DNA of 62,826 bases, taken from positions 1 to 62,826 of the forward strand of contig JAGQMJ010000001.1 in assembly GCA_020428685.1 (NCBI GenBank). The letters run 5' to 3'. The notes under the pieces were generated by a model that was not told where the DNA came from, did no database searches, and saw only the letters and a program-made list of their open reading frames with translations. This document shows, one piece after another, positions 1-62,826 of the stretch (position 1 is the first letter of the stretch; the number at the start of each line of letters is the position of its first letter). Made by a program: the position numbers and the translations under genes. Origin of the DNA: Candidatus Kaiserbacteria bacterium (GTDB lineage Bacteria; Patescibacteriota; Minisyncoccia; Phycocordibacterales; UBA918).

Positions 1-25
1 CACCCTTCGGGTGCGCGCCTTTTTT
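1..25 (+). terminator. Partial intrinsic terminator of an off-window upstream gene
   Basis: CACCC-TTC-GGGTG core. The CGCGCC arm's partner would lie left of the window. A T-run follows at 20-25. Confidence 0.5.
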
Positions 26-69
26 ATTTCAAAGTGTTAAAATTATTAGCAGTTAATTAACCAAAAAAT

Positions 70-1092
70 ATGCACCCATTTCTTCAAAACAAATACGTAA
101 AATTCGTTGGCGGCGGCCTAATAACTTTTATAGTGTTACTAGTAATACTTGTAATTATCAGCAGTTTCAATTCAACTTCGATTGGCCTCAAAGATTCTTC
201 GTATAGAGTGGGGCAAGACGACTACGGCTTTGCAAATACTATCAGTAATGCACCAATGATGAATAGGGGAATGTCTGCCGACATGATAGAAAGCGAATCA
301 TCTTACTATCCTCACCCTTTACCACCAGCGACAGATGGCTACACAGTGAACCTGGAAAAATTTGAAATCACAAACTACTCTGTGACTGCTAGGACCAAGC
401 AGTTTGATGATTTATGTTCAGCAGTTACAAACTTAAAAGTAAATCCAGACATTCATTTCAAGAGCATTAATGAATCGACAAACAACTGCCGAGCCAACCT
501 TTTTGTTCCCGAAGAAAAAGTACAATTTATTATTGATACGGTGTCAGTTTTTTCTGGAGTGGAAATTGCACGCAACACTGAATCCGTCACTAAGCAAAAA
601 GAGCGATTGGTTAGCCAAACAGAAATCTTAAAGCAACAACTGAACAGCGTCAGCAATTCACTGCTGGTAGCAGAAATCCAACTAGATGAAATTGCTGAAC
701 TCGCTAAACAAACTAATGACGTCAAAACACTGTCACTCACGATTAGAGAAAAAATTAGTTTGCTAGACACTTTGACTCAGAGAAAAATCCAACTAACGAG
801 CCAGCTCGAACAGATGCTAAAGCAGTCAGCTGAACTAGACGAAAGAATTGGAGTAGTAGAATTTACAATTAACATCTATCGCTCCAATCCAATTACTATT
901 AACGAGAAAGCCTCACAATGGGAATCAGCTTGGGACACACTAAGTGATGAGTTTACCAGCACCCAGATTGGAGTTACTGTTATCCTGGGAGTACTGCTAC
1001 TTTGGTTAGTCAGAGCTTTTGTCTACTTACTTATCTTAATTATTGTTTTGCGAGTAGTTTGGAAATTGGCTAAAAGAATCTGGAGAATGTAG
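70..1092 (+). CDS. DUF4349-like membrane-anchored coiled-coil protein
   Basis: 340 aa with an N-terminal TM (FVGGGLITFIVLLVILVIISSF). The central coiled coil is Q/L/E-rich, followed by a short beta segment (VVEFTINIY). A C-terminal TM pair matches the DUF4349 layout. Confidence 0.45.
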   Translation: MHPFLQNKYVKFVGGGLITFIVLLVILVIISSFNSTSIGLKDSSYRVGQDDYGFANTISNAPMMNRGMSADMIESESSYYPHPLPPATDGYTVNLEKFEITNYSVTARTKQFDDLCSAVTNLKVNPDIHFKSINESTNNCRANLFVPEEKVQFIIDTVSVFSGVEIARNTESVTKQKERLVSQTEILKQQLNSVSNSLLVAEIQLDEIAELAKQTNDVKTLSLTIREKISLLDTLTQRKIQLTSQLEQMLKQSAELDERIGVVEFTINIYRSNPITINEKASQWESAWDTLSDEFTSTQIGVTVILGVLLLWLVRAFVYLLILIIVLRVVWKLAKRIWRM

Positions 1093-1103
1093 AGACGGGT
1101 ACA

Positions 1104-1144
1104 GAAAGAAAAGAGCGGCGCCTTCGGCGCCGCTCTTTTCTTTC
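1104..1144. terminator. Bidirectional intrinsic terminator
   Basis: A 19-bp GC-cored stem (GAAAGAAAAGAGCGGCGCC / GGCGCCGCTCTTTTCTTTC) sits between convergent genes. Confidence 0.8.
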
Positions 1145-1150
1145 CAAACC

Positions 1151-2128
1151 CTACACCACCTTCACATATTTCCTATGGGGCGCATTGCGCTTCCACATCA
1201 CACTCTCCAAATAATAATGTGACATACAAATCAGTATCACAATTCCATAACCAATCGTGATTCCATTTGTCGCTGTTCTAACAAAGTAAGCAAACAAAAT
1301 AGACAGGGCAGGAGTCAAGACAAGAACCGGTAGCGGTACAACAGAAAGTAACTTATAAAAAATATTTTTATATCCATCTATATTTCGGTTGTAGTCGTGC
1401 GCAATGTAAAAGGCAAAAGCACTTGCGTCATGAACCACCCGAAAAGCCAAGATGGCGAAAAAAATGTAACCAGTCAAAATGAAATAGTAATTAAAGAAGA
1501 ACAAAACTGAAACTAAAAAAATGTATAGACGAACATCAGGTTTTGATTCCCGAATTTTCGCCAGCATTGTAAAGAATAAAATAATTGCTCCAACAAAAAT
1601 TATCGGCGATATGTAGGGCAGGGTGTAAACAGGAAATACTTGTGGCATTAAAAAGTACACGAATGCCAAACTGGAAGTAATGAAAGGAAGAGCCGTCCAA
1701 AGATAATGTAGCCAGTTTAGTTTCGCTCCCAAGATAAGAGCAATACCAACTTTTTGTTTTATGCCGTGCCACACATCATTTACCAAAAAGAAAACTACAC
1801 CGAGTTCAAAATTTACAAACAACAGAATCGCGGTCGCAATAAGCAATCCTGGCAAATAGAAAAATAGATACTTTCGATAATAATCTAAATACTCTCCGTC
1901 AAAAAAACTAAAAAAACTTCCAATGATATGCGGTAGTCCAAACAAAAAAAGATAGAGCGGTAGAGCCAAACCATTGACACCAAAATGAGGTAGGAGAGAA
2001 GAGTCTAGATAAAATTTATCTACCATAATTACTCCAAAGAGAATCGGCAAGATAGCGTAGACCGAGAGTAGAAACTTTTTAGATATCATCATTCTGTTAT
2101 CGTTCAGCAGGCTCGAATTATTTTCCAT
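1151..2128 (-). CDS. Polytopic integral membrane protein, family unknown
   Basis: 325 aa with about 9 hydrophobic helices rich in F/Y/L/I. No catalytic motif was recognised. Confidence 0.6.
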   Translation of the reverse strand: MENNSSLLNDNRMMISKKFLLSVYAILPILFGVIMVDKFYLDSSLLPHFGVNGLALPLYLFLFGLPHIIGSFFSFFDGEYLDYYRKYLFFYLPGLLIATAILLFVNFELGVVFFLVNDVWHGIKQKVGIALILGAKLNWLHYLWTALPFITSSLAFVYFLMPQVFPVYTLPYISPIIFVGAIILFFTMLAKIRESKPDVRLYIFLVSVLFFFNYYFILTGYIFFAILAFRVVHDASAFAFYIAHDYNRNIDGYKNIFYKLLSVVPLPVLVLTPALSILFAYFVRTATNGITIGYGIVILICMSHYYLESVMWKRNAPHRKYVKVV

Positions 2129-3053
2129 GGAATTTTTTATGAACTTCTCTTAAATGCTTGTCGGTCACATGAGTATACACCTGGGTCGTGCCAATGTTGG
2201 CATGTCCGAGTAGGGCCTGGACTGAACGCAAGTCAGCTCCATTACTCAGCAAGTCAGTCGCAAAACTGTGACGAATAACATGCGGCGTGACTTTACGGGT
2301 TATACCAGCTTTGGCGGCATACTTTTTTAAAAGTCTTTGTACCGCTCTTGGTGAAAGTCTAAGCTCGCCACCATCATTTACTTTTCTTCCATAACGCACA
2401 AACATAGCTCCATCCAAATCCTTACGATTCTTTAGATAATCCTGCAAGGATTTTTTAGCTTCGTCTGACAGAAAGACCACCCTTACTTTGTCACCCTTTC
2501 CACGAACGGAAAATTCATCTCGCGTCAGATCAACATCATCTATGGATAATCCGCACAACTCAGAAATACGAAGACCGGTCGAAAACAGTAATTCTAAAAT
2601 CGCCTTGTCTCTTTTACCTTCAATATTCTTTTGATCAGGGGCAGACATTAGTCTCCGCAACTCCGCTGAAGAAATTAAATCCAAAGAACGTTCAGGTACT
2701 TTTGCCAACTCTATGCGCTCCGGTGAAATAGCTTCGATTCCTCGCTTGCGTAAAAATTTTAGAAACGCCCTTAGTGCTATCAGATAATAATTCTGAGTGC
2801 GACGTTTCATGGCCTCGACCCGTCCACCGACTTTGGTTCCAGGCTGGCGGTTTAGGTACAAACGAAACTCACGAATTTGTTCCTCAGTGAGGTCGGCTGG
2901 TTTTTTGACTTTGGCAAAGTCAAAAAACCGGCCTAAATAACGATCGTAGTTTTCAACCGTCTTCACGCTCCGCCCCCTCTCGATTTCGAGGTACTCCAAA
3001 AATTGACGTTTCAACTCATTTAGATTCATCGTAACAATATTATACCAAGCCAA
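2118..3053 (-). CDS. Tyrosine recombinase, XerC/XerD family
   Basis: N-terminal SAM-like core-binding domain (FLEYLEIERGRSVKTVENYDRYLGRF). The C-terminal catalytic motifs are GLRISEL, HVIRHSFAT and LLGHANIGTTQVYTHV. Confidence 0.85.
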   Translation of the reverse strand: MAWYNIVTMNLNELKRQFLEYLEIERGRSVKTVENYDRYLGRFFDFAKVKKPADLTEEQIREFRLYLNRQPGTKVGGRVEAMKRRTQNYYLIALRAFLKFLRKRGIEAISPERIELAKVPERSLDLISSAELRRLMSAPDQKNIEGKRDKAILELLFSTGLRISELCGLSIDDVDLTRDEFSVRGKGDKVRVVFLSDEAKKSLQDYLKNRKDLDGAMFVRYGRKVNDGGELRLSPRAVQRLLKKYAAKAGITRKVTPHVIRHSFATDLLSNGADLRSVQALLGHANIGTTQVYTHVTDKHLREVHKKFHGK

Positions 3054-3214
3054 GAACCAAGTTTCACGACTAAGGCAAAACCTGAGCAGCTTGATTTTTT
3101 GTTTATTTATGCTATTATCATAGGAACCTTAACAGGTTATCGACCGCACTGTGTGGTACCGCATATTATGAAAGAGCGGAGTAATACTACTGGCTGCGTA
3201 ACTAATATTTACCT

Positions 3215-3481
3215 ATGCTATCAAAGCGAATTAAAGAAAATACTCTTAAGAATGCTCGTCGTCATGACACTGACACTGGTTCACCAGAAGCTCAAGTAGC
3301 TCTATTGACTCGTCAGATTGAGGAGTTGTCCAACCACTTGCGAAAGCACAAGAAGGACTTCCACTCACGACGTGGCTTGCTACAAATGGTAGCTGACCGA
3401 CGAAAGCACCTGAAGTATCTTCAACGAAAAGATGAGTCTGCTTACGAAGCACTTATCTTGAAGCTTGGCTTAAAGCGTTAA
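3215..3481 (+). CDS. rpsO: 30S ribosomal protein S15
   Basis: 88 aa carrying [37 protein letters not shown]...YL...Y..LI.KLGLKR. Confidence 0.95.
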
Positions 3482-3538
3482 GTTTCACGCCAAGTGGCGA
3501 TTCAGGAGGTTTTACACCCCACTAATCGATCACACATT

Positions 3539-3570
3539 TAATCGCTTCCTTGTGGAGCGATTATTTGTTT
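3539..3570 (+). terminator. rpsO intrinsic terminator
   Basis: TAATCGCT(T)CC-TTGT-GGAGCGATTA hairpin followed by TTTGTTT. Confidence 0.6.
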
Positions 3571-3641
3571 CGCGGTATAGTTAATAAGGACGTTTTACAT
3601 ATCTGAAGAAACGTATTTTTTATAATTTAATTTTTTATTTT

Positions 3642-4256
3642 ATGGGAGTAATTAGACACCCTGACCAAAGAGTAGCGGTCATCATCGATACTCAAAACCT
3701 TTATCACAGTGCAAAGAATCTCTATAAGTCTAAAGTAAACTTTGCGGCCGTAGTAGAAGCGGCAGTACAAAAAAGAAAACTCATTCGAGCCATTTCATAT
3801 GTAGTAAATACAGAGAGTGGGGAGGAGTCGGCTTTCTTTGAGGCTTTGGAAAAAGTTGGTATCGAAATCAAAACTAAGGATTTGCAGATTTTTTATGGGG
3901 GAGCAAAGAAAGCCGACTGGGATGTTGGAATGGCGGTCGACGCCATCAAAGCAGCTCACAAAGTTGATGCCATTGTCCTTGCTACCGGCGACGGCGACTT
4001 CATCCCTTGCGTGGAATACATCAAAAACTTAGGCTGCCAAGTTGAAGCCATTACGTTTGGTCGCTCAGCTTCTTCTGGACTTAAAGCAGTGGTAGATGAC
4101 TTCATTGATCTAGATGATGACCCAAAAAGATTTTTGATTGGTTTTAGACCAACCAAGAAAAATGGTCGAAAGCAAAATTCTCGACCGAAAGGAAAACCAG
4201 ACACAAAAAACCAGGCCAACAAAGTGGTTGGAACTGACACTGACGACTTGCTCTAG
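3642..4256 (+). CDS. NYN-domain (LabA/DUF88-like) putative RNase with basic C-terminal tail
   Basis: VAVIIDTQNLYHSAK at the N-terminus, then ATGDGDFIPCVEYIKNLGCQVE, a typical NYN/PIN-like acidic motif. The tail is Lys/Arg-rich. Confidence 0.7.
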   Translation: MGVIRHPDQRVAVIIDTQNLYHSAKNLYKSKVNFAAVVEAAVQKRKLIRAISYVVNTESGEESAFFEALEKVGIEIKTKDLQIFYGGAKKADWDVGMAVDAIKAAHKVDAIVLATGDGDFIPCVEYIKNLGCQVEAITFGRSASSGLKAVVDDFIDLDDDPKRFLIGFRPTKKNGRKQNSRPKGKPDTKNQANKVVGTDTDDLL

Positions 4257-4260
4257 TTAG

Positions 4261-4301
4261 AACAAAAAAGCGGCGGCCTTATCGGCCGCCGCTTTTTTGT
4301 T
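4261..4301 (+). terminator. Intrinsic terminator after the NYN gene
   Basis: AACAAAAAAGCGGCGGCC-loop-GGCCGCCGCTTTTTTGTT. Confidence 0.85.
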
Positions 4302-4430
4302 CCACACCATCGGTGGTACACCCAATAACTTTTTGATATTGTCAGAATGTTACAAATAATTATTCAAGGTCAGCACGCCAGAATATTTGAACTTTCAAAT
4401 GTCCGAGCGTGCTTAGCTTGAGAGCAAAAT

Positions 4431-6572
4431 ATGAAATCACAATCTTTTAATTTAGAACTAGCAGGAAAAACTTTGACCGCAGAATTCAGCGACCTAACTG
4501 CACACACAAATGGATCAGTAATTCTCAAGTACGGTGAAACCACTATCTTGGTAACAGCCGTGATGAGCAATCGAGAAAATCCGAGCGTGAATTATTTTCC
4601 ACTCTCAGTTGAATTTGAAGAAAAATTTTATGCCGCCGGCCAAATCCTCGGCAGTCGTTTCATGCGCCGAGAGGGTAGGCCAAGTGACGAAGCGATTCTT
4701 TCAGCTCGAATAGTTGACCGAACAATCCGCCCACTCTTCAACCAGCAATTACGGAATGATATCCAAGTGGTAATCACTGTTCTTGCTATGGGCGAAGACG
4801 ACCCAGATGTGCTGGCCGTTATCGGTGCCTCACTAGCACTCTCTGTTTCTGACATTCCATGGCGCGGGCCAGTCGGAGCTGTTCGCATCGCACGCAATAA
4901 AGAAACGCAAGAGATTGTCGTCAATCCAACTTACATACAGCGGGAAGAAAATCTTTTGGACTTTGAAGTACTCGCTTGCGGAAAAGATAAAACTATCAAC
5001 ATGATTGAAACCGCTTCAAATGAAGTATCTGAAACAGACATTGTTTCTATTTTAGAAACTTCAGTTTCAATTCACGAACAGCTCGAATCATGGCAAAAAG
5101 AAATCGTTGAAAAAATTGGCAAGGCCAAAAAGGAAATCAAAGCCAGGGAACTCCCAACAGAGCTGACTGATTTGTTTGAGAAAAATTTTAAAGCCAAGCT
5201 AACCGAAACTCTCTTTAGTAACACAGCTGGAAAAGATCATATATATGAATTAAAAAATGATTTCATGACAGCCGTTAAAGAAGCTGAGTTACCAGAAATT
5301 ATTGCCAGCGATTTCTTCGAAGAAGCTGTAGACAAAGAGTTGCACCGCGGAGCAATTGAAGAAGGCAAACGAGCAGACGGACGAGGCATGGATCAGGTAC
5401 GAGAACTCTACGCTCAAGCTGGTGGAGTATCGCCAGTTCTACACGGCTCAGGAATTTTTTATCGAGGTGGCACACACATTTTCTCAGCCCTTACTCTTGG
5501 TGGACCAGACTCAGCACAAATACTAGACACAATCGAGTCGCAAGATTCAAAGAAACGATTTATTCATCACTACAACTTTCCACCTTTTTCAGTTGGAGAA
5601 ACAGGGCGAGTTGGAGGTTTCAACCGCCGCATGATTGGACATGGAGCTTTGGCTGAAAAAGCTTTGGTTCCAGTTATTCCTGATCAAGCCACTTTTCCTT
5701 ACACCATCAGACTAGTGTCCGAAACACTTTCCAGTAACGGCTCAAGTTCTATGGGCTCAGTTTGCGGATCCATCTTGGCCCTTATGGATGGCGGAGTTCC
5801 GATCAAAAGACCTGTCGCTGGTATCGCTTCGGGCGTTATGATTGAAGGGGATAAATATGCATTACTAACTGACATCCAAGGACCAGAGGATGAGTTTGGT
5901 GATATGGATTTTAAAGTCGCAGGAACAACTGAAGGTATCACCGCAATTCAAATGGACGTAAAAGTAGATGGTGTTCCCTTGCACATTTTAACTGAGGCTT
6001 TAGAGAAAGCACGTTTGGCTCGACTTCAAATCATCGAAGTGATGCTGAAAGAAATTTCTAGTCCACGACCAGAGATTTCTCCACGCGCACCGCAGATTAT
6101 CACCATGCAGATTATGCCTGAACAAATTGGCTTAGTTATTGGCGGTGGAGGAAAAACAATCAACGGTATCAAAGATGAAACTGGTGTAGAGGAAATCACC
6201 ATCGAAGATAACGGTTCAATATTCATCACTGGAAAGAACGGTACGGCTGAAGCGGCTGCTGACAAGATTCGAGCTCTAACTAAAAAGTACGAAGTGGGTG
6301 AAAAGGTTGATGTGACAATTGTTAAAATCGCCACCTTTGGCGCCTTCGCCAAACTCGACTCATATAATGAGGGCCTGATTCACATCTCAGAAATCGCGCC
6401 ATTCAGAATTGAGTCAATGGACGGCATCCTTAAAGAGGGGGAGGTTGTGTCAGTCATTGTTTCTAAAGTAGAAGATGGCAAGATTGGGCTGTCAATCAAG
6501 CAGGTAGACCCTGAATTTGCTACAAAAAGAGGCATAAAACCCCCAGAAACCAAGTCTTCACCCACAAAATAG
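4431..6572 (+). CDS. pnp: Polyribonucleotide nucleotidyltransferase (PNPase)
   Basis: 713 aa with two RNase PH domains (FKVAGT motif). It also has a KH domain (IGGGGKTINGI) and an S1 domain (GEKVDVTIVKIATFGAFAKL). Confidence 0.95.
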   Translation: MKSQSFNLELAGKTLTAEFSDLTAHTNGSVILKYGETTILVTAVMSNRENPSVNYFPLSVEFEEKFYAAGQILGSRFMRREGRPSDEAILSARIVDRTIRPLFNQQLRNDIQVVITVLAMGEDDPDVLAVIGASLALSVSDIPWRGPVGAVRIARNKETQEIVVNPTYIQREENLLDFEVLACGKDKTINMIETASNEVSETDIVSILETSVSIHEQLESWQKEIVEKIGKAKKEIKARELPTELTDLFEKNFKAKLTETLFSNTAGKDHIYELKNDFMTAVKEAELPEIIASDFFEEAVDKELHRGAIEEGKRADGRGMDQVRELYAQAGGVSPVLHGSGIFYRGGTHIFSALTLGGPDSAQILDTIESQDSKKRFIHHYNFPPFSVGETGRVGGFNRRMIGHGALAEKALVPVIPDQATFPYTIRLVSETLSSNGSSSMGSVCGSILALMDGGVPIKRPVAGIASGVMIEGDKYALLTDIQGPEDEFGDMDFKVAGTTEGITAIQMDVKVDGVPLHILTEALEKARLARLQIIEVMLKEISSPRPEISPRAPQIITMQIMPEQIGLVIGGGGKTINGIKDETGVEEITIEDNGSIFITGKNGTAEAAADKIRALTKKYEVGEKVDVTIVKIATFGAFAKLDSYNEGLIHISEIAPFRIESMDGILKEGEVVSVIVSKVEDGKIGLSIKQVDPEFATKRGIKPPETKSSPTK

Positions 6573-6621
6573 TGAAAAACGTGGGTCACAAATCGCGCAA
6601 TTCATGCGATACTAGAGTCTA

Positions 6622-8352
6622 ATGAGTGAAGAATCTAAAAAGAACCCATCTCACATCCGCACTTTTGCGAAGGATTTGGACGCTGAAAGAAGTAAAAGAA
6701 AGGGGGCTTCTGAGCCTGAGACCAAAGACGAGCCTGTTGTCAAAACAGAAACTGAACCCAAGGTAGAAGAGGAGGTAAAAAGCTTACAAAGCGAAGCGTC
6801 ATCTATTCTTAAGACACCTATTCCAAAACCACCAAGCCCAAGCACAGACGATGACAAAGCTCCAGTAAGGAAAGAAGCCGAGAGAAAAATTCCTGCCTTT
6901 CACGAACTCCAGCACCGAGTAGACAGCTTGCAGAAAAACCATCCCGTAACCAAACACGAGGATATTAAAGCTGAGAATAAATCTAAAACAGTGAAGCTTG
7001 AAGAAGAAGACCAGACGGACAATATCGAGCCAAAGGAAAAAGAGGCTCCTGCATTTGTACACGGGGGAACAATCATCACAGATACTAAGAACGAAAAGTT
7101 CCAACTGTTTCCTTCAGTAGTGAATTCAATTAAAAAATGGTTTGCCAACTACCTGAGCGAACGTAAACGCAAAGCCGCCCCAAAGTACGTCATCCCAGAA
7201 ACCAATCGACGAAAAGGCGTGATTCAAAAAGCCACCTCAAAAACAGGCACCATCTTTACAGCTGATAACGAAACCCTAAAAGAAAAAATTCGCAAGCGAC
7301 AACAGAGCATCGCTAACGCAAAGACTATCGACGAACCAGAAACTAGCTGGTCACCTTTTACTGAAACAGGGTACGATCTACTCGAAGCTCCAGATGAACC
7401 AATCAACCAAATCAGCAATGTTGTTGTTGAGTACAAGAGCAAACCAAAACCAGAGCCAGTTACTCCAGCTGAAGATAAGGTTGTTATTCCTGCACCAGAA
7501 GCACCTCAGATGGAAGTAAAGCCTATCGTAGAAAAAGCTGTCGACAAAACTCCAGTCATTGTAGAGCCAACATCTGTCAGTCAGCCTGTGGCCACTCCAA
7601 TCATAGAAACAGAAACACCAAGAACAGAAACTGTAGCCATCAGAAGGAGACCGCTCGCATCTGGATTCGAAAATCTTCGCAACTTCATTTCACAACTTGA
7701 TACGAATACCCTTACTGTAGTTCTGCTAATTGTATTTACGGGTGTAGCTCTTGTAGTGATAATCATCAGCTTAATAACCAACTACTTTAGTCCTAAGGAA
7801 GAAATCACTGAAATTACCCCTACCACTTACGAGCAAATGCTTTCTGGTTCTGACTTGATAGAGATTTCTATCTCAAACTTAGAGCGGGGGGAGGTTGCGA
7901 CTGCGATAAACCAGACACTGAGCGACTCCTCTTCAAACCTTACTGAAGTAATAATCCTCAGCAACGGAACTGAGTTGGCTGCCACAGATATATTTGCCAC
8001 AATGAATCTTCAGGCGATACCAAATCTTCCTCAATCAGTCACAAGCATTCGCTTTGCTGCATTACGTGATTACTCAAACACCATAGTACTTAAGTACGTT
8101 GATGAATACACAGTTCGCGGCAGTCTACTAAAGTGGGAAAAGAGCATGGCTAATGACCTAAAAAACATTTTCCCAAGTATTGGCGAAGGCAACACAACCT
8201 TCAAAGACGGAACCATCGGAGGAACTGACGTACGAATTCTTCAAGATTCAGCCGACACATACATAGTCTACGGAATGACCGACAGTCATATCATCATCAC
8301 TACTGACAGAGAAACCTTCGCAAAAGTTTTGAAGATAGAATTTACAAATTAA
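6622..8352 (+). CDS. Single-pass membrane protein with a long disordered Pro/Glu/Lys-rich N-terminal half
   Basis: 576 aa with an HIRTFAKDLDA motif near the N-terminus. One TM (LTVVLLIVFTGVALVVIIISLI) is followed by a roughly 180-aa C-terminal globular domain. Confidence 0.6.
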   Translation: MSEESKKNPSHIRTFAKDLDAERSKRKGASEPETKDEPVVKTETEPKVEEEVKSLQSEASSILKTPIPKPPSPSTDDDKAPVRKEAERKIPAFHELQHRVDSLQKNHPVTKHEDIKAENKSKTVKLEEEDQTDNIEPKEKEAPAFVHGGTIITDTKNEKFQLFPSVVNSIKKWFANYLSERKRKAAPKYVIPETNRRKGVIQKATSKTGTIFTADNETLKEKIRKRQQSIANAKTIDEPETSWSPFTETGYDLLEAPDEPINQISNVVVEYKSKPKPEPVTPAEDKVVIPAPEAPQMEVKPIVEKAVDKTPVIVEPTSVSQPVATPIIETETPRTETVAIRRRPLASGFENLRNFISQLDTNTLTVVLLIVFTGVALVVIIISLITNYFSPKEEITEITPTTYEQMLSGSDLIEISISNLERGEVATAINQTLSDSSSNLTEVIILSNGTELAATDIFATMNLQAIPNLPQSVTSIRFAALRDYSNTIVLKYVDEYTVRGSLLKWEKSMANDLKNIFPSIGEGNTTFKDGTIGGTDVRILQDSADTYIVYGMTDSHIIITTDRETFAKVLKIEFTN

Positions 8353-8364
8353 TTTAATTTTGAA

Positions 8365-8736
8365 ATGGAAACAGAAAAGTTTAAGCTACCGCTTGAATCA
8401 GCTTTAAAAGCTATCACCTCAGAACTATCAACTATCGCAAAACACAATGAGTCTTCTGATGACTGGGAAGCTTTTCCAGTCGGAACAGAAGTTGGAGAAG
8501 CAGACTCAAACAGTGAAGCTGACGTAGTCGAGGAGTGGAACGAAAGGCGAGCGATTGTCGCTCAGCTAGAAACTCGATACCGAAATATCGTTAAGGCTTT
8601 GACCAAGATTGAAGAAGGTAAGTATGGTATCTGTGAAATTAGCGGTGAACCAATCGAGGAAGAAAGACTAATGGTCAACCCCGCCGCACGCACAAATCTG
8701 GCCAACATGGATAGAGAAAAAGAATTACCAGTCTAG
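8365..8736 (+). CDS. DksA/TraR-family protein with a degenerate (Cys-poor) zinc finger
   Basis: Coiled-coil N-terminal part, then GKYGICEISGEPIEEERLMVNPAARTNL. This matches the GxYGxCxxCGxxI..eRL...P motif but retains only one Cys. Confidence 0.6.
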   Translation: METEKFKLPLESALKAITSELSTIAKHNESSDDWEAFPVGTEVGEADSNSEADVVEEWNERRAIVAQLETRYRNIVKALTKIEEGKYGICEISGEPIEEERLMVNPAARTNLANMDREKELPV

Positions 8737-8742
8737 CTCCTT

Positions 8743-10266
8743 ATGTCGATTTCAAAAGTAAACACAATACAACCAGGAGTTCTAGGGGGTACCGTTGTAA
8801 CAATTGAAGCAGATATTGCGCGTGGTCTCCACGCCTTTTCTGTAGTCGGTCTGGCCGGCAAGGCTGTAGATGAATCAAAAGACAGGGTTGGCAGCGCAAT
8901 CAAACACACTGGCTTTCCGTCTCCCAAAACTAAAAATCAAAAAGTGGTTATTTCTCTTTCTCCGGCTGACCTCAAGAAGGAGGGGCCACTGTTTGATCTG
9001 CCAATTGCAATCTCATACTTAATCGCTGCTAAAGAAATTACTGTTGATGATACGAAACGAATTTATTTGGGCGAACTCGGACTTGATGGAAATCTAAAAC
9101 CAGTTCGAGGAATCTTGAATGCGATTATTGCAGCGAAGGAGAGTGGATTTCAAGAGGCTATTGTGCCATTTGATAACGCAGAAGAAGCAGCTTTAATTGA
9201 CGACATTGAAATTAGGCCAGCCAAAAATCTACTCGAAGTGATTGAGTATATCAACCAAAATCAAGCAGACGACACTATTCCAAAACCACTCCCCATACAA
9301 CCCAACACCGTTATCGGTAATGACTGGTACGAAAGTAGCGTGAACCTAGAGGATGTAAAAGGGCAAGAAAGTGCTAAGAGAGGACTCATCATCGCTGCTG
9401 CTGGTAGGCACAATGTGATACTGGTCGGACCGCCTGGTACCGGCAAGACCATGCTGGCTCGCGCCTTACGTGGTCTTCTGCCACCTCTTACACGAGAAGA
9501 AGCTTTATCTGTCACAGCTATCCATTCACTCGTAGGTGACAACGCAAACATCACAACTCGACCGCCATTTCGTTCACCACATCACACCGCTTCGCACACT
9601 TCTCTAGTCGGAGGGGGCAGCAACCCAAGACCGGGCGAAATAACTTTAGCTCATAACGGCGTGCTTTTTATGGACGAGTTTGCAGAATTTGAAAGACGGT
9701 CTATCGATGCCTTGCGACAACCACTAGAAGATAGAGTGGTTTCTATATCAAGAGTCTTGGGAACCGTAAAATTTCCCGCTGACTTTATTTTGGTAGCTGC
9801 CTTAAATCCATACCGAGGAAGTGAAGACGGTACCACCGACCTAATGGGAGCGATGCAAGAAACCTACAAAAATAAAATATCCGGACCAATCTTGGACAGG
9901 ATAGATTTGTGGATTGAAGTGCCACATGTGCCTTATGATGTTTTAACATCGCTTCCAAGTAAAAGCAGAGAAACCGAAACAGCCAGAACAATGATTTTAG
10001 AGGCACGACAAATGCAGGCTGGGAGACTGGAGGATGTAGAAGCTAACACAAACTCAACCATGTCGGCTCGTGATTTGGAACAAAAGATAAATCTCAAAGA
10101 TGAGGTTAAAGATTTACTAAAGCTCTCTAGTCAAAGATTAAATTTATCACCCCGCAGCTATCACAGACTAATCAAGGTGGCGAGAACTATTGCTGACCTA
10201 GATAAGTGTGAGGACATCGAAACAACTCACGTACTCGAAGCATTGCAGTATAGGGTAGGAGGGTAA
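8743..10266 (+). CDS. comM: YifB/ComM-family Mg-chelatase-like AAA+ ATPase
   Basis: 507 aa with an N-terminal Lon-like S5 domain. Walker A is GPPGTGKT, Walker B is VLFMDEF, and the C-terminal LSPRSYHRLIKVARTIADL is present. Confidence 0.9.
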   Translation: MSISKVNTIQPGVLGGTVVTIEADIARGLHAFSVVGLAGKAVDESKDRVGSAIKHTGFPSPKTKNQKVVISLSPADLKKEGPLFDLPIAISYLIAAKEITVDDTKRIYLGELGLDGNLKPVRGILNAIIAAKESGFQEAIVPFDNAEEAALIDDIEIRPAKNLLEVIEYINQNQADDTIPKPLPIQPNTVIGNDWYESSVNLEDVKGQESAKRGLIIAAAGRHNVILVGPPGTGKTMLARALRGLLPPLTREEALSVTAIHSLVGDNANITTRPPFRSPHHTASHTSLVGGGSNPRPGEITLAHNGVLFMDEFAEFERRSIDALRQPLEDRVVSISRVLGTVKFPADFILVAALNPYRGSEDGTTDLMGAMQETYKNKISGPILDRIDLWIEVPHVPYDVLTSLPSKSRETETARTMILEARQMQAGRLEDVEANTNSTMSARDLEQKINLKDEVKDLLKLSSQRLNLSPRSYHRLIKVARTIADLDKCEDIETTHVLEALQYRVGG

Positions 10267-10305
10267 AAGAAAAGGCCCGGCGCTTCGCGCCGGGCCTTTT
10301 CTTTT
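10265..10305. terminator. Bidirectional intrinsic terminator
   Basis: AAAAGAAAAGGCCCGGCG-CTTC-GCGCCGGGCCTTTTCTTTT between convergent genes. Confidence 0.85.
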
Positions 10306-10309
10306 TACC

Positions 10310-11302
10310 CTAGAAAGGATTCTTCGCTCCTCGAACTTCAAAGTGGAGATGGGTTCCGGTTGAGCGTCCAGTACTTCCCATGCCACCAATCACTTGACCA
10401 GCTGAAACATATTCTCCAGCTCCAACCGCGTTGGTTGATAGGTGAGCATATAGAGTCTGCGCACCATTCGGGTGACGGATTACTACGTACTGACCATAAC
10501 CACCATTCCATCCAGAACTCTTCGAAACAATCACTTCACCAGCCGCTGCTGCTCTAATAGAAGAACCGTATCCACCTGCCAAGTCCACTGCGTTGTAACC
10601 ATGGATTCCTTGAGTCTTGACCGAGCCAGGAGCAGGATGAGAGAACCCAGCACTTGATGCGCCAGAAGTCTTTACTGGCTGAGAACTTGCCGCCACTCTG
10701 ACTGGTGCCGCATGCATCGCACCTCCAGGAATAATAAGTGTGTCCCCAACAGCCAGGCCATCAGCTGAAGTTAATTGGTTGTAAGACAGAATTTCTTCAA
10801 CATTTCCTTCATACTTCTTAGCAATCGTACTAATTGTGTCACCCTTCTTTACAATATGCTGAACACCAACAATCGGCAGAATAACAAGTGTATCTCCAGG
10901 CTGGATTTCGGTAGCTCGGTTTAGATCATTTGCCCACATAATAGTATTGGTAGTAACACCAAACATCTCGGCCACCTCAGAAAGGGAGTCGCCTGGTCGC
11001 ACAGTATAAACTCTAATTTCTGACGAATTAGTCTTATTTTGAGCAATAATCTCTTCTCCGACCGGGCCGTTAGAAACAAGAGCATTTTCATCAACCACAA
11101 TTTCTGCACCACCTCGGGCACCTAGCGGGTTTGGGTTCTGGAGTGCTGCTAAAAGTGGCACATCTGCCGCTGCAGCGGTTGCAATATTTGCTTCAGGCAA
11201 AACTTGCGCAGAAGCATTTGTAAAAAATTTATCAAAAAATCCAGCTTGTACCGATAGCGGTACTGCAATGAATAAAGCTAGGAATGTTACTTCCGTAGCC
11301 AC
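10310..11302 (-). CDS. Secreted LysM-repeat / M23-family peptidoglycan metalloendopeptidase
   Basis: Signal peptide and two LysM-like repeats (YTVRPGDSLSEVAEMFGV, HIVKKGDTISTIAKKYEG). The M23 motifs are HGYNAVDL and GSTGRSTGTHLHFEV. The start codon is GTG. Confidence 0.85.
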   Translation of the reverse strand: MATEVTFLALFIAVPLSVQAGFFDKFFTNASAQVLPEANIATAAAADVPLLAALQNPNPLGARGGAEIVVDENALVSNGPVGEEIIAQNKTNSSEIRVYTVRPGDSLSEVAEMFGVTTNTIMWANDLNRATEIQPGDTLVILPIVGVQHIVKKGDTISTIAKKYEGNVEEILSYNQLTSADGLAVGDTLIIPGGAMHAAPVRVAASSQPVKTSGASSAGFSHPAPGSVKTQGIHGYNAVDLAGGYGSSIRAAAAGEVIVSKSSGWNGGYGQYVVIRHPNGAQTLYAHLSTNAVGAGEYVSAGQVIGGMGSTGRSTGTHLHFEVRGAKNPF

Positions 11303-11498
11303 CCTAATCTTAGGGGAGATAGAATTTAAATATGAAAACTGATGGTCTGGTTTTCCAGAGCAATCATCAGATGATTCTGAGTGAGGTTGAATACGTCTTC
11401 GGTTAAGGTCTCGCCGCCGTGCTATCGATACTTCCGTTCAAGGTGTCTGAAAAGGAGTTTTTATCCTCCCGACATACCAACGCTTTGGTACGAGAGAC

Positions 11499-11526
11499 AT
11501 TCTACTAGAGAAGATAGGGATAGCAA
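11499..11526 (-). promoter_or_regulatory. Sigma-70-like promoter for the LysM/M23 gene (minus strand)
   Basis: Minus strand reads TTGCTA-N16-TAGAAT. This predicts a 5' leader of about 190 nt. Confidence 0.4.
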
Positions 11527-11599
11527 TTGACGAAATACACTTTTTTGGCCAATTGCTTTATCGTCTGTTTTAGCCTGCTTTAGAGCCTCATAAATGCCA

Positions 11600-11628
11600 T
11601 TGACACAAATATATTTAAATAGTAAAGT
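11600..11628 (+). promoter_or_regulatory. Sigma-70-like promoter (plus strand) in the intergenic region
   Basis: TTGACA (11600-11605), a 17-nt spacer, then TAAAGT (11623-11628). An ATG lies 6 nt downstream. Confidence 0.45.
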
Positions 11629-11634
11629 TTTTAC

Positions 11635-11778
11635 ATGCGACAAATTGTCCAAAATCTTAGTGTTTCAAAAGTGCCGACAGCATGGCCTCTTTGCTATGCC
11701 GTCAACACAACAAACCGTACTATGTCCGGTTTTGTATTTGCATCTAACACTTTTAGGCAATTTGGTTTGACGACGTAA
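11635..11778 (+). CDS. Possible leaderless 47-codon micro-ORF, or simply the 5' part of a structured leader/sRNA
   Basis: ATG at the predicted transcription start. Translation is MRQIVQNLSVSKVPTAWPLCYAVNTTNRTMSGFVFASNTFRQFGLTT. No SD and no recognisable family. Confidence 0.15.
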   Translation: MRQIVQNLSVSKVPTAWPLCYAVNTTNRTMSGFVFASNTFRQFGLTT

Positions 11779-11802
11779 ACTCCACTTGAATTTATCTCTT
11801 CT

Positions 11803-11836
11803 AAGCAGCTTGCCTTCAGCAAGCTGCTTTTGTTCT
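11803..11836 (+). terminator. Plus-strand intrinsic terminator/attenuator just upstream of the GNAT gene RBS
   Basis: AAGCAGCTTGC-CTTCA-GCAAGCTGCTT followed by TTGTTCTTTC. The tail is T-rich only in the plus orientation. Confidence 0.7.
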
Positions 11837-11856
11837 TTCAACTAGGAGATACAACC

Positions 11857-12447
11857 ATGGACGATTTCATCACCCCTGCAATCTGGCGGAAAGGGAAGAA
11901 GACCATTCTGCGGCCTATTTGCGAAGCAAATTTGCCCTTGTTGCAGACATGGATCAACGATCCAGCCAATAACAAATACTTGTTTGTAACTTGGCCGATG
12001 ACGATGGCAAACGAGAGAGCTTGGTTTGAAAAGTCTAATCAGGACCCAATGAACCATCTCTCACTTTGCATCTACACACATGATGACAAGCCCATCGGCA
12101 ACATCTCACTTCACATCAACCTCCACAGACAAAGCGCTGTCACTGGCACTCTGATAGGTGAATCTGATTATCAGAACAAAGGTTACGGAACTGACGCTAA
12201 GATGTTGCTTCTCGAGTACGCTTTTATGTGGCGAGGCTTGCGCAAGGTTACTTCTAGCATCCTTGCTGGAAACGGACCTAGTCGGTCGTACGCCAAAAAG
12301 TGTGGTTATCGTCACACGGCCACTATCCCCCAAGAACACTTTGTGAACGGGGAGTGGCAAGATGAGGTACAGTACACCGTGTTTCGCGATGAATGGCTAA
12401 AGCGGTGGAAGAAGTACAAAAAAGGCTGGAAACCCAGCTGGTTGTAA
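11857..12447 (+). CDS. GNAT-family N-acetyltransferase (RimJ/RimL-like)
   Basis: ATG preceded by AGGAG. It shows the GNAT core pattern (IGNISLH...GTLIGESDYQNKGYGTDA..LLLEYAF). The track's TTG start at 11830 lies inside the terminator. Confidence 0.75.
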   Translation: MDDFITPAIWRKGKKTILRPICEANLPLLQTWINDPANNKYLFVTWPMTMANERAWFEKSNQDPMNHLSLCIYTHDDKPIGNISLHINLHRQSAVTGTLIGESDYQNKGYGTDAKMLLLEYAFMWRGLRKVTSSILAGNGPSRSYAKKCGYRHTATIPQEHFVNGEWQDEVQYTVFRDEWLKRWKKYKKGWKPSWL

Positions 12448-12451
12448 CATT

Positions 12452-12480
12452 AGGCGCGGACCTTCGGTCCGCGCCTTTTC
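12452..12480 (+). terminator. Intrinsic terminator after the GNAT gene
   Basis: AGGCGCGGACC-TTC-GGTCCGCGCCT followed by TTTTC. Confidence 0.85.
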
Positions 12481-12520
12481 ATTTACACCACACTTTTTTC
12501 CTGTGCTATCATGTCCCAAC

Positions 12521-14482
12521 ATGACTACGAACCTACCTTACACTGACGGTCTAAACGACCCACAAAAACAAGCAGTTTTACACATTGATGGACCACTTAT
12601 GGTGCTAGCCGGAGCTGGTTCAGGTAAAACCAGAGTTATTACACAGCGTATCGTTCACCTGATTCACCAAGGGGTGGCGCCACACAATATTCTGGCCGTT
12701 ACTTTCACCAACAAAGCCGCCAAAGAAATGCGTGGGCGAGTAGAGGAACTCACCCGAAAATATTTCCCCTCCGATCGAGCTGTCATCGACAGCCTGCCGA
12801 CCGTTACCACGTTTCACTCTCTCGGAGTCAGGTTATTGAGGGAGTTTCATGACACCCTTGGCCTGCGTCGACATTTCACTATCTACGATCGCAGCGATAG
12901 TCAGAAAGCTGTAAAACAAGCGATAGAAAAAGCCGGTTACAACCCGAAAGAATTTGAACCAAGAAAAATCCTCTCTATTATTTCTCGCGCTAAGGGTGAT
13001 GCGATTACCCCTCTGGCTTTTAAAGACGCTGCGAATTCTTACCCCGAGCAAGTGGCAGCCGAAGTATGGGAAAGGTATGAAGAAACCCTGCGCGCCGAAC
13101 ATGCGCTAGACTTTGACGACTTGTTGGCCAAAACTCTTTTCTTGCTGCGTGAATACAAGCATGTGCGAGAAACCCTTCAAGCTCGCTACCAGTACATCCA
13201 TGTCGACGAATACCAAGACACCAACCGAGTGCAATTTTCTATAACTGAACTGCTCGCCGGAGAAAAGCACAATATATGTGTAGTAGGTGACATCGACCAA
13301 AATATCTATTCTTGGCGGGGCGCCGACATCAAAAACGTTCTCCAGTTTGAACGTCATTTCCCGCAAGCTACCACCATCCTCCTCGAAGAAAACTACCGCT
13401 CCACCCAAACCATCATCGCAGCCTCAAACGACATTATTAAGAAAAACCAAAACCGGGTTGAAAAAAATGTCTTCACCAATAATCATGAGGGCGAGAAGAT
13501 AACCCTTTACGCAGGCATGACCGGCTACGAAGAAGCGGAGTATGTGGCACTCACCGCACAGTCACTTATAGCCGACGGCGCCGATCCAGCTTCGATTGCG
13601 ATTTTGTACCGCACCAATTTCCAATCACGTTCATTGGAAGAAGCTTTCTTAAACTTCAATGTTCCTTATCAATTACTTGGTACAAAATTCTTCGAGCGAA
13701 AAGAAGTAAAGGATGTACTTTCATACTTGCGCCTAGCTCTGAACCCAGGAAGTAATGCAGACCTAACCCGAGTCATCAATACTCCAGCTCGCGGCATTGG
13801 TAAGGTGACTATGCTTAAAGTAATCGAAGGCAATCGAGCCGAGCTCAATGCTGGTGCAGCCGCAAAAGTAAAAGTGTTTGACGGCATAATGTCTGACATC
13901 GCCAAGACCGCCGTTGAAAAACCTTTGTCTGACACCATAAAATTCATTATGGCGCGAACCGGCCTAGAAGCCAGCTTCAGAGAAGAGGGGACAGAAGAAG
14001 CGATGGAAAGAATCGAGAACTTGCGTGAGCTGGTTACGCTTGCAAGTCGCTACAATGACATCGAACCGAGTGAAGCGGTCGAGCAGCTTTTAGAAAGTGC
14101 TGCGCTTCAAAGTGACCAAGACGAACTCAAGGAAAAAGAAGAGCAAAATGCTGTTCGCCTCATGACCATCCACGCCGCCAAAGGACTAGAGTTTGCCTAC
14201 GTGTTTATCACTGGTCTTGAGGAGGGATTGTTTCCACACGAACGCCTCGACGATGGACGCACGGACCAAGAGGAAGAGCGTCGACTTTTCTATGTTGCAC
14301 TGACCAGAGCAGAAAAAAAAGTTTTCTTGACCTACGCGCACATGCGCACTATTTTTGGTAGTCAACGAGTAAACCTACCGTCGTCATTCCTAAATGACAT
14401 TAGCCAAAAACACGTCGAAGCAGCCGAACCAAAAGGCGGCAGTGTGAGCTCTGGCTACGAAACTACTATTTATCTGGACTAA
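12521..14482 (+). CDS. pcrA: UvrD/PcrA-family ATP-dependent DNA helicase
   Basis: Motifs AGAGSGKTRV (Walker A), TFTNKAA, VDEYQDTN, YRS, and TIHAAKGLEF...LFYVALTRA. A GTG at 12503 is an alternative start. Confidence 0.9.
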   Translation: MTTNLPYTDGLNDPQKQAVLHIDGPLMVLAGAGSGKTRVITQRIVHLIHQGVAPHNILAVTFTNKAAKEMRGRVEELTRKYFPSDRAVIDSLPTVTTFHSLGVRLLREFHDTLGLRRHFTIYDRSDSQKAVKQAIEKAGYNPKEFEPRKILSIISRAKGDAITPLAFKDAANSYPEQVAAEVWERYEETLRAEHALDFDDLLAKTLFLLREYKHVRETLQARYQYIHVDEYQDTNRVQFSITELLAGEKHNICVVGDIDQNIYSWRGADIKNVLQFERHFPQATTILLEENYRSTQTIIAASNDIIKKNQNRVEKNVFTNNHEGEKITLYAGMTGYEEAEYVALTAQSLIADGADPASIAILYRTNFQSRSLEEAFLNFNVPYQLLGTKFFERKEVKDVLSYLRLALNPGSNADLTRVINTPARGIGKVTMLKVIEGNRAELNAGAAAKVKVFDGIMSDIAKTAVEKPLSDTIKFIMARTGLEASFREEGTEEAMERIENLRELVTLASRYNDIEPSEAVEQLLESAALQSDQDELKEKEEQNAVRLMTIHAAKGLEFAYVFITGLEEGLFPHERLDDGRTDQEEERRLFYVALTRAEKKVFLTYAHMRTIFGSQRVNLPSSFLNDISQKHVEAAEPKGGSVSSGYETTIYLD

Positions 14483-14730
14483 ATTAAGCTTGAGGCAGAA
14501 GGGAAAAGTGAGTCACGCGGCAAAAAAGCACTTACACTCCCTCGACTCATACACTCCTTGGCTGCCCCAGCCAAACCCACCCAGCCATAGTCGCTATTCG
14601 CTGAGGGTGCGTCAGTGTTTTTTTAATGAAAGAAGGTTGAAAAACAATGAGCTTTCAGTAGGGAATCATCCGCTGCGAGAACGACGACTCTCTCTGCAGT
14701 CTATTATTTTGCAGGGTCAAGCGTCCCCAA

Positions 14731-14833
14731 GCACATATTCTATCGGTATATTCTGAGCGTTCGCGGGGGTTTTGCGCTCAGTAATGCCGGCAGACATCGG
14801 AGCGTGTGAGGAATATGCCGATAGAATATGTGC
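14731..14833 (+). repeat. 103-nt nested inverted-repeat element (structured RNA or MITE-like)
   Basis: The 23-nt arms are GCACATATTCTATCGGTATATTC and GAATATGCCGATAGAATATGTGC. Their single difference gives a G-U pair only on the plus-strand RNA. An inner hairpin is TGAGCG...CGCTCA (14754-14780). Confidence 0.6.
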
Positions 14834-14897
14834 GCCCAGTTTTCATTATCTGTATAACCTCAAACAAATACCGCAACTAGTCCCACCACCTCTTTAG

Positions 14898-14926
14898 TTG
14901 CACTTTTTCAGTCAGTACCGTAACGT
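14898..14926 (+). promoter_or_regulatory. Candidate promoter giving a leaderless rsmA mRNA
   Basis: TTGCAC-N17-TAACGT, with the rsmA ATG 6 nt downstream and no SD. Confidence 0.3.
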
Positions 14927-14932
14927 TACAAC

Positions 14933-15742
14933 ATGAAAGAAAAGTTTGAACACAAGAAGTCACTCGGTCAGCATTTTTTAAACAGTGACTACGTGCCAAA
15001 GAAGATGTGTGACGCGGCCGCCATCGAGGCAGGGGACATTGTACTCGAAATCGGCCCTGGCACCGGCGTTCTCACCCGCGAGATACTCCTTCGTGGCGGC
15101 CGCGTCATCGCCATCGAAGCCGACGCGCGCGCCATCGCCGAACTCCAAACAACTTTTCCTAAAGAAATCTCCAATCATCAACTAGTCATTCATCACCACG
15201 ATGCTCGCACCTTAGATTTAGAAGAATTTGGCTTAAAACAAGGCTCTTTTAAGGTAGTTTCAAATATCCCTTACTATCTATCAGGTTTTCTTTTCCGAAC
15301 TATTCTTGAATCAAACTGCCAACCAAACACCTTGGTTTTCCTAATCCAAAAAGAAGTAGCAGAGCGAATCGCTCGTGATGAAAAAGAATCACTTCTATCC
15401 CTATCGATTGAAGTATTTGGCGAGCCTTCATATATATGCACAGTCAAAAAGGGACATTTTACTCCGCCACCAAAAATAGACTCTGCTATCGTAGCCATCA
15501 ATAATATCAGTCGAGACAAATTTAATGATTTTTCTTCTGAATTATTCTTTAAAGTTATCCATCTGGGATTCGCTCAAAAAAGAAAACAATTAATCGGCAA
15601 CCTTTCATCAGAATTTGATAGGGAAGAACTTAAACACATCTTCACCGAACTCGGCCTCCCACTAGACATCCGAGCTGAGGATATAAAGCTAAATACATGG
15701 CTAAACCTTATCAACATCATTAACCACAGGTTTATACACTGA
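14933..15742 (+). CDS. rsmA: 16S rRNA (adenine1518/1519-N6)-dimethyltransferase
   Basis: LGQHFL, the EIGPGTGVLT SAM-binding motif, and SNIPYY. It ends with a TGA stop. Confidence 0.9.
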   Translation: MKEKFEHKKSLGQHFLNSDYVPKKMCDAAAIEAGDIVLEIGPGTGVLTREILLRGGRVIAIEADARAIAELQTTFPKEISNHQLVIHHHDARTLDLEEFGLKQGSFKVVSNIPYYLSGFLFRTILESNCQPNTLVFLIQKEVAERIARDEKESLLSLSIEVFGEPSYICTVKKGHFTPPPKIDSAIVAINNISRDKFNDFSSELFFKVIHLGFAQKRKQLIGNLSSEFDREELKHIFTELGLPLDIRAEDIKLNTWLNLINIINHRFIH

Positions 15743-15851
15743 TATAGGCAGCCTAACCCTCATTGCAAGCAACAGGTTATACACAGACTAATACACAACA
15801 TAGCTGCTCATTCTAAAATAAGCCTTCCCAAGGCTGATATACTAGCTGTAT

Positions 15852-16745
15852 ATGAAGGGGCAGATTAACCCGAAGATTCTTGGCGCATCCATTATCGGTT
15901 TTGCGCTAGTTGCTGGTGCTTACACGATAAGTAATTTCGGTAAGTCTTCAGCCTCTCTACCACAACAAGCCACTGTTGCCAGCATCGAAGTTGCACCTCG
16001 TGAAGCTATTGCCGTGACTGACAACGATCAAAATGGAATCGAGGACTGGCGCGATGAATTCGTCACCACAAAACCAGTCCTGCTTACTGAAGCAGTCGAC
16101 ACCTACAAAGCTCCTGAGACCTTAACCGGCAAGCTAGGTATCGACTTCATGGAGAGCATTATCGAAGCTCGTGGGTTTGGGCCATTTGGGCGAAGTGATG
16201 AAGAAATCATCGCTGATACGGTCAATATTTTAAGCAAGGAAACTGCCCACGACCTATACGACACACCGGATATTATTGTCTTGAAGGAGTGGTCTGACCG
16301 AGACATAGTCAACTACGCCAATATTGCCGCTGACATTATCTCGAGAAATAGTAACTCTGATCTAGAGGGAGAATTGGCTATTTTGCAAGATATTTTGCGA
16401 GATAAAAACGAATCTAGACTCGAGGAGCTCAAGAAGCTTTCTGAGATCTACCGACTCTATCGTGATGAAACCCTCAATCTACCCGCTCCAGCCTTCTTGG
16501 CCAAGCAACACCTAGACCTTATCAATACTTACCACGCCATCCATAAAGATATCGAGGCCATGACTCTGGTCCTAGACGATCCAGCGGTGACACTATTACG
16601 CCTCAAGCGCTACGAAGACGACGCAACAGGGCTTGTTCTATCCCTCCAAAACCTATACCTAGCGCTCGAGCCTCACGCTGACCTTTTTTCTGCCAATGAC
16701 CCAGCCTTATTATTCGTTGCCTTTAGTCCCGATTTTCAAAATTAA
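15852..16745 (+). CDS. Signal-anchored envelope protein, first gene of the T4SS-like cluster
   Basis: N-terminal TM (ILGASIIGFALVAGAYTI), an acidic Ca-binding-like DNDQNGIEDWRDEF motif, and a helical C-terminal domain. Confidence 0.55.
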   Translation: MKGQINPKILGASIIGFALVAGAYTISNFGKSSASLPQQATVASIEVAPREAIAVTDNDQNGIEDWRDEFVTTKPVLLTEAVDTYKAPETLTGKLGIDFMESIIEARGFGPFGRSDEEIIADTVNILSKETAHDLYDTPDIIVLKEWSDRDIVNYANIAADIISRNSNSDLEGELAILQDILRDKNESRLEELKKLSEIYRLYRDETLNLPAPAFLAKQHLDLINTYHAIHKDIEAMTLVLDDPAVTLLRLKRYEDDATGLVLSLQNLYLALEPHADLFSANDPALLFVAFSPDFQN

Positions 16746-16755
16746 TTAATAGCTT

Positions 16756-18165
16756 ATGGATTATTTTTTCACACTACTAAAAAAGAGCTTGGTACTAACA
16801 GTTTTTATAATATTCGGCTTTGTTGCTACCTACATCCCTCAACCCTACAACCAAGTAGAGACCGTCGAGGCCGGAGGAATGACGGGGGGATCGACTGAGC
16901 CAACACAGATACTAAATCAAATACAATTAGGATTTGTTAATATCGCAGCCACAGCTTCAGCTGCTTATGACAAAATCTCAGCTTTTGCTTCAAATAATCT
17001 TGCCATTAAGGAGCTTCAACTCGACGGTATCGGTTGGGCTATCGCCAAAGGCATCGTATCTTCCATGGTCCAAAGCATCATTAGTTGGATAAACTCCGGC
17101 TTTCAAGGTAGTCCCGCTTTTGTGACCAACCTAGAAGGATTTTTGATAAATGCGGCCGATCAAGCGGTTGGCGAGTACATTGCTGACCTTGGTGCACTCG
17201 GGTCGTTTATATGTTCGCCTTTTAGGCTAGATGTACAAATATCTGTCGCTCTCCAATACGACCGCATACGAGGCAACGGTCAACCAGCTCCGACCTGTAC
17301 GCTTTCTGGGGTACTAAGCAACCTTGAAGGTTTTATATCTGGTGATTTTACCCAAGGCGGTTGGGAAGGGTGGTTTGATATCACTGCTACCCCAGAAACT
17401 TACACCCCTTATGGATCAGTTCTAGCGGCTCAGTCTGGAGCCAGAGCAAGAATAATTAATGCTCAAGGTGAAGAGCTTAAACTTTTAGATTTTGGTGACG
17501 GATTCTTGTCTGGCGAGATCTGTGAAGTCGTCCATGGAGCCGCCAGCCCACGAGAAGAATGTTTCATTTCTAAGCCCGGTAAAATTATCGAGGAAGCTCT
17601 GTCATTCAATTTAGATACTGGGAGACAATCGTTGATAGAAGCCGATGAAATAAATGAGGTCATTTCAGCCCTACTTGGTCAGCTTGCCAATACAGCCCTC
17701 ACAGGAGCTGCTGGTCTACTAGGTCTTTCTGGTGGAACTGGTCACACCTACAGCGGCTTCAACGGAGGCTCTTACATCAACCAGCTCCAGGCCGAAGGCA
17801 CTGGTGGTATCAACCCAGCTGAATCGAGAGCCCTACTGACTGATTCACTAGCCGATCAACAACGACTGGAAGCGCTAATACGAACTTACCAACCAGCCTT
17901 ACTAGCTTACGGCAGCAACCCAACCGTCCACGCCCAAAGGAGAGCCGGAGCGATTGACGCTTATAATGAAACTTTTGATTTGCAGACAGACGTAGCCATC
18001 AGTATCCCCGCTCTCCAAAACATGATTATAAAGTTTGACGCAGCAGTCTTGGCGGAAGACTTCGATACTCAGGCCGCCATCATGTCTGACTACATCACCT
18101 TGGTACTGTATGCTGAAGCCAGCATAGATGCCTATGAATCCAAGTGGAAGACCACCCTCAGATAG
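16756..18165 (+). CDS. Signal-anchored envelope protein, family unknown (T4SS-like cluster)
   Basis: 469 aa with an N-terminal TM (LVLTVFIIFGFVATYI). It starts 10 nt after the previous gene. Confidence 0.55.
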   Translation: MDYFFTLLKKSLVLTVFIIFGFVATYIPQPYNQVETVEAGGMTGGSTEPTQILNQIQLGFVNIAATASAAYDKISAFASNNLAIKELQLDGIGWAIAKGIVSSMVQSIISWINSGFQGSPAFVTNLEGFLINAADQAVGEYIADLGALGSFICSPFRLDVQISVALQYDRIRGNGQPAPTCTLSGVLSNLEGFISGDFTQGGWEGWFDITATPETYTPYGSVLAAQSGARARIINAQGEELKLLDFGDGFLSGEICEVVHGAASPREECFISKPGKIIEEALSFNLDTGRQSLIEADEINEVISALLGQLANTALTGAAGLLGLSGGTGHTYSGFNGGSYINQLQAEGTGGINPAESRALLTDSLADQQRLEALIRTYQPALLAYGSNPTVHAQRRAGAIDAYNETFDLQTDVAISIPALQNMIIKFDAAVLAEDFDTQAAIMSDYITLVLYAEASIDAYESKWKTTLR

Positions 18166-18180
18166 CGACCAAAAACAATT

Positions 18181-20466
18181 ATGAACGTTCAAAAAAAACA
18201 CCTACAAATACTCCTACTCATACTGCCAGTTTTTCTGCTGACACCTAGCTTTGCCTTTGCAGATGTTTATGGTGGTGTACAAGAATTGATCTGGAGTTTT
18301 GTAAACAACTTTTTTGGACTACTGGCCGGATGGGGTGGACTACTCCTAAACGCAGGTGTAACAAGCTTCGTAGTTGGCTTTGGTGACTCATTTCTCAATA
18401 GTGGAGTAGGGGTGGTAGTGGACAAATTGTGGGTCAACGTCAGAGACATCTTCAACCTCACCTTCATCTTTGGCTTAGTTTATATCGGCTTCAAAATGAT
18501 ACTCGATAGTGACGACTCCAGTACTCGCAAGTGGTTAATCAATCTTATCCTAGCAGCCTTACTAGTAAACTTCAGTCTTTACATCACTAAGTTTGTGGTA
18601 GACCTTACCAACATTCTCGCCAGCCAAATCGCCACCCAAGGCTTTGTTACAGACGCTTCTAAAGGAGTGCTAGTCTCAGACACATTCATGTCACACCTTG
18701 GACTCCCTTCTATTTGGGGAGGAGATGGTTCATCTAGTTTGCCAAAAAATCTACAGGGGACTAGCGGCGCCTGGGGTTACATTATGGGTACTGCTATCCT
18801 TTTTATGGTCGCCGCCTTTGTATTTGCTGCTGGAGGAATCCTACTTATTATTCGCTACGCTGTACTTTGTGTTTACATGGTACTTTCACCTCTCATGTTC
18901 CTCGGCTGGGTTTTCCCAAGCCTACAGAGCAAATCATCAGAATACTGGAAAGGCTTTCTCGGACGTGCCTTTTTCGCACCCGCCTACTTACTATTAATCT
19001 ACTTCGCTAGTCAAATAATCGCTGGTTTTTACGGTACAGGCGGTTCACAAAAGAAGGTTGATTTCCAGGGCTCCATGTCAGGAAGTGGCGACACTATCGC
19101 CGGCACTTTCTCAGCCACCATACCACCGTTTATTTTGTCTTGTGTCTTCTTGATTGCGGCTCTAGTGGTCGGAACAAAACTCGGCGCCAACGGCGCAGAC
19201 ACTGCCCTCAAAATGGGTAACAACCTCCGCGGCAGAGTCCAGAGAGGTGTCGGGGCAGCAGCTGGTGGAGCCACTTTTGGGGCTGGCGCCTGGGCAATGA
19301 GAAATACTGTTGGAGCTCAAGCTTACAAAATGAGTCAGGATGAGAAGTGGAAAGCTCGAGCCAGTCGCACATACCTAGGTAAAAAATTCTTCCAGTCTAC
19401 CCAAGCTGTGGCTGGGGCTAGTTTTGACGCTAGAAATGTTGGCGGTGTAGGGAAAAATCTCTCTATTGGCCAAGGCAAGAAGGGTGGTTACGCCAAGCAT
19501 ATTGATGATACAGTCAAAGCCAACCAGAAATTTGTCGAATCTATCAAGACCAATGCCGACCTTTCTAATCCAGAGACTCAGGCAGCCATCGCAGTTGATG
19601 CAGCCAAGATCGCAGCTGAAGCAAACGCTGCAACACCAGCTCTAAAGGCAAGACAGGACCGCCTAAACAAGAACCAAGAAATCTTAAAGAAGAGCGATAT
19701 CGAAGCTACCGCCGAACTAACAAGCGACATTCAGGATCTAGACGCATCTATCGCTAGCCTCACTCAAGAACTCAGCGGAAACAACCTAACTTCAGATGAA
19801 AGAAAGGAGAAGGAGAGGATGCTAGCCGAGGATACTGGTAGCAAACTAGCCAATACTGAATCACTAGCAATTGTTAAGGAGCGTGCAGCTGAGAGAGCTA
19901 AGGTAGCTGATATAGAAGCCAAGGGTGACAGTGCTTCAACAGCCGAAAGACAGGCACTCGAGGACAGTAAGAAGCGTGTAGCGGCCATTGAACAAAAGTT
20001 TACCAATGTTCAAGCTACTGCAGCCGTACAGCTCAAAACTATGGAGGACAAGGCGAAGAACGCTCACAAGGAGGCTGAGGCTAAGGTTAAGTACGCAAAT
20101 GAAATTGCCTACATGGAATACCTGGCAAAGACTCAAAGCAAGTGGAGCGATATGACAAACCAAGCTTCTGCAGGTATTGCAGGTAGCGGCGCGGGATCAG
20201 CTTCCGGAATCGCAGCCGGGCTTGGTGGTGCAGCCGCGGTTGGCACCATGGGTGCTGCTGGCATCCTAGCCATTTCTGCTATGAATGAAAGATCCGATGT
20301 ATACAAGGCTATGCACGCTGATATGGTAAAGAAGTATGGTGTTAATGGAATGAAGGGGATGGAGAATGAAGCTAATGCTGCCATGGCACGCACCATTGCA
20401 CAACAGCTTATAGAACAGGGCGGTGCCAACACAGTCCCTCCAGCTCCAGCACCAGCTAGCGAATAA
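18181..20466 (+). CDS. TrbL/VirB6-like polytopic membrane protein with a long Ala/Lys/Glu coiled-coil and Gly/Ala-rich tail
   Basis: 761 aa with a signal peptide and about 7 TM helices in the first 340 aa. The following roughly 300 aa are coiled coil, with an AGSGAGSASGIAAGLGGAAAVG segment. Confidence 0.5.
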   Translation: MNVQKKHLQILLLILPVFLLTPSFAFADVYGGVQELIWSFVNNFFGLLAGWGGLLLNAGVTSFVVGFGDSFLNSGVGVVVDKLWVNVRDIFNLTFIFGLVYIGFKMILDSDDSSTRKWLINLILAALLVNFSLYITKFVVDLTNILASQIATQGFVTDASKGVLVSDTFMSHLGLPSIWGGDGSSSLPKNLQGTSGAWGYIMGTAILFMVAAFVFAAGGILLIIRYAVLCVYMVLSPLMFLGWVFPSLQSKSSEYWKGFLGRAFFAPAYLLLIYFASQIIAGFYGTGGSQKKVDFQGSMSGSGDTIAGTFSATIPPFILSCVFLIAALVVGTKLGANGADTALKMGNNLRGRVQRGVGAAAGGATFGAGAWAMRNTVGAQAYKMSQDEKWKARASRTYLGKKFFQSTQAVAGASFDARNVGGVGKNLSIGQGKKGGYAKHIDDTVKANQKFVESIKTNADLSNPETQAAIAVDAAKIAAEANAATPALKARQDRLNKNQEILKKSDIEATAELTSDIQDLDASIASLTQELSGNNLTSDERKEKERMLAEDTGSKLANTESLAIVKERAAERAKVADIEAKGDSASTAERQALEDSKKRVAAIEQKFTNVQATAAVQLKTMEDKAKNAHKEAEAKVKYANEIAYMEYLAKTQSKWSDMTNQASAGIAGSGAGSASGIAAGLGGAAAVGTMGAAGILAISAMNERSDVYKAMHADMVKKYGVNGMKGMENEANAAMARTIAQQLIEQGGANTVPPAPAPASE

Positions 20467-20470
20467 TCAT

Positions 20471-21037
20471 ATGATTGACACAACAATATTAGACAGAATA
20501 AAGATACTTAATCCTGATTATGCAAAGCTAATCAAAAGTGATTTTGCTGATAAAGCAGCTGAGCGCTTCCGAGACATATTAAAACTAAACCCTAGCCAAA
20601 CTGCCGCTTTAAGCAATGGAATATCATTATACTTACTGGTTTTCATTAGCTTAGATGAGTTGGTCACTTTCATTTCTAGGGAGTGTGAACTATCAGTTGA
20701 TGAGTCTACCTTGGTTGCCAGTGCTATTCTTTCCGCACTTCCAGAAGATTTTGACACCCAACATCAAGCCGCTTTAGGAGAACTTCGGCCCACAGAATCA
20801 CCAATAGAACCTCCGACCACAACAACCACTCCAGTTTCGACTCCCGTTCCGACACCGGCCCCAACCCCTGTCCCAAAACCACCAGTTGTTCAGCCTGAAA
20901 TCTCAAAAGAAATCGCCGAAACAGAATCTGCCTTGAAGGCAATTCCACACATTCGCACCATGGCGAGAGATATAGATGCCAATAAAGACAACACTCCCAC
21001 TTACTCATCAAGCCAAGACTCAATCCTAAAACGCTAG
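20471..21037 (+). CDS. Small protein with a Pro/Thr-rich linker and a C-terminal HIRTMARDIDA motif (T4SS-like cluster)
   Basis: ATG at 20471, 4 nt after the VirB6-like stop. It has a PPTTTTTPVSTPVPTPAPTPVPKPP linker. Confidence 0.5.
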   Translation: MIDTTILDRIKILNPDYAKLIKSDFADKAAERFRDILKLNPSQTAALSNGISLYLLVFISLDELVTFISRECELSVDESTLVASAILSALPEDFDTQHQAALGELRPTESPIEPPTTTTTPVSTPVPTPAPTPVPKPPVVQPEISKEIAETESALKAIPHIRTMARDIDANKDNTPTYSSSQDSILKR

Positions 21038-21113
21038 ATTATTATTCAAAGTTCGCCCGAACTATGAATAATTCAACCAACTTTTGCATCACCACCATGT
21101 ATAATGGTGGTGT

Positions 21114-21542
21114 ATGCGTTTTGAAGTTCCTCAATTCATCGAAATCGAAGATAAGATATTTGGTCCGCTGACCTGGCGACAATTTTTATATCTCAGTGGG
21201 GGAGTGGGATTTTCTGTAGTGATGTTTTTCACAGTTCCACTTATTGTCTTTGTAATATTCGGCCTACCTCTGGCCGCTCTAGCTGGCGCCCTTTCATTCT
21301 ACCCAGTCAACAACCGACCTTTTTCATATTTTTTAGAAGCGATTGTAAAATATTTATCAAGCCAGAGACTCTACCTGTGGCGACAGCAGTCAGACATTGT
21401 GCACAGAGCCTCCGCACCAGCCAAGCCAAGCGAGAACGGCCACGGACTCTCTAGTACCGCCACCAAGACCAGAACCGCAAAAGGGAACATCACATCTTTA
21501 GCCAGAAAATTAGAATTACAAGCCTTACAAAAAAGCGAATAA
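21114..21542 (+). CDS. PrgI/TcpE-like (VirB3-analogue) two-TM protein
   Basis: MRFEVPQFIEIEDKIFGPLTWRQFLYL followed by two adjacent TM helices. It sits directly upstream of the VirB4 module. Confidence 0.6.
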   Translation: MRFEVPQFIEIEDKIFGPLTWRQFLYLSGGVGFSVVMFFTVPLIVFVIFGLPLAALAGALSFYPVNNRPFSYFLEAIVKYLSSQRLYLWRQQSDIVHRASAPAKPSENGHGLSSTATKTRTAKGNITSLARKLELQALQKSE

Positions 21543-21543
21543 T

Positions 21544-22185
21544 ATGCCAAAAGCGCAAGGAATATCACAAGACTTTGTATCTATCCGAGATATAAAAGAC
21601 AACGTAGTCATCCAAAAGAACGGTCAAATGTCTATGGTTGTTCTGGCTTCTTCAGTCAACTTCGCCTTAAAATCTCTAGATGAGCAAAAAGCTATCTTGA
21701 TGCAGTTCCAACAATTTTTAAACACCCTAGACTTCTCATTACAGATATATGTTCAATCAAGAAAACTAAATATCGAACCATACCTAGATGTCTTATCCGG
21801 CCTAGAGGTAAAGCAAGACAATGACCTGATGCGAATCCAGCTTCGTGAATACATGGAGTTTATCCGCACCTTCACAGAAGACATCGATGTGATGAGTAAG
21901 AATTTCTTCGTGGTAATCCCTTATTCTCCAGCCAAAATCAATATCACAAAGGGCATCACAGATATTTTTACCGGCACCACTAAGACATCAAATCTTCCAA
22001 CCGAGGCTCGCTTCGAAGAGCACCGAGTTCAGCTTGAGCAGAGGGTAGGTATGGTGACAGAAGGACTAGCTCGGGTCGGAGTCCGTACTGTCACCCTACA
22101 AAAGGATGACTTGGTGGAACTTTTCTACCACCTATACAACCCAGCAGACGCAACCGGATCAGCCCCTTTAGTCGATAACGCCTAA
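21544..22185 (+). CDS. Stand-alone protein resembling the N-terminal domain of Gram-positive VirB4/ConE/TcpF ATPases
   Basis: QDFVSIRDIKDNVVIQKNGQMSMVVLASSVNFALKSLDEQKAILMQFQQFLNTLDFSLQIYVQSRKLNIEPYL matches the remembered N-terminal pattern of those ATPases. No P-loop is present. Confidence 0.4.
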   Translation: MPKAQGISQDFVSIRDIKDNVVIQKNGQMSMVVLASSVNFALKSLDEQKAILMQFQQFLNTLDFSLQIYVQSRKLNIEPYLDVLSGLEVKQDNDLMRIQLREYMEFIRTFTEDIDVMSKNFFVVIPYSPAKINITKGITDIFTGTTKTSNLPTEARFEEHRVQLEQRVGMVTEGLARVGVRTVTLQKDDLVELFYHLYNPADATGSAPLVDNA

Positions 22186-22194
22186 CAAAATATC

Positions 22195-24006
22195 ATGGCA
22201 CTTCTTGATTTTCTACAACCACAAAACAACAAAGCAGGCGGAGGCGGTGACAACAACCCGTCACTCAGCAATCAACTCCTGACTCTCACAGACGTTATCG
22301 CCCCGTCAGCTATCAATATCAGCCCGCGCAGCATAAACATCAGCGGTGTAAACGCTCGTGTCTACTATGCGGTTTCTTACCCACGCTTTTTGAACGACGG
22401 ATGGATGGAGCCAGTTCTAAACTTGGCCAAGGAGATTGATGTATCGATTTTTATTCATCCTATCGACACTGCCGAGACCCTCAAGAAATTCCAAAAGAAA
22501 GTAGCCGAAGTACAAAGCCAGATTAATGTAAAAGCAGATAGGGGAGAAGTGCGTGACCCTCAACTAGAAGCTGCCTATCGAAACCTAGAGGACCTACGAG
22601 ACAAACTCCAGCAAGCTGAGGAAAAACTTTTCAATGTTGGATTTTATCTCACTATCTACGGAGAGAGTGAAGCAGAAATAAACAAAGTTGAAAATGATAT
22701 TCGAGGTATTTTAGATGCGCGTATGGTGGCGATGAAGCCTGCCTTGTTCCAACAAGAGCAAGGACTTAAGAGTGTTCTGCCGCTTTCAAACGACGAACTT
22801 TTGGTTCACAGTAAATTCAACTCCGAGCCGCTTTCAAGTTTTTTCCCATTCACATCTTTCGACCTTACTTCAGACACTGGAATCCTTTACGGCATCAACC
22901 GTCACAATTCTTCTTTGGTGCTTTTCGACCGCTACAGCCTAACCAACTACAACTCAGTCACCTTTGCTACATCGGGGGCAGGGAAGTCATACGGATTGAA
23001 GCTTGAGATTCTTCGTTCACTTATGTTTGGTACTGAAGTTATCGTACTTGACCCTGAGCGAGAGTATGAGTACCTAGCCGAGGCTACTGGCGGAAGATTT
23101 TTCAATATTTCTCTTTCTTCCAACCACCACATCAACCCGTTTGATCTTCCACCACCAGGCGATGATGAGGATCCGCGCGATGTACTACGCACTCACATCA
23201 TTGAAATGGTTGGACTATTCCGCTTGATGCTTGGCGGACTATCGGCAGAAGAAGAAACCCTTATCGATCTCGCCATCCAAGAAACCTACGCCCTCAAGGA
23301 TATTACCGGTGACACAGATTTTACCGACATGGAGCCGCCCCTACTGACAGACTTCGAAATGGTACTAGCAGGAATGGACGGCAGCTCTTCGCTCATCACC
23401 AGACTCCAGAAGTACACTTCTGGGACCTGGTCTGGCTTCATGAACCAACCAACCAACGTAGATATCAATCAAAAATTCGTCGTGTTCTCACTCCGAGACA
23501 TGGAGGACGAACTAAAGACCATCGCCATGTACATCATCACCAACTTCATTTGGGGTAGTGTACGACGACGCTTGGCCAAGCGCCTGATGGTGATTGATGA
23601 AGCCTGGTGGATGATGAAATCTGAAGACACCGCCTCTTTCCTATTTTCACTAGCTAAACGTGGCCGAAAATACTACCTTGGTATCGCCACTATTACCCAA
23701 GACGTAGACGACTTCTTACGCTCACCTTATGGAGTACCGATGATTACCAACTCATCAATCCAACTCCTGATGAAACAGTCTCCAACCGCTATAGACAATA
23801 TCCAGCGCACCTTCAACCTGACCGATGAAGAAAAATTTTTACTTCTCGAGTCTAGTGTAGGGGAGGGAATTTTCTTTGCTGGTCTAAAGCATGTCGCTAT
23901 AAAAATCATCGCCTCATACACCGAGGACCAAATCATCACCTCAGACCCATCCCAGCTTCTCCAAATCAAAAAAGCCCGAGAAGAACTTCAGGCTACTCGA
24001 GTGTAG
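22195..24006 (+). CDS. virB4: VirB4/TrbE-family type IV secretion ATPase
   Basis: 603 aa with an N-terminal VirB4-type domain (DVIAPSAINISPRSINISGVNARVYYAVSYPRFLNDGW). Walker A is FATSGAGKSYG and Walker B is RLMVIDEAWWMM, followed by ITQDVDDF. Confidence 0.85.
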   Translation: MALLDFLQPQNNKAGGGGDNNPSLSNQLLTLTDVIAPSAINISPRSINISGVNARVYYAVSYPRFLNDGWMEPVLNLAKEIDVSIFIHPIDTAETLKKFQKKVAEVQSQINVKADRGEVRDPQLEAAYRNLEDLRDKLQQAEEKLFNVGFYLTIYGESEAEINKVENDIRGILDARMVAMKPALFQQEQGLKSVLPLSNDELLVHSKFNSEPLSSFFPFTSFDLTSDTGILYGINRHNSSLVLFDRYSLTNYNSVTFATSGAGKSYGLKLEILRSLMFGTEVIVLDPEREYEYLAEATGGRFFNISLSSNHHINPFDLPPPGDDEDPRDVLRTHIIEMVGLFRLMLGGLSAEEETLIDLAIQETYALKDITGDTDFTDMEPPLLTDFEMVLAGMDGSSSLITRLQKYTSGTWSGFMNQPTNVDINQKFVVFSLRDMEDELKTIAMYIITNFIWGSVRRRLAKRLMVIDEAWWMMKSEDTASFLFSLAKRGRKYYLGIATITQDVDDFLRSPYGVPMITNSSIQLLMKQSPTAIDNIQRTFNLTDEEKFLLLESSVGEGIFFAGLKHVAIKIIASYTEDQIITSDPSQLLQIKKAREELQATRV

Positions 24007-24020
24007 TATACTTTTAGTAT

Positions 24021-24920
24021 ATGGCGGTGCCTCAACGAGCAGATGACCAATACCGAGGAGAACCTTCCAGCCAGCCGGCTCGGAGCGGTTTTTCTCGTAA
24101 GGGAAAGCCTGGGAAATTGAGTTCTGACAACATCCGCAATATCAGGACCTCCAACATGCCTGGTTCACCCAAAAACACAGAATTCGTCAGCGGCAAAAGA
24201 GATACCGCCACCAACTTCAACGCTGAATACGCCAAAAAAGGCATCCAGCCCACCTCTGCCAATGACCCAAGCTACCACCAACCAAAACCAGACCAAAACA
24301 TCCGCGCCGTTAAAACAACACACTATCAAAATCCTCGAATTGTCTCGAGAAAAAATTATTCAAAAATCAACCTACCGGGCGGCGGCAACTCCCTAGCTAA
24401 AGCTGCTTTTACTCGGGGCAAAGTCACCACCGTCAACGCCAGTATCCTGGCCGGCGGCATCAGCGCCTGGATGATGTTCCAGTTACCCTTCGCCATCCTG
24501 AGTATTATTTTATTCGGCGTGACTGGTTTCGTTGAGAGCCTAACCATATCAACTAATGCGAAAGCGGATGATAGAGGTCTTGTATCTTCAATGATAGAGG
24601 GCGTGGGGGAAGTTTTAGTAACAGTGCTGAGTTTTGTTGCTGAAAATGTATTGAAATTAGTAGGTATAGATATTGATATATTGAATCCAAGCCACCTATT
24701 CCTACTTTCTAACTCCATAGTCTTCTTCTTTGGCCTAGCGATGCTGCTGGTTATCTACTTTATCTATAAAATCGCTTTCCTTAATCCCTTATCTGGTAAA
24801 GCCGGGGGTATGAAAATGGGTGCTCTACTATTGTGTCTCATTGGCTATTGGTTTCCAGTTGCAAACCTCTTTCCTTGGTTTATCGTCTGGACGGTAGTGG
24901 TCTGGCTTCATCCAAAATAA
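24021..24920 (+). CDS. Membrane protein with a disordered basic N-terminal half and about 4 C-terminal TM helices (T4SS-like cluster)
   Basis: 299 aa; family unknown. It starts 14 nt after virB4. Confidence 0.5.
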   Translation: MAVPQRADDQYRGEPSSQPARSGFSRKGKPGKLSSDNIRNIRTSNMPGSPKNTEFVSGKRDTATNFNAEYAKKGIQPTSANDPSYHQPKPDQNIRAVKTTHYQNPRIVSRKNYSKINLPGGGNSLAKAAFTRGKVTTVNASILAGGISAWMMFQLPFAILSIILFGVTGFVESLTISTNAKADDRGLVSSMIEGVGEVLVTVLSFVAENVLKLVGIDIDILNPSHLFLLSNSIVFFFGLAMLLVIYFIYKIAFLNPLSGKAGGMKMGALLLCLIGYWFPVANLFPWFIVWTVVVWLHPK

Positions 24921-24927
24921 AAAACGA

Positions 24928-24954
24928 AGTCTGGGTAGTTTTCATACCCAGACT
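24928..24954. terminator. Hairpin between convergent genes
   Basis: AGTCTGGGTA-loop-TACCCAGACT. Confidence 0.6.
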
Positions 24955-24967
24955 CTCTTCCGTAAAC

Positions 24968-25282
24968 TCAAATTGATCCAGCAAAAGCAAAGCTGGCTCC
25001 TTGTGGAATTTCCGTTGTATCGACTACACGGTCGCTCCAACCATTTAATGAGCGCATACGCTCAATAGTCAGATTGCCACGGAAATGTTTGATTACAGCA
25101 CCTACGGTACCTCTGCTCGAATCGGTCTTCGTCATGCAGCGAAGCTTAGTTCCGCCATATTTATTACAGCGTGCAGTTGACGTATCAAACGGGCCAGCAG
25201 CTGCAGGCAAGGCTGGGGCAGAAGCGAACATCAGTGCTACCATCGCAGCCAGAGCTGCGGTCATGATTTTTTTGGTCTTCAT
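24968..25282 (-). CDS. Small secreted 2-Cys protein on the opposite strand inside the cluster
   Basis: ATG at 25282 preceded by GAGGAG; the track's start at 25297 is a TTG. Ala-rich signal peptide (MKTKKIMTAALAAMVALMFASAPALPAAAG). The C-terminal part is weakly LysM-like. Confidence 0.55.
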   Translation of the reverse strand: MKTKKIMTAALAAMVALMFASAPALPAAAGPFDTSTARCNKYGGTKLRCMTKTDSSRGTVGAVIKHFRGNLTIERMRSLNGWSDRVVDTTEIPQGASFAFAGSI

Positions 25283-25474
25283 GATGACTCTCCTCAATTA
25301 TTTAAATTGGAAATTTGTTTCCTTTTGTTGCGATTGAACATAGTGTCAGCTAGTGACACTCCCACTATTGTTTATACCACATTAGTAAAAACACGCAATA
25401 CCCACAAAACGTAATTTCCCACATTTAAAGGATATTAACCCTAAAATAATCCCTTGGTCTGCTATTATTATCGT

Positions 25475-26437
25475 ATGAGGAAACTATTTATATTTACATT
25501 TTTAATCAGCGGCTTTTTAGTCAATACTGCCTTCGCCCAAATCGGCTCATCTATTATCAACCCCGAGCTAAACATCGAACTACAACCAGAATTCCCAAGA
25601 CCAGGGGAAGTAGTGACCGCCACTCTAAATGACTACAGTGGTGGTACCTATGGTTCAAATGTCAGCTGGGTTTTAGATGGCCAAGTGGTTACCGAAGCCT
25701 TGAACCAACGCTCAACCCAATTCACCGCAGGTGCGGTCGGGGTGAACCAAAAAATTGAAGTAGTATTGAGTAAGCCTCAGGGAGGAAAGGAGGTACTCGA
25801 ACGAACAGTCAAGCCAGTGTATCTAGACATAGTAATCGAACCACAAACACGAGTACCAAATTTTTACCTAGGCCGCTCACTACCAAGTATCGGCAGCATT
25901 GTAAATGCGACAGCCCTAGTCAGCACAGACACCTTTATGGATCCTGATTTGGTTTACACTTGGAGACTCAACCAAACCGTACTTAACGGAGGACCAATCC
26001 GTGGTCTAAACCAAGTATCTTTTACTACCCCAAGAGGTGGTGAGATGGTGCTGTATCTACAAGTCACAGACACAAAAGGAAATGTGATAGTGAAGAGAGC
26101 TGTTTCTATACCTTCTGTCGAGCCGACACTGAAGTTTTATGAAGTGAATCAATTGTTTGGCACAAGTCACCGACCAATCGTAGGTAGCTTGGCACTAATA
26201 GGGAACAGTGTCACAGTACAAGCCGAACCATTCAACCTAGACTCTAGAGTCTACAACAACCCAGACTTGAGTGAGTGGAAGATAAACGGAGTTAATTCTG
26301 GAAATGTTGGTGGCAACCCGTATGAGGTTACCTTGCAGCGAGTTGGATTTTCTGGTTATTCAAACCTTCAGTTCCATGTTCGAGACACCACACAAGTATT
26401 ACAAGGCGCTAGAGATAGTATTCAAATAAACTTCTAA
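25475..26437 (+). CDS. Secreted beta-rich (Ig-like repeat?) protein, family unknown (T4SS-like cluster)
   Basis: Signal peptide MRKLFIFTFLISGFLVNTAFA. The V/T/N/G-rich composition suggests repeated beta-sandwich units. Confidence 0.5.
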   Translation: MRKLFIFTFLISGFLVNTAFAQIGSSIINPELNIELQPEFPRPGEVVTATLNDYSGGTYGSNVSWVLDGQVVTEALNQRSTQFTAGAVGVNQKIEVVLSKPQGGKEVLERTVKPVYLDIVIEPQTRVPNFYLGRSLPSIGSIVNATALVSTDTFMDPDLVYTWRLNQTVLNGGPIRGLNQVSFTTPRGGEMVLYLQVTDTKGNVIVKRAVSIPSVEPTLKFYEVNQLFGTSHRPIVGSLALIGNSVTVQAEPFNLDSRVYNNPDLSEWKINGVNSGNVGGNPYEVTLQRVGFSGYSNLQFHVRDTTQVLQGARDSIQINF

Positions 26438-26439
26438 TT

Positions 26440-27642
26440 ATGAAACGTCCAGTCTTTATCATCAGTGGAGTTGTCATCATTCTTATTTTGATTGCAATTT
26501 GGGTTTACATGCTTTTCTTCGGTAGTCCAAAAAACGCCGATGATACTTTTGCAGATTTAAATCTCGGCGACACCACAGATACTTCATATATAGAAAACAC
26601 CGACACCACCGATGGGGAAGCGGTTGTAGATTTGAGCAGTCCAGACAGACTACGTCAACTAACCACCAAGCCAGTGATTGGTTTTAATGAATTTGTAAAA
26701 GACGCCAGCTCAACCCCAGCTATACTATATGTAGAAGCTGGTACTGGACATGTTTTTTCTATCGACCTAGAGACAGGTGAAGAATCCCGACTATCCGGCA
26801 CCACCATCCCTTCTAGCCAAGAAGCTGAAATAACCCCAAATGGAAAATACATCATGTACCGCTCAGGTGAGGGGAGTGGTCGTACATACTTAGTTGGAAC
26901 CATCAGTTCAACCACCAACGAACTTTCTACCTCAGACTTAGACGAGTCAATCATTAGCTTCTCAGCCACTAATGACAACCACTTCCTATACGCGGTAAAA
27001 ACCCAAAATTCAACCATTGGTAAGTCATACAATCCTGAAGACAAGACAAGTAAAACTCTATTCACCCTACCTTTCCGAGACGCTACTATTGACTGGGGTA
27101 GTACCGCTTCAGATTCACACTTTGCGTACCCAAAAACCACCAGTAAGCTAGAGAGCTTTCTATTCAAGATTGATAGTACAAAAATATCCCGACTTCCAAT
27201 CGATGGATACGGCATGTCTGCTTCAGGAAATAATGATTTGGTGATATACAGCAAACAAGACAATGGCGAGTATAAAACTTTTTTCTACAACATTAGCGAG
27301 GATTTAGTTACGAAGCATGTCCTAACCACCATCCCAGAAAAGTGTGCATTTAGTACAAATAATTCTGAGCTAGTGATTTGTGCCCAAAGTACAATCAATA
27401 ATAACCTAAACATTCCTGACTCCTGGTATTCAGGTGAGACCTATTTCGCAGACTCTATTTGGCAAACAACTTTAGCCGGGAGCGCTACCATGCTTATTAA
27501 TACAGAATCTGAATCAGGCAGGGAGTTAGATATCGTAGATATTGACTTAGGGGTTGATGATAAAAATATTTACTTCCTAAACAAAAACGATAAAACCCTT
27601 TGGCTTTACGAGCGAGTACAAAGTTTATCAAACCCTAGTTAA
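26440..27642 (+). CDS. Signal-anchored protein with probable beta-propeller (TolB-like) ectodomain (T4SS-like cluster)
   Basis: N-terminal TM (VFIISGVVIILILIAIWVYMLFF). It has repeated short beta-strand/turn motifs such as GKYIMYRSGEGSG and DLVIYSKQDNGEY. Confidence 0.45.
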   Translation: MKRPVFIISGVVIILILIAIWVYMLFFGSPKNADDTFADLNLGDTTDTSYIENTDTTDGEAVVDLSSPDRLRQLTTKPVIGFNEFVKDASSTPAILYVEAGTGHVFSIDLETGEESRLSGTTIPSSQEAEITPNGKYIMYRSGEGSGRTYLVGTISSTTNELSTSDLDESIISFSATNDNHFLYAVKTQNSTIGKSYNPEDKTSKTLFTLPFRDATIDWGSTASDSHFAYPKTTSKLESFLFKIDSTKISRLPIDGYGMSASGNNDLVIYSKQDNGEYKTFFYNISEDLVTKHVLTTIPEKCAFSTNNSELVICAQSTINNNLNIPDSWYSGETYFADSIWQTTLAGSATMLINTESESGRELDIVDIDLGVDDKNIYFLNKNDKTLWLYERVQSLSNPS

Positions 27643-27648
27643 TAGCTT

Positions 27649-28425
27649 ATGAAATACCTATCCTTTTTAGCCTTAGTAATAATCCTTACTCCTACATTTG
27701 TTTTTGCAGAGTATAAACCGTTAGTTGGAATCCCTGGAGTTACCAACGTAAACACTGACTTCAATTCATACATCAACGCCCTATACGCACTCTCCATCAG
27801 TATAGCGGCCCTACTGGCAGTGATTAAGATTGTAATTGCTGGCGTTAAATGGATGACTACAGATATCATTACCACCAAAGGGGAGGCTAAGAAAGATATT
27901 CAAGGAGCTCTGCTTGGTCTACTGGTAGTCCTGGCTGCGGTACTGATTATTACTGTAATCAACCCTGATATTCTGAAAGGAGGATTAAATATAAGTAAGT
28001 CAGCTCCAGTTAGCCATCCAGGCACTGTTAAAACACCCCCTCCATACACTATAGAAAATGGTGATCAGGTTACTGCTATTCCTCTTGGAATGGACAGTAA
28101 TTCTGTGAAAAATATGTGTGAACAAGTCGATACTGATAAATGTAATGACTACTGGTTTAGTAAGACTTGGGATAATGAAATAAGCTGCTATAAGGGCGAG
28201 TACTACAAACCATCAGGTGGGGCAGAGGTTTGTATCACAAGAGCTAAAGATCTAAAGCTTGATAGTTTTAGTTGTATAGACTCAGGTAAAACTGAGTATG
28301 ATAATGAAGCTGGGACTGACAATATACTATACAACTGCTCAACCGCCAGAAGTGCTTGTGTTAATGCTGGAGGTAAAGCAGGTGACAGCACTAAGTATTC
28401 AAAAAGTGTGTCTTGTAGCTATTAA
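27649..28425 (+). CDS. VirB2/TrbC-like T4SS pilin fused to a 150-aa 8-Cys C-terminal domain
   Basis: Signal peptide ending VFAEY and two hydrophobic helices (LYALSISIAALLAVIKIVIAGV; ALLGLLVVLAAVLIITVI). After a PPP linker comes a domain holding all 8 Cys residues. Confidence 0.55.
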   Translation: MKYLSFLALVIILTPTFVFAEYKPLVGIPGVTNVNTDFNSYINALYALSISIAALLAVIKIVIAGVKWMTTDIITTKGEAKKDIQGALLGLLVVLAAVLIITVINPDILKGGLNISKSAPVSHPGTVKTPPPYTIENGDQVTAIPLGMDSNSVKNMCEQVDTDKCNDYWFSKTWDNEISCYKGEYYKPSGGAEVCITRAKDLKLDSFSCIDSGKTEYDNEAGTDNILYNCSTARSACVNAGGKAGDSTKYSKSVSCSY

Positions 28426-28437
28426 CTCAAGAATGAT

Positions 28438-28469
28438 AAAACACCCAGACCTATAGGTCTGGGTGTTTT
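28438..28469. terminator. Bidirectional intrinsic terminator
   Basis: AAAACACCCAGACC-TATA-GGTCTGGGTGTTTT between the pilin gene and yidC. Confidence 0.85.
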
Positions 28470-28509
28470 ATTGTTCTACTTTGATTCTATCTAGATAAAA
28501 CTTATCTTT

Positions 28510-29238
28510 CTATCGGTGCTTTCGGATATAAAACTCTTGACCAATACTAATGAGATTACTCACAAAGAAGTAGAGGGCGATAGCGGCTGAGATAGAGTAG
28601 GCTACCAAAGTAATAAGAACCGGCATCACATACTTCATCTGCAACTGCATATTGCGCATAAAGTCCTCTTTCATATCTGGAGCAGCCCCTTCCTCTTTTG
28701 GAGCCAGCTTCGGCATAGTTAGATTTACATAAATAAACTGAGTCACTCCTGCCGCTAAAGCTAGAAGGAAACTGCGACTAGTGATATCTAAAGATCCAAG
28801 AAACTCCATTGTGATAGCGGTTGGAGCCGCCACAAAAGAGTAGAGGATATCAGTGTTTATGTCTGGTAAAGGAATTCCGCCGCCACTAGAAACAGAGAAG
28901 TAAAGCGCGATAATGATTGGGATTTGTAAAAATATTAGTAAAATACTCGCAAACGGATTCATACCCGCATCCCGGTAAATCTCCATCATCGCCTGTGCCT
29001 GCTGTTGTTTATCGTCTTTAAATTTTACCTTCAGCTCTTTTAGCTTTGGCTCAATATCTTTCATTATCTTCTGTGTCTTTGCCGCTTTGATAGAGATCGG
29101 AAGTAAAACTGTCTTCACCAATAAAACAGTAGCGATAATTGCTAATCCAACATCGCCACCAGGGATTACATCAATAAAAAAAACCAGTGAATTATAAACT
29201 GGGTCAAAAAAGAACGTGTGCCAAATATTACTAAACAT
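28510..29238 (-). CDS. yidC: Membrane protein insertase YidC (short form)
   Basis: 242 aa, YidC/Oxa1 topology, located downstream of rnpA in the conserved rpmH-rnpA-yidC order. Confidence 0.85.
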   Translation of the reverse strand: MFSNIWHTFFFDPVYNSLVFFIDVIPGGDVGLAIIATVLLVKTVLLPISIKAAKTQKIMKDIEPKLKELKVKFKDDKQQQAQAMMEIYRDAGMNPFASILLIFLQIPIIIALYFSVSSGGGIPLPDINTDILYSFVAAPTAITMEFLGSLDITSRSFLLALAAGVTQFIYVNLTMPKLAPKEEGAAPDMKEDFMRNMQLQMKYVMPVLITLVAYSISAAIALYFFVSNLISIGQEFYIRKHR

Positions 29239-29252
29239 AAGTGAGTTCTATT

Positions 29253-29585
29253 CTACGCACTTTTAGTGATTGGAGCAATTGACTCAACCAGAAACTCATC
29301 CGCTGCTGCACGGGTAAGTGAGTTGAATCCTGGTTTTACCACTACAATAAAAACCCCAGTTTGGTTATTAACCTTAAAAACATCTTGTAGGCGAGCATAA
29401 ATGCGACGTTTTATTTTGTTTCTACGTACAGCGTGTTTAGATACTTTTTTACCGACCACAACAGCCACATGCAGGGAAGGGTGTTGATTATAAACAATAG
29501 TTAGATTGTCATTGTTATAACGTTTACCAATTTTAAAAAACCTACTGAAGTCCTCTCGATTCAATCGTTCTGACTTTTTAAACAT
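29253..29585 (-). CDS. rnpA: Ribonuclease P protein component
   Basis: 110 aa, basic, carrying KKVSKHAVRRNKIKRRI (RNR-like motif). It follows rpmH. Confidence 0.85.
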   Translation of the reverse strand: MFKKSERLNREDFSRFFKIGKRYNNDNLTIVYNQHPSLHVAVVVGKKVSKHAVRRNKIKRRIYARLQDVFKVNNQTGVFIVVVKPGFNSLTRAAADEFLVESIAPITKSA

Positions 29586-29604
29586 AGTTTAGTTAGTATA
29601 TAAG

Positions 29605-29630
29605 AAAAAAAGCTCTATTGAGCTTTTTTT
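29605..29630 (-). terminator. Hairpin with flanking A/T runs overlapping the rpmH stop (possible attenuator before rnpA)
   Basis: AAAAAAAGCTC-TATT-GAGCTTTTTTT. Confidence 0.4.
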
Positions 29631-29764
29631 ACTGTTAGTTGAGCGCGACCTTTTCGTCGTCTAGCTTGAATAATCTTTCTTCCACTTGGGGTTGCAGATC
29701 TCACTAGAAAACCGTGTGTAGTTGCACGCTTTTTCTTACTTGGTTGATAGGTTCGTTTTGGCAT
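29615..29764 (-). CDS. rpmH: 50S ribosomal protein L34 (absent from the ORF track because it is under 60 aa)
   Basis: Hand translation: [49 protein letters not shown]. Confidence 0.95.
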
Positions 29765-29865
29765 AACAATTTCGTAGATTTATTACAGACAGAACTATAC
29801 ATGAATAAATAAATATTTCAATAGGGAAGTAGGTTGTTGAAAAAGTTGTTATAAGTTATACACAG

Positions 29866-29885
29866 TTTATCCCCAGTTGCATTTT
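29866..29885 (+). promoter_or_regulatory. Two DnaA-box-like 9-mers upstream of dnaA
   Basis: TTATACACA (29866-29874) and TTATCCCCA (29877-29885). Each matches TTATCCACA at 8 of 9 positions. Confidence 0.55.
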
Positions 29886-29932
29886 TGTAATCAAAAAAGA
29901 TGTTTTAATAATTGGAATTTTTGCTAAAAATA

Positions 29933-29960
29933 TTTACAGTTTTTTTGGCACGGGTATAAT
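29933..29960 (+). promoter_or_regulatory. dnaA promoter
   Basis: TTTACA-N16-TATAAT, 27 nt upstream of the dnaA ATG. Confidence 0.55.
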
Positions 29961-29987
29961 GCATTTTACTAATCGATTTAGAACGAT

Positions 29988-31373
29988 ATGTCTCACATCT
30001 CTCATCAATCAACATCAAACAGTATTGTTCACACCGAACAAGTAGATGTTAAACAATTATGGGACGATGCTTTAGTAAAGATTGAATTATCAATCACCAC
30101 CGCAAACTTTAAAACCTGGTTTAGAGATACACACATCATCTCACTAGAAGATGGGACAGCTACTGTTGGGGTACCAAGTGTTTTTGTTAAAGACTGGTTG
30201 CAAGACAAGTTTCAAACAATGATTCTTAAGACCCTCCGCGACTTAACACCTTACGTCCGAAGTGTTGAATATACTGTGGCGCAAAGAAATGAACGTAAAC
30301 AAGAATCAACCAAAAACCAAACTGTTAACGCTTCACTACCTTTAGAGGATTACTATATCAATAAGAGTGATAACCTTAATCCAAAATATTCTTTTGATAC
30401 TTTTGTGGTTGGACCATACAACGCTCTAGCTCACGCAGCAGCAAAAACCGTCAGTGAGAAACCTGGTATCACATACAATCCGTTGTTTATTTACGGCAAG
30501 ACTGGTCACGGTAAAACTCACCTTATCCAAGCAGTAGGGAATCATATAAAGAAAACTGGTAAGAAAGTTTTTTATGTAACCAGTGAACGTTTTGCGGTTG
30601 ATTATTTCAATGCACTTCAGAGCGGTAGCGCCAACAACTTCAAAGATAGATATCGTCAGTATGATGTACTGATTATGGACGATATTCAATTCCTAGCTAC
30701 TAAAGAAAAGACTCAGGAAGAATTGTTTCATCTATTCAACGCCCTGCATGACAATAATAAACAAATTGTCTTCTCGAGTGATCAACATCCAGCTTTATTA
30801 AACGGAATGGAGGAAAGACTACAATCTCGTTTCTCGCAAGGAATGATTGTCGACCTACCGGCTCCTGACCTAGAATCACGCGCTGCAATTCTAAGAGCAA
30901 AATCTTCTCAAAACAGCATCACGCTGAGTGATGATGTAGTTCAACATCTTGCTGAAAGTATTGAAGGTAACGTGCGTGAGCTCGAGGGGGCACTGAACAC
31001 AATTATGTGCCAGTCCCAACTCCTTGGACGCACACTATCTATTGATGAAGTGAGAACTATTATTAAAAATAGCTCTCGACCAAGAAAAACTCTCGCTATT
31101 ACTGATGTGGTTGAGAAAGTGGCAAGGTACTATGATATTGATCAAGCTAGTATTTACGAAAAAACTCGTCGGAAGGAAGTAGTGAAGCCGAGGCAGATTA
31201 TTATGTATATCCTCCGGGAAGATTTTCAAGTTTCTTACCCAGCTATTGGCAAAAAACTTGGTGGTCGCGACCACACAACAGTAATCCACTCCTGTGAAAA
31301 GATTAAGGCAGAACTAAAGCATGATGGGGAACTAGAGGAGGAAATAACCCAAGTTAGGCTACTCTTAAAATAA
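29988..31373 (+). CDS. dnaA: Chromosomal replication initiator DnaA
   Basis: Walker A GKTGHGKTHL, Walker B LIMDDIQFL, NVRELEGAL, and the C-terminal DNA-binding GGRDHTTVIHSCEKI. Confidence 0.95.
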   Translation: MSHISHQSTSNSIVHTEQVDVKQLWDDALVKIELSITTANFKTWFRDTHIISLEDGTATVGVPSVFVKDWLQDKFQTMILKTLRDLTPYVRSVEYTVAQRNERKQESTKNQTVNASLPLEDYYINKSDNLNPKYSFDTFVVGPYNALAHAAAKTVSEKPGITYNPLFIYGKTGHGKTHLIQAVGNHIKKTGKKVFYVTSERFAVDYFNALQSGSANNFKDRYRQYDVLIMDDIQFLATKEKTQEELFHLFNALHDNNKQIVFSSDQHPALLNGMEERLQSRFSQGMIVDLPAPDLESRAAILRAKSSQNSITLSDDVVQHLAESIEGNVRELEGALNTIMCQSQLLGRTLSIDEVRTIIKNSSRPRKTLAITDVVEKVARYYDIDQASIYEKTRRKEVVKPRQIIMYILREDFQVSYPAIGKKLGGRDHTTVIHSCEKIKAELKHDGELEEEITQVRLLLK

Positions 31374-31407
31374 ATAAAAACTGGCTTAAATAAGCCAGTT
31401 TTTATTT
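31372..31407 (+). terminator. dnaA intrinsic terminator
   Basis: AAATAAAAACTGGCTTA / TAAGCCAGTTTTTATTT hairpin. Confidence 0.7.
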
Positions 31408-31439
31408 ATTCACACCACCCAAAACTTTTCCCCAATAAT

Positions 31440-31715
31440 CATTTAATAAGTCGTGGATAGAGAACAATGGGGGTGTGGGTAGTGTTAGAAAAATATTTAA
31501 TAAGTCATAAAAAATCGTGGATAAAGTGTATACTAATCAACAGTTGGTTACCCTGAAAAAAACTATCCACATTCCTATCCAGTTAAAATTAATCACTACC
31601 CACAACCATTCACAGTTGGTGGTACATATACAGACTTTAAAACACACCATAATTTACACTTTTGCACACTTCCACACCCCTAATAATAAAGAGTAAAATA
31701 GAGTAATATAAAAAT
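31440..31715. promoter_or_regulatory. Probable oriC (dnaA-dnaN intergenic DnaA-box cluster plus AT-rich unwinding region)
   Basis: Boxes are CGTGGATAG (31452-31460), CGTGGATAA (31516-31524), CTATCCACA (31563-31571) and CTATCCAGT (31575-31583). The 12-nt direct repeat ATTTAATAAGTC (31441, 31495) precedes the first two boxes. An AT-rich tract spans 31681-31715. Confidence 0.7.
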
Positions 31716-32810
31716 ATGGAGATAACTATTCCACACCCACAGTTAGTAAATGCTTTAGAGTTAATCGGAAGAATTAGCAGTAAGCATGTGACCTTACCTG
31801 TGTTGCAATGTGTACGACTGGAAGCGAAAGAAAACCTAATTACTTTACAAGCAACTAATCTTGAAATTAGTATTGAAGTACCGATTACTGGAACTATTAT
31901 TGAGGAGGGTGTAGTGGCTGTGCCAACCCAAACTTTCTTACAGAGTATTCAGTTCATTACTCAGAAAGATATTACTCTTAGGACTGAGGATCAAGTTTTA
32001 CAACTTGAGACCAATAGTACCAATACTTCAATTAAAACTTATGCGGTTGATGAGTTCCCAAACCTTCACCAGTTGCAGGGAAGTGAGCATAAGGTGCAAG
32101 GGTCTACTTTTGCATATGGTATCAAGAGTGTGGCATTTTCAGCCTCTCAGACGTCTATCAAGCCAGAGCTGGGAAGTGTCTTTATTCAGCAGAAAAAAGA
32201 ACATTCTCTAACCTTTGTGGCGACTGACTCGTTTCGTTTGATGGAGAAGACTGTAGCGCAAAAAGGTTTGGTGCTAGATCAGTCGATAATGATTCCTCAA
32301 AAAAACGCTTTAGAATTAGCGAGGGTGTGTGAAGCTTTGGAAGAGGATCCGGTTTTTGTTAGTAACGACAACCAGTGCGCCTTAAGGTTCCCGAGTGGGG
32401 TTTATATCTCGTCCAGATTAGTGAGTGGTAGTTTTCCTGATTATGCACAGATAATTCCAAAAGAATTCGTTTCTCACGTGACAGTTCTAAAAGATGATTT
32501 ACTAAAATCTTTTAAAAAGACTAATATCTTTCTAAATAAGTTTAGACAAGTATCATTGATGATTACTTCAAACAACCTAACTATTTCTTCACAAAATAAT
32601 GAAGTTGGTCATACAACCGATACAGTAAAAGCTTTGGTGGAAGGGGAGGAGTTAACTCTTAGTTTTAATCAACAGTATGTAATGGATCCTTTATCTCATA
32701 TTAGTGATGATTCAATTATTATGAGTTTTGCTGGTATTGGTAGAGCGGTGATTATTCAAGGTGTCACAGATAAGACTCTTAGGTATCTAGTGATGCCGAT
32801 GAATAAATAG
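31716..32810 (+). CDS. dnaN: DNA polymerase III beta sliding clamp
   Basis: 364 aa with three-domain clamp length and pattern (LQATNLEISIE, ATDSFRL, YLVMPM), positioned after dnaA. Confidence 0.9.
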   Translation: MEITIPHPQLVNALELIGRISSKHVTLPVLQCVRLEAKENLITLQATNLEISIEVPITGTIIEEGVVAVPTQTFLQSIQFITQKDITLRTEDQVLQLETNSTNTSIKTYAVDEFPNLHQLQGSEHKVQGSTFAYGIKSVAFSASQTSIKPELGSVFIQQKKEHSLTFVATDSFRLMEKTVAQKGLVLDQSIMIPQKNALELARVCEALEEDPVFVSNDNQCALRFPSGVYISSRLVSGSFPDYAQIIPKEFVSHVTVLKDDLLKSFKKTNIFLNKFRQVSLMITSNNLTISSQNNEVGHTTDTVKALVEGEELTLSFNQQYVMDPLSHISDDSIIMSFAGIGRAVIIQGVTDKTLRYLVMPMNK

Positions 32811-32812
32811 TT

Positions 32813-33109
32813 ATGGAAAACTACGGAGCACCTAAGCCGATGAAAAAGCTGGGTGATTTGTTTGAAAAATATCGTAACCACTTCAAGGCTCCTCAAGCCT
32901 CAGTGGTTAAGGAGGCGGTTTTGGTGATTAAGGAAGTGACAGGTTTTGATATTCCGATAGATAAGGTGAAGTATAACACCAATACAAGGGCTTTAAATAT
33001 TAATATGCCTAGTATTATCAAGTCTGAACTAAAGTTTCATCACCAAGCAATTTTAAGTAAGTTGAGTTTAAAACTTGGTAGCGATACGGCGCCAAAAAAT
33101 ATTTTTTAA
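32813..33109 (+). CDS. DUF721-like small protein (DciA-type candidate)
   Basis: 98 aa, starting 2 nt after dnaN. It fits the pattern V.Y...TRALNINMPSIIKSELKFHHQAILSKL typical of DUF721. Confidence 0.4.
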   Translation: MENYGAPKPMKKLGDLFEKYRNHFKAPQASVVKEAVLVIKEVTGFDIPIDKVKYNTNTRALNINMPSIIKSELKFHHQAILSKLSLKLGSDTAPKNIF

Positions 33110-33114
33110 AAGTT

Positions 33115-35337
33115 TTACTCTTCGTTTGAGCTGTCTGTGGAAGTAGACTGCCCTTGTCCTAATAGGGCACCAAAAGTTTCTTGATTCCATTTTTGTACGC
33201 CGTATTCCCAGTTATCGTATTGAGGGTCGTTTGCAGGATTAGCTGGATAGCCTCCTAGTGGGTCAGCTCTATTTACAAAATGAAGTATAGAGTGAATATT
33301 TCTATATACAGTACTTAGATCAACTTTTGGTTTATCTTCATCATCTTCATTATTTTGCATCGCTTCTAATAATAAACTTGTGTCTATATATTCACCTCGA
33401 ATAATAGGCTTAATGCCATCAGTGTTTATTTGTGGTTGAGGAAAAGTTTCAGCTGGAATTTTTGCTAATGCAACATCCATAAAAGCACGCCACATAGGAG
33501 TGGTTATTAATCCAGAAAGACCACCACCCATCGCTTCGTTGTTGTTGTTACCGACCCATGAGCCAACAGCTAGATTTGGAGTGTAGCCCATTATCCAAGC
33601 GTCACGCAGGTTGTTGGTACTACCTGACTTTGCAGCCACATCTCGATTATTAAAGTTTATAAGAGAATTTGATCCCCAAAGCGGTGTGCGCGCCACATTG
33701 TCTGATAAAACATCACTAATCATATAGGCAACATTTTCATCTAAAACTCGAGTGGTTTTAGTTTCTGTTTCTTTAATGATGTTTCCTCGACTATCTTCAA
33801 TCCTTAAAATACTTCTTGGTTCAGCTTTTAATCCACCGTTTGCAAATACTCCATAAGCGTAAGTCATATCGAGAAGTTTTACTTCACCCCCGCCAAGTAC
33901 CAGGGTGAGTCCATATCTGTCTGGGTCATTTAGGGTGGTTAGACCCATATCAGCAGCAAATTTTAATGTGTCCTTCAATCCTGCTAGATACAGTGTTTTA
34001 ACAGCTGGGATATTAAGTGATTGAGCTAGTGCATTTCTCATACTAATAGGCCCGACAAATTTGTGGTTGTAGTTGTTGGGTGCATAGCAGGGTGATTCTG
34101 AACTTCTATCGGTTGGTTCACATTGGGGTGAGAATTGGGTAGGAACATCAAATAGAACTGTGGCTGGTAAATACCCCTTTCTAAAAGCAGAAGCATAAAC
34201 AAAAGGTTTGATTGATGACCCTGGTTGTCTTGGTGAAAGGGTAACATTGAAGTTTCCTTCAATATCTTCACTAAAATAATCACGTGAACCTACCATTACC
34301 AGTAAATCGCCAGTTTTAGGGTCTGTGGCTACTAGGCCAGCGTTTGAGGCATTAAATCTTTCCGTGTTTGATTCTGCTTTTTCAGCCACTATACGTTCAG
34401 CTTCTTTTTGAAGGTCCCAATCCAAAGTTGTGATAACTCTAAAGCCTTGTTCGGCCATCGCTTCCTCGCCGTATTCTTCAGCTAGTTGTTCGATTACGAA
34501 CATTACAAAATGAGGGGCTCTGATACCGGTTACAGCTTGTGGTTGAAACTCCACTTCTTCCTCTTTAGCAGCGTTATATTCTTCGATAGTAATAAAACCA
34601 TTTAAGCGCATCCTATCTAACACTAGATTGTGACGCTTATCGAGAGCTTCTCGATTGTTTCCGTAAGGAGAGAAGTAGGTCGGTGCTTGAGGGATGGCAG
34701 CTAAATATGAAGCTTCGGCTAAGGTGAGTTCAGAAGCACCTTTTCCAAAAAAAGAACGTGATGCTTCTTCCACACCATAAATAGTTCCACCGTAGGGTGA
34801 TTCATTTAAATAAATCTCTAAAATTTCTTCTTTCTCTAGGATTTGTTCTATTTTAATAGAAAGGATAGCTTCTTTTACCTTACGGCTAAGTTTTTTATCT
34901 CTTTCTAAAACAGAGTTTTTAATTACTTGTTGAGTGATAGTAGAACCACCTTGTCCGCCTAAAAGGTCACCAGCGGTGAAGTTGGAAACAGCGGCTCTAA
35001 TAATAGCTTTGATATCAATTCCGATATGGTTGTAGAACTGATCATCTTCGATCGCCACAGTGGCGTTTTTGATATGACGAGACATTTCCTCAAAAGGGAT
35101 GATGGTGCGTCGAACATCCTGATTCAGGTCATATAAAACTATTTCTCCAGTTCGGTCGTAAATTTTTGTAGACTGAAGAACTCGTCTTTCTTCAAAGGCG
35201 GATAAGTCTGGTATTTCTAAGGTGGAAATCCATACTAAAAGACCGGCTGCCAAGATAACACCCGCTGCAAAACCAAAGATTAATAAATCAATTATTATCT
35301 CTTTCCAATTCTTTTTAAACCACGAACGAATTTTCAT
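33115..35337 (-). CDS. Class A penicillin-binding protein (bifunctional glycosyltransferase/transpeptidase)
   Basis: The GT51 motifs are EDDQFYNHIGID, GGSTITQQ and RKVKE. The transpeptidase motifs are GSSIKP (SxxK) and KSGST (KTG-like). An N-terminal TM is present. Confidence 0.9.
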   Translation of the reverse strand: MKIRSWFKKNWKEIIIDLLIFGFAAGVILAAGLLVWISTLEIPDLSAFEERRVLQSTKIYDRTGEIVLYDLNQDVRRTIIPFEEMSRHIKNATVAIEDDQFYNHIGIDIKAIIRAAVSNFTAGDLLGGQGGSTITQQVIKNSVLERDKKLSRKVKEAILSIKIEQILEKEEILEIYLNESPYGGTIYGVEEASRSFFGKGASELTLAEASYLAAIPQAPTYFSPYGNNREALDKRHNLVLDRMRLNGFITIEEYNAAKEEEVEFQPQAVTGIRAPHFVMFVIEQLAEEYGEEAMAEQGFRVITTLDWDLQKEAERIVAEKAESNTERFNASNAGLVATDPKTGDLLVMVGSRDYFSEDIEGNFNVTLSPRQPGSSIKPFVYASAFRKGYLPATVLFDVPTQFSPQCEPTDRSSESPCYAPNNYNHKFVGPISMRNALAQSLNIPAVKTLYLAGLKDTLKFAADMGLTTLNDPDRYGLTLVLGGGEVKLLDMTYAYGVFANGGLKAEPRSILRIEDSRGNIIKETETKTTRVLDENVAYMISDVLSDNVARTPLWGSNSLINFNNRDVAAKSGSTNNLRDAWIMGYTPNLAVGSWVGNNNNEAMGGGLSGLITTPMWRAFMDVALAKIPAETFPQPQINTDGIKPIIRGEYIDTSLLLEAMQNNEDDEDKPKVDLSTVYRNIHSILHFVNRADPLGGYPANPANDPQYDNWEYGVQKWNQETFGALLGQGQSTSTDSSNEE

Positions 35338-35417
35338 ATATACCTACTTTATATAGCCAATACTAGCATGAGTTGTCTAGACAATTTACTACGAATGTGT
35401 GATAGAGTTGTTTCAAT

Positions 35418-36665
35418 ATGAGTTTGGCACAAGAATTAATCAACAGAGGCTTTATTAATCAATTTTCAGCCGCCACATTGGAGGAAATTGTCGATGGAGA
35501 GAAGCGTACCATATACCACGGTATTGACCCAAGTGCAGATTCAGCGCACGCTGGAAATTTTGTGATTTGGATGTTGCTTCGTCATTTAGCTGATGCTGGT
35601 CATAAGATTGTGTTTTTAGTAGGTGGTGGAACAGGAATGATTGGTGACCCAAAACCCGATTCAGAAAGACAGTTAAAAGATGCTTCATTAGTTAATGAAA
35701 ATGTTATTAAACTTAAAACTCAAGCTGAAAAATTATTCTCTGGCTACGATTTTGAATTTGTTAATAATTACGATTGGCTTAAAGAGGTGAAGTTGATTGA
35801 TTTTTTGCGTGATATTGGGAAACACTACACGGTTAATGAATTGATTAAAAAAGACGCGATTGCAAATCGTCTACAGAGCGATAATGGTTTGTCATATACA
35901 GAGTTCGCTTATCCGCTGTTGCAAGGGTACGACTACTTGGAGTTATTTAAGAATAAGAACTGTACTGTTCAGGTGGGAGGGTCTGATCAGTGGGGGAATA
36001 TTATTTCTGGAGTTGAGCTGGTTCGCCGTAAAGAACAGGCTGAAGTTTTTGCGATCACCGTACCACTCATAATAGATAAAGCTACAGGAAAGAAGTTTGG
36101 TAAAAGTGAAGGTAACGCAGTTTGGATTGATGGTGAAAAAACATCACCATATCAGTTTTACCAGTTCTGGCTAAATGTTAGCGACGATAGTGTGATTGAT
36201 TACTTAAAATTATTCACCCTACTCACACTTAGTGAAATTGAAGAAGTTAAAAAAGATTTTGAATTAAATCCAGGTAATAGAAGCGCACAAAAGAGATTAG
36301 CTTTTGAAGTAACTAAAATTGTTCATGGAGAAGAAAATACTTTAGCAGCCGAAAAAGTGTCTGAATTACTTTTTGGTGGAAATGAAAAATTAGCTCTAAA
36401 TGACGACGAATACAAAGTGTTGGTTGAGAATGCTCCTTCGCAAAAGGTGGCAGAAGGATTGGGTATTATAGATGTTTTAGTGGAAAGTGAACTAGCTACC
36501 AGTAAGAGAGAAGCTAGGACTTTTGTAGAGAGTGGGGCAGTTACATTAAACGGAGTTAAAGTTGATTCAGTTGAATCTAAGTTGGATAAGGATTATTTTA
36601 AGAACAATTTTGCCTTACTAAGAAGAGGGAAGAAGAAGTATTCTGTCATACTATTGGAGGATTAA
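35418..36665 (+). CDS. tyrS: Tyrosine--tRNA ligase
   Basis: HGIDPSADSAHAGN (HIGH class), KFGKSEG (KMSKS), and a C-terminal S4-like domain. Confidence 0.9.
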   Translation: MSLAQELINRGFINQFSAATLEEIVDGEKRTIYHGIDPSADSAHAGNFVIWMLLRHLADAGHKIVFLVGGGTGMIGDPKPDSERQLKDASLVNENVIKLKTQAEKLFSGYDFEFVNNYDWLKEVKLIDFLRDIGKHYTVNELIKKDAIANRLQSDNGLSYTEFAYPLLQGYDYLELFKNKNCTVQVGGSDQWGNIISGVELVRRKEQAEVFAITVPLIIDKATGKKFGKSEGNAVWIDGEKTSPYQFYQFWLNVSDDSVIDYLKLFTLLTLSEIEEVKKDFELNPGNRSAQKRLAFEVTKIVHGEENTLAAEKVSELLFGGNEKLALNDDEYKVLVENAPSQKVAEGLGIIDVLVESELATSKREARTFVESGAVTLNGVKVDSVESKLDKDYFKNNFALLRRGKKKYSVILLED

Positions 36666-36691
36666 AAAAAGCGCCGAGCGGCGCTTTTTTT
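36664..36691. terminator. Bidirectional intrinsic terminator
   Basis: AAAAAAAGCGCC-GAGC-GGCGCTTTTTTT. Confidence 0.85.
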
Positions 36692-36697
36692 AATCCC

Positions 36698-36964
36698 CTA
36701 CATCTCATCAATGTCGTCGAAGGTGTCGTAATCAACATCCTCAGCGTCTTCTTCTAGCTCATCACTAGAATCGTCATCCTCGTCTTTTTCTTCATCATCC
36801 TCTTCATCATCCTCGTCTTCGTTAATATGACCAAATCCTTCAGTGTCTACATCATCAGAGTCGTCGTCAGAGTCAACTTCATCCAATAGGTCATCTGCTA
36901 GAGATGCTTCATCATCATCCATTTCATCAATCTCTTCTTCCTCTTCAGTTCTTAGGTAAATCAT
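36698..36964 (-). CDS. Hyper-acidic 88-aa protein
   Basis: By my count 52 of 88 residues are Asp/Glu. There is no TM and no recognised family. Confidence 0.45.
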   Translation of the reverse strand: MIYLRTEEEEEIDEMDDDEASLADDLLDEVDSDDDSDDVDTEGFGHINEDEDDEEDDEEKDEDDDSSDELEEDAEDVDYDTFDDIDEM

Positions 36965-37051
36965 AAATATAAATAATGAATGTAATCACGTATATTTTGT
37001 ATCAAAATAGCGAAAATTTAACAATACTTAATGCTGTATTAGTGGCAGATT

Positions 37052-37531
37052 TTACTTGTTTCTTCCGTAATGTGCAAGGCAGGTTATTCCGATTCCTATT
37101 GCGTCGTACTCATCGTCCAAAGCTTTCTTTGGAGCATCTGGAATCAAACGCAAAATCATATCTATAACAGCTTTTTTATCACTCTTTCCATAACCGGTAA
37201 TCGCTACCTTTATTTCTTGGGGGCCAAACTCATAGACAGTGCAGTTGTTTGCTTGGGCTAAATACAATATTGCGCCACGAGCTTGTGCTACTCCAATAGC
37301 AGTATTGGTGTTTTTGTTAAAAAATATAGTTTCGATAGCTAGTGTGTCTGGTTGATATTCGTTAACTATATTCAAAAAACCATCACCAATAAATTTAATT
37401 CGCTCGTTTAATGAGTCTTCTTTGTTTGACTGAATGCAGGTTGAAAATAGTATTTTTTCTGACCCATCAACCGATTCCATAACCGCTACTCCTAAGCGGT
37501 CATAACCAGGGTCAATACTAATTACACGCAT
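37052..37531 (-). CDS. ruvC: Crossover junction endodeoxyribonuclease RuvC
   Basis: MRVISIDPGYDRLGVAV (catalytic Asp), then ETIFFNKN and DEYDAIGIG. Confidence 0.9.
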   Translation of the reverse strand: MRVISIDPGYDRLGVAVMESVDGSEKILFSTCIQSNKEDSLNERIKFIGDGFLNIVNEYQPDTLAIETIFFNKNTNTAIGVAQARGAILYLAQANNCTVYEFGPQEIKVAITGYGKSDKKAVIDMILRLIPDAPKKALDDEYDAIGIGITCLAHYGRNK

Positions 37532-37534
37532 AAT

Positions 37535-38074
37535 TTATTCAGGACTGTCTGCGGTTGAGTAAACATTAACCACATCATCTTGATCTTCAAGCTTTTCGAT
37601 AAAATCAGCCAGCTTTTCACCAGTTTCATCATCTAGTTCCATCGGCATATTTGGGATGTACCCCTCGCTATTTTTTGTGAACGCCCAAGCCGCTGAGCCG
37701 GGAGACCCAAGTTCTAAACCTGCTTTTGAAAAAATGTGCCTAATTTCTGGAGCGGTTCGGTTGTTGTTGTCGGTCACAGCTTCAATCAAGAGGGCAACAC
37801 CACCCGGCCCATATCCTTCGTACAACACTTCTTCCAAAGAGCTACCGTCTGAACCACTACCTTTTGCTAAAGCTCGCTCGATAACATCTTTCGGCATTGA
37901 GTCTTTCTTGGCTCGGTCGACAGCTGCGATAACGCTAGCTGAGTTGGTGTCGCCACCAGCTTTTTTAACCTCCATCGTGATTAAAGAAGAGTGCTTAGAA
38001 AAAATCTTACTTCTCTGAGCATCGGTAGCACCTTTTTTATGTTTAATTTTTGACCATTTATTATGTCCTGACAT
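37535..38074 (-). CDS. yebC: YebC/PmpR-family protein (short, 179 aa)
   Basis: MSGHNKWSKIKHKKGATDAQRSKIFSK and YEGYGPGGVALLIE. It is about 60 aa shorter than typical YebC. Confidence 0.8.
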   Translation of the reverse strand: MSGHNKWSKIKHKKGATDAQRSKIFSKHSSLITMEVKKAGGDTNSASVIAAVDRAKKDSMPKDVIERALAKGSGSDGSSLEEVLYEGYGPGGVALLIEAVTDNNNRTAPEIRHIFSKAGLELGSPGSAAWAFTKNSEGYIPNMPMELDDETGEKLADFIEKLEDQDDVVNVYSTADSPE

Positions 38075-38128
38075 ACATTATTTTTTTACTTTTATAAAGT
38101 TTACTAAAAGAAGACTGAAAAACAAGGT

Positions 38129-39130
38129 TTAATTATTCTCTGGGTAATTTAGGTGGCTATAAGAGCTGGGGCTAGCGATTCTGCCTCGCGGAGTTCTTTC
38201 TAAAAGACCGTGTCTAATCAAATAGGGCTCGATAACGTCTTCGATTGTGGAAGGTTCTTCACCAGTGGCAGCGGCGATAGTGTTTAGTCCCACTGGCCCA
38301 CCGTTGAATTTTTCTATTATCACTTCAAGTACTGCTCGGTCAGGATGACTGAGGCCAAGACTGTCTATCTCCAGTAGTTCAAAAGTCTTTTTTACAACCT
38401 CCTCGTCAAGGTCTGAGTTTTCTAGTTGAGCTAAGTCACGGCAACGCTTGAGTAGATAGTTGGCGGTGCGGGGTGTAGCTCGGCAGCGAGTAGATATTTT
38501 TTCTAAAATCAAACCGTTTGTCGTAACTTTCAACAGTTCGGCCGAACGCTTAAGAATGGTAGCTATTTCTTCGTTGGAATAAAAATCTAATCGGAATGTT
38601 CCTCCTGAAAAGCGAGAGCGAAGAGGGGATGATAGTAGGGAGATACGGGTAGTAGCCGCCACCATGGTGAAAGGAGGTAATTCTAGCTGCACAGTACGAG
38701 CTGAAGGTCCTTTTCCGATGATGATATCTAGGACACCAGACTCCATCGCTGGATAAAGTACCTCCTCAATACTTTTTGATAAGCGGTGTATCTCATCGAT
38801 GAAGAGTACATCTCCGGGTGAAAGATTGGTGAGGATGGCAGCCAGGTCACCGACTCTTTCGATTGCCGGACCAGAAGTAATCTTCATGTTTGTCCCTAGG
38901 GTTTTTGATATTAGGTTGGCTAGGGTAGTTTTGCCAAGCCCTGGTGGGCCATATAGAAGAATATGTTCGGCGGCGTGACCGCGCTCTTTGGCGGCTGTGA
39001 GTAGAATTCTTAAATTCTCTTTGATTTTTACTTGGCCAATATACTCATCCCAAGTCTGAGGTCTTAATGTTCTATCTAGGTTGTTTGCATCATCTCGAGT
39101 GATTGTTTTTGATGTTGATTTGTCGGCCAT
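38129..39130 (-). CDS. ruvB: Holliday junction branch-migration ATPase RuvB
   Basis: ATG at 39130 (MADKST). Motifs: LRPQTWDEYIGQ, Walker A GPPGLGKTTLA, and FIDEIHRL. Confidence 0.95.
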   Translation of the reverse strand: MADKSTSKTITRDDANNLDRTLRPQTWDEYIGQVKIKENLRILLTAAKERGHAAEHILLYGPPGLGKTTLANLISKTLGTNMKITSGPAIERVGDLAAILTNLSPGDVLFIDEIHRLSKSIEEVLYPAMESGVLDIIIGKGPSARTVQLELPPFTMVAATTRISLLSSPLRSRFSGGTFRLDFYSNEEIATILKRSAELLKVTTNGLILEKISTRCRATPRTANYLLKRCRDLAQLENSDLDEEVVKKTFELLEIDSLGLSHPDRAVLEVIIEKFNGGPVGLNTIAAATGEEPSTIEDVIEPYLIRHGLLERTPRGRIASPSSYSHLNYPENN

Positions 39131-39175
39131 GTTGCTGCTAAGTATAACAAAAAACACCCAAGAGTGGGTGAGGTG

Positions 39176-39205
39176 TTGACAAAATTTTAATCTATGCTAG
39201 TATAG
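39176..39205 (+). promoter_or_regulatory. Near-consensus sigma-70 promoter pointing into a gene-free gap
   Basis: TTGACA (39176-39181), an 18-nt spacer, then TATAGT (39200-39205). Both flanking genes are on the opposite strand. Confidence 0.55.
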
Positions 39206-39211
39206 TAGTTA

Positions 39212-39415
39212 ATTGATTGTTCTAAGGCGCACAGAATGCTGTGTGCGTTCATTTTACGAAGCGATTCCAGACGATAACTCTCTAAGCAACTTGGATACGT
39301 TGCGAGGATTTTGTGGCGTTCACCCTAGAGTGAGAGTGCTGCAAGACTCCTTAGCGCGGTATTCACTTTCAATGCGGAAGCCTTGCTTAGAGAGTTATAT
39401 TCTGGAATGAACGTC
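39212..39415 (+). ncRNA. Candidate rod-shaped small RNA of about 200 nt (6S-like architecture is one hypothesis)
   Basis: A perfect 16-bp helix pairs 39273-39288 with 39382-39397. It is extended by TTCCAGA/TCTGGAA and GTTCA/TGAAC, giving 28 bp that enclose a 93-nt apical domain. A 5' hairpin lies at 39227-39246. Strand is inferred from the promoter. Confidence 0.4.
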
Positions 39416-39498
39416 TGACAAACTGACATTATCACAGAATGTGAAAAATCAGTATTGACCAGTCCTCATTTAACTTCTCAAATGATAAGTTTGTAGTC

Positions 39499-41247
39499 CT
39501 AGACTACATGCGCAAGAAAATCATCATCAGAACCAGTTGCATCTGCAGCTGGTTCTTTTGTATCAAGTGTAGCGCTAGCTACTTTTCTTGGTAGTTCAAT
39601 TACACGCTCCAACTCTTTCATGGAGGTTTGACCAAGAACTATTTTTTCAATCCCGTCTTCTACCATGGTGGGTATTTTTTGTGGGCGAGCTGCTTCGACG
39701 ATGATGTGTTCACGCGGGTCTCGCAAAATAGCTTCTTCAACTGCGTCGTCCATGATTATTCCTTCAAATATTCCGACTCGTCCCTTGAATCCGGTGTGGC
39801 CACATTTTTCACAACCAACTGACTTAAATACATTTAATGGTTGTGGCACAGGGATAGGGTGGGGGTGGGTAGACATGACCTGCTCAACAATAGCTTTTTC
39901 GTCGGCTGTTGCTGGATAGGATTGTTTACAGTCAGGGCAGAGTAGTCGTACGAGTCTTTGTCCTAAAATGATGTTGACTGAACTACCAAAAATTCTTGGA
40001 TCTACACCAAGGTCAATTAGTCTAGGGAAACCAGCCACAGCACTGTTGGTGTGTAGAGTGGTAAATACTAAGTGTCCGGTTTGGGCGGCGTGAATAGCGG
40101 TCTCAGCCACCTCACGGTCACGGATTTCTCCCACCATGATGATGTCCGGGTCCTGACGTAGGATGGCTCGCAAACCAGAGGCAAAGGTGTAATCTTCGCC
40201 AGTCTGTGTCTGCACGATTCCTTCTAGTTTGTATTCAACCGGGTTTTCAATAGTGATGATTTTTACTCCATCATTGTGAGCTTCCTTAAGAAAGGCGTAA
40301 AGAGCAGTGGTTTTACCAGAACCAGTTGGTCCAGTGGTGATGATTAGACCGTTTGGTTTTTTGATTTGTTGTCTGATTACAGCCTCAATATACTTATTGA
40401 GTTTAATTTTCTCCATACTAAAGCTGGCGACAGATGGATCTAGGAGTCGCATTACGATTGATTCAGCTACTGCTCCAGGGATAATTGAAGATCGAACTTC
40501 CACCTCGCGCTCACCGGTGTCGAAAGTAAAGCGGCCGTCTTGAGCTTCGGCCTTAGCGTTTAGAATCATGCCTGATAAAAGTTTTAGGCGTGAGATGAGT
40601 CGGCTGTATATATATGAGTCTAAGTCAGCAATGTCATGAAGTACTCCGTCAAAACGATAGCGAAGTCTGATGCCGGTTTGCTCTGGTTCGATGTGAATGT
40701 CAGACGCGCGTAGTGCTAGACCGCCGGCAAAAATAAGTTCGAGAGTTTCTGAAATGCGACGGTTGTTGTTGATAGTACTAATATCCTTAAGTATTTTGAC
40801 AACATCTTCGGTTTTTTTAATTGATGCGGTTAGTCGCTGAATATCTTCGGCGTTGATTTCAAAAACTCCTTTTTTCTCAGCTGATGAATTGGTGATATCG
40901 TCGTATCTTTTCCAGCCGTGATCTAGGCTGGCTGAAGAGCAGATGTATACGATCGGGGTGTAGCTTTGTGATTGGAGTTCAGCTAAAAGAGCTTGAGTTT
41001 TTGGGTTGCCGGGATTACGGGTAGCGATAGATAGGTTGTGCTTGTTTATCTCAAAAGCGACAACTTCAGCTGCTCGAGCTTTTTTTTCACTAATAACTGC
41101 AACCGCTTCTGGATTCATGGTGTAGCCACGAAGGTTGATGTATTCAAAACCATACTGCGGCGCCATGGTTTGAACCACTCGCTCTTCTTCTTGAGCGTGT
41201 AGCTCAGCTATGCGTGAATTAGAATAACTGTCGTCAAATTTGACCAT
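39499..41247 (-). CDS. pilB: GspE/PilB-family type II/IV secretion (type IV pilus assembly) ATPase
   Basis: 582 aa with Walker A GPTGSGKTT, Asp box, Walker B IMVGEIRD, His box TGHLVFTTLH, and the tetracysteine motif CPDC...CEKC. Confidence 0.85.
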   Translation of the reverse strand: MVKFDDSYSNSRIAELHAQEEERVVQTMAPQYGFEYINLRGYTMNPEAVAVISEKKARAAEVVAFEINKHNLSIATRNPGNPKTQALLAELQSQSYTPIVYICSSASLDHGWKRYDDITNSSAEKKGVFEINAEDIQRLTASIKKTEDVVKILKDISTINNNRRISETLELIFAGGLALRASDIHIEPEQTGIRLRYRFDGVLHDIADLDSYIYSRLISRLKLLSGMILNAKAEAQDGRFTFDTGEREVEVRSSIIPGAVAESIVMRLLDPSVASFSMEKIKLNKYIEAVIRQQIKKPNGLIITTGPTGSGKTTALYAFLKEAHNDGVKIITIENPVEYKLEGIVQTQTGEDYTFASGLRAILRQDPDIIMVGEIRDREVAETAIHAAQTGHLVFTTLHTNSAVAGFPRLIDLGVDPRIFGSSVNIILGQRLVRLLCPDCKQSYPATADEKAIVEQVMSTHPHPIPVPQPLNVFKSVGCEKCGHTGFKGRVGIFEGIIMDDAVEEAILRDPREHIIVEAARPQKIPTMVEDGIEKIVLGQTSMKELERVIELPRKVASATLDTKEPAADATGSDDDFLAHVV

Positions 41248-41318
41248 ATAGGTAATGATAACATGTACTTTTACAGACTGTGTTTACTGGTGGGGTGTAG
41301 ATTGCTATAGTCATCGAT

Positions 41319-41771
41319 ATGGAAAGTGAATTTGTAGTAAAAAATCCAGCTGATTTTAAGTTGGTGATTGAGAGTATTTTTTCTTGGTATAAAAATAAGG
41401 AAGAAAAGAAGTCTTTAGTGATTGCTTTGTCGGGTGATTTGGGTGCTGGTAAGACAACGTTTACACAGGAGCTTGGTAAGTACTTGGGTGTGACTGAGCA
41501 TATAACAAGCCCAACTTTTACTATTATGAAGCAGTATGAATTGAGTAATGATTGTTTCGACCAGCTTTTTCATATTGATGCTTATCGAATCGAAAATGAG
41601 GAAGAGGTTGGGCCGCTAAGGCTAGAGTCGTTTTTAAATGGTTCACGCAGTGTTATTTGCTTGGAATGGCCAGAGCAGATACCTTCAATAATTCCTCAAT
41701 CAGCTCTAAGAGTAATGATTAGTATTGCTGAGAACGATGAAAGGCTGGTGAAGATTATTTTTGGCGATTAG
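41319..41771 (+). CDS. tsaE: tRNA t6A37 biosynthesis ATPase TsaE
   Basis: GDLGAGKTTFTQ P-loop, SPTFTIM, HIDAYR. Confidence 0.85.
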   Translation: MESEFVVKNPADFKLVIESIFSWYKNKEEKKSLVIALSGDLGAGKTTFTQELGKYLGVTEHITSPTFTIMKQYELSNDCFDQLFHIDAYRIENEEEVGPLRLESFLNGSRSVICLEWPEQIPSIIPQSALRVMISIAENDERLVKIIFGD

Positions 41772-41804
41772 TCTGAAAGTCAGAAAAAACGTATACTAGT
41801 GATT

Positions 41805-44195
41805 ATGTCCAAATCTACCGAGCCAACACTAGTACTACTCGACGCGCATGCGATTTTGCATCGGGCTTATCATGCGTTGCCAGATTTTGCGTCGCCGACT
41901 GGCGAGCCGACCGGTGCGTTGTACGGTGTGACTACGATGTTGCTGAAGATTATTGAGGACTTTAAGCCGCAGTATATAGCGGCTTGTTATGACTTGCCTG
42001 AACCGACTTATAGACATGAGGCTTATGAGGCTTATAAGGCTGGGCGCTCAAAAACTGATGATGCGCTGGTGCAACAAATAATTCGTTCTCGGGATATTTT
42101 TACCGCTTTTGGAATACCGATTTTTGAGCGCCCGGGCTTTGAAGCAGATGATTTGTTGGGGACGATTGCACACCTTACAGCCGACAATAAAAAACTAAAA
42201 GTAATCATCGCTTCAGGCGATATGGATACTCTGCAGTGTGTAGACAAAAAACGTGTGCAGGTTTTCACACTTAAAAAAGGTATCAAGGATACGATTATTT
42301 ATGATGAAGCAGCGGTAAAATCTCGGTTTGGTTTTGGTCCAAAAATCGTACCTGACTACAAAGGTCTTCGCGGTGACCCGTCAGATAATATTCCAGGGAT
42401 TGTTGGGATTGGTGAAAAAACCGCCACCACACTTCTGACGAATTTTGGTTCATTGGAAAAAATGTATAAGAAGTTAGAAAAGAACGAACAGGCTTTTCTT
42501 GATGTTGGAATCAAGCCGAGGATTATCAATCTTCTAAAGGAAGGGAGAGAGGAGGCGGAGTTTTCAAAAATGTTAGCCACCATTAGAGTTGATGCACTAG
42601 ATAAGTTTGACTTGGATAGTACAGAATGGCGAGAGCATTCCGGAGTAGAAAACATAATAAACCTTTTTAGCGAGTTTGGTTTTCGTAATATGTCAGACAG
42701 GATTAAGCGTTTGTTTGATGTCGAGCTTGAAGATGAGGTGGTGACAGAAAATATCTCACCTGAAGAATTACAAGAAGCAGCTATTTTATTGTGGCTACTG
42801 GAAAGCGAAAGGACAAATGCGTCATATGACGATGTTGTTGAATACGGGCGCTCTTTCCTGAAGACAAATTCTTGGCAAGAAACAATCGAAGCTCTAAAAA
42901 CAAAGTTAAAGGCAGATAAGTTGTGGTCTATTTTTGAGGAAATAGAAAAACCGTTGATTGAAGTAATTGCCGACATGAAGAGAAGCGGTATTACTCTCGA
43001 TGTAAATTATTTAAAGAAGCTGTCTAAAAAATTTCATACTGAGCTAACAGAGCTAGAGCAAAAAATATACAAACAAGCTGGTGAAGAGTTTAATATAAAT
43101 TCACCGAAGCAGATGGGGGAGATTTTGTTTGATAAATTAGGCTTGAAACCAAAGAATGCAAAAAAGACAGCAGGTGGTCAACGTTCTACAAAAGAATCTG
43201 AGTTGGAAAAATTACGTTCCGAACACAATATTATTTCTGATATTTTACGATATCGTGAGTTGCAAAAACTGGTTTCAACTTACGTAGATAATCTGCCTGA
43301 AATGGTTGAGTCGGATGGAAAATTGCGCTCGACTTTTCTTCAGACTGGTACCACTACAGGTCGTATGTCTAGTAAGGATCCAAATCTACAAAATATCCCC
43401 GCTCGCTCCGAAGAAGGGAGGGCTATCCGTAAAGCTTTTGTGGCAGAAGATGGTTATAGTTTGGTGGCAATTGATTATTCTCAGATTGAATTACGGATTG
43501 CGGCCATCTTGTCGGGTGATGCAAATCTAGTAGACATCTTTAAGAGAGGGGAGGATGTCCATAAAGGAGTAGCGCTAAGAGTATTTGGGGTAAATGAAGA
43601 AGATGTGACCGAGAATATGCGACGACAAGCTAAGGTAATCAACTTTGGAATCTTGTACGGTATGGGTGTAAACGCATTGCGGCAAAATCTAGGAGAGGAT
43701 ACCACGAGAGCAGCCGCCCAAGAATTCTTAAATGCTTACTTCAATACTTTTACTAGATTGGCTGAGTATCTTGAGGAGACAAAAACTTTTGCCCGAGAAC
43801 ATGGTTATACAGAAACTCTATTTGGTCGCCGTCGGCATTTCCCGGGGATTATTTCTAGCGTTCCGTTCATTAGAGCGCAGGCAGAAAGAATGGCGATTAA
43901 TGCCCCGATACAAGGTTCTCAGTCAGATATTATTCGCATTGCAATGGTGAGAATTCATAACTATATTAAAGAGCTTGGGTTAGAGAAAGATGTCAGGATG
44001 TTGCTGCAGGTTCATGATGAATTGATTTTTGAAGTTAAGAATGAAAAAGTTGTGGCGGTCGTGCCAACTCTAATGAACTTAATGACAAAAGTGGTTGATG
44101 AGAAAAAGACCAAAGGGGTGCCAATACTAGCTGAGATAAAGATTGGTCAAAATTGGGAGGAGATGGAAAAGAAGCGTGTAGAAGATTTAGTTTAA
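41805..44195 (+). CDS. polA: DNA polymerase I (5'-3' exonuclease + polymerase; proofreading motifs not evident)
   Basis: ATG at 41805 (the track start is a GTG). N-terminal FEN domain (LLDAHAILHRAYHA, GDPSDNIPG). Pol motif A is DYSQIELR, motif B is RRQAKVINFGILYG, and motif C is QVHDE. Confidence 0.9.
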   Translation: MSKSTEPTLVLLDAHAILHRAYHALPDFASPTGEPTGALYGVTTMLLKIIEDFKPQYIAACYDLPEPTYRHEAYEAYKAGRSKTDDALVQQIIRSRDIFTAFGIPIFERPGFEADDLLGTIAHLTADNKKLKVIIASGDMDTLQCVDKKRVQVFTLKKGIKDTIIYDEAAVKSRFGFGPKIVPDYKGLRGDPSDNIPGIVGIGEKTATTLLTNFGSLEKMYKKLEKNEQAFLDVGIKPRIINLLKEGREEAEFSKMLATIRVDALDKFDLDSTEWREHSGVENIINLFSEFGFRNMSDRIKRLFDVELEDEVVTENISPEELQEAAILLWLLESERTNASYDDVVEYGRSFLKTNSWQETIEALKTKLKADKLWSIFEEIEKPLIEVIADMKRSGITLDVNYLKKLSKKFHTELTELEQKIYKQAGEEFNINSPKQMGEILFDKLGLKPKNAKKTAGGQRSTKESELEKLRSEHNIISDILRYRELQKLVSTYVDNLPEMVESDGKLRSTFLQTGTTTGRMSSKDPNLQNIPARSEEGRAIRKAFVAEDGYSLVAIDYSQIELRIAAILSGDANLVDIFKRGEDVHKGVALRVFGVNEEDVTENMRRQAKVINFGILYGMGVNALRQNLGEDTTRAAAQEFLNAYFNTFTRLAEYLEETKTFAREHGYTETLFGRRRHFPGIISSVPFIRAQAERMAINAPIQGSQSDIIRIAMVRIHNYIKELGLEKDVRMLLQVHDELIFEVKNEKVVAVVPTLMNLMTKVVDEKKTKGVPILAEIKIGQNWEEMEKKRVEDLV

Positions 44196-44200
44196 TTATT

Positions 44201-44902
44201 ATGTACGTTGTTTACTTTGGAACTGACAGAAAAGCGGTGCGAGATGCCGCCACAAAATACATAGACGAAAACATGCCAGCTGGGGGGCAGCTGACAACTA
44301 TTGATGAAAACTCTTTTCAGATTGGACAGGTGGCGGATGCGCTTGGTGCCACATCATTATTTGGTGGCGAAGAATGGTTTGTGTTTGATATCCCATCAAA
44401 CAACCCGGATTTTCTAGAAGAGGTTATCGCATCTTTGTCAGACATGAAAGAGTCAAGTAATAATTTTATTATTCTTGAAAATGCACTTCTTGCGCCAGCA
44501 AAAAAAACTTACAGTAAGTTTGCAGACTCTGTCGCAGAGTTTGCGGCAAAGAAGAGTGGTAGTTTTAATATTTTTTCTCTGACAGAAGCTTTGGCTGGTA
44601 AAGATAAAAGAAAGCTGTGGCTTTTGCTACAAGAAGCTAGATTAAATGGCTTAAGGGATGAAGAGATTATTGGGGTTTTGTGGTGGCAGTTAAAGACATT
44701 GCGTTTAGCAGCTTTAACTAAAAATTCTAGTGAGGCTGGAATGAAAGATTTTCCATACAATAAAGCCAAGCGCTCGCTGTCGATTTTCAAAGAGGGTGAG
44801 GTGACCAGGTTATCGCAGACACTGCTGGAGCTTTATCATGATGGGCATGGGGGAGTGAGAGATATGGATACAGCTTTGGAAAAGTGGGTGTTGGAAATAT
44901 AG
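44201..44902 (+). CDS. holA: Probable DNA polymerase III delta subunit (HolA-like)
   Basis: ATG at 44201 (MYVVYFGTD...). Its size, position after polA and general pattern (SLFGGEEWFVF, WWQLKTLRL) fit HolA, but the similarity is weak. Confidence 0.35.
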   Translation: MYVVYFGTDRKAVRDAATKYIDENMPAGGQLTTIDENSFQIGQVADALGATSLFGGEEWFVFDIPSNNPDFLEEVIASLSDMKESSNNFIILENALLAPAKKTYSKFADSVAEFAAKKSGSFNIFSLTEALAGKDKRKLWLLLQEARLNGLRDEEIIGVLWWQLKTLRLAALTKNSSEAGMKDFPYNKAKRSLSIFKEGEVTRLSQTLLELYHDGHGGVRDMDTALEKWVLEI

Positions 44903-44920
44903 AGGTGGTATAGTTGCTTT

Positions 44921-45619
44921 ATGAAAGCATTTCTAAACAAAGTTTTTCTTGAAACAAATTCATTGGCGTCTTTCAAGGTAAACAACTTTTTTGCTTTTTT
45001 GACACTGGTATCAATCCTTAGTTTGGTCCTGGAAACAGTAGAGAGTCTATCTCCTTACGGAAAAATATTTTTAATTGTTGAGTGGGTATCAGTAATTCTT
45101 TTTAGTTTTGAATATTTAGGAAGACTTATAGTCAGTAATCCGAAACTAAAGTATTCACTTAGCTTTTTTGGAATTATAGATTTGGTGGCGATTTTGCCAA
45201 CTTTCTTTGGTCTAGGTAATTTCACTTTCTTGAAGTCAGCTCGAGCCTTGAGAATTATTAGGATGTTGAGAATGTTGCGTTTAGCAAAACTTGGTCGTGG
45301 TGGATTAACTCAAGATGAAAATTCTAGTGTGTTGTCGCTAAACATTTTGATTTATTTTTCAACACTTATCTTCGCGCTTTTGATAACCGGTACGGCAATG
45401 TATTTGGTCGAGCCAGATTTGTCGGCTTTCTCCAGTATTCCGTCAGGAATGTGGTGGTCTTTGAAGGTGTTTATGGCAGGAGTGCCGGTTGTGGTACCAG
45501 AAACGGAATTGGGCGAAGTGTTTTTTGTCCTCACTAGATTCATCGGACTACTTCTTCTTGGTTTGTTGGTTGGGGTTGTTGGAAATGTTTTTCGAGCAAT
45601 GTTGGGAGGGGGGAAGTAG
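44921..45619 (+). CDS. Voltage-sensor-containing 6-TM ion-channel protein with a non-canonical pore filter
   Basis: The S4 segment SARALRIIRMLRMLRLAKLGR has Arg at every third position. The pore region SIPSGMWWSLKVFMAGVPVVVPE occupies the place where K+ channels carry T(V/I)GYGD. Confidence 0.6.
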   Translation: MKAFLNKVFLETNSLASFKVNNFFAFLTLVSILSLVLETVESLSPYGKIFLIVEWVSVILFSFEYLGRLIVSNPKLKYSLSFFGIIDLVAILPTFFGLGNFTFLKSARALRIIRMLRMLRLAKLGRGGLTQDENSSVLSLNILIYFSTLIFALLITGTAMYLVEPDLSAFSSIPSGMWWSLKVFMAGVPVVVPETELGEVFFVLTRFIGLLLLGLLVGVVGNVFRAMLGGGK

Positions 45620-45663
45620 GTTTTTTAGGATCATCGCCGCTCGTGACACTAGTCACGGGCTAG

Positions 45664-45695
45664 AAAAAGCACCAGTCATATGACTGGTGCTTTTT
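45664..45695. terminator. Bidirectional intrinsic terminator
   Basis: AAAAAGCACCAGTCA-TA-TGACTGGTGCTTTTT. Confidence 0.85.
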
Positions 45696-45701
45696 ATGCG
45701 C

Positions 45702-45777
45702 TGGTCCGCCCACCAGGGATCGAACCTGGGACCATCAGCTTAAAAGGCTGCCGCTCTACCGGCTGAGCTATGGGCGG
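45702..45777 (-). tRNA. tRNA-Lys (anticodon UUU), CCA encoded
   Basis: Hand-folded cloverleaf. The acceptor is CCGCCCA/TGGGCGG and the anticodon loop is CTTTTAA. The T arm is CCAGG-TTCGATC-CCTGG. The C1:G72 pair is unusual. Confidence 0.85.
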
Positions 45778-45887
45778 TTTATTTGCCTAATTGCAAAGTG
45801 GAAAAACTATAACATGAGGAGATATAAAATCAAATACTAGCCTTTCTTTTGTAGCTATCTATACCAACGTTTGGTAATCTGGTCTAC

Positions 45888-46352
45888 ATGAAGTATCTAA
45901 TACTAGAAAATATCAGAAGTGCCTACAATGTCGGAGCAATATTCCGTACTGCAGATGGGGCGGGAGTAGAAAAGATATTTTTAGTTGGCTATACACCTGA
46001 TCCGATTGATAGGTTTGGACGCACTCAAGCTGAGATTAAAAAGACCTCGCTTGGCGCCAGTGAAGAAATTGAGTGGGAACATAGAGATGATTCACAGAGT
46101 TTGATTGATGAGTTAAAGAAAGAAGGGTTTGTTACGGTAGCGGTCGAGCTGGGTAAAGATTCTATTTCTTTAGCGGATTTTACTTTGCCAGAAAAAGTAG
46201 CTTATATAATGGGAAATGAAGTTAAGGGAGTAGAAGAGAGTACTCTTCAACAGGTGGACAAAAAAGTGGAGATTCCGATGAAAGGAAAGAAAGAGTCCTT
46301 GAATGTGTCCGTAGCGGCTGGGATAATTATGTATCATGGAATATCTGGGTAA
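45888..46352 (+). CDS. SpoU/TrmH-family RNA 2'-O-methyltransferase
   Basis: 154 aa with NVGAIFRTADGAG, MGNEVKGV, and IPMKGKKESLNVSVAAGI (the SPOUT knot motif). Confidence 0.8.
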   Translation: MKYLILENIRSAYNVGAIFRTADGAGVEKIFLVGYTPDPIDRFGRTQAEIKKTSLGASEEIEWEHRDDSQSLIDELKKEGFVTVAVELGKDSISLADFTLPEKVAYIMGNEVKGVEESTLQQVDKKVEIPMKGKKESLNVSVAAGIIMYHGISG

Positions 46353-47832
46353 GTCTATTTGGATTGGTTATGTAGTGGCAGGAACACTTCTTGGGATAGG
46401 TTTTGTTTATCCTGTATTGTGGGTGCTGGGTATAGTCGGAGCTGCTTACTTTCTGTACTTGGTTCAACTTGAACAAACTTTTAAAAAAGCGAGCCTAGGC
46501 GGATGGTTAGTTTTCTCTATAAAAGCCGCGGCACCAATGTTGTGGATTTGGTCCACTTACCCAATAGATTGGTTGCCGGTCGAGCTGGGAAAGATTGAGG
46601 TTCCTTTAATTTTTGTTTACTGGCTCACTTCATCTTTATGGATTGGTGTTGGCGGAATTGTAATCGTGGCCCTGATCAGGTTATTTAAAGAGTATGTTTT
46701 TAGAAAAACACTCTTGGCATTATTGTTGCCAGCGATTTGGATTGCTGGGGAAGTGGTCGGCTCGATAGCTTTTTCAATTATGACCTTGGGGCCTGGAAGT
46801 GAAGTGAGTGCAAAACTAAGTTTTGGTTATGTTGGGTTCTTGTTGGTAGAAAATGACTTATTGCTTAATGCGGCCGGTTTGGCTGGAGTTTATAGTTTGA
46901 GCTTTTTATTTGTGTTGTTGGCGATAGGTTTATTATTGCTGATTAAAAAACTGCCAAGTAATTATCGGTACTTATCGCTTGGATTTTTATTGTTATTGAT
47001 AGTTCCGTTTAGTTCGCAAGACTCGTCTTTCCAAGTGGAGGGAGAGAGTGCTTATGAGATAGCTGTAATAGAAACTAATTTTCCTACTAAGTTGCTGCGG
47101 AGTGCTGACGGGGTGTCTGATATTAGCAGTAGCTTGGCTGAAGCGATGAGTGTTTCTTTAGAATATGGTCCTGATTATGTCTTACTGCCCGAAGATTCAA
47201 GGTTTTTTAATCAAGAGAAAGGAAATGGTTTCGTTCAGTCGTTTTTTAAGTTTCAGTATGGTGACCCGAGCGCTGTGATTGTTGATAGTGGTCGAGTAGA
47301 GATTGATGACAGTGTCTATCTGCAAGCGTTTGTTTATGATGGTTTAAACAAAGAAGCCGAAACTTTTCAAAAGAATTATCTTGCCCCACAAGGCGAATAC
47401 GTTCCATATTTATACGCTGGCGCATTTTACTTGTTTGGTTTTGGTGACGTGATTGATGGGGTTGCAAAAGATGTGGCGTACAAGATGGGTGTTGATTCAA
47501 AACAGTCTGACCTAGGTGTGTCCTTACCAGGAGTATTGTTTTGTTTTGAAAGTGTTGACCCTGCTGGGGTGCGCAGGTTGGTTGGTGAAAGGCCGGATTT
47601 GCCATTTGTGGCACATCCGGTTTCCCATGCTTGGTTTCATGAGCCTGAGGTTTTATGGCATCAACTCGATGTGATGTTGCGGGTGCAGGCTGTCTGGAAT
47701 AAAAAATACATTGTCAGCGCTAGTAGTCATGCTGAAAGTAAAACTTACACTCCGTCTGGTAAAATTGTTGTGTCTGATATTGTGGCGGAAGGGGAGTATT
47801 GGAAGGTGAGAGTGGTAAAGATTCCAAAATAA
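46336..47832 (+). CDS. lnt: Apolipoprotein N-acyltransferase-like protein (Lnt family)
   Basis: About 7 N-terminal TM helices plus a C-terminal CN-hydrolase-like domain. E/K/C triad candidates are VLLPEDS, KNYLAPQGEYVPY and VLFCFES. Confidence 0.55.
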   Translation: MEYLGKSIWIGYVVAGTLLGIGFVYPVLWVLGIVGAAYFLYLVQLEQTFKKASLGGWLVFSIKAAAPMLWIWSTYPIDWLPVELGKIEVPLIFVYWLTSSLWIGVGGIVIVALIRLFKEYVFRKTLLALLLPAIWIAGEVVGSIAFSIMTLGPGSEVSAKLSFGYVGFLLVENDLLLNAAGLAGVYSLSFLFVLLAIGLLLLIKKLPSNYRYLSLGFLLLLIVPFSSQDSSFQVEGESAYEIAVIETNFPTKLLRSADGVSDISSSLAEAMSVSLEYGPDYVLLPEDSRFFNQEKGNGFVQSFFKFQYGDPSAVIVDSGRVEIDDSVYLQAFVYDGLNKEAETFQKNYLAPQGEYVPYLYAGAFYLFGFGDVIDGVAKDVAYKMGVDSKQSDLGVSLPGVLFCFESVDPAGVRRLVGERPDLPFVAHPVSHAWFHEPEVLWHQLDVMLRVQAVWNKKYIVSASSHAESKTYTPSGKIVVSDIVAEGEYWKVRVVKIPK

Positions 47833-47834
47833 AT

Positions 47835-48824
47835 ATGAATACTTACATAACAAATAAAGTAGTTAGTTTTCTTGGAGTTGTTCTTTGTATTGCTCTCACT
47901 TTTATTTTTCTCGGAAATTCGATGGAGCAGTGGCAAGCGATACTGCTTTCAATAATAATCTTTGGTTACTCACATTTTTTTCTCGGTTTTCTATATCAAA
48001 TCAAATCTTTTTTTAGAAAACCAAACCCGTGGCAGTACATGATTACTTTTTCTGTACTCACTATTTTTTCTGTAGCACTAGCGTTTTTTATATTTAAATA
48101 TTTAGGTTTTGTGCCAGCTCTACTGATTGGTTTCTTATACTTTTTATTTCATGGGTTACTAAATGAACAGACGTTAATTCTGAGGCAAACAGGAATAAAA
48201 GTCCCGCTTATATTTATTGTCTCTTTAGGTGTTTTTGTGATGACGCTTCTGACCTATTCAATACCGGATCAAACATTCTTTTTTGATAGATACCTACAGT
48301 TTGAAAAACTCAATGATTTCTTGGTCACTTACATGTTCAATAACTTCTATCTGAACATTGTTTACTTCAAACCTGTTTTTGTTGTTGGTTGTGTATTGAG
48401 CGGTTTAGTTTTACTTTTTGCTTGGCTGAAGTATGGGTTTGGAAAGTTGGCGTCTTTTTTAGCAGTAACATTTTCTGTTATTGCGGTTTTGGTTTTTGTG
48501 TTTGGTCCACCAGCTTACATATATATGTATCTGATTGTGGTGGGGTATCACTTCATGACATGGCTTTTGTTTTATCTGGTGGAAAAGAAAAAGTTGGGGC
48601 GGGAGGAATATAGAAAATTCATCAAGCAAAATGTGTTGATGGTTTTGCCGCTCCTTGTACTAGCTTATCTGTTTTTTCAACCAAATCCTCCAAGTATAGT
48701 TTCTGCAGTTTTTGATTATCAGCTATTTGCCATCCTGACTTACGTGCATATATCAACGTCGTTTATGAATGATGCTTGGTTGCAGAGAATCCAAACTAGA
48801 TTCTTTGATTGGATAGCTAGATAG
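47835..48824 (+). CDS. Polytopic membrane protein, family unknown
   Basis: ATG at 47835, about 9 TM helices, F/L/Y-rich. Confidence 0.55.
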   Translation: MNTYITNKVVSFLGVVLCIALTFIFLGNSMEQWQAILLSIIIFGYSHFFLGFLYQIKSFFRKPNPWQYMITFSVLTIFSVALAFFIFKYLGFVPALLIGFLYFLFHGLLNEQTLILRQTGIKVPLIFIVSLGVFVMTLLTYSIPDQTFFFDRYLQFEKLNDFLVTYMFNNFYLNIVYFKPVFVVGCVLSGLVLLFAWLKYGFGKLASFLAVTFSVIAVLVFVFGPPAYIYMYLIVVGYHFMTWLLFYLVEKKKLGREEYRKFIKQNVLMVLPLLVLAYLFFQPNPPSIVSAVFDYQLFAILTYVHISTSFMNDAWLQRIQTRFFDWIAR

Positions 48825-50088
48825 TCTTTAGTATTTCTTTCACTACTTCAGCGTCGCTCCAAGGAGTTTTGGTTCCGTTTGGACCCATGATGTACGGGTC
48901 GGTCCCTTTGCCAGAAATCAACACGTAACTATTTGTAGGGGCTGATTGAATAGCTTGGCGAATGGCTTCTTTTCTGTCCATGATTGTTTGGGCTGGGGCA
49001 TCTTCGCTCATTCCTCGTCTCATGTCGTCAACGATTTTATCAGGAGATTCATCGTAAGGATCTTCGTTGGTCAAAATAATCTGGTTGCAAAACTTTTCCG
49101 CTATCGCACCCATCTCTGGTCTTTTCCATGTGTCTCGACCGCCGCCGGTGTTACCAAGAACGCACACCTTATGTTTATCAGGAAAAGCTTCATAAAGCTT
49201 GGTTAATGAGTCTGGTGTGTGGGCGTAATCAACTACAGCTGTGATATGTTTGGATGCATCAGGGCCTGATTCGAAGTGCTCAACTCTACCTTTGATAGCT
49301 GGTAAGTCACGTAAGCTGCTTGTGATACTTTCAAGAGACACACCGAGTGCTCGGGCTAGAGTGATTGCCCCTAGGGTATTGTAGACATTAAAGATGCCCA
49401 CCAGCGGAACCCGTATGGTGTTATCTTTAAAGACTAGGCTGACGCTATCTTTGTGTAATGAATAGAGAGTAAGGTCTTTAAGGGAATAGGGAAGATTGTT
49501 TTCGACTGGAAATTTTAAAAAATCAGCCCCGTGTTCATCATCTATATTTGAAACAATAAAACGTGGCCTCTTTGCGGATTCGGATACAGCCTCGGCAATC
49601 GAAAGTTTGGCTTGTTTGTATTTTTCAAACGAACCGTGTGACTCAATATGTTCTGGGGTTAGATTAGTAAAAATCAGGGCATCAATGTCTAAGAATTTAT
49701 GACGAAATTGCTTGGCCCCTTCAGATGTCATCTCAACAATAGCGTGCGTACAGCCAGCATCGACCGCTTCACGAAGAAATTTTTGTACAAAAAATCTGCC
49801 CGGCATTGTCATTTTGAATAGGTTTGGTTCGGTGTGGCCGTCGATAGAGAATTGAATAGTGGATAGGGATGCGACTTTTTTGCCGTCACCACGAAGAATA
49901 TTGGCTAATATTTCGGTAGTTGAAGACTTGCCCTTAGTACCAGTTATCCCGATGAGGGTGATTTCTTTCGACGGGTGCTTATATTTAACTGCCCCCCAGT
50001 ACGCTAAAAGAAAGTGATAATAAGGCTGAAAAAAACGATAAAGTGACTTCGGTATAACTCTTTTGATAGTTTCTCTGATTGCTTCCAT
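48817..50088 (-). CDS. murE: Mur-ligase family protein (MurE-like, lacking the usual N-terminal domain)
   Basis: GITGTKGKSST P-loop with central and C-terminal Mur ligase domains. The segment LTNEDPYDESP replaces the DNPR motif of DAP-adding MurE. Confidence 0.6.
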   Translation of the reverse strand: MEAIRETIKRVIPKSLYRFFQPYYHFLLAYWGAVKYKHPSKEITLIGITGTKGKSSTTEILANILRGDGKKVASLSTIQFSIDGHTEPNLFKMTMPGRFFVQKFLREAVDAGCTHAIVEMTSEGAKQFRHKFLDIDALIFTNLTPEHIESHGSFEKYKQAKLSIAEAVSESAKRPRFIVSNIDDEHGADFLKFPVENNLPYSLKDLTLYSLHKDSVSLVFKDNTIRVPLVGIFNVYNTLGAITLARALGVSLESITSSLRDLPAIKGRVEHFESGPDASKHITAVVDYAHTPDSLTKLYEAFPDKHKVCVLGNTGGGRDTWKRPEMGAIAEKFCNQIILTNEDPYDESPDKIVDDMRRGMSEDAPAQTIMDRKEAIRQAIQSAPTNSYVLISGKGTDPYIMGPNGTKTPWSDAEVVKEILKTI

Positions 50089-50163
50089 TCAATCAGTATA
50101 CGATGCTTTTTTTAGTATCGCACGTGACTATTAAAACTAACTATTGTGTATAGACGGAGGTTA

Positions 50164-50194
50164 GAAAAGCGTGGCCCGAAGGGCCGCGCTTTTC
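50164..50194. terminator. Intrinsic terminator downstream of ruvA (minus strand), between ruvA and the MurE-like gene
   Basis: GAAAAGCGTGGCCC-GAA-GGGCCGCGCTTTTC. Confidence 0.8.
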
Positions 50195-50204
50195 TGTACA
50201 TAGA

Positions 50205-50780
50205 TTATTTAATCTCTTTCAAGGCTTGGGTCACCAAAGAATTGACGGTAGATTCTTCAGACTGAAGCTTGGCGATAGTGTCTCTTGCTGTCGCATTGTC
50301 ATATCCTAGTGCTATCAAAGCGTCGATAGCATCTGTTTGAATTTGTGTCAGCGAGTCATTCCTGCTGTCAAAGTTTTCTGGCAAATGATCGACTTTGCCA
50401 TGTAAGAATTGGACGATGTTCTCGGCGGTTTTTTTACCAATCCCGGAAAGTTTGTGTAAATAAACCCCATCTTTCTTTCCGATTGCTTCTACTAGGAGGG
50501 TGGGAGTAGCTAGATTCAATATCTGCATAGCTGACTTAGGGCCAATTTTTGGAATACCGAGCAGTGACTCAAACATATCCAGTTCTGACTTGCTGGTAAA
50601 ACCATAAAGGTCTAAAGCTGTCTCTCTAACAGCTAGGTAAGTAAAAAGAGTGATTCTACTATCAGGAATAAAGGTGGTGGTTTTGGTGGAGCAGCTAACC
50701 AAATAGCCAATATCCTGAACATTTATAATAATCCAGCCTTCTCCAACTTCAGTGATCAGTCCTGTTAAAGTTCGTATCAT
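50205..50780 (-). CDS. ruvA: Holliday junction DNA helicase subunit RuvA
   Basis: MIRTLTGLI...GYLV OB fold, and HhH motifs (LLGIPKIGPKSA, LSGIGKKTAENI). Confidence 0.9.
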   Translation of the reverse strand: MIRTLTGLITEVGEGWIIINVQDIGYLVSCSTKTTTFIPDSRITLFTYLAVRETALDLYGFTSKSELDMFESLLGIPKIGPKSAMQILNLATPTLLVEAIGKKDGVYLHKLSGIGKKTAENIVQFLHGKVDHLPENFDSRNDSLTQIQTDAIDALIALGYDNATARDTIAKLQSEESTVNSLVTQALKEIK

Positions 50781-50875
50781 ATTAGTTTTATTGTACTAAA
50801 GGTAACATAAAGCTGAAACCCCTTGCCTTTTTGAGCTTGCTGGGGTACAGTAGGCGAACTTTATAGAAGAAATAT

Positions 50876-51139
50876 ATGCCAATTACAAAAGGAGCAGAAA
50901 AAGCCCACCGACAATCAGAGCGAAAGCGTGTCTTCAATGTACGACGCAAGACCGCAATGAAAGACGTGGTTAAACAAGTACAGAAGGCTGTAGTAGGAGG
51001 TGATGCTGCAAAAGCAAAAGAACTTCTACCACTAGCTTATAAAGCTATTGATAAAGCAGCAAAGCGAGGTGTTATCAAAGACAACACTGCAGCTCGAAAG
51101 AAGTCACGATTGACTGCAAAAGTTAAGTCAGCTAAATAA
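50876..51139 (+). CDS. rpsT: 30S ribosomal protein S20
   Basis: 87 aa, MPITKGAEKAHRQSERKRVFNVRRK..., basic and helical. Confidence 0.9.
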   Translation: MPITKGAEKAHRQSERKRVFNVRRKTAMKDVVKQVQKAVVGGDAAKAKELLPLAYKAIDKAAKRGVIKDNTAARKKSRLTAKVKSAK

Positions 51140-51144
51140 TTTAT

Positions 51145-51173
51145 AAAACACCGAAGCGAAAGCCCGGTGTTTT
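51145..51173 (+). terminator. rpsT intrinsic terminator
   Basis: AAAACACCG-loop-CGGTGTTTT. Confidence 0.7.
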
Positions 51174-51182
51174 ATTATGTCT

Positions 51183-51215
51183 TTACTAATATACCCCCAT
51201 GGGGTATATTAGTAA
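51183..51215. promoter_or_regulatory. Perfect 15-bp-arm palindrome abutting the efflux operon start codon
   Basis: TTACTAATATACCCC-CAT-GGGGTATATTAGTAA. It ends 2 nt before the ATG at 51218. Confidence 0.5.
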
Positions 51216-51217
51216 CC

Positions 51218-52804
51218 ATGAATTATGCCGCAAAAGTTTTTCTACTGTCAGCCGTCACTCTTTTTGTGTTGGTGGGTATTTTTATGCTGAATGCTGACGA
51301 AACTGAACTTATCTCAAAGTCTGATGGGAATGTGTCTTATCAGCCTGATTATTTTTTGAGTACTTCAAGTATGCCGCTGAAGGTGGCTGGTGTTGTTGCT
51401 CCGGTGGATGAAGTTGTGCTTTCGGCTCAAATATCTGGAAACATAGAAAGGCTTAATGTTAAGACGGGAGACGTGGTAAGTGCTGGAGACAGTGTGATGG
51501 TTCAGGCTACTCCCATAGCTGACGCTAAGTTGAGGTTGGCTGAATCAGCTGGAGGTTTAGATGTGGTTCAGAGTGAACTAGAAGAATTTGTTAGAAGTAA
51601 TGACTATAAAAAAGCAGAGGTGCGGTTTTACAGTGCTGAGGATGTGGCTAGGCTGAAGACTGTAGGGCTAGATAATAGTGAAAGTATAGCGGTGGGTAAT
51701 CTTCTGAATACTCTGACTGATAATGTGACCACGTTACTGACGGCAATTAATTACATAAATAACAATCGAGAAATTTTCTCGGCTGCTGGTTTAGGGCAGT
51801 ACGAATCGCTGGTGTCTGGATTGTACGGAGTTTCACCCAGTTACTTCCAGGGGGCTATGCAAAAAAGAGGGTTTTCCGCTGAAGCAATCTTGCAGGAGCT
51901 TGACCGGATTAGGTCTGATGAAGGGAAATCTGTGGTCGAGGTTCAGAGTGTTGCACTGTTGATGAAAGAACACTTGGCGGCCACCTTAGACCTACTAACC
52001 ACAAGCGAATCAGATATTTTTGATAAAAATAAAGTGACATCTACAGATGCGTTTCAAAATGAATACTTGAGTCTCAGGTCGTCTATTACTAGCTCACTAT
52101 CGTCGTTAAGTTTTGCCAAATCAGAACTCCAGTCTGTGGTGGATGAATTCTTACTAGTCGACGAGAATAATCATTCTTCAATTAAACTTTCTGAGCTGGA
52201 TAAGAAACAGGCAGAAGAATATAAAGACTTTTCGAAGTTGATAAGTAGTAAAGTGCTTGAGGTTGCAAATGCTAATGCTGACCTTGCCTGGGCAGAAAAG
52301 AATCTTGGCAATACCAAGGCTCCTTTTTCAGGGCAAGTTTCAAAGTTACATGTTTCGGCTGGAGAGTATGTTTTGGCTGGGGAGCCGCTTTTGATATTAG
52401 TCAACGATGACTTGTTGGAAGTGGTGGTGAAAGTACCGCTCGAATTTCTGTCTAGTTTGGAGATTGGTTTGCCGTTTTTTGTGGATGGAGAAGAGGTTGG
52501 TTTTGTTTCTGAGTTTAGTCGAGTGGCATCACAGGGGAGTGGAGAGGTGGTTGTCACGTTAACCGACAAAGATATGTTGGCTGGTAATGGTGTGAGTGGG
52601 GTAATACAGCTTCCGTCAGCATCCGATTTATTTCAAGTTGAGCGTAAGTATTTGGCTTTTGATAATGAGGGGCCGTATCTCCAGTATAAAAATGGAGTTA
52701 AAACCAGAGTAGAGATACTGAGTGATTTGGGTGACTCGTTTTTTGTAAGGGTGGCTGACTATCTAGCCCAGCCACTTCAAACTAATGGAAGTATTGGTTG
52801 GTAA
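51218..52804 (+). CDS. RND efflux periplasmic adaptor (membrane fusion protein, HlyD-like)
   Basis: N-terminal TM and lipoyl-like hairpins (LSAQISGNIERLNVKTGDVVSAGDSVM; APFSGQVSKLHVSAGEYVLAGEPLL). A long coiled coil lies between them. Confidence 0.75.
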   Translation: MNYAAKVFLLSAVTLFVLVGIFMLNADETELISKSDGNVSYQPDYFLSTSSMPLKVAGVVAPVDEVVLSAQISGNIERLNVKTGDVVSAGDSVMVQATPIADAKLRLAESAGGLDVVQSELEEFVRSNDYKKAEVRFYSAEDVARLKTVGLDNSESIAVGNLLNTLTDNVTTLLTAINYINNNREIFSAAGLGQYESLVSGLYGVSPSYFQGAMQKRGFSAEAILQELDRIRSDEGKSVVEVQSVALLMKEHLAATLDLLTTSESDIFDKNKVTSTDAFQNEYLSLRSSITSSLSSLSFAKSELQSVVDEFLLVDENNHSSIKLSELDKKQAEEYKDFSKLISSKVLEVANANADLAWAEKNLGNTKAPFSGQVSKLHVSAGEYVLAGEPLLILVNDDLLEVVVKVPLEFLSSLEIGLPFFVDGEEVGFVSEFSRVASQGSGEVVVTLTDKDMLAGNGVSGVIQLPSASDLFQVERKYLAFDNEGPYLQYKNGVKTRVEILSDLGDSFFVRVADYLAQPLQTNGSIGW

Positions 52805-52806
52805 TT

Positions 52807-55800
52807 ATGAATAGAGAAACAGAGATTAATTTACTCGGTAGGATTGGGCACTTTTTTGTGGTCAACAAACCACTGTCTATTTTGCTTTTGGCTACAGCAT
52901 TGATTTTTGGATTTGTTTCTTTTTTATCAACTCCAAAACAATACAATCCGGAAATTGTTCGACCGGCTTTTTCGATACAGATTAACTATCAAGGGGCGAC
53001 AGTTGATGAAGCAATAGACAGGGTTGTGTACGAGCTGGCAGAAAAAATAAACACTGTACCAGGAGTCGACGATGTTTTCTCTGAGGTGAACAATGGGTCA
53101 GAAATAAACACGATGGTTATTTTTGAAGTTGGCTATGATGCTATCAAAGCAAAACTTGATCTGTTGTCTCAACTTGAGCAGCATAGTTATTTGGCTCGTG
53201 GAAATATTGAGAGTCCGCAAATAATTGAAATTAATCCTGAGACAGTGCCGGTCTTGCAACTTGTCTTTGGTGCAAAAGATTTGAGTGTGTCTGAATTAAG
53301 ACAAAAAGTAATTGGCGTCACGCACTTGCTGGGTGGGCTTGAAGGGGTGAGTGAGATGAGTGTTCATGGTGGTTATCAAGAATCATTGGTGGTTGAAGTA
53401 GATGTGGAACTTTTGGCTGAGCAAAAATTGATGGTTTCGGATATAGAAACACTGCTCAAATCTAGTCAGACGAAGAGTTATAGCAGTGGGTTGCAGTATG
53501 GAAATAATATTCTGCCACTAGTGTTTGATGGTCGGGTGAATACGCCCGAAAGAATTGGTTTACTCAATGTGAACAATGAGGTCCAATTGCGAGAGGTGGC
53601 AAAAATATATGAAGGGACAGCTGGTGTCAGGCCTTATGTTTTTTATCATGATAAGGATAGGTTGGGTGAGGTGATCATGTTGTCTGTGTCTAAGGTTGAA
53701 GGTGCTAGTGCTCCAGATGTGACAAAAATATTTTTATCCACGCTTGATAAAAACTTAACTAGTTCAGAATTTTCTTCATTAGAATATAAGGTGGTTGGTG
53801 ATGATGGAGCTACCGCCAGTAAGGAAATAAATGGATTAACAAAAAATCTGCTAACATCCATCCTGATAGTTGCTCTGGTCTTGCTTTTATTTTTGTCAGT
53901 CCGAGCCGCGTTGGTTGTCTTGATTGCAATCCCTCTGACCCTTCTTGTTGTGTTTGGACTGGGTTGGTTTTTTGACCAAACAATAAATCGCATCACTCTA
54001 TTTGCCTTAATTCTGTCGCTCGGACTGCTGGTTGATTCGGCTATTGTGGTGGTTGAAAATATCTATTCTCACTTACGGACGTCTGCTGAAACCAAAGATG
54101 ATTCTGAGCGTGAAAAACTAATTGCGAAAGCAGTTGGAGAAATTGGAATTGGTCTGATGCTTTCAACTCTGACCTCGGTGATAGTTTTTTTACCGATGAA
54201 CTACATTACTGGAATGATGGGTCCATACATGGGTCCGATTGCCTTTTTTGTTCCAGCAGCTTTAATTGTTTCTCTTTTAATTGCAATTGTGATTACGCCT
54301 TTTGTAGCAAATCACTTAGTTATCGAAGATGAAAAAACATTAGGGATTACAAAATGGTTTTCTAGGCTACTAGATAAGGTAACCCATAGATACAAGAATT
54401 TTTTAGGGGTGGTTTTGTATAGTAGAAAAAAGCAAAAGTTAATTTTGAAAGGTGCTCTAGGGTTGTTTTTGGTTGCTGTTACTTTACCTTTGTTTGGTCT
54501 GGTACATTTTCAGATGTTGCCGAAAGCAGATAGGGACCAAGTGTATCTTTATCTAGATTTACCGATTGGAACTAGTTTGGAAAAGACGAAGGAGGTTAGT
54601 GCAGAGTTGGGAGATTTAATTGTTGCTAATACTGACGTGGTCAGTGTTCAGGAGTTTGTTGGAACGCCTGCGATTTTAGATTTTAATGGAATGTTCAAAG
54701 GGGTTCAGAATCGTGATGGCTCTCAGCAAGCTACGTTCAGAATTAACTTGGTGGCAAGTGACGATAGAGTGGATAGTTCGAGTGAATTCACCAGCAAACT
54801 TAGAGCCGAACTAAAAAATGGTCTACCTAATGTGGCTGATTATGTAAGGCTGATAGAAGAGCCGCCAGGTCCGCCGGTAAAGGCTACTTTTGTGGCAAAG
54901 GTGTTTAATGAAAACGAGGAGGTGAGATCAGCTTTTGCAAAAAACCTGACTGAATCTATGGCTGGCATTGCCGGTGTAGTTGATATTGATGTAGAAAAAG
55001 ATGATTCGGTAGGCCAGTTGGTAGTTGATTATAACGAAGTTTCGGCTGGTGCTTATGGGGTTAAGGTTGATCAAGTTGAGTCGGTGGTCAATCTAATGAG
55101 TGGGCCGATAGAGGTAGGTGAGTACTTTAAAGTTGAAGAAGTGGAGCATTCCCCAATCCTGATTTCTTTAGCAAATAAAGATAGAGAAATGGCCAGCGAT
55201 ATAGACAACCTACAGATAAGAAATTTTGACGGCGAAATGGTGTCCGTGTCTTCGGTGGTGGATTTCTCTTACGTTGAAAGACCATCTCGGCAGAGTTTTG
55301 AGAATAGTAAAGCTGTCACGTACGTGACGGCTGAGGTGGCTGATCGCTCGATTGTCTATGTGGTAATTGAGCTTATGAAAAAACTTATTGCGGGAGGGCT
55401 TAGTGACTACGATGCGGTTGATTGGAATTTATTTGGCATTGAATTTGAGAGTGATGATGGCGATAGAGTGTCGCTTAAGTGGGGAGGTGAATGGGAGATG
55501 ACACTGGAGAATTTTCGAGATTTGGGTATAGCAATGGGTGTGGCCTTGGCTTTGGTGTATGCAGTCTTGGTGGCACAGTACAACAGATTTGCGACCCCGG
55601 CTTTTATTTTAGTCACTGTCCCATTGGGCTTAATAGGTATTTTGTTTGGCTTTACTATTTTGGATAATGGCTGGAACGTCTATCTCACTGCTACTGCTCT
55701 TATCGGTTTCATTGCTCTTATCGGTCTGGTGGTCAACAATGCGATTATCTTTTTAGAGTATGTTGAGCAGGCTGGTAAGAGTGGCTTGGACTTTCGTCAG

Positions 55801-56010
55801 TCTTTGCTGGCGGCAGGTGAAGCTCGCTTGCGACCAATCTTCCTTACGTCACTCACGACAATTCTCGGCTCGCTCACCATCGCTAGTGATCCTGTGTGGT
55901 CTGGATTGGCGTGGGCGATTGTGTTTGGGTTGTCACTATCGACGATTATGACGCTGGTGATTTATCCAATTTTATTAGTTTATTTTGACGTTAGTATAGG
56001 AGATAATTAA
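52807..56010 (+). CDS. RND-family efflux transporter permease (AcrB/AcrD/AcrF family)
   Basis: About 1067 aa with a 12-TM, two-large-loop architecture. It has the typical GLLVDSAIVVVENI and GLVVNNAIIFLEY motifs. Confidence 0.9.
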   Translation: MNRETEINLLGRIGHFFVVNKPLSILLLATALIFGFVSFLSTPKQYNPEIVRPAFSIQINYQGATVDEAIDRVVYELAEKINTVPGVDDVFSEVNNGSEINTMVIFEVGYDAIKAKLDLLSQLEQHSYLARGNIESPQIIEINPETVPVLQLVFGAKDLSVSELRQKVIGVTHLLGGLEGVSEMSVHGGYQESLVVEVDVELLAEQKLMVSDIETLLKSSQTKSYSSGLQYGNNILPLVFDGRVNTPERIGLLNVNNEVQLREVAKIYEGTAGVRPYVFYHDKDRLGEVIMLSVSKVEGASAPDVTKIFLSTLDKNLTSSEFSSLEYKVVGDDGATASKEINGLTKNLLTSILIVALVLLLFLSVRAALVVLIAIPLTLLVVFGLGWFFDQTINRITLFALILSLGLLVDSAIVVVENIYSHLRTSAETKDDSEREKLIAKAVGEIGIGLMLSTLTSVIVFLPMNYITGMMGPYMGPIAFFVPAALIVSLLIAIVITPFVANHLVIEDEKTLGITKWFSRLLDKVTHRYKNFLGVVLYSRKKQKLILKGALGLFLVAVTLPLFGLVHFQMLPKADRDQVYLYLDLPIGTSLEKTKEVSAELGDLIVANTDVVSVQEFVGTPAILDFNGMFKGVQNRDGSQQATFRINLVASDDRVDSSSEFTSKLRAELKNGLPNVADYVRLIEEPPGPPVKATFVAKVFNENEEVRSAFAKNLTESMAGIAGVVDIDVEKDDSVGQLVVDYNEVSAGAYGVKVDQVESVVNLMSGPIEVGEYFKVEEVEHSPILISLANKDREMASDIDNLQIRNFDGEMVSVSSVVDFSYVERPSRQSFENSKAVTYVTAEVADRSIVYVVIELMKKLIAGGLSDYDAVDWNLFGIEFESDDGDRVSLKWGGEWEMTLENFRDLGIAMGVALALVYAVLVAQYNRFATPAFILVTVPLGLIGILFGFTILDNGWNVYLTATALIGFIALIGLVVNNAIIFLEYVEQAGKSGLDFRQSLLAAGEARLRPIFLTSLTTILGSLTIASDPVWSGLAWAIVFGLSLSTIMTLVIYPILLVYFDVSIGDN

Positions 56011-56014
56011 ATAT

Positions 56015-56254
56015 ATGTTTACATTAAAAACAAAAGATTTAACTGAAGAAGTCACATTAAAAAATTTACCTACCCTTAGACAGACTTTTGTAGTTGCTGC
56101 TTCTTTTATCATCATTGGTTACATTCTTGGGTATTTTGTCAGCTCATGGTTTATGATCTTACCGCTGGTTGTAGCTGGAGGATTACTCCTGGCTGGTACT
56201 TTTGGCTTTTGTCCTTTAGTAATGATTTTGCAGAAAATGCCTTGGAATAAGTAG
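56015..56254 (+). CDS. DUF2892 (YgaP-like) small membrane protein
   Basis: 79 aa, two TM helices, C-terminal GFCPL motif. Confidence 0.55.
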   Translation: MFTLKTKDLTEEVTLKNLPTLRQTFVVAASFIIIGYILGYFVSSWFMILPLVVAGGLLLAGTFGFCPLVMILQKMPWNK

Positions 56255-56264
56255 GGGATTGAAG

Positions 56265-56305
56265 GTGCGAAAAAAATAACCCGTAAGGGTTATTTTTTTT
56301 CGCAC
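56265..56305 (+). terminator. Intrinsic terminator
   Basis: GTGCGAAAAAAATAACCC-GTAA-GGGTTATTTTTTTTCGCAC. Confidence 0.85.
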
Positions 56306-56326
56306 TATAAACCAGCTTGCAATAGA

Positions 56327-56346
56327 AACATTCTTAGTGTAATGTT
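56327..56346. promoter_or_regulatory. Short inverted repeat upstream of the metalloregulator gene (possible operator)
   Basis: AACATT-N8-AATGTT, 6 nt before the ATG at 56352. Confidence 0.2.
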
Positions 56347-56351
56347 CGTGT

Positions 56352-56792
56352 ATGCGAACAATTGCTAGTAAGCAATCTCCAATTAGTGCAACTAAAGAAG
56401 ACTACATTCGGGCTATTTATATGTTGCAGACAGCGGAGAGTGGCGCAAGCGTAACTCAAATTTCTGAAAGGCTGAAACTCAGTAAGTCTACAGTGTCAGA
56501 AAGAATAAAGGAGTTGGTGAGAGATAACTTGGCAGTGGCAGAAGCATATGCGCCGGTTACTCTGACGCAGAAGGGGGTAGATATTGGTGAAAAATTAACA
56601 TTCAAACATCGTATCATCGAAGTTTTTTTACATGATGTATTGAAAATAGAAAAAGAAAAGATTCACGCAGAAGCAGAAAGATTGGAACATGCTTGTAGTG
56701 ATGAGGTGATACAAAAGTTGGCGGGTTTTTTGAATAACCCCAAAAGTGATCCTCACGGCTCAGCTATCCCACAAATTAAAAATTGGAATTAA
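56352..56792 (+). CDS. mntR: DtxR/MntR-family metal-dependent transcriptional regulator
   Basis: EDYIRAIY and a wHTH (VTQISERLKLSKSTVSERIKEL). The dimerisation/metal domain has HRIIEVFL...EAERLEHACSDEV. Confidence 0.8.
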   Translation: MRTIASKQSPISATKEDYIRAIYMLQTAESGASVTQISERLKLSKSTVSERIKELVRDNLAVAEAYAPVTLTQKGVDIGEKLTFKHRIIEVFLHDVLKIEKEKIHAEAERLEHACSDEVIQKLAGFLNNPKSDPHGSAIPQIKNWN

Positions 56793-56803
56793 TAAAATTT
56801 AGT

Positions 56804-57730
56804 ATGAAGAAGATTGTAATTATAGTAGCGGTATTAGGATTGTTAGTTGTTCTAATCAGTCAATTTGCTGGCAGTACAAATAATCAAATAGATGAGGGAG
56901 GGTCGGAAGATAAATTGGTAGCCCTTAGCACTTTCACGATCATTTCAGACATGGTGAGTGAGGTGGGAGGAGACAAAGTTGAGGCGATATCACTTACCAA
57001 GCCTGGTGCAGAAATTCACGGTTATCAGCCAACGCCAGCTGATTTGGTGCAGGCCAGTCGAGCGGATGTGATTTTTGAAAATGGTATGAACCTGGAGCTT
57101 TGGACAGAAAAGCTGCGAGCTAGTATTCCTGACGTGCCGGTAAAGACGATTAGTAAAGGTGTGCAGGTGATAGACATAGCTGAAGACGCTTATGTTGGTA
57201 AGCCAAATCCTCACGCTTGGATGTCTCCAGAGCAAGGTCTAGTTTATGTAGAAAATATCCGTCGTGAACTAACAGAGCTGGCGCCAGAACATGCGGAATA
57301 TTTTGCTGCCAATGCTGAAGCTTATTCAGCAAAAATCAAAGCAGTTGATATTGAGTTGGAAACTGCATTGGCTACACTGCCAGACAATAATCGGGTTCTA
57401 GTTTCGTGTGAAGGAGCTTTCTCTTATCTAGCAAATGACTATGGTTTGGAGGAGGTGTATTTGTGGGCTATCAATTCTGATGCTCAGGGTTCGCCCCAAC
57501 AAGTTGCAAAGGTAATAGAGATTGTGAAGGAGCGTCAGATCCCAGCTGTCTTTTGTGAAAGTACAGTTGAACCTCGTATCCAAAGGGAAGTGGTGGAAGC
57601 TACTGGAGCAAGGTTTGGAGGTACTTTGTATGTAGATTCTCTATCAACTGCTGACGGTCCGGCATCAACCTATCTTGCTCAATTGGAATACACAGCTAGT
57701 ACAATTATCTCTGGTTTAACTGGTAAATAA
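56804..57730 (+). CDS. Metal (Mn/Zn) ABC transporter substrate-binding protein, TroA/ZnuA cluster-9 family
   Basis: ATG at 56804 and a signal anchor. Motifs are GAEIHGYQPTPAD, NPHAWMSP and the long backbone-helix pattern. Confidence 0.8.
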   Translation: MKKIVIIVAVLGLLVVLISQFAGSTNNQIDEGGSEDKLVALSTFTIISDMVSEVGGDKVEAISLTKPGAEIHGYQPTPADLVQASRADVIFENGMNLELWTEKLRASIPDVPVKTISKGVQVIDIAEDAYVGKPNPHAWMSPEQGLVYVENIRRELTELAPEHAEYFAANAEAYSAKIKAVDIELETALATLPDNNRVLVSCEGAFSYLANDYGLEEVYLWAINSDAQGSPQQVAKVIEIVKERQIPAVFCESTVEPRIQREVVEATGARFGGTLYVDSLSTADGPASTYLAQLEYTASTIISGLTGK

Positions 57731-57732
57731 TT

Positions 57733-58485
57733 ATGGTCGACACAACAAAAGATATTGCTATTTCCTTAGATAACGTATCTGTTAACTACGGCAGTAAAGA
57801 GGTGCTTAAAAATACCAATTTACGTATACCGTACAAAACCTTTACGGGAGTAATCGGAATGAACGGCGCAGGTAAATCAACTGTTTTTAAAGTGATAATG
57901 GGCCTCGTACCGCCTACCGTGGGTAGCGTGAGGGTGTGTGGCGATGATACAAAAATCGCTCAAAAGCACGGTCATGTTGCTTATGTGAGACAAAGTGAAG
58001 CGGTTGATTGGGATTTTCCTATATCAGTAAATGAAGTGGTTATGATGGGGAGAATGGGGGTGCAAAATATTTTTAAAACTCCCACCAAAGCCGATAAGGC
58101 GGCTGTCGAAGACGCGCTGAAGCAGGTCCGGATGGAAGATTTTTCTGACAGACAAATCGGAGAATTGTCAGGTGGTCAAAAGAAGCGAGTTTTTGTGGCG
58201 CGAGCCTTGGCTCAGGGTGCGGATATTCTATTGCTCGATGAACCATTCGCCGGACTGGACGCTACTAGCGAGCGATCTTTGATAGATTTGTTTATTCAAC
58301 TCAAAGAACAAGGAAAGACTATTATTTTAGCTACTCACGATTTGCTTTCTTTGCCAGACACTTGCGATCAGGTGGCGCTTGTAAAAGGAACTGTGATTGC
58401 ACATGGTCCGACCAAAGAAGTATTTACCAAGGATCTAGTGTCCAAAACTTTCGACGGATTACTTCATCATATTAAATTCGACTAG
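57733..58485 (+). CDS. Metal ABC transporter ATP-binding protein
   Basis: Walker A GMNGAGKST, signature LSGGQKKR, Walker B ILLLDEP. Confidence 0.9.
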   Translation: MVDTTKDIAISLDNVSVNYGSKEVLKNTNLRIPYKTFTGVIGMNGAGKSTVFKVIMGLVPPTVGSVRVCGDDTKIAQKHGHVAYVRQSEAVDWDFPISVNEVVMMGRMGVQNIFKTPTKADKAAVEDALKQVRMEDFSDRQIGELSGGQKKRVFVARALAQGADILLLDEPFAGLDATSERSLIDLFIQLKEQGKTIILATHDLLSLPDTCDQVALVKGTVIAHGPTKEVFTKDLVSKTFDGLLHHIKFD

Positions 58486-58487
58486 TT

Positions 58488-59312
58488 ATGATTTTAGATT
58501 TTATTTTAGAACCGTTGCAATACGCTTTTATGATGAAGGCGCTGATGGTGGCGACTGTGGTTGGAGTGGCTTGTGCCATTCTTTCGTGTTTCCTCATTTT
58601 GAAAGGTTGGTCTCTTCTAGGTGATGCGATTTCTCATGCGGTATTGCCTGGAGTGGTTGTGGCCTACATGCTTGGAATACCATTTGGTCTTGGGGCATTT
58701 GTTTTTGCTATGCTCTGCGTGATATTGATTGGTTTGATTAAAAACAATTCAAAGATTAAAGAGGATGCGGTGATGGGAATTGTTTTTACAACATTTTTCG
58801 CGCTGGGATTAATGTTGATTTCAAAAATCGTTAGTTCGGTAGACTTGACTCACGTATTGTTTGGGGAAGTATTGGGAATATCAGATGAATCAGCCCTATA
58901 CACCACAGCTATCTTGGCAGTTGTTTCGGCAATCATCCTTATTTTCCGTCGAGTATTTTTGGTTTTCTGTTTTGATCCAATACACGCTCAGACGATCGGA
59001 ATGCCAGTGACCTTTATTCACTACGCTTTTCTGGTACTTTTGGCGATTACTATCACTGGCTCAATACAAACGGTAGGTATTATTCTTGTAATTGCGATGC
59101 TTATTACTCCGGGCTCGACGGCTTTTCTGTTGACCAAGAATATCTCCAACATGATTATGATTGCTGTTCTGGTGAGTGTATTTAGTTCGGTGGTGGGGGC
59201 GTACTCAAGCTATTACTTTGACGTAGCAACTGGAGGCACAATTGTTTTTGTTCAGGGAATAATTTTCTTGGCGGTTTTGAGTTATCAAAAACTAACATCC
59301 TCTGGCTCATAG
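58488..59312 (+). CDS. Metal ABC transporter permease (ABC-3 family)
   Basis: 274 aa, about 8 TM helices, with LLGDAISHAVLPGV typical of ZnuB/MntD-type permeases. Confidence 0.85.
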   Translation: MILDFILEPLQYAFMMKALMVATVVGVACAILSCFLILKGWSLLGDAISHAVLPGVVVAYMLGIPFGLGAFVFAMLCVILIGLIKNNSKIKEDAVMGIVFTTFFALGLMLISKIVSSVDLTHVLFGEVLGISDESALYTTAILAVVSAIILIFRRVFLVFCFDPIHAQTIGMPVTFIHYAFLVLLAITITGSIQTVGIILVIAMLITPGSTAFLLTKNISNMIMIAVLVSVFSSVVGAYSSYYFDVATGGTIVFVQGIIFLAVLSYQKLTSSGS

Positions 59313-59458
59313 AGGGAAGACTTAAGTCTTAATTTGGCAGTGTACTTTTCCCCTACAGTTTAATTGTGTCCGGCTCAGATGTGGTAAAAATAGGGGAAGG
59401 GAGGTTAGTTTTTAATAACTAACCTCTTTGTCTGTTTAATACAAATCACAATATAAAT

Positions 59459-60151
59459 ATGAGCTTTACAAAATCATTATTACTTGAAAAACGCTTTGCA
59501 GTAGCAGCAATTATAATTTCTGCGAGTTTTGCTTTTTTCGCCACTAGTATAAATTCTGCTCAAGCGGAGGAAAATACAAGTGATGAAGTTGAAACTGAAG
59601 AAATTTCTAGTGAAGAGGCACAGAAAAGAGCTGAGATGAAGAAGCGGATTGAAGAGCTGCGAGCAATACTAGATGCGCGCAAAGCAGAATTCAAAGCTAA
59701 AAAAGAAGAAGCCAAGGAGGAGTTTAAAGAAAAAAGAGCTGAAGCTAAGGCAGAGTTCAAGCTTGATAAAGCAGAGTTCGTAGCTAGCCTTGAAGGACTG
59801 GATGAAGAAGAGAAGCGAGCAAAAATGATGGAGTTTATTCAAAATTTGAAATCTATAATTGAGGCAAGAAAAGCTGAGATGAAGAGTCAGATTGAGATTA
59901 AAAAAGAGACTTTCAAAGCTGAGAAAGAAGAGTTCAAGAATGATAGGGAAGCACTCAAAGATGATCTGGCTGGCTTGACTAGAGAACAAAAAATAGCCGC
60001 CATCATGAAGAGAGTTGAAGACCTAAAAAAGAAAATGAGTGACAAAATGTCTGATGAAGATGAAGATGAAGATGAAGATGAAGATGAAGATGAAGATGAA
60101 GATGAAAGTGATAGTGACGACGACAATGATGATGACGAGGTAGTCTCATAA
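59459..60151 (+). CDS. Secreted Lys/Glu-rich coiled-coil repeat protein with poly-(Asp-Glu) tail
   Basis: Signal peptide, then two units of about 60 aa (RKAEFKAKKEEAKEEFKEK... / RKAEMKSQIEIKKETFKAEKEEFKND...). The C-terminus has a (DE)9 tract followed by SDSDDDNDDDE. Confidence 0.6.
   Translation: MSFTKSLLLEKRFAVAAIIISASFAFFATSINSAQAEENTSDEVETEEISSEEAQKRAEMKKRIEELRAILDARKAEFKAKKEEAKEEFKEKRAEAKAEFKLDKAEFVASLEGLDEEEKRAKMMEFIQNLKSIIEARKAEMKSQIEIKKETFKAEKEEFKNDREALKDDLAGLTREQKIAAIMKRVEDLKKKMSDKMSDEDEDEDEDEDEDEDEDESDSDDDNDDDEVVS
60053..60106 (+). repeat. Perfect hexanucleotide microsatellite (GATGAA)x9
   Basis: Nine uninterrupted GATGAA copies counted in the sequence. They encode (Asp-Glu)9. Confidence 0.95.
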
Positions 60152-60179
60152 TTTCAACTACAAGTCATTTCGTGTGAAA

Positions 60180-60208
60180 GCAAAAACAGCCCTGAGGGCT
60201 GTTTTTGC
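60180..60208 (+). terminator. Intrinsic terminator
   Basis: GCAAAAACAGCCC-TGA-GGGCTGTTTTTGC followed by TTTG. Confidence 0.85.
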
Positions 60209-60438
60209 TTTGTGGTGGACTGTCTCGAGTTAGAACCGTGTGACACCAAGCCCTGCCTGATGGATTTACTAATATCTGGAATTCAATTTGATAGTGTCTC
60301 GTGTGCAAGTTTTTAAACATAAAATGATACAATCATTTTATGCTTAATAAAAAATACATAGTGATTTCCCTAACTTTCGCAACACTATTTATCTGGAATA
60401 TATCTTTACAAGTAAAAAGTAACGATTTAGCTAATTAG

Positions 60439-60636
60439 ATAGTCGATATAATAAATATATCAGAATGGGCTGAAGATAAAGCTGTCACAAATGAAAAACT
60501 GGCTACTGAAACAGATATCAGGAACTACGCAAAATGCATTCTGAAAGAAGGTTCAACTATCGAGAAGCGAGAGTTGCTTGCAAATCTGCGCTCACGCATC
60601 ATGTATAAAGACAAAACATTAAAGCTTCTGGACTAA
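60439..60636 (+). pseudogene. Start-less 65-codon frame resembling the C-terminal tail of large serine recombinases
   Basis: IRNYAKCILKEGSTIEKRELLANLRSRIMYKDKTLKLLD resembles the remembered tail pattern ...G..eeKReiL..LgSNl.LkDkkL of recombinase-family proteins. There is no start codon, and the frame follows an in-frame TAG. Confidence 0.3.
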
Positions 60637-61439
60637 CTTAAGATCGTCCCTATTTTTTGTGTCATTGCTGGAGAAGAGTTAGGATTTGGTATAGTCACAA
60701 TGCCGTAGCCTATAAAACTACCATCTTTTTTATTGGTTCTAACTTTTGACTTTAGATATTTTTTATAAAGATTCGCCGAAGTTTCATAACCTCGCAGAGT
60801 AGCGCTTACTGCACCAATAATAAAATCGCTGATCTGTATACCTATATTCAAGTTTGAAAACTCAATGAAAAGATTATCTACAATTAAATTATAGTCTTTA
60901 ATAAATGAGTCACTATTTATTATTTCTTTATAGACATCTTTTTTAATTTTGTCATCTTTGCTTGTATTTTCGTTCTCATGTACAAGAATGGTTACGAATT
61001 TTTCATCTTGACCTGCAAACTGACACCTCTGCATTAAGTTTTGAAGCTGCATTTTCACAAATGAATCTTGCTTTTTAATAAACTTAACAACTTCAGTCCT
61101 CTCGGACACATTTATTATTACTTTAATATCAAACTCAGCAACAATCTTGAAAAATGAATCAAGATAAGTCTCTAGCTGTTCAATTGAAAACTTTTCTAAA
61201 TAGCCCAATTCTGGACTTAATCTCTTTTTATTTCTCTTCAAATAAATTGCAATAGATATGTGAGACCATTTAATTTCAACGATCTCATTAAACGAGTCTT
61301 TATTTAATTTCTTGATACGTCTATTTAGTTTTAGGTATTCATGTACGTCAATTAAAAAGCCACCACGTAGCAACCACTCCTGGTCATTATTTAGCGTTCC
61401 TTGTTCATCAATAAAAAAGAATCGTGTGCTATTAGCCAT
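60633..61439 (-). CDS. DUF3800-domain protein
   Basis: 268 aa with N-terminal FFFIDEQGTL (the DUF3800 DE.G motif). The gene is AT-rich with Lys/Asn/Ile-biased composition. Confidence 0.6.
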   Translation of the reverse strand: MANSTRFFFIDEQGTLNNDQEWLLRGGFLIDVHEYLKLNRRIKKLNKDSFNEIVEIKWSHISIAIYLKRNKKRLSPELGYLEKFSIEQLETYLDSFFKIVAEFDIKVIINVSERTEVVKFIKKQDSFVKMQLQNLMQRCQFAGQDEKFVTILVHENENTSKDDKIKKDVYKEIINSDSFIKDYNLIVDNLFIEFSNLNIGIQISDFIIGAVSATLRGYETSANLYKKYLKSKVRTNKKDGSFIGYGIVTIPNPNSSPAMTQKIGTILS

Positions 61440-61466
61440 ACATAAGACACATTATACTTCTAAAAT

Positions 61467-61491
61467 AAAAAGCACGGTAAACGTGCTTTTT
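61467..61491 (-). terminator. Intrinsic terminator downstream of tRNA-Ser
   Basis: AAAAAGCACG-GTAAA-CGTGCTTTTT. Confidence 0.7.
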
Positions 61492-61533
61492 GAATTTCTA
61501 AGGTAGTCGGGTCACACCGATACTTAGTTGTCT

Positions 61534-61623
61534 TGGCGGAGAGAGAGGGATTCGAACCCTCGAAGAGCTTTCACCCTTAACGGTTTTCAAGACCGCCGCC
61601 TTCAACCACTCAGCCATCTCTCC
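61534..61623 (-). tRNA. tRNA-Ser (anticodon UGA), class II, CCA encoded
   Basis: GGAGAGATGGCTGAGTGGTTGAAGGC..., anticodon loop CTTGAAA, long variable arm, and T arm GAGGG-TTCGAAT-CCCTC. Confidence 0.9.
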
Positions 61624-61735
61624 ATTTTGTATTTAGTTTTGATTCTGTCTAGAATTGGTGGTGGTGACCAATTCGGAAAAGATAGTAACAGAATATAAGT
61701 GAAATGTACACAGTTACTGTGTTACAATTTTGGAA

Positions 61736-62206
61736 ATGGAACAAACACCTAGAAGTATCGCCTGGGAAGCACCAGGACATCATCATGTAGAGAAGGGGAA
61801 TGATTGGTTTTTTGCCTTAGCTATTATCATAGTCGCCTTGGTTATTGTGGCTATTTTGTTCGATAATATGATCATTTCAGTATTGGTCGGACTTGCTGGA
61901 ACTACGCTGGCTATCTCAGCTGCAAAAAAGCCAGCCGTGATCCCTTTCTCGGTTTCGGTGCGTGGTGTAAAGATAGATGACAGACTTTATCCATTCTCAG
62001 AGATAGATGGCTATCATATTGATGAAGAAGACCATAAGGGGCCTCAGTTACTGCTTAGGTCTAGTCGTAAAATCATGCCATTGCTGGTGATGCCTATTCC
62101 AGTCGATTACATTGATGATATTGAAGACCTCCTAAAAGATAGGGTTAAGGAAGAGAAGCTGGAAGAACCATTGCTGGTAAAAATACTGGAATTATTTGGA
62201 TTTTAG
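61736..62206 (+). CDS. Small two-TM membrane protein with a cytoplasmic C-terminal domain, family unknown
   Basis: ATG at 61736, WEAPGHHHVEKGNDWFFALAIIIVALVIVAILF, and an acidic C-terminus. Confidence 0.55.
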   Translation: MEQTPRSIAWEAPGHHHVEKGNDWFFALAIIIVALVIVAILFDNMIISVLVGLAGTTLAISAAKKPAVIPFSVSVRGVKIDDRLYPFSEIDGYHIDEEDHKGPQLLLRSSRKIMPLLVMPIPVDYIDDIEDLLKDRVKEEKLEEPLLVKILELFGF

Positions 62207-62240
62207 GGTATTATTCTGCGCACGTTACTTTGTAGCGGTT

Positions 62241-62315
62241 GCTCCCGTAGTTTAATGGATAAAATATTGGTTTGCGGTACCAGTGCTCCAGGTTCGATTC
62301 CTGGCGGGAGCACCA
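62241..62315 (+). tRNA. tRNA-Arg (anticodon GCG by hand folding), CCA encoded
   Basis: The acceptor is GCTCCCG/CGGGAGC and the D arm is GTTT/AAAT. The anticodon stem is TTGGT/ACCAG with loop TTGCGGT. The T arm is CCAGG-TTCGATT-CCTGG. Confidence 0.75.
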
Positions 62316-62321
62316 ACAGCC

Positions 62322-62350
62322 GACCCCGATGCGCATGCATCGGGGTCTTT
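62322..62350 (+). terminator. tRNA-Arg intrinsic terminator
   Basis: GACCCCGATGC-GCAT-GCATCGGGGTC followed by TTT. Confidence 0.75.
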
Positions 62351-62486
62351 GCTGATGGTAGCTACTGACAGAAATCGAACCGAGTCGCGACGAAGTCCAC
62401 AGGCGAAGCCGAGGACCGCGACGAGTGGAGGTCAATGGAGTGAGATATTTTGTGACGACAGGAAACAAAATATCCACGAGAGTGAC

Positions 62487-62505
62487 CGATTCCTGGCGGG
62501 AGCAC
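62487..62505 (+). repeat. 19-nt direct repeat of the tRNA-Arg 3' end (att-like scar)
   Basis: CGATTCCTGGCGGGAGCAC is identical at 62295-62313 (inside the tRNA) and at 62487-62505. Confidence 0.9.
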
Positions 62506-62534
62506 GTAGCAGAATCAGAGCGAAGCGAATGATT

Positions 62535-62577
62535 ATGGTTAGATAAAATTTTCTGGGAGAAAGTTTTATCTAACCAT
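62535..62577. other. 14-bp-stem hairpin just beyond the repeat
   Basis: ATGGTTAGATAAAA-loop-TTTTATCTAACCAT. Confidence 0.6.
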
Positions 62578-62664
62578 CAATAAACCAGCCTTGTGATCTT
62601 CAGGACGATTTGACCACCGAGACACGGCTTTATTTGATTACTATATCCATGCTATCCTAACCTT

Positions 62665-62826
62665 ATGAAAAGAATCGGAATTGACTTTGGAACAAAAAAA
62701 ATCGGTATCGCTGTATCAGATGAATCTGGTCAAATGGCTTTCCCGCACGAAGTTGTGCCAAACAATAAAGATTTCATGTCATACATAGAAAAACTTATTC
62801 AGTCCCGCCAAGTTGAGGAAGTAGTT
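62665..62826 (+). CDS. ruvX: Putative pre-16S rRNA nuclease / Holliday junction resolvase-like RuvX (YqgF), 3'-truncated by the window edge
   Basis: MKRIGIDFGTKKIGIAVSDESGQMAFPHEVV is the typical YqgF N-terminus. Confidence 0.8.
   Translation, partial: MKRIGIDFGTKKIGIAVSDESGQMAFPHEVVPNNKDFMSYIEKLIQSRQVEEVV

What the first reader, a model, noticed from the sequence alone, without database searches (positions are those of the whole stretch)
15852..28425. Origin-proximal minimal T4SS-like machine surrounded by six or seven orphan envelope proteins
Eleven same-strand ORFs separated by only 1-76 nt, plus one opposite-strand insert, run from 15852 to 28425.

Seen directly:
- A VirB4-type ATPase (22195-24006) with Walker A SGAGKSYG and Walker B LMVIDEAWW.
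- A two-TM PrgI/TcpE (VirB3-analogue)-like protein just upstream (21114-21542).
- A 761-aa polytopic TrbL/VirB6-like protein with a roughly 300-aa coiled-coil tail (18181-20466).
- A VirB2/TrbC-like pilin (27649-28425).

Each remaining ORF carries a signal anchor or TM block, but I cannot assign a family.

Not present in the cluster or its flanks: a VirD4 coupling ATPase, a relaxase, VirB11, VirB8/9/10, an integrase, or bounding direct repeats. Composition looks like the neighbouring core genes, and the cluster ends 84 nt from yidC-rnpA-rpmH-dnaA.

This argues against a conjugative element and for a domesticated envelope machine. DNA uptake, a pilus/adhesin, or host-cell contact in an episymbiont are the obvious hypotheses. 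T4SS-like loci have been noted in CPR genomes, but their partner proteins and function are essentially uncharacterised.
Basis: partly seen in the sequence, partly recalled or inferred. Interest (0 to 1): 0.75.

Follow-up and report, generated by a model that had tools for sequence, protein, structure and literature searches.

The report
Chromosomal Patescibacteria type IV secretion locus
This is the chromosomal, non-conjugative type IV secretion (pilus) gene cluster that ultra-small Patescibacteria carry next to their replication origin; it is real and biologically important, but this kind of locus, including its position beside dnaA, was already described in 2023-2025.

Summary
From 15852 to 28425 there are eleven tightly packed same-strand genes plus one opposite-strand insert, ending 84 nt from yidC-rnpA-rpmH-dnaA.

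Assignments made here:
- VirB4 ATPase: passes the NCBIfam CD1110-family cut-off.
- 213-aa ORF upstream of it: the split-off VirB4 N-terminal domain (TrsD-like), not an envelope orphan.
- PrgI (VirB3-like): above the Pfam threshold.
- 761-aa protein: an extended VirB6. Its model's best PDB matches are R388 TrwI, and its homologues carry TrbL/TrbL_3.
- VirB2-type pilin: conserved core with a hypervariable Cys-rich tail.

First-pass calls for the orphans, all inferred from weak matches:
- 400-aa protein: membrane-anchored TolB-like beta-propeller.
- 327-aa protein: secreted, Ig-like.
- 297-aa protein: carries a TSP3-type calcium-binding motif.
- 469-aa protein: large family of unknown fold. Two orthologues carry lectin and Ig modules instead of the usual C-terminus.

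Gene order is conserved in 80 species-level Paceibacteria genomes, and divergence tracks DnaA. No relaxase, coupling protein or att-like repeats are on the contig; the only recombinase is Xer-type, 13 kb away.

The "domesticated machine" reading is therefore supported. However, Quinonero-Coronel et al. 2025 and Wang et al. 2023 already describe this system. Function remains inferred: probably a host-contact pilus or conduit.

The parts
15852..16745 (+). 297-aa bitopic protein (one N-terminal TM segment) with a TSP3-type Ca-binding motif (DNDQNGIEDW) and a helical ectodomain. First gene of the cluster; function unknown.
   Evidence: No Pfam, NCBIfam or PDB match for the window protein. Five orthologues hit TSP3_bac, best E 2.1e-09. 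tblastn finds it in 28 of 58 loci with enough upstream DNA, and a ~300-aa single-TM positional equivalent is present in nearly all. Its identity tracks DnaA (rho 0.96).
16756..18165 (+). 469-aa bitopic protein of a large Patescibacteria family of unknown fold. It has a conserved Cys-containing core (WINSGF..GSPAF..CSPF) and a C-terminal helical bundle. Candidate surface or host-binding component.
   Evidence: 726 homologues, all named 'hypothetical' and none with Pfam apart from one PF09603. 5170 clusters at 50% identity with E<=1e-3. No plasmid homologue and no PDB sequence or fold match. In the AF2 model only residues 350-469 are confident. Orthologues in L038 and L048 carry F5/8 type C plus Bact_surface_Ig-like domains at the C-terminus. 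Present in 44 of 58 loci.
18181..20466 (+). Extended VirB6/TrbL-like polytopic membrane protein: about 8 TM segments in residues 1-350, followed by a ~300-aa charged coiled-coil-like tail and a Gly/Ala-rich hydrophobic end.
   Evidence: AF2 model of residues 1-420 has pLDDT 81.9. The top 7 Foldseek PDB hits are R388 TrwI/VirB6 chains, prob 0.92-1.00, TM-score (target-normalised) 0.38-0.49. The family profile matches TrwI 7o3v_F at E=0.046. Homologues carry PF19590 or PF04610. The tail matches coiled-coil proteins only. Present in 52 of 58 loci.
20471..21037 (+). ~189-aa protein (the ORF from GTG 20423 gives 204 aa; ATG 20471 is the more likely start) with a small helical N-domain and a Pro/Thr-rich linker. 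Fast-evolving positional slot between VirB6 and PrgI; function unknown.
   Evidence: Only low-complexity matches such as the TonB Pro-rich region. tblastn finds it in few loci, but a 150-300-aa ORF with 0-1 TM segments occupies this slot in almost all.
21114..21542 (+). PrgI-family (VirB3-like) two-TM protein.
   Evidence: PF12666 41.1 bits, above the gathering score of 27. Present in 58 of 58 loci with enough upstream DNA.
21544..22185 (+). TrsD-like soluble protein: the N-terminal domain of VirB4 encoded as a separate gene.
   Evidence: NCBIfam VirB4_plasma positions 104-245, E 5.4e-09; CD1110 positions 2-118, E 0.0011; TrsD E 0.015. No TM segment. It is a separate ~210-aa ORF in 79 of 80 loci. 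It is in frame with virB4 in only 27 of 79 loci, which is chance level, so readthrough is not implied.
22195..24006 (+). VirB4-type ATPase (CD1110 / MPF_FATA-like), lacking the first ~180 profile positions.
   Evidence: conju_CD1110 357.4 bits against a cut-off of 325, profile positions 181-733 of 752. P-loop_TraG 87.3 and AAA_10 38.7 bits. Walker A and B motifs seen. 87-94% identical to the 119 next-best-scoring protein clusters, those that carry a name being named as Patescibacteria. Closest plasmid homologues are 29-35% identical, from Firmicutes and Actinobacteria.
24021..24920 (+). 299-aa protein with a basic, disordered N-terminal ~130 aa and 3-4 C-terminal TM segments. Variable slot after virB4; function unknown.
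   Evidence: No family match. tblastn finds it in 11 of 62 loci. A 130-300-aa ORF with 2-4 TM segments is in this position in most loci but absent in some, such as L032, L034 and L049.
24968..25297 (-). Opposite-strand ORF (109 aa from TTG; signal-peptide-like N-terminus). Lineage-specific insert, probably not part of the machine.
   Evidence: No tblastn hit in any of the 80 related loci. A terminator-like hairpin with a T-run lies on the minus strand at 24955-24927, just after its stop. No family match above noise.
25454..26437 (+). 327-aa secreted protein (signal peptide) built of Ig-like beta-sandwich domains.
   Evidence: BiPBP_C is weak in the window protein (E 0.0013) and found in 7 orthologues. 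The family profile hits the Ig-like Hoc protein at E 5e-4 and other Ig-like decoration or surface proteins. Present in 55 of 62 loci.
26440..27642 (+). 400-aa membrane-anchored (one N-terminal TM segment) TolB-like beta-propeller protein.
   Evidence: TIGR02800 propeller_TolB E 8.4e-05. In the family-profile search of the PDB, 12 of 15 listed matches are TolB and two more are related 6-phosphogluconolactonase-like proteins, E 0.0012-0.013. One orthologue hits PD40. Present in 61 of 62 loci.
27649..28425 (+). VirB2/TrbC-type pilin: signal peptide, two hydrophobic helices with a basic loop, then a ~150-aa Cys-rich C-terminal domain that is hypervariable among relatives.
   Evidence: T4SS_pilin 23.1 bits, below the gathering score of 26.6. 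28 of 29 orthologues hit T4SS_pilin (best E 2.2e-11) and 4 hit TrbC. The alignment shows a conserved ~110-aa core and unalignable tails of 0-250 aa. Present in 55 of 62 loci; its order relative to the 400-aa gene swaps in some.
28431..28476 (.). 20-bp-stem hairpin between the convergent pilin and yidC genes. Likely a bidirectional terminator marking the end of the operon.
   Evidence: Terminator-like scan.

Best explanation
The locus is the vertically inherited, chromosomal 'Patescibacteria-clade' type IV secretion system of a Candidatus Kaiserbacteria (Paceibacteria) genome.

Shown here:
- It encodes a monoderm-type (MPF_FATA / CD1110-like) VirB4 ATPase whose N-terminal domain is a separate gene (TrsD-like).
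- It also encodes a VirB3-like PrgI, an extended VirB6 platform protein and a VirB2-type pilin.
- It has lineage-specific extracytoplasmic partners: a TolB-like propeller anchored in the membrane, a secreted Ig-like protein, a Ca-motif protein and a large 469-aa orphan.
- It lacks a relaxase, a coupling ATPase and mobile-element boundaries.
- It has sat between ksgA and yidC-rnpA-rpmH-dnaA across the class.

Inferred:
- VirB4/TrsD hexamers, docked on PrgI and VirB6, drive extraction and polymerisation of the pilin into a short pilus or tube.
- The variable Cys-rich C-terminal domains of the pilin decorate the outside of that tube.
- The propeller, the Ig-like protein and the 469-aa protein form the wall-spanning or tip part that replaces VirB8/VirB5/VirB1.
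- The machine is used in contact with the host cell to move macromolecules (import from the host or export of effectors), not to conjugate.

The direction and the cargo are not established.
For: Component identities: VirB4, PrgI, TrsD; VirB6; pilin; propeller, Ig-like.

Not mobile:
- No relaxase, T4CP or VirB11 in any ORF of the contig.
- The only recombinase is Xer-type, 13 kb away.
- No att-like repeats.

Vertical inheritance and selection:
- Conserved synteny in 80 species-level genomes.
- Availability-corrected presence: PrgI 58/58, TrsD 58/58, VirB6 52/58, propeller 61/62, Ig-like 55/62, pilin 55/62.
- Divergence co-varies with DnaA, rho 0.43-0.96.
- VirB4 is more conserved than DnaA in 45 of 59 genomes.

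Surface exposure of the 469-aa family: two orthologues end in F5/8 type C lectin-like plus surface Ig-like domains.

Literature:
- The same system and genomic context are described in PMC12102498.
- The homologous cluster, including its pilins, is essential for epibiotic growth of Southlakia epibionticum, while comEC is dispensable (PMC10633639; PMC12857230).
- Tubular structures that may be T4SS pili were seen at a parasite-host interface in a 2026 preprint.
Against: - No functional data exist for any Paceibacteria system. Essentiality was shown only in Saccharimonadia, a different class with a different gene order and a pilin array.
- A coupling protein may be encoded elsewhere in the genome. 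PMC12102498 finds VirD4 homologues in most Patescibacteria genomes, far from virB4. Only this 62.8-kb contig was examined.
- The window's own pilin and VirB6 fall below the curated Pfam thresholds and are assigned through relatives and a fold match with modest scores (E 0.018-0.05, TM-score 0.44-0.49).
- The roles given to the propeller, the Ig-like protein and the 469-aa and 297-aa proteins rest on co-location and co-conservation only.
- The 469-aa model was poor (pLDDT 64.7).
- No peptidoglycan hydrolase lies inside the cluster.
Confidence: 0.75

Rival explanations
1. The locus is a DNA-uptake (competence-type) T4SS, working like Helicobacter ComB or the archaeal Ced system. A relaxase-free, T4CP-free VirB4 machine would import environmental or host DNA as a nucleotide source or for recombination.
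For: - There is no relaxase or T4CP.
- The VirB4 C-terminal part weakly matches CedB (39 bits).
- DNA-processing genes lie upstream on the same strand: comM-like Mg-chelatase/ComM at 8743-10266 and UvrD/PcrA at 12503-14482.
- In the ABY1 class the T4SS is co-located with comF, recG and radA (PMC12102498).
Against: - The CedB match is far below that family's cut-off of 700.
- No ComB- or CedA-like partner was recognised.
- In Southlakia, competence depends on T4P and ComEC, and comEC deletion leaves viability intact while the T4SS is essential. The essential role is therefore not ComEC-linked DNA uptake (PMC12857230).
- UvrD and KsgA are ordinary housekeeping neighbours.
Confidence: 0.12
2. The locus is an integrative conjugative element, or its decaying remnant. 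On this reading it is a mobile MPF_FATA conjugation module that landed near the origin in this genome.
For: - VirB4, PrgI and TrsD are hallmarks of Gram-positive conjugative elements. The nearest non-Patescibacteria VirB4s are on Firmicutes and Actinobacteria plasmids.
- A tyrosine recombinase is on the contig.
- G+C of the cluster (0.44-0.475) exceeds that of the dnaA side (0.37-0.40).
Against: - The same gene order and flanks are found in 80 species-level genomes whose DnaA is 52-91% identical to this one's.
- Divergence is co-linear with housekeeping genes.
- VirB4 is under stronger constraint than DnaA.
- The recombinase scores as XerC/XerD and is separated from the cluster by PNPase, comM, uvrD and ksgA.
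- There are no att-like repeats.
- The higher G+C extends over the upstream housekeeping genes too.
- A genuine relative (C. perfringens plasmid) has MobC, relaxase, VirD4, an unsplit VirB4 and an SLT hydrolase. All of these are missing here.
Confidence: 0.03
3. The locus is a pilus or adhesion organelle only. On this reading the machine builds a VirB2-type adhesive fibre for attachment to the host and transports nothing.
For: - The pilin has a hypervariable, Cys-rich surface domain.
- Lectin-like and Ig-like modules occur on orthologues of the 469-aa protein.
- There is no substrate-recruiting T4CP on the contig.
Against: - Patescibacteria already use type IV pili for adhesion (PMC12857230), and a PilB-type ATPase is on this contig.
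- An extended VirB6 and a highly constrained VirB4 are typical of translocating systems, although both are also needed for pilus biogenesis.
- This reading cannot be separated from the best explanation with sequence data alone.
Confidence: 0.1

Closest known systems
Patescibacteria-clade T4SS (Quinonero-Coronel et al. 2025, Microb Genom, PMC12102498), Paceibacteria arrangement
   Same: VirB4 with an adjacent TrsD, PrgI/VirB3, VirB6 and a VirB2-like pilin close by. No relaxase and no T4CP near virB4. Chromosomal position next to dnaA, dnaN, rnpA, ksgA and rpmH (searches compared).
   Different: Nothing essential differs; this locus is an instance of that system. Added here are a co-conservation and first-pass fold assignment of the genes left 'grey' in that study: a TolB-like propeller, an Ig-like secreted protein, a TSP3-motif protein and the 469-aa family with occasional lectin/Ig modules. 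Also added are the hypervariable pilin tail and the finding that VirB4 is more conserved than DnaA.
Southlakia epibionticum (Saccharimonadia) T4SS, SEML1_0006-0019 (Wang et al. 2023, Cell, PMC10633639)
   Same: A Gram-positive-like T4SS with pilins. No recognisable coupling protein or relaxase in the cluster. Encoded at the start of the chromosome. Proposed role at the host interface.
   Different: That system has an array of six divergent VirB2-like pilins, with peptidase and lysozyme genes downstream of virB4, and it is experimentally essential. Here there is one pilin gene with a long variable tail, no hydrolase inside the cluster, different accessory genes and no experimental data.
CD1110/CTn2-type MPF_FATA conjugation modules of Firmicutes (e.g. 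C. perfringens plasmid NZ_CP143494.1)
   Same: The VirB4 passes the CD1110 equivalog cut-off, and PrgI lies immediately upstream of the ATPase.
   Different: The plasmid has MobC, a relaxase, a VirD4-like T4CP, an unsplit 783-aa VirB4, an SLT transglycosylase and a sortase, and no pilin. VirB4 identity is only 29-35%.
pGO1/pSK41/pIP501-type systems (TrsD/TraD plus TrsE/TraE)
   Same: A separate small protein homologous to the VirB4 N-terminal region is encoded just upstream of the VirB4 ATPase (TrsD match; statement in PMC12102498).
   Different: The match to the TrsD model is weak (15 bits against a cut-off of 200). Those plasmids are conjugative, with relaxase and T4CP, and have no VirB2-type pilin.
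R388 Trw / Agrobacterium VirB (MPF_T) stalk and pilus components
   Same: VirB6-like fold of the 761-aa protein's membrane domain. VirB2/TrbC-type pilin topology.
   Different: No VirB5, VirB7, VirB8, VirB9, VirB10 or VirB11 was recognised. The organism is a monoderm. The VirB6 is 'extended' with a ~300-aa charged tail, and the pilin carries a large C-terminal domain.

Membership tests
Type IV secretion system (VirB4-based) | VirB4-family ATPase with Walker A and B motifs | tested here: met
   conju_CD1110 357.4 bits (cut-off 325), TraC-F-type E 2.2e-51, VirB4_CagE E 5.1e-30. Both motifs are read in the translation.
Type IV secretion system (VirB4-based) | VirB3-like small membrane partner next to VirB4 | tested here: met
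   PrgI PF12666 41.1 bits against a gathering score of 27. Two TM segments.
Type IV secretion system (VirB4-based) | VirB6/TrbL-like polytopic protein | tested here: met
   The window protein itself is below Pfam thresholds. Its model's top PDB matches are TrwI/VirB6, prob 1.00. Close homologues (41-61% identical) carry PF19590 or PF04610. Five orthologues hit TrbL, best E 2e-08.
Type IV secretion system (VirB4-based) | Type IV coupling protein (VirD4/TcpA) | tested here: not met
   No T4CP domain in any ORF of at least 110 aa on the 62.8-kb contig. The rest of the genome is not available.
Patescibacteria-clade T4SS (PMC12102498) | VirB4 belongs to the monophyletic Patescibacteria clade nested in MPF_FATA | tested here: inconclusive
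   No tree was built. The 119 next-best-scoring protein clusters are 87-94% identical, and those with a name are named as Patescibacteria taxa. The best non-Patescibacteria (plasmid) hits are 29-35% identical and belong to the CD1110 family. This is consistent with the clade but is not a phylogenetic test.
Patescibacteria-clade T4SS (PMC12102498) | TrsD homologue adjacent to virB4, VirB2-like pilin nearby, no relaxase | tested here: met
Patescibacteria-clade T4SS (PMC12102498) | Paceibacteria context: near dnaA, dnaN, rnpA, ksgA and rpmH | tested here: met
   ksgA 14933-15742, yidC, rnpA, rpmH 29615-29764, dnaA, dnaN. The same holds in 59-62 related loci.
MPF_FATA conjugative module | Relaxase plus T4CP plus a VirB1-type SLT/CHAP hydrolase in the module | tested here: not met
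   None is in the cluster or on the contig. The only wall hydrolase is an M23 plus LysM peptidase at 10310-11302 on the opposite strand, 4.5 kb upstream behind GNAT, uvrD and ksgA. Compare the plasmid locus.
MPF_FATA conjugative module | VirB8-like (PrgL/TcpC/TraM, NTF2-like) bitopic protein | tested here: inconclusive
   No sequence match for any bitopic ORF. Structures were not predicted for the 297-aa and 204-aa proteins.
Integrative conjugative element | Integrase at one end, flanking att direct repeats, patchy distribution among relatives | tested here: not met
   The recombinase is Xer-type and distant. Only 16-21-nt chance repeats are found. The locus is present in the same place in 80 species-level genomes.
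DNA-import T4SS (Ced / ComB) | CedB- or ComB4-type ATPase at equivalog level, with CedA/ComB partners | tested here: not met
   CedB scores 39 bits against a cut-off of 700. No partner families were detected.
VirB2/TrbC pilin | Signal peptide, two hydrophobic helices separated by a short basic loop, and a match to pilin profiles | tested here: met
   The topology is read in the sequence. The family core is conserved. 28 of 29 orthologues hit T4SS_pilin and 4 hit TrbC, although the window protein scores 23.1 bits, just under the gathering score of 26.6. Assembly into a pilus cannot be tested here.

The most novel reading that the evidence does not exclude
The four co-conserved extracytoplasmic 'orphans' may form a Paceibacteria-specific outer module of the T4SS. 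These are the 297-aa Ca-motif protein, the 469-aa family, the Ig-like secreted protein and the membrane-anchored TolB-like propeller. On this reading the module replaces VirB5/VirB8/VirB1 in a wall-less-outer-membrane setting. The 469-aa protein would act as a modular tip or host-recognition factor, since some orthologues swap its C-terminus for lectin and Ig domains. The pilin's hypervariable Cys-rich tail would form a variable pilus surface, and the two together would determine host range.
Probability: 0.25. Interest if true: 0.6.

Novelty: already known. Interest (0 to 1): 0.3.

Why it matters
Patescibacteria make up a large share of bacterial diversity and live as obligate epibionts. Their T4SS is the first T4SS shown to be essential for the bacterium that carries it, and its cargo and direction are unknown.

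This locus is a clean, compact example from the largest class (Paceibacteria), in which no experiments exist. The practical value of this re-analysis is a defined conserved core:
- TrsD, VirB4, PrgI, VirB6 and the pilin;
- a TolB-like propeller, an Ig-like protein and the 469-aa family.

It also flags likely host-specificity determinants, namely the variable pilin tail and the modular C-terminus of the 469-aa family. Both can guide structural and genetic work. It does not reveal a new kind of system.

Tried and rejected
1. Programmed stop-codon readthrough joining TrsD to VirB4. In the window the two ORFs are in frame and separated by one TAA. Across relatives they are in frame in only 27 of 79 loci, which is chance level, so this was rejected.
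2. Identifying the 469-aa protein.
   - Pfam and NCBIfam gave nothing.
   - The family-profile search of the PDB gave only low-complexity hits.
   - There is no plasmid homologue.
   - The AF2 model had mean pLDDT 64.7, with only the C-terminal helical bundle confident.
   - Foldseek returned nothing with E<0.08 and only generic helical proteins.
   - A VirB5-like role is therefore neither supported nor excluded.
3. Direct tblastn of the VirB6 membrane domain against plasmids gave no match. The assignment had to come from homologues and from the fold.
4. A search for att-like direct repeats around the cluster found only short chance pairs.
5. DnaA-box scan. The total count is not above chance (15 found, 16.6 expected), so no claim is made. 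Local clusters are only noted.
6. The idea that the 299-aa polytopic protein is a second pilin with a long leader. No pilin-profile hit was found in 14 family members, so it was dropped.
7. The 297-aa family profile against the PDB gave nothing.
8. Rfam found only three tRNAs in the window and no RNA element in the cluster.

Full report
**What is in the sequence**

Between 15852 and 28425 the plus strand carries eleven ORFs. The gaps between them are 1-76 nt, except for one 533-nt gap that holds a minus-strand ORF at 24968-25297. A 20-bp-stem hairpin at 28431-28476 follows the last gene. After it come yidC (minus), rnpA (minus), rpmH (29615-29764, minus), dnaA and dnaN.

Upstream lie ksgA, uvrD/pcrA, a GNAT gene, an M23+LysM peptidase (minus), comM, a dksA-like gene, PNPase and a tyrosine recombinase. 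Cumulative GC skew reaches its minimum at about 28-32 kb, which fits an origin beside dnaA.

The ATPase is 100% identical to a protein that NCBI names 'conjugal transfer protein TraC [Candidatus Kaiserbacteria bacterium]', on a contig of exactly 62,826 bases. The window is therefore a whole contig of a Paceibacteria genome bin. Neighbouring genes are annotated there as hypothetical proteins.

**Recognisable T4SS parts**

- *VirB4.* The 603-aa protein passes the NCBIfam equivalog 'VirB4-like conjugal transfer ATPase, CD1110 family' with 357.4 bits against a cut-off of 325. It covers only profile positions 181-733 of 752.
- *TrsD.* The missing N-terminal part of VirB4 is the preceding 213-aa ORF.
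  - It matches positions 2-118 of the same model, positions 104-245 of the mycoplasma-ICE VirB4 model (E 5.4e-09), and weakly the TrsD/TraD model. It has no TM segment.
  - The split is ancestral: a separate ~210-aa ORF precedes virB4 in 79 of 80 related genomes.
  - The in-frame arrangement seen here (one TAA between the ORFs) is a coincidence, because only 27 of 79 loci are in frame.
- *PrgI (VirB3-like).* It is above the Pfam threshold.
- *VirB6.* The 761-aa protein gets no direct family hit, but three lines agree on VirB6.
  - About 70 of its 120 closest homologues (41-61% identical) carry TrbL_3 or TrbL.
  - Five orthologues hit TrbL, with E down to 2e-08.
  - An AlphaFold model of residues 1-420 (pLDDT 81.9) has seven chains of R388 TrwI/VirB6 as its best PDB matches. 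Probability is 0.92-1.00 and the target-normalised TM-score is 0.38-0.49.
  - The ~300-aa tail matches only coiled-coil proteins. This makes the protein an 'extended VirB6' in the sense of the 2025 nomenclature review.
- *Pilin.* The last gene has the VirB2/TrbC layout.
  - The window copy is just under the Pfam gathering score (23.1 against 26.6 bits), but 28 of 29 orthologues hit T4SS_pilin.
  - The alignment shows a conserved ~110-aa core followed by unalignable, often Cys-rich tails of 0-250 aa.

**The 'orphans'**

- *400-aa protein.* It has one N-terminal TM segment. Its family profile hits TolB beta-propellers almost exclusively (E 0.0012-0.013; TIGR02800).
- *327-aa protein.* It has a signal peptide and Ig-like domains (BiPBP_C in 7 orthologues; Hoc Ig-like domain).
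- *297-aa protein.* It is bitopic with a TSP3-type calcium-binding motif and is otherwise unmatched.
- *469-aa protein.*
  - It belongs to a very large family: 5170 clusters at 50% identity. The family has no name, no Pfam model, no plasmid homologue and no PDB match by sequence or fold. Its model was only partly confident.
  - Two orthologues replace the C-terminal helical bundle with F5/8 type C plus bacterial surface Ig-like domains. This places that end outside the cell and hints at ligand binding.
- *204-aa and 299-aa proteins.* They occupy fast-evolving positional slots.
- *Minus-strand ORF.* It has no counterpart in any related locus and has its own terminator-like hairpin. I treat it as a lineage-specific insert.

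**Is it mobile?**

No relaxase, coupling protein, VirB11 or ICE-type integrase is found in any ORF of the contig. The recombinase at 2118-3053 scores as XerC/XerD. No att-like repeats flank the cluster.

In 80 species-representative genomes the order is kept as follows: UvrD-KsgA-[~300 aa]-[~470-800 aa]-VirB6-[150-300 aa]-PrgI-TrsD-VirB4-[±small polytopic]-Ig-like-pilin/propeller-YidC-RnpA-DnaA-DnaN. These genomes span Kaiser-, Nomura-, Adler-, Campbell-, Taylor- and Zambryskii-bacteria and others. Their VirB4 is 67-91% identical to this one.

Corrected for contig ends, presence is as follows:

| Component | Loci with it / loci with enough DNA |
|---|---|
| PrgI | 58/58 |
| TrsD | 58/58 |
| VirB6 | 52/58 |
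| 469-aa family | 44/58 |
| Propeller | 61/62 |
| Ig-like protein | 55/62 |
| Pilin | 55/62 |

The identity of every cluster protein co-varies with DnaA identity (Spearman 0.43-0.96). The housekeeping controls behave the same way. VirB4 is more conserved than DnaA (median 69.8% against 58.9%; higher in 45 of 59 genomes). This pattern indicates a vertically inherited gene set under strong constraint, not an ICE.

For contrast, a genuine CD1110-type plasmid module has MobC, a relaxase, VirD4, PrgI, an unsplit VirB4 and an SLT hydrolase, and no pilin.

**Comparison with the literature**

Quinonero-Coronel et al. 2025 (PMC12102498) report that about 80% of Patescibacteria genomes carry a VirB4 of a distinct clade nested in MPF_FATA. 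They find TrsD, PrgI/VirB3, VirB6 and VirB2-like pilins nearby, and almost no relaxases. In Paceibacteria they place the system next to dnaA, dnaN, rnpA, ksgA and rpmH. That is this locus.

Wang et al. 2023 (PMC10633639) showed by Tn-seq that the homologous cluster, pilins included, is essential for epibiotic growth of a Saccharibacterium. They noted the lack of coupling and relaxase proteins. The 2025 T4SS nomenclature review (PMC12857230) speculates about a pilus conduit for exchange with the host. A 2026 preprint reports tubular structures that may be T4SS pili at a parasite-host interface.

**Mechanism**

Shown here: the component set, the lack of mobility functions on the contig, vertical inheritance and strong constraint.

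Inferred from established T4SS biology (the R388 architecture and the roles of VirB4, VirB3, VirB6 and VirB2):
- TrsD/VirB4 docked on PrgI and VirB6 powers pilin extraction and polymerisation.
- The variable pilin tail and the 469-aa protein face the host.
- The propeller and the Ig-like protein bridge the wall.

Cargo and direction remain unknown. I put 0.75 on 'host-contact pilus or conduit of the Patescibacteria T4SS type, not conjugation'. The main rivals are DNA import (0.12), an adhesion-only pilus (0.10) and an ICE remnant (0.03).

**Verdict**

The kind of system is already known. The modest added value is the conserved-core definition and the first-pass annotation of the accessory genes.

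Noticed in passing
window 4431-28425 (+) relative to the origin at ~29.6-30.0 kb: The T4SS operon, and the whole block of plus-strand genes upstream of it, is transcribed towards the putative origin between rpmH and dnaA. It therefore runs head-on to the leftward replication fork, and the plus-strand GC skew is negative throughout this block. The same relative orientation (VirB4 and DnaA on one strand, YidC on the other) holds in all related loci where these genes were found. A head-on orientation is unusual for a highly conserved, presumably well-expressed operon.
   Followed up: partly
window 15708-15785: Three DnaA-box-like 9-mers (one mismatch each to TTATCCACA) lie within 80 nt at the ksgA end, just upstream of the first cluster gene. 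Other local groups are at 29856-29875 and 31406-31571. The window-wide count is not above chance (15 found, 16.6 expected), so this may mean nothing.
   Followed up: partly
window 24968-25297 (-), with hairpin 24955-24927: A minus-strand ORF encoding a small secreted-looking protein sits inside the operon, with its own terminator-like hairpin. It has no counterpart in any of the 80 related loci, so it looks like a recent lineage-specific insertion between the polytopic gene and the Ig-like gene.
   Followed up: partly
window 2001-26000 versus 26001-38000: G+C is 0.42-0.475 on the left side (housekeeping genes and the T4SS) and drops to 0.37-0.39 from about 26 kb through dnaA, dnaN, the PBP gene and tyrS. 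The step falls inside the cluster, near the propeller and pilin genes, rather than at its borders.
   Followed up: no
window 39499-41247 (-): A PilB-type T2SSE ATPase (350 bits, with an MshEN N-domain) lies about 10 kb beyond dnaA. No other pilus genes were recognised beside it in this window. It is a type IV pilus motor, not a VirB11.
   Followed up: no
window 51167-56010 (+): A HlyD-like membrane-fusion protein is followed by a full-length AcrB/RND-family transporter (451 bits). This is a tripartite-pump-like pair in an organism thought to lack an outer membrane.
   Followed up: no
window 10310-11302 (-): An M23 peptidase with two or three LysM domains is syntenic about 10 kb upstream of virB4 in at least 11 related loci, at the edge of the fetched flanks. 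PMC12102498 notes M23/LysM-containing VirB1-like proteins associated with VirB4 in Paceibacteria, so it could be the missing wall hydrolase. It is, however, separated from the cluster by GNAT, uvrD and ksgA.
   Followed up: partly
loci L041, L042, L051, L059, L060, L070: One subgroup of related genomes keeps PrgI-TrsD-VirB4 and the downstream genes but has no detectable homologues of the 297-aa, 469-aa and VirB6 genes upstream. Unrelated ORFs occupy that space, including polytopic proteins of 211-264 aa with 5-7 TM segments in three of them (L041, L059, L060). These could be short, divergent VirB6 proteins.
   Followed up: no
window 6622-8352 (+), 1151-2128 (-), 47799-48824 (+), 59459-60151 (+): Four sizeable ORFs (576, 325, 341 and 230 aa) have no Pfam or NCBIfam match at E<=0.001.
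   Followed up: no
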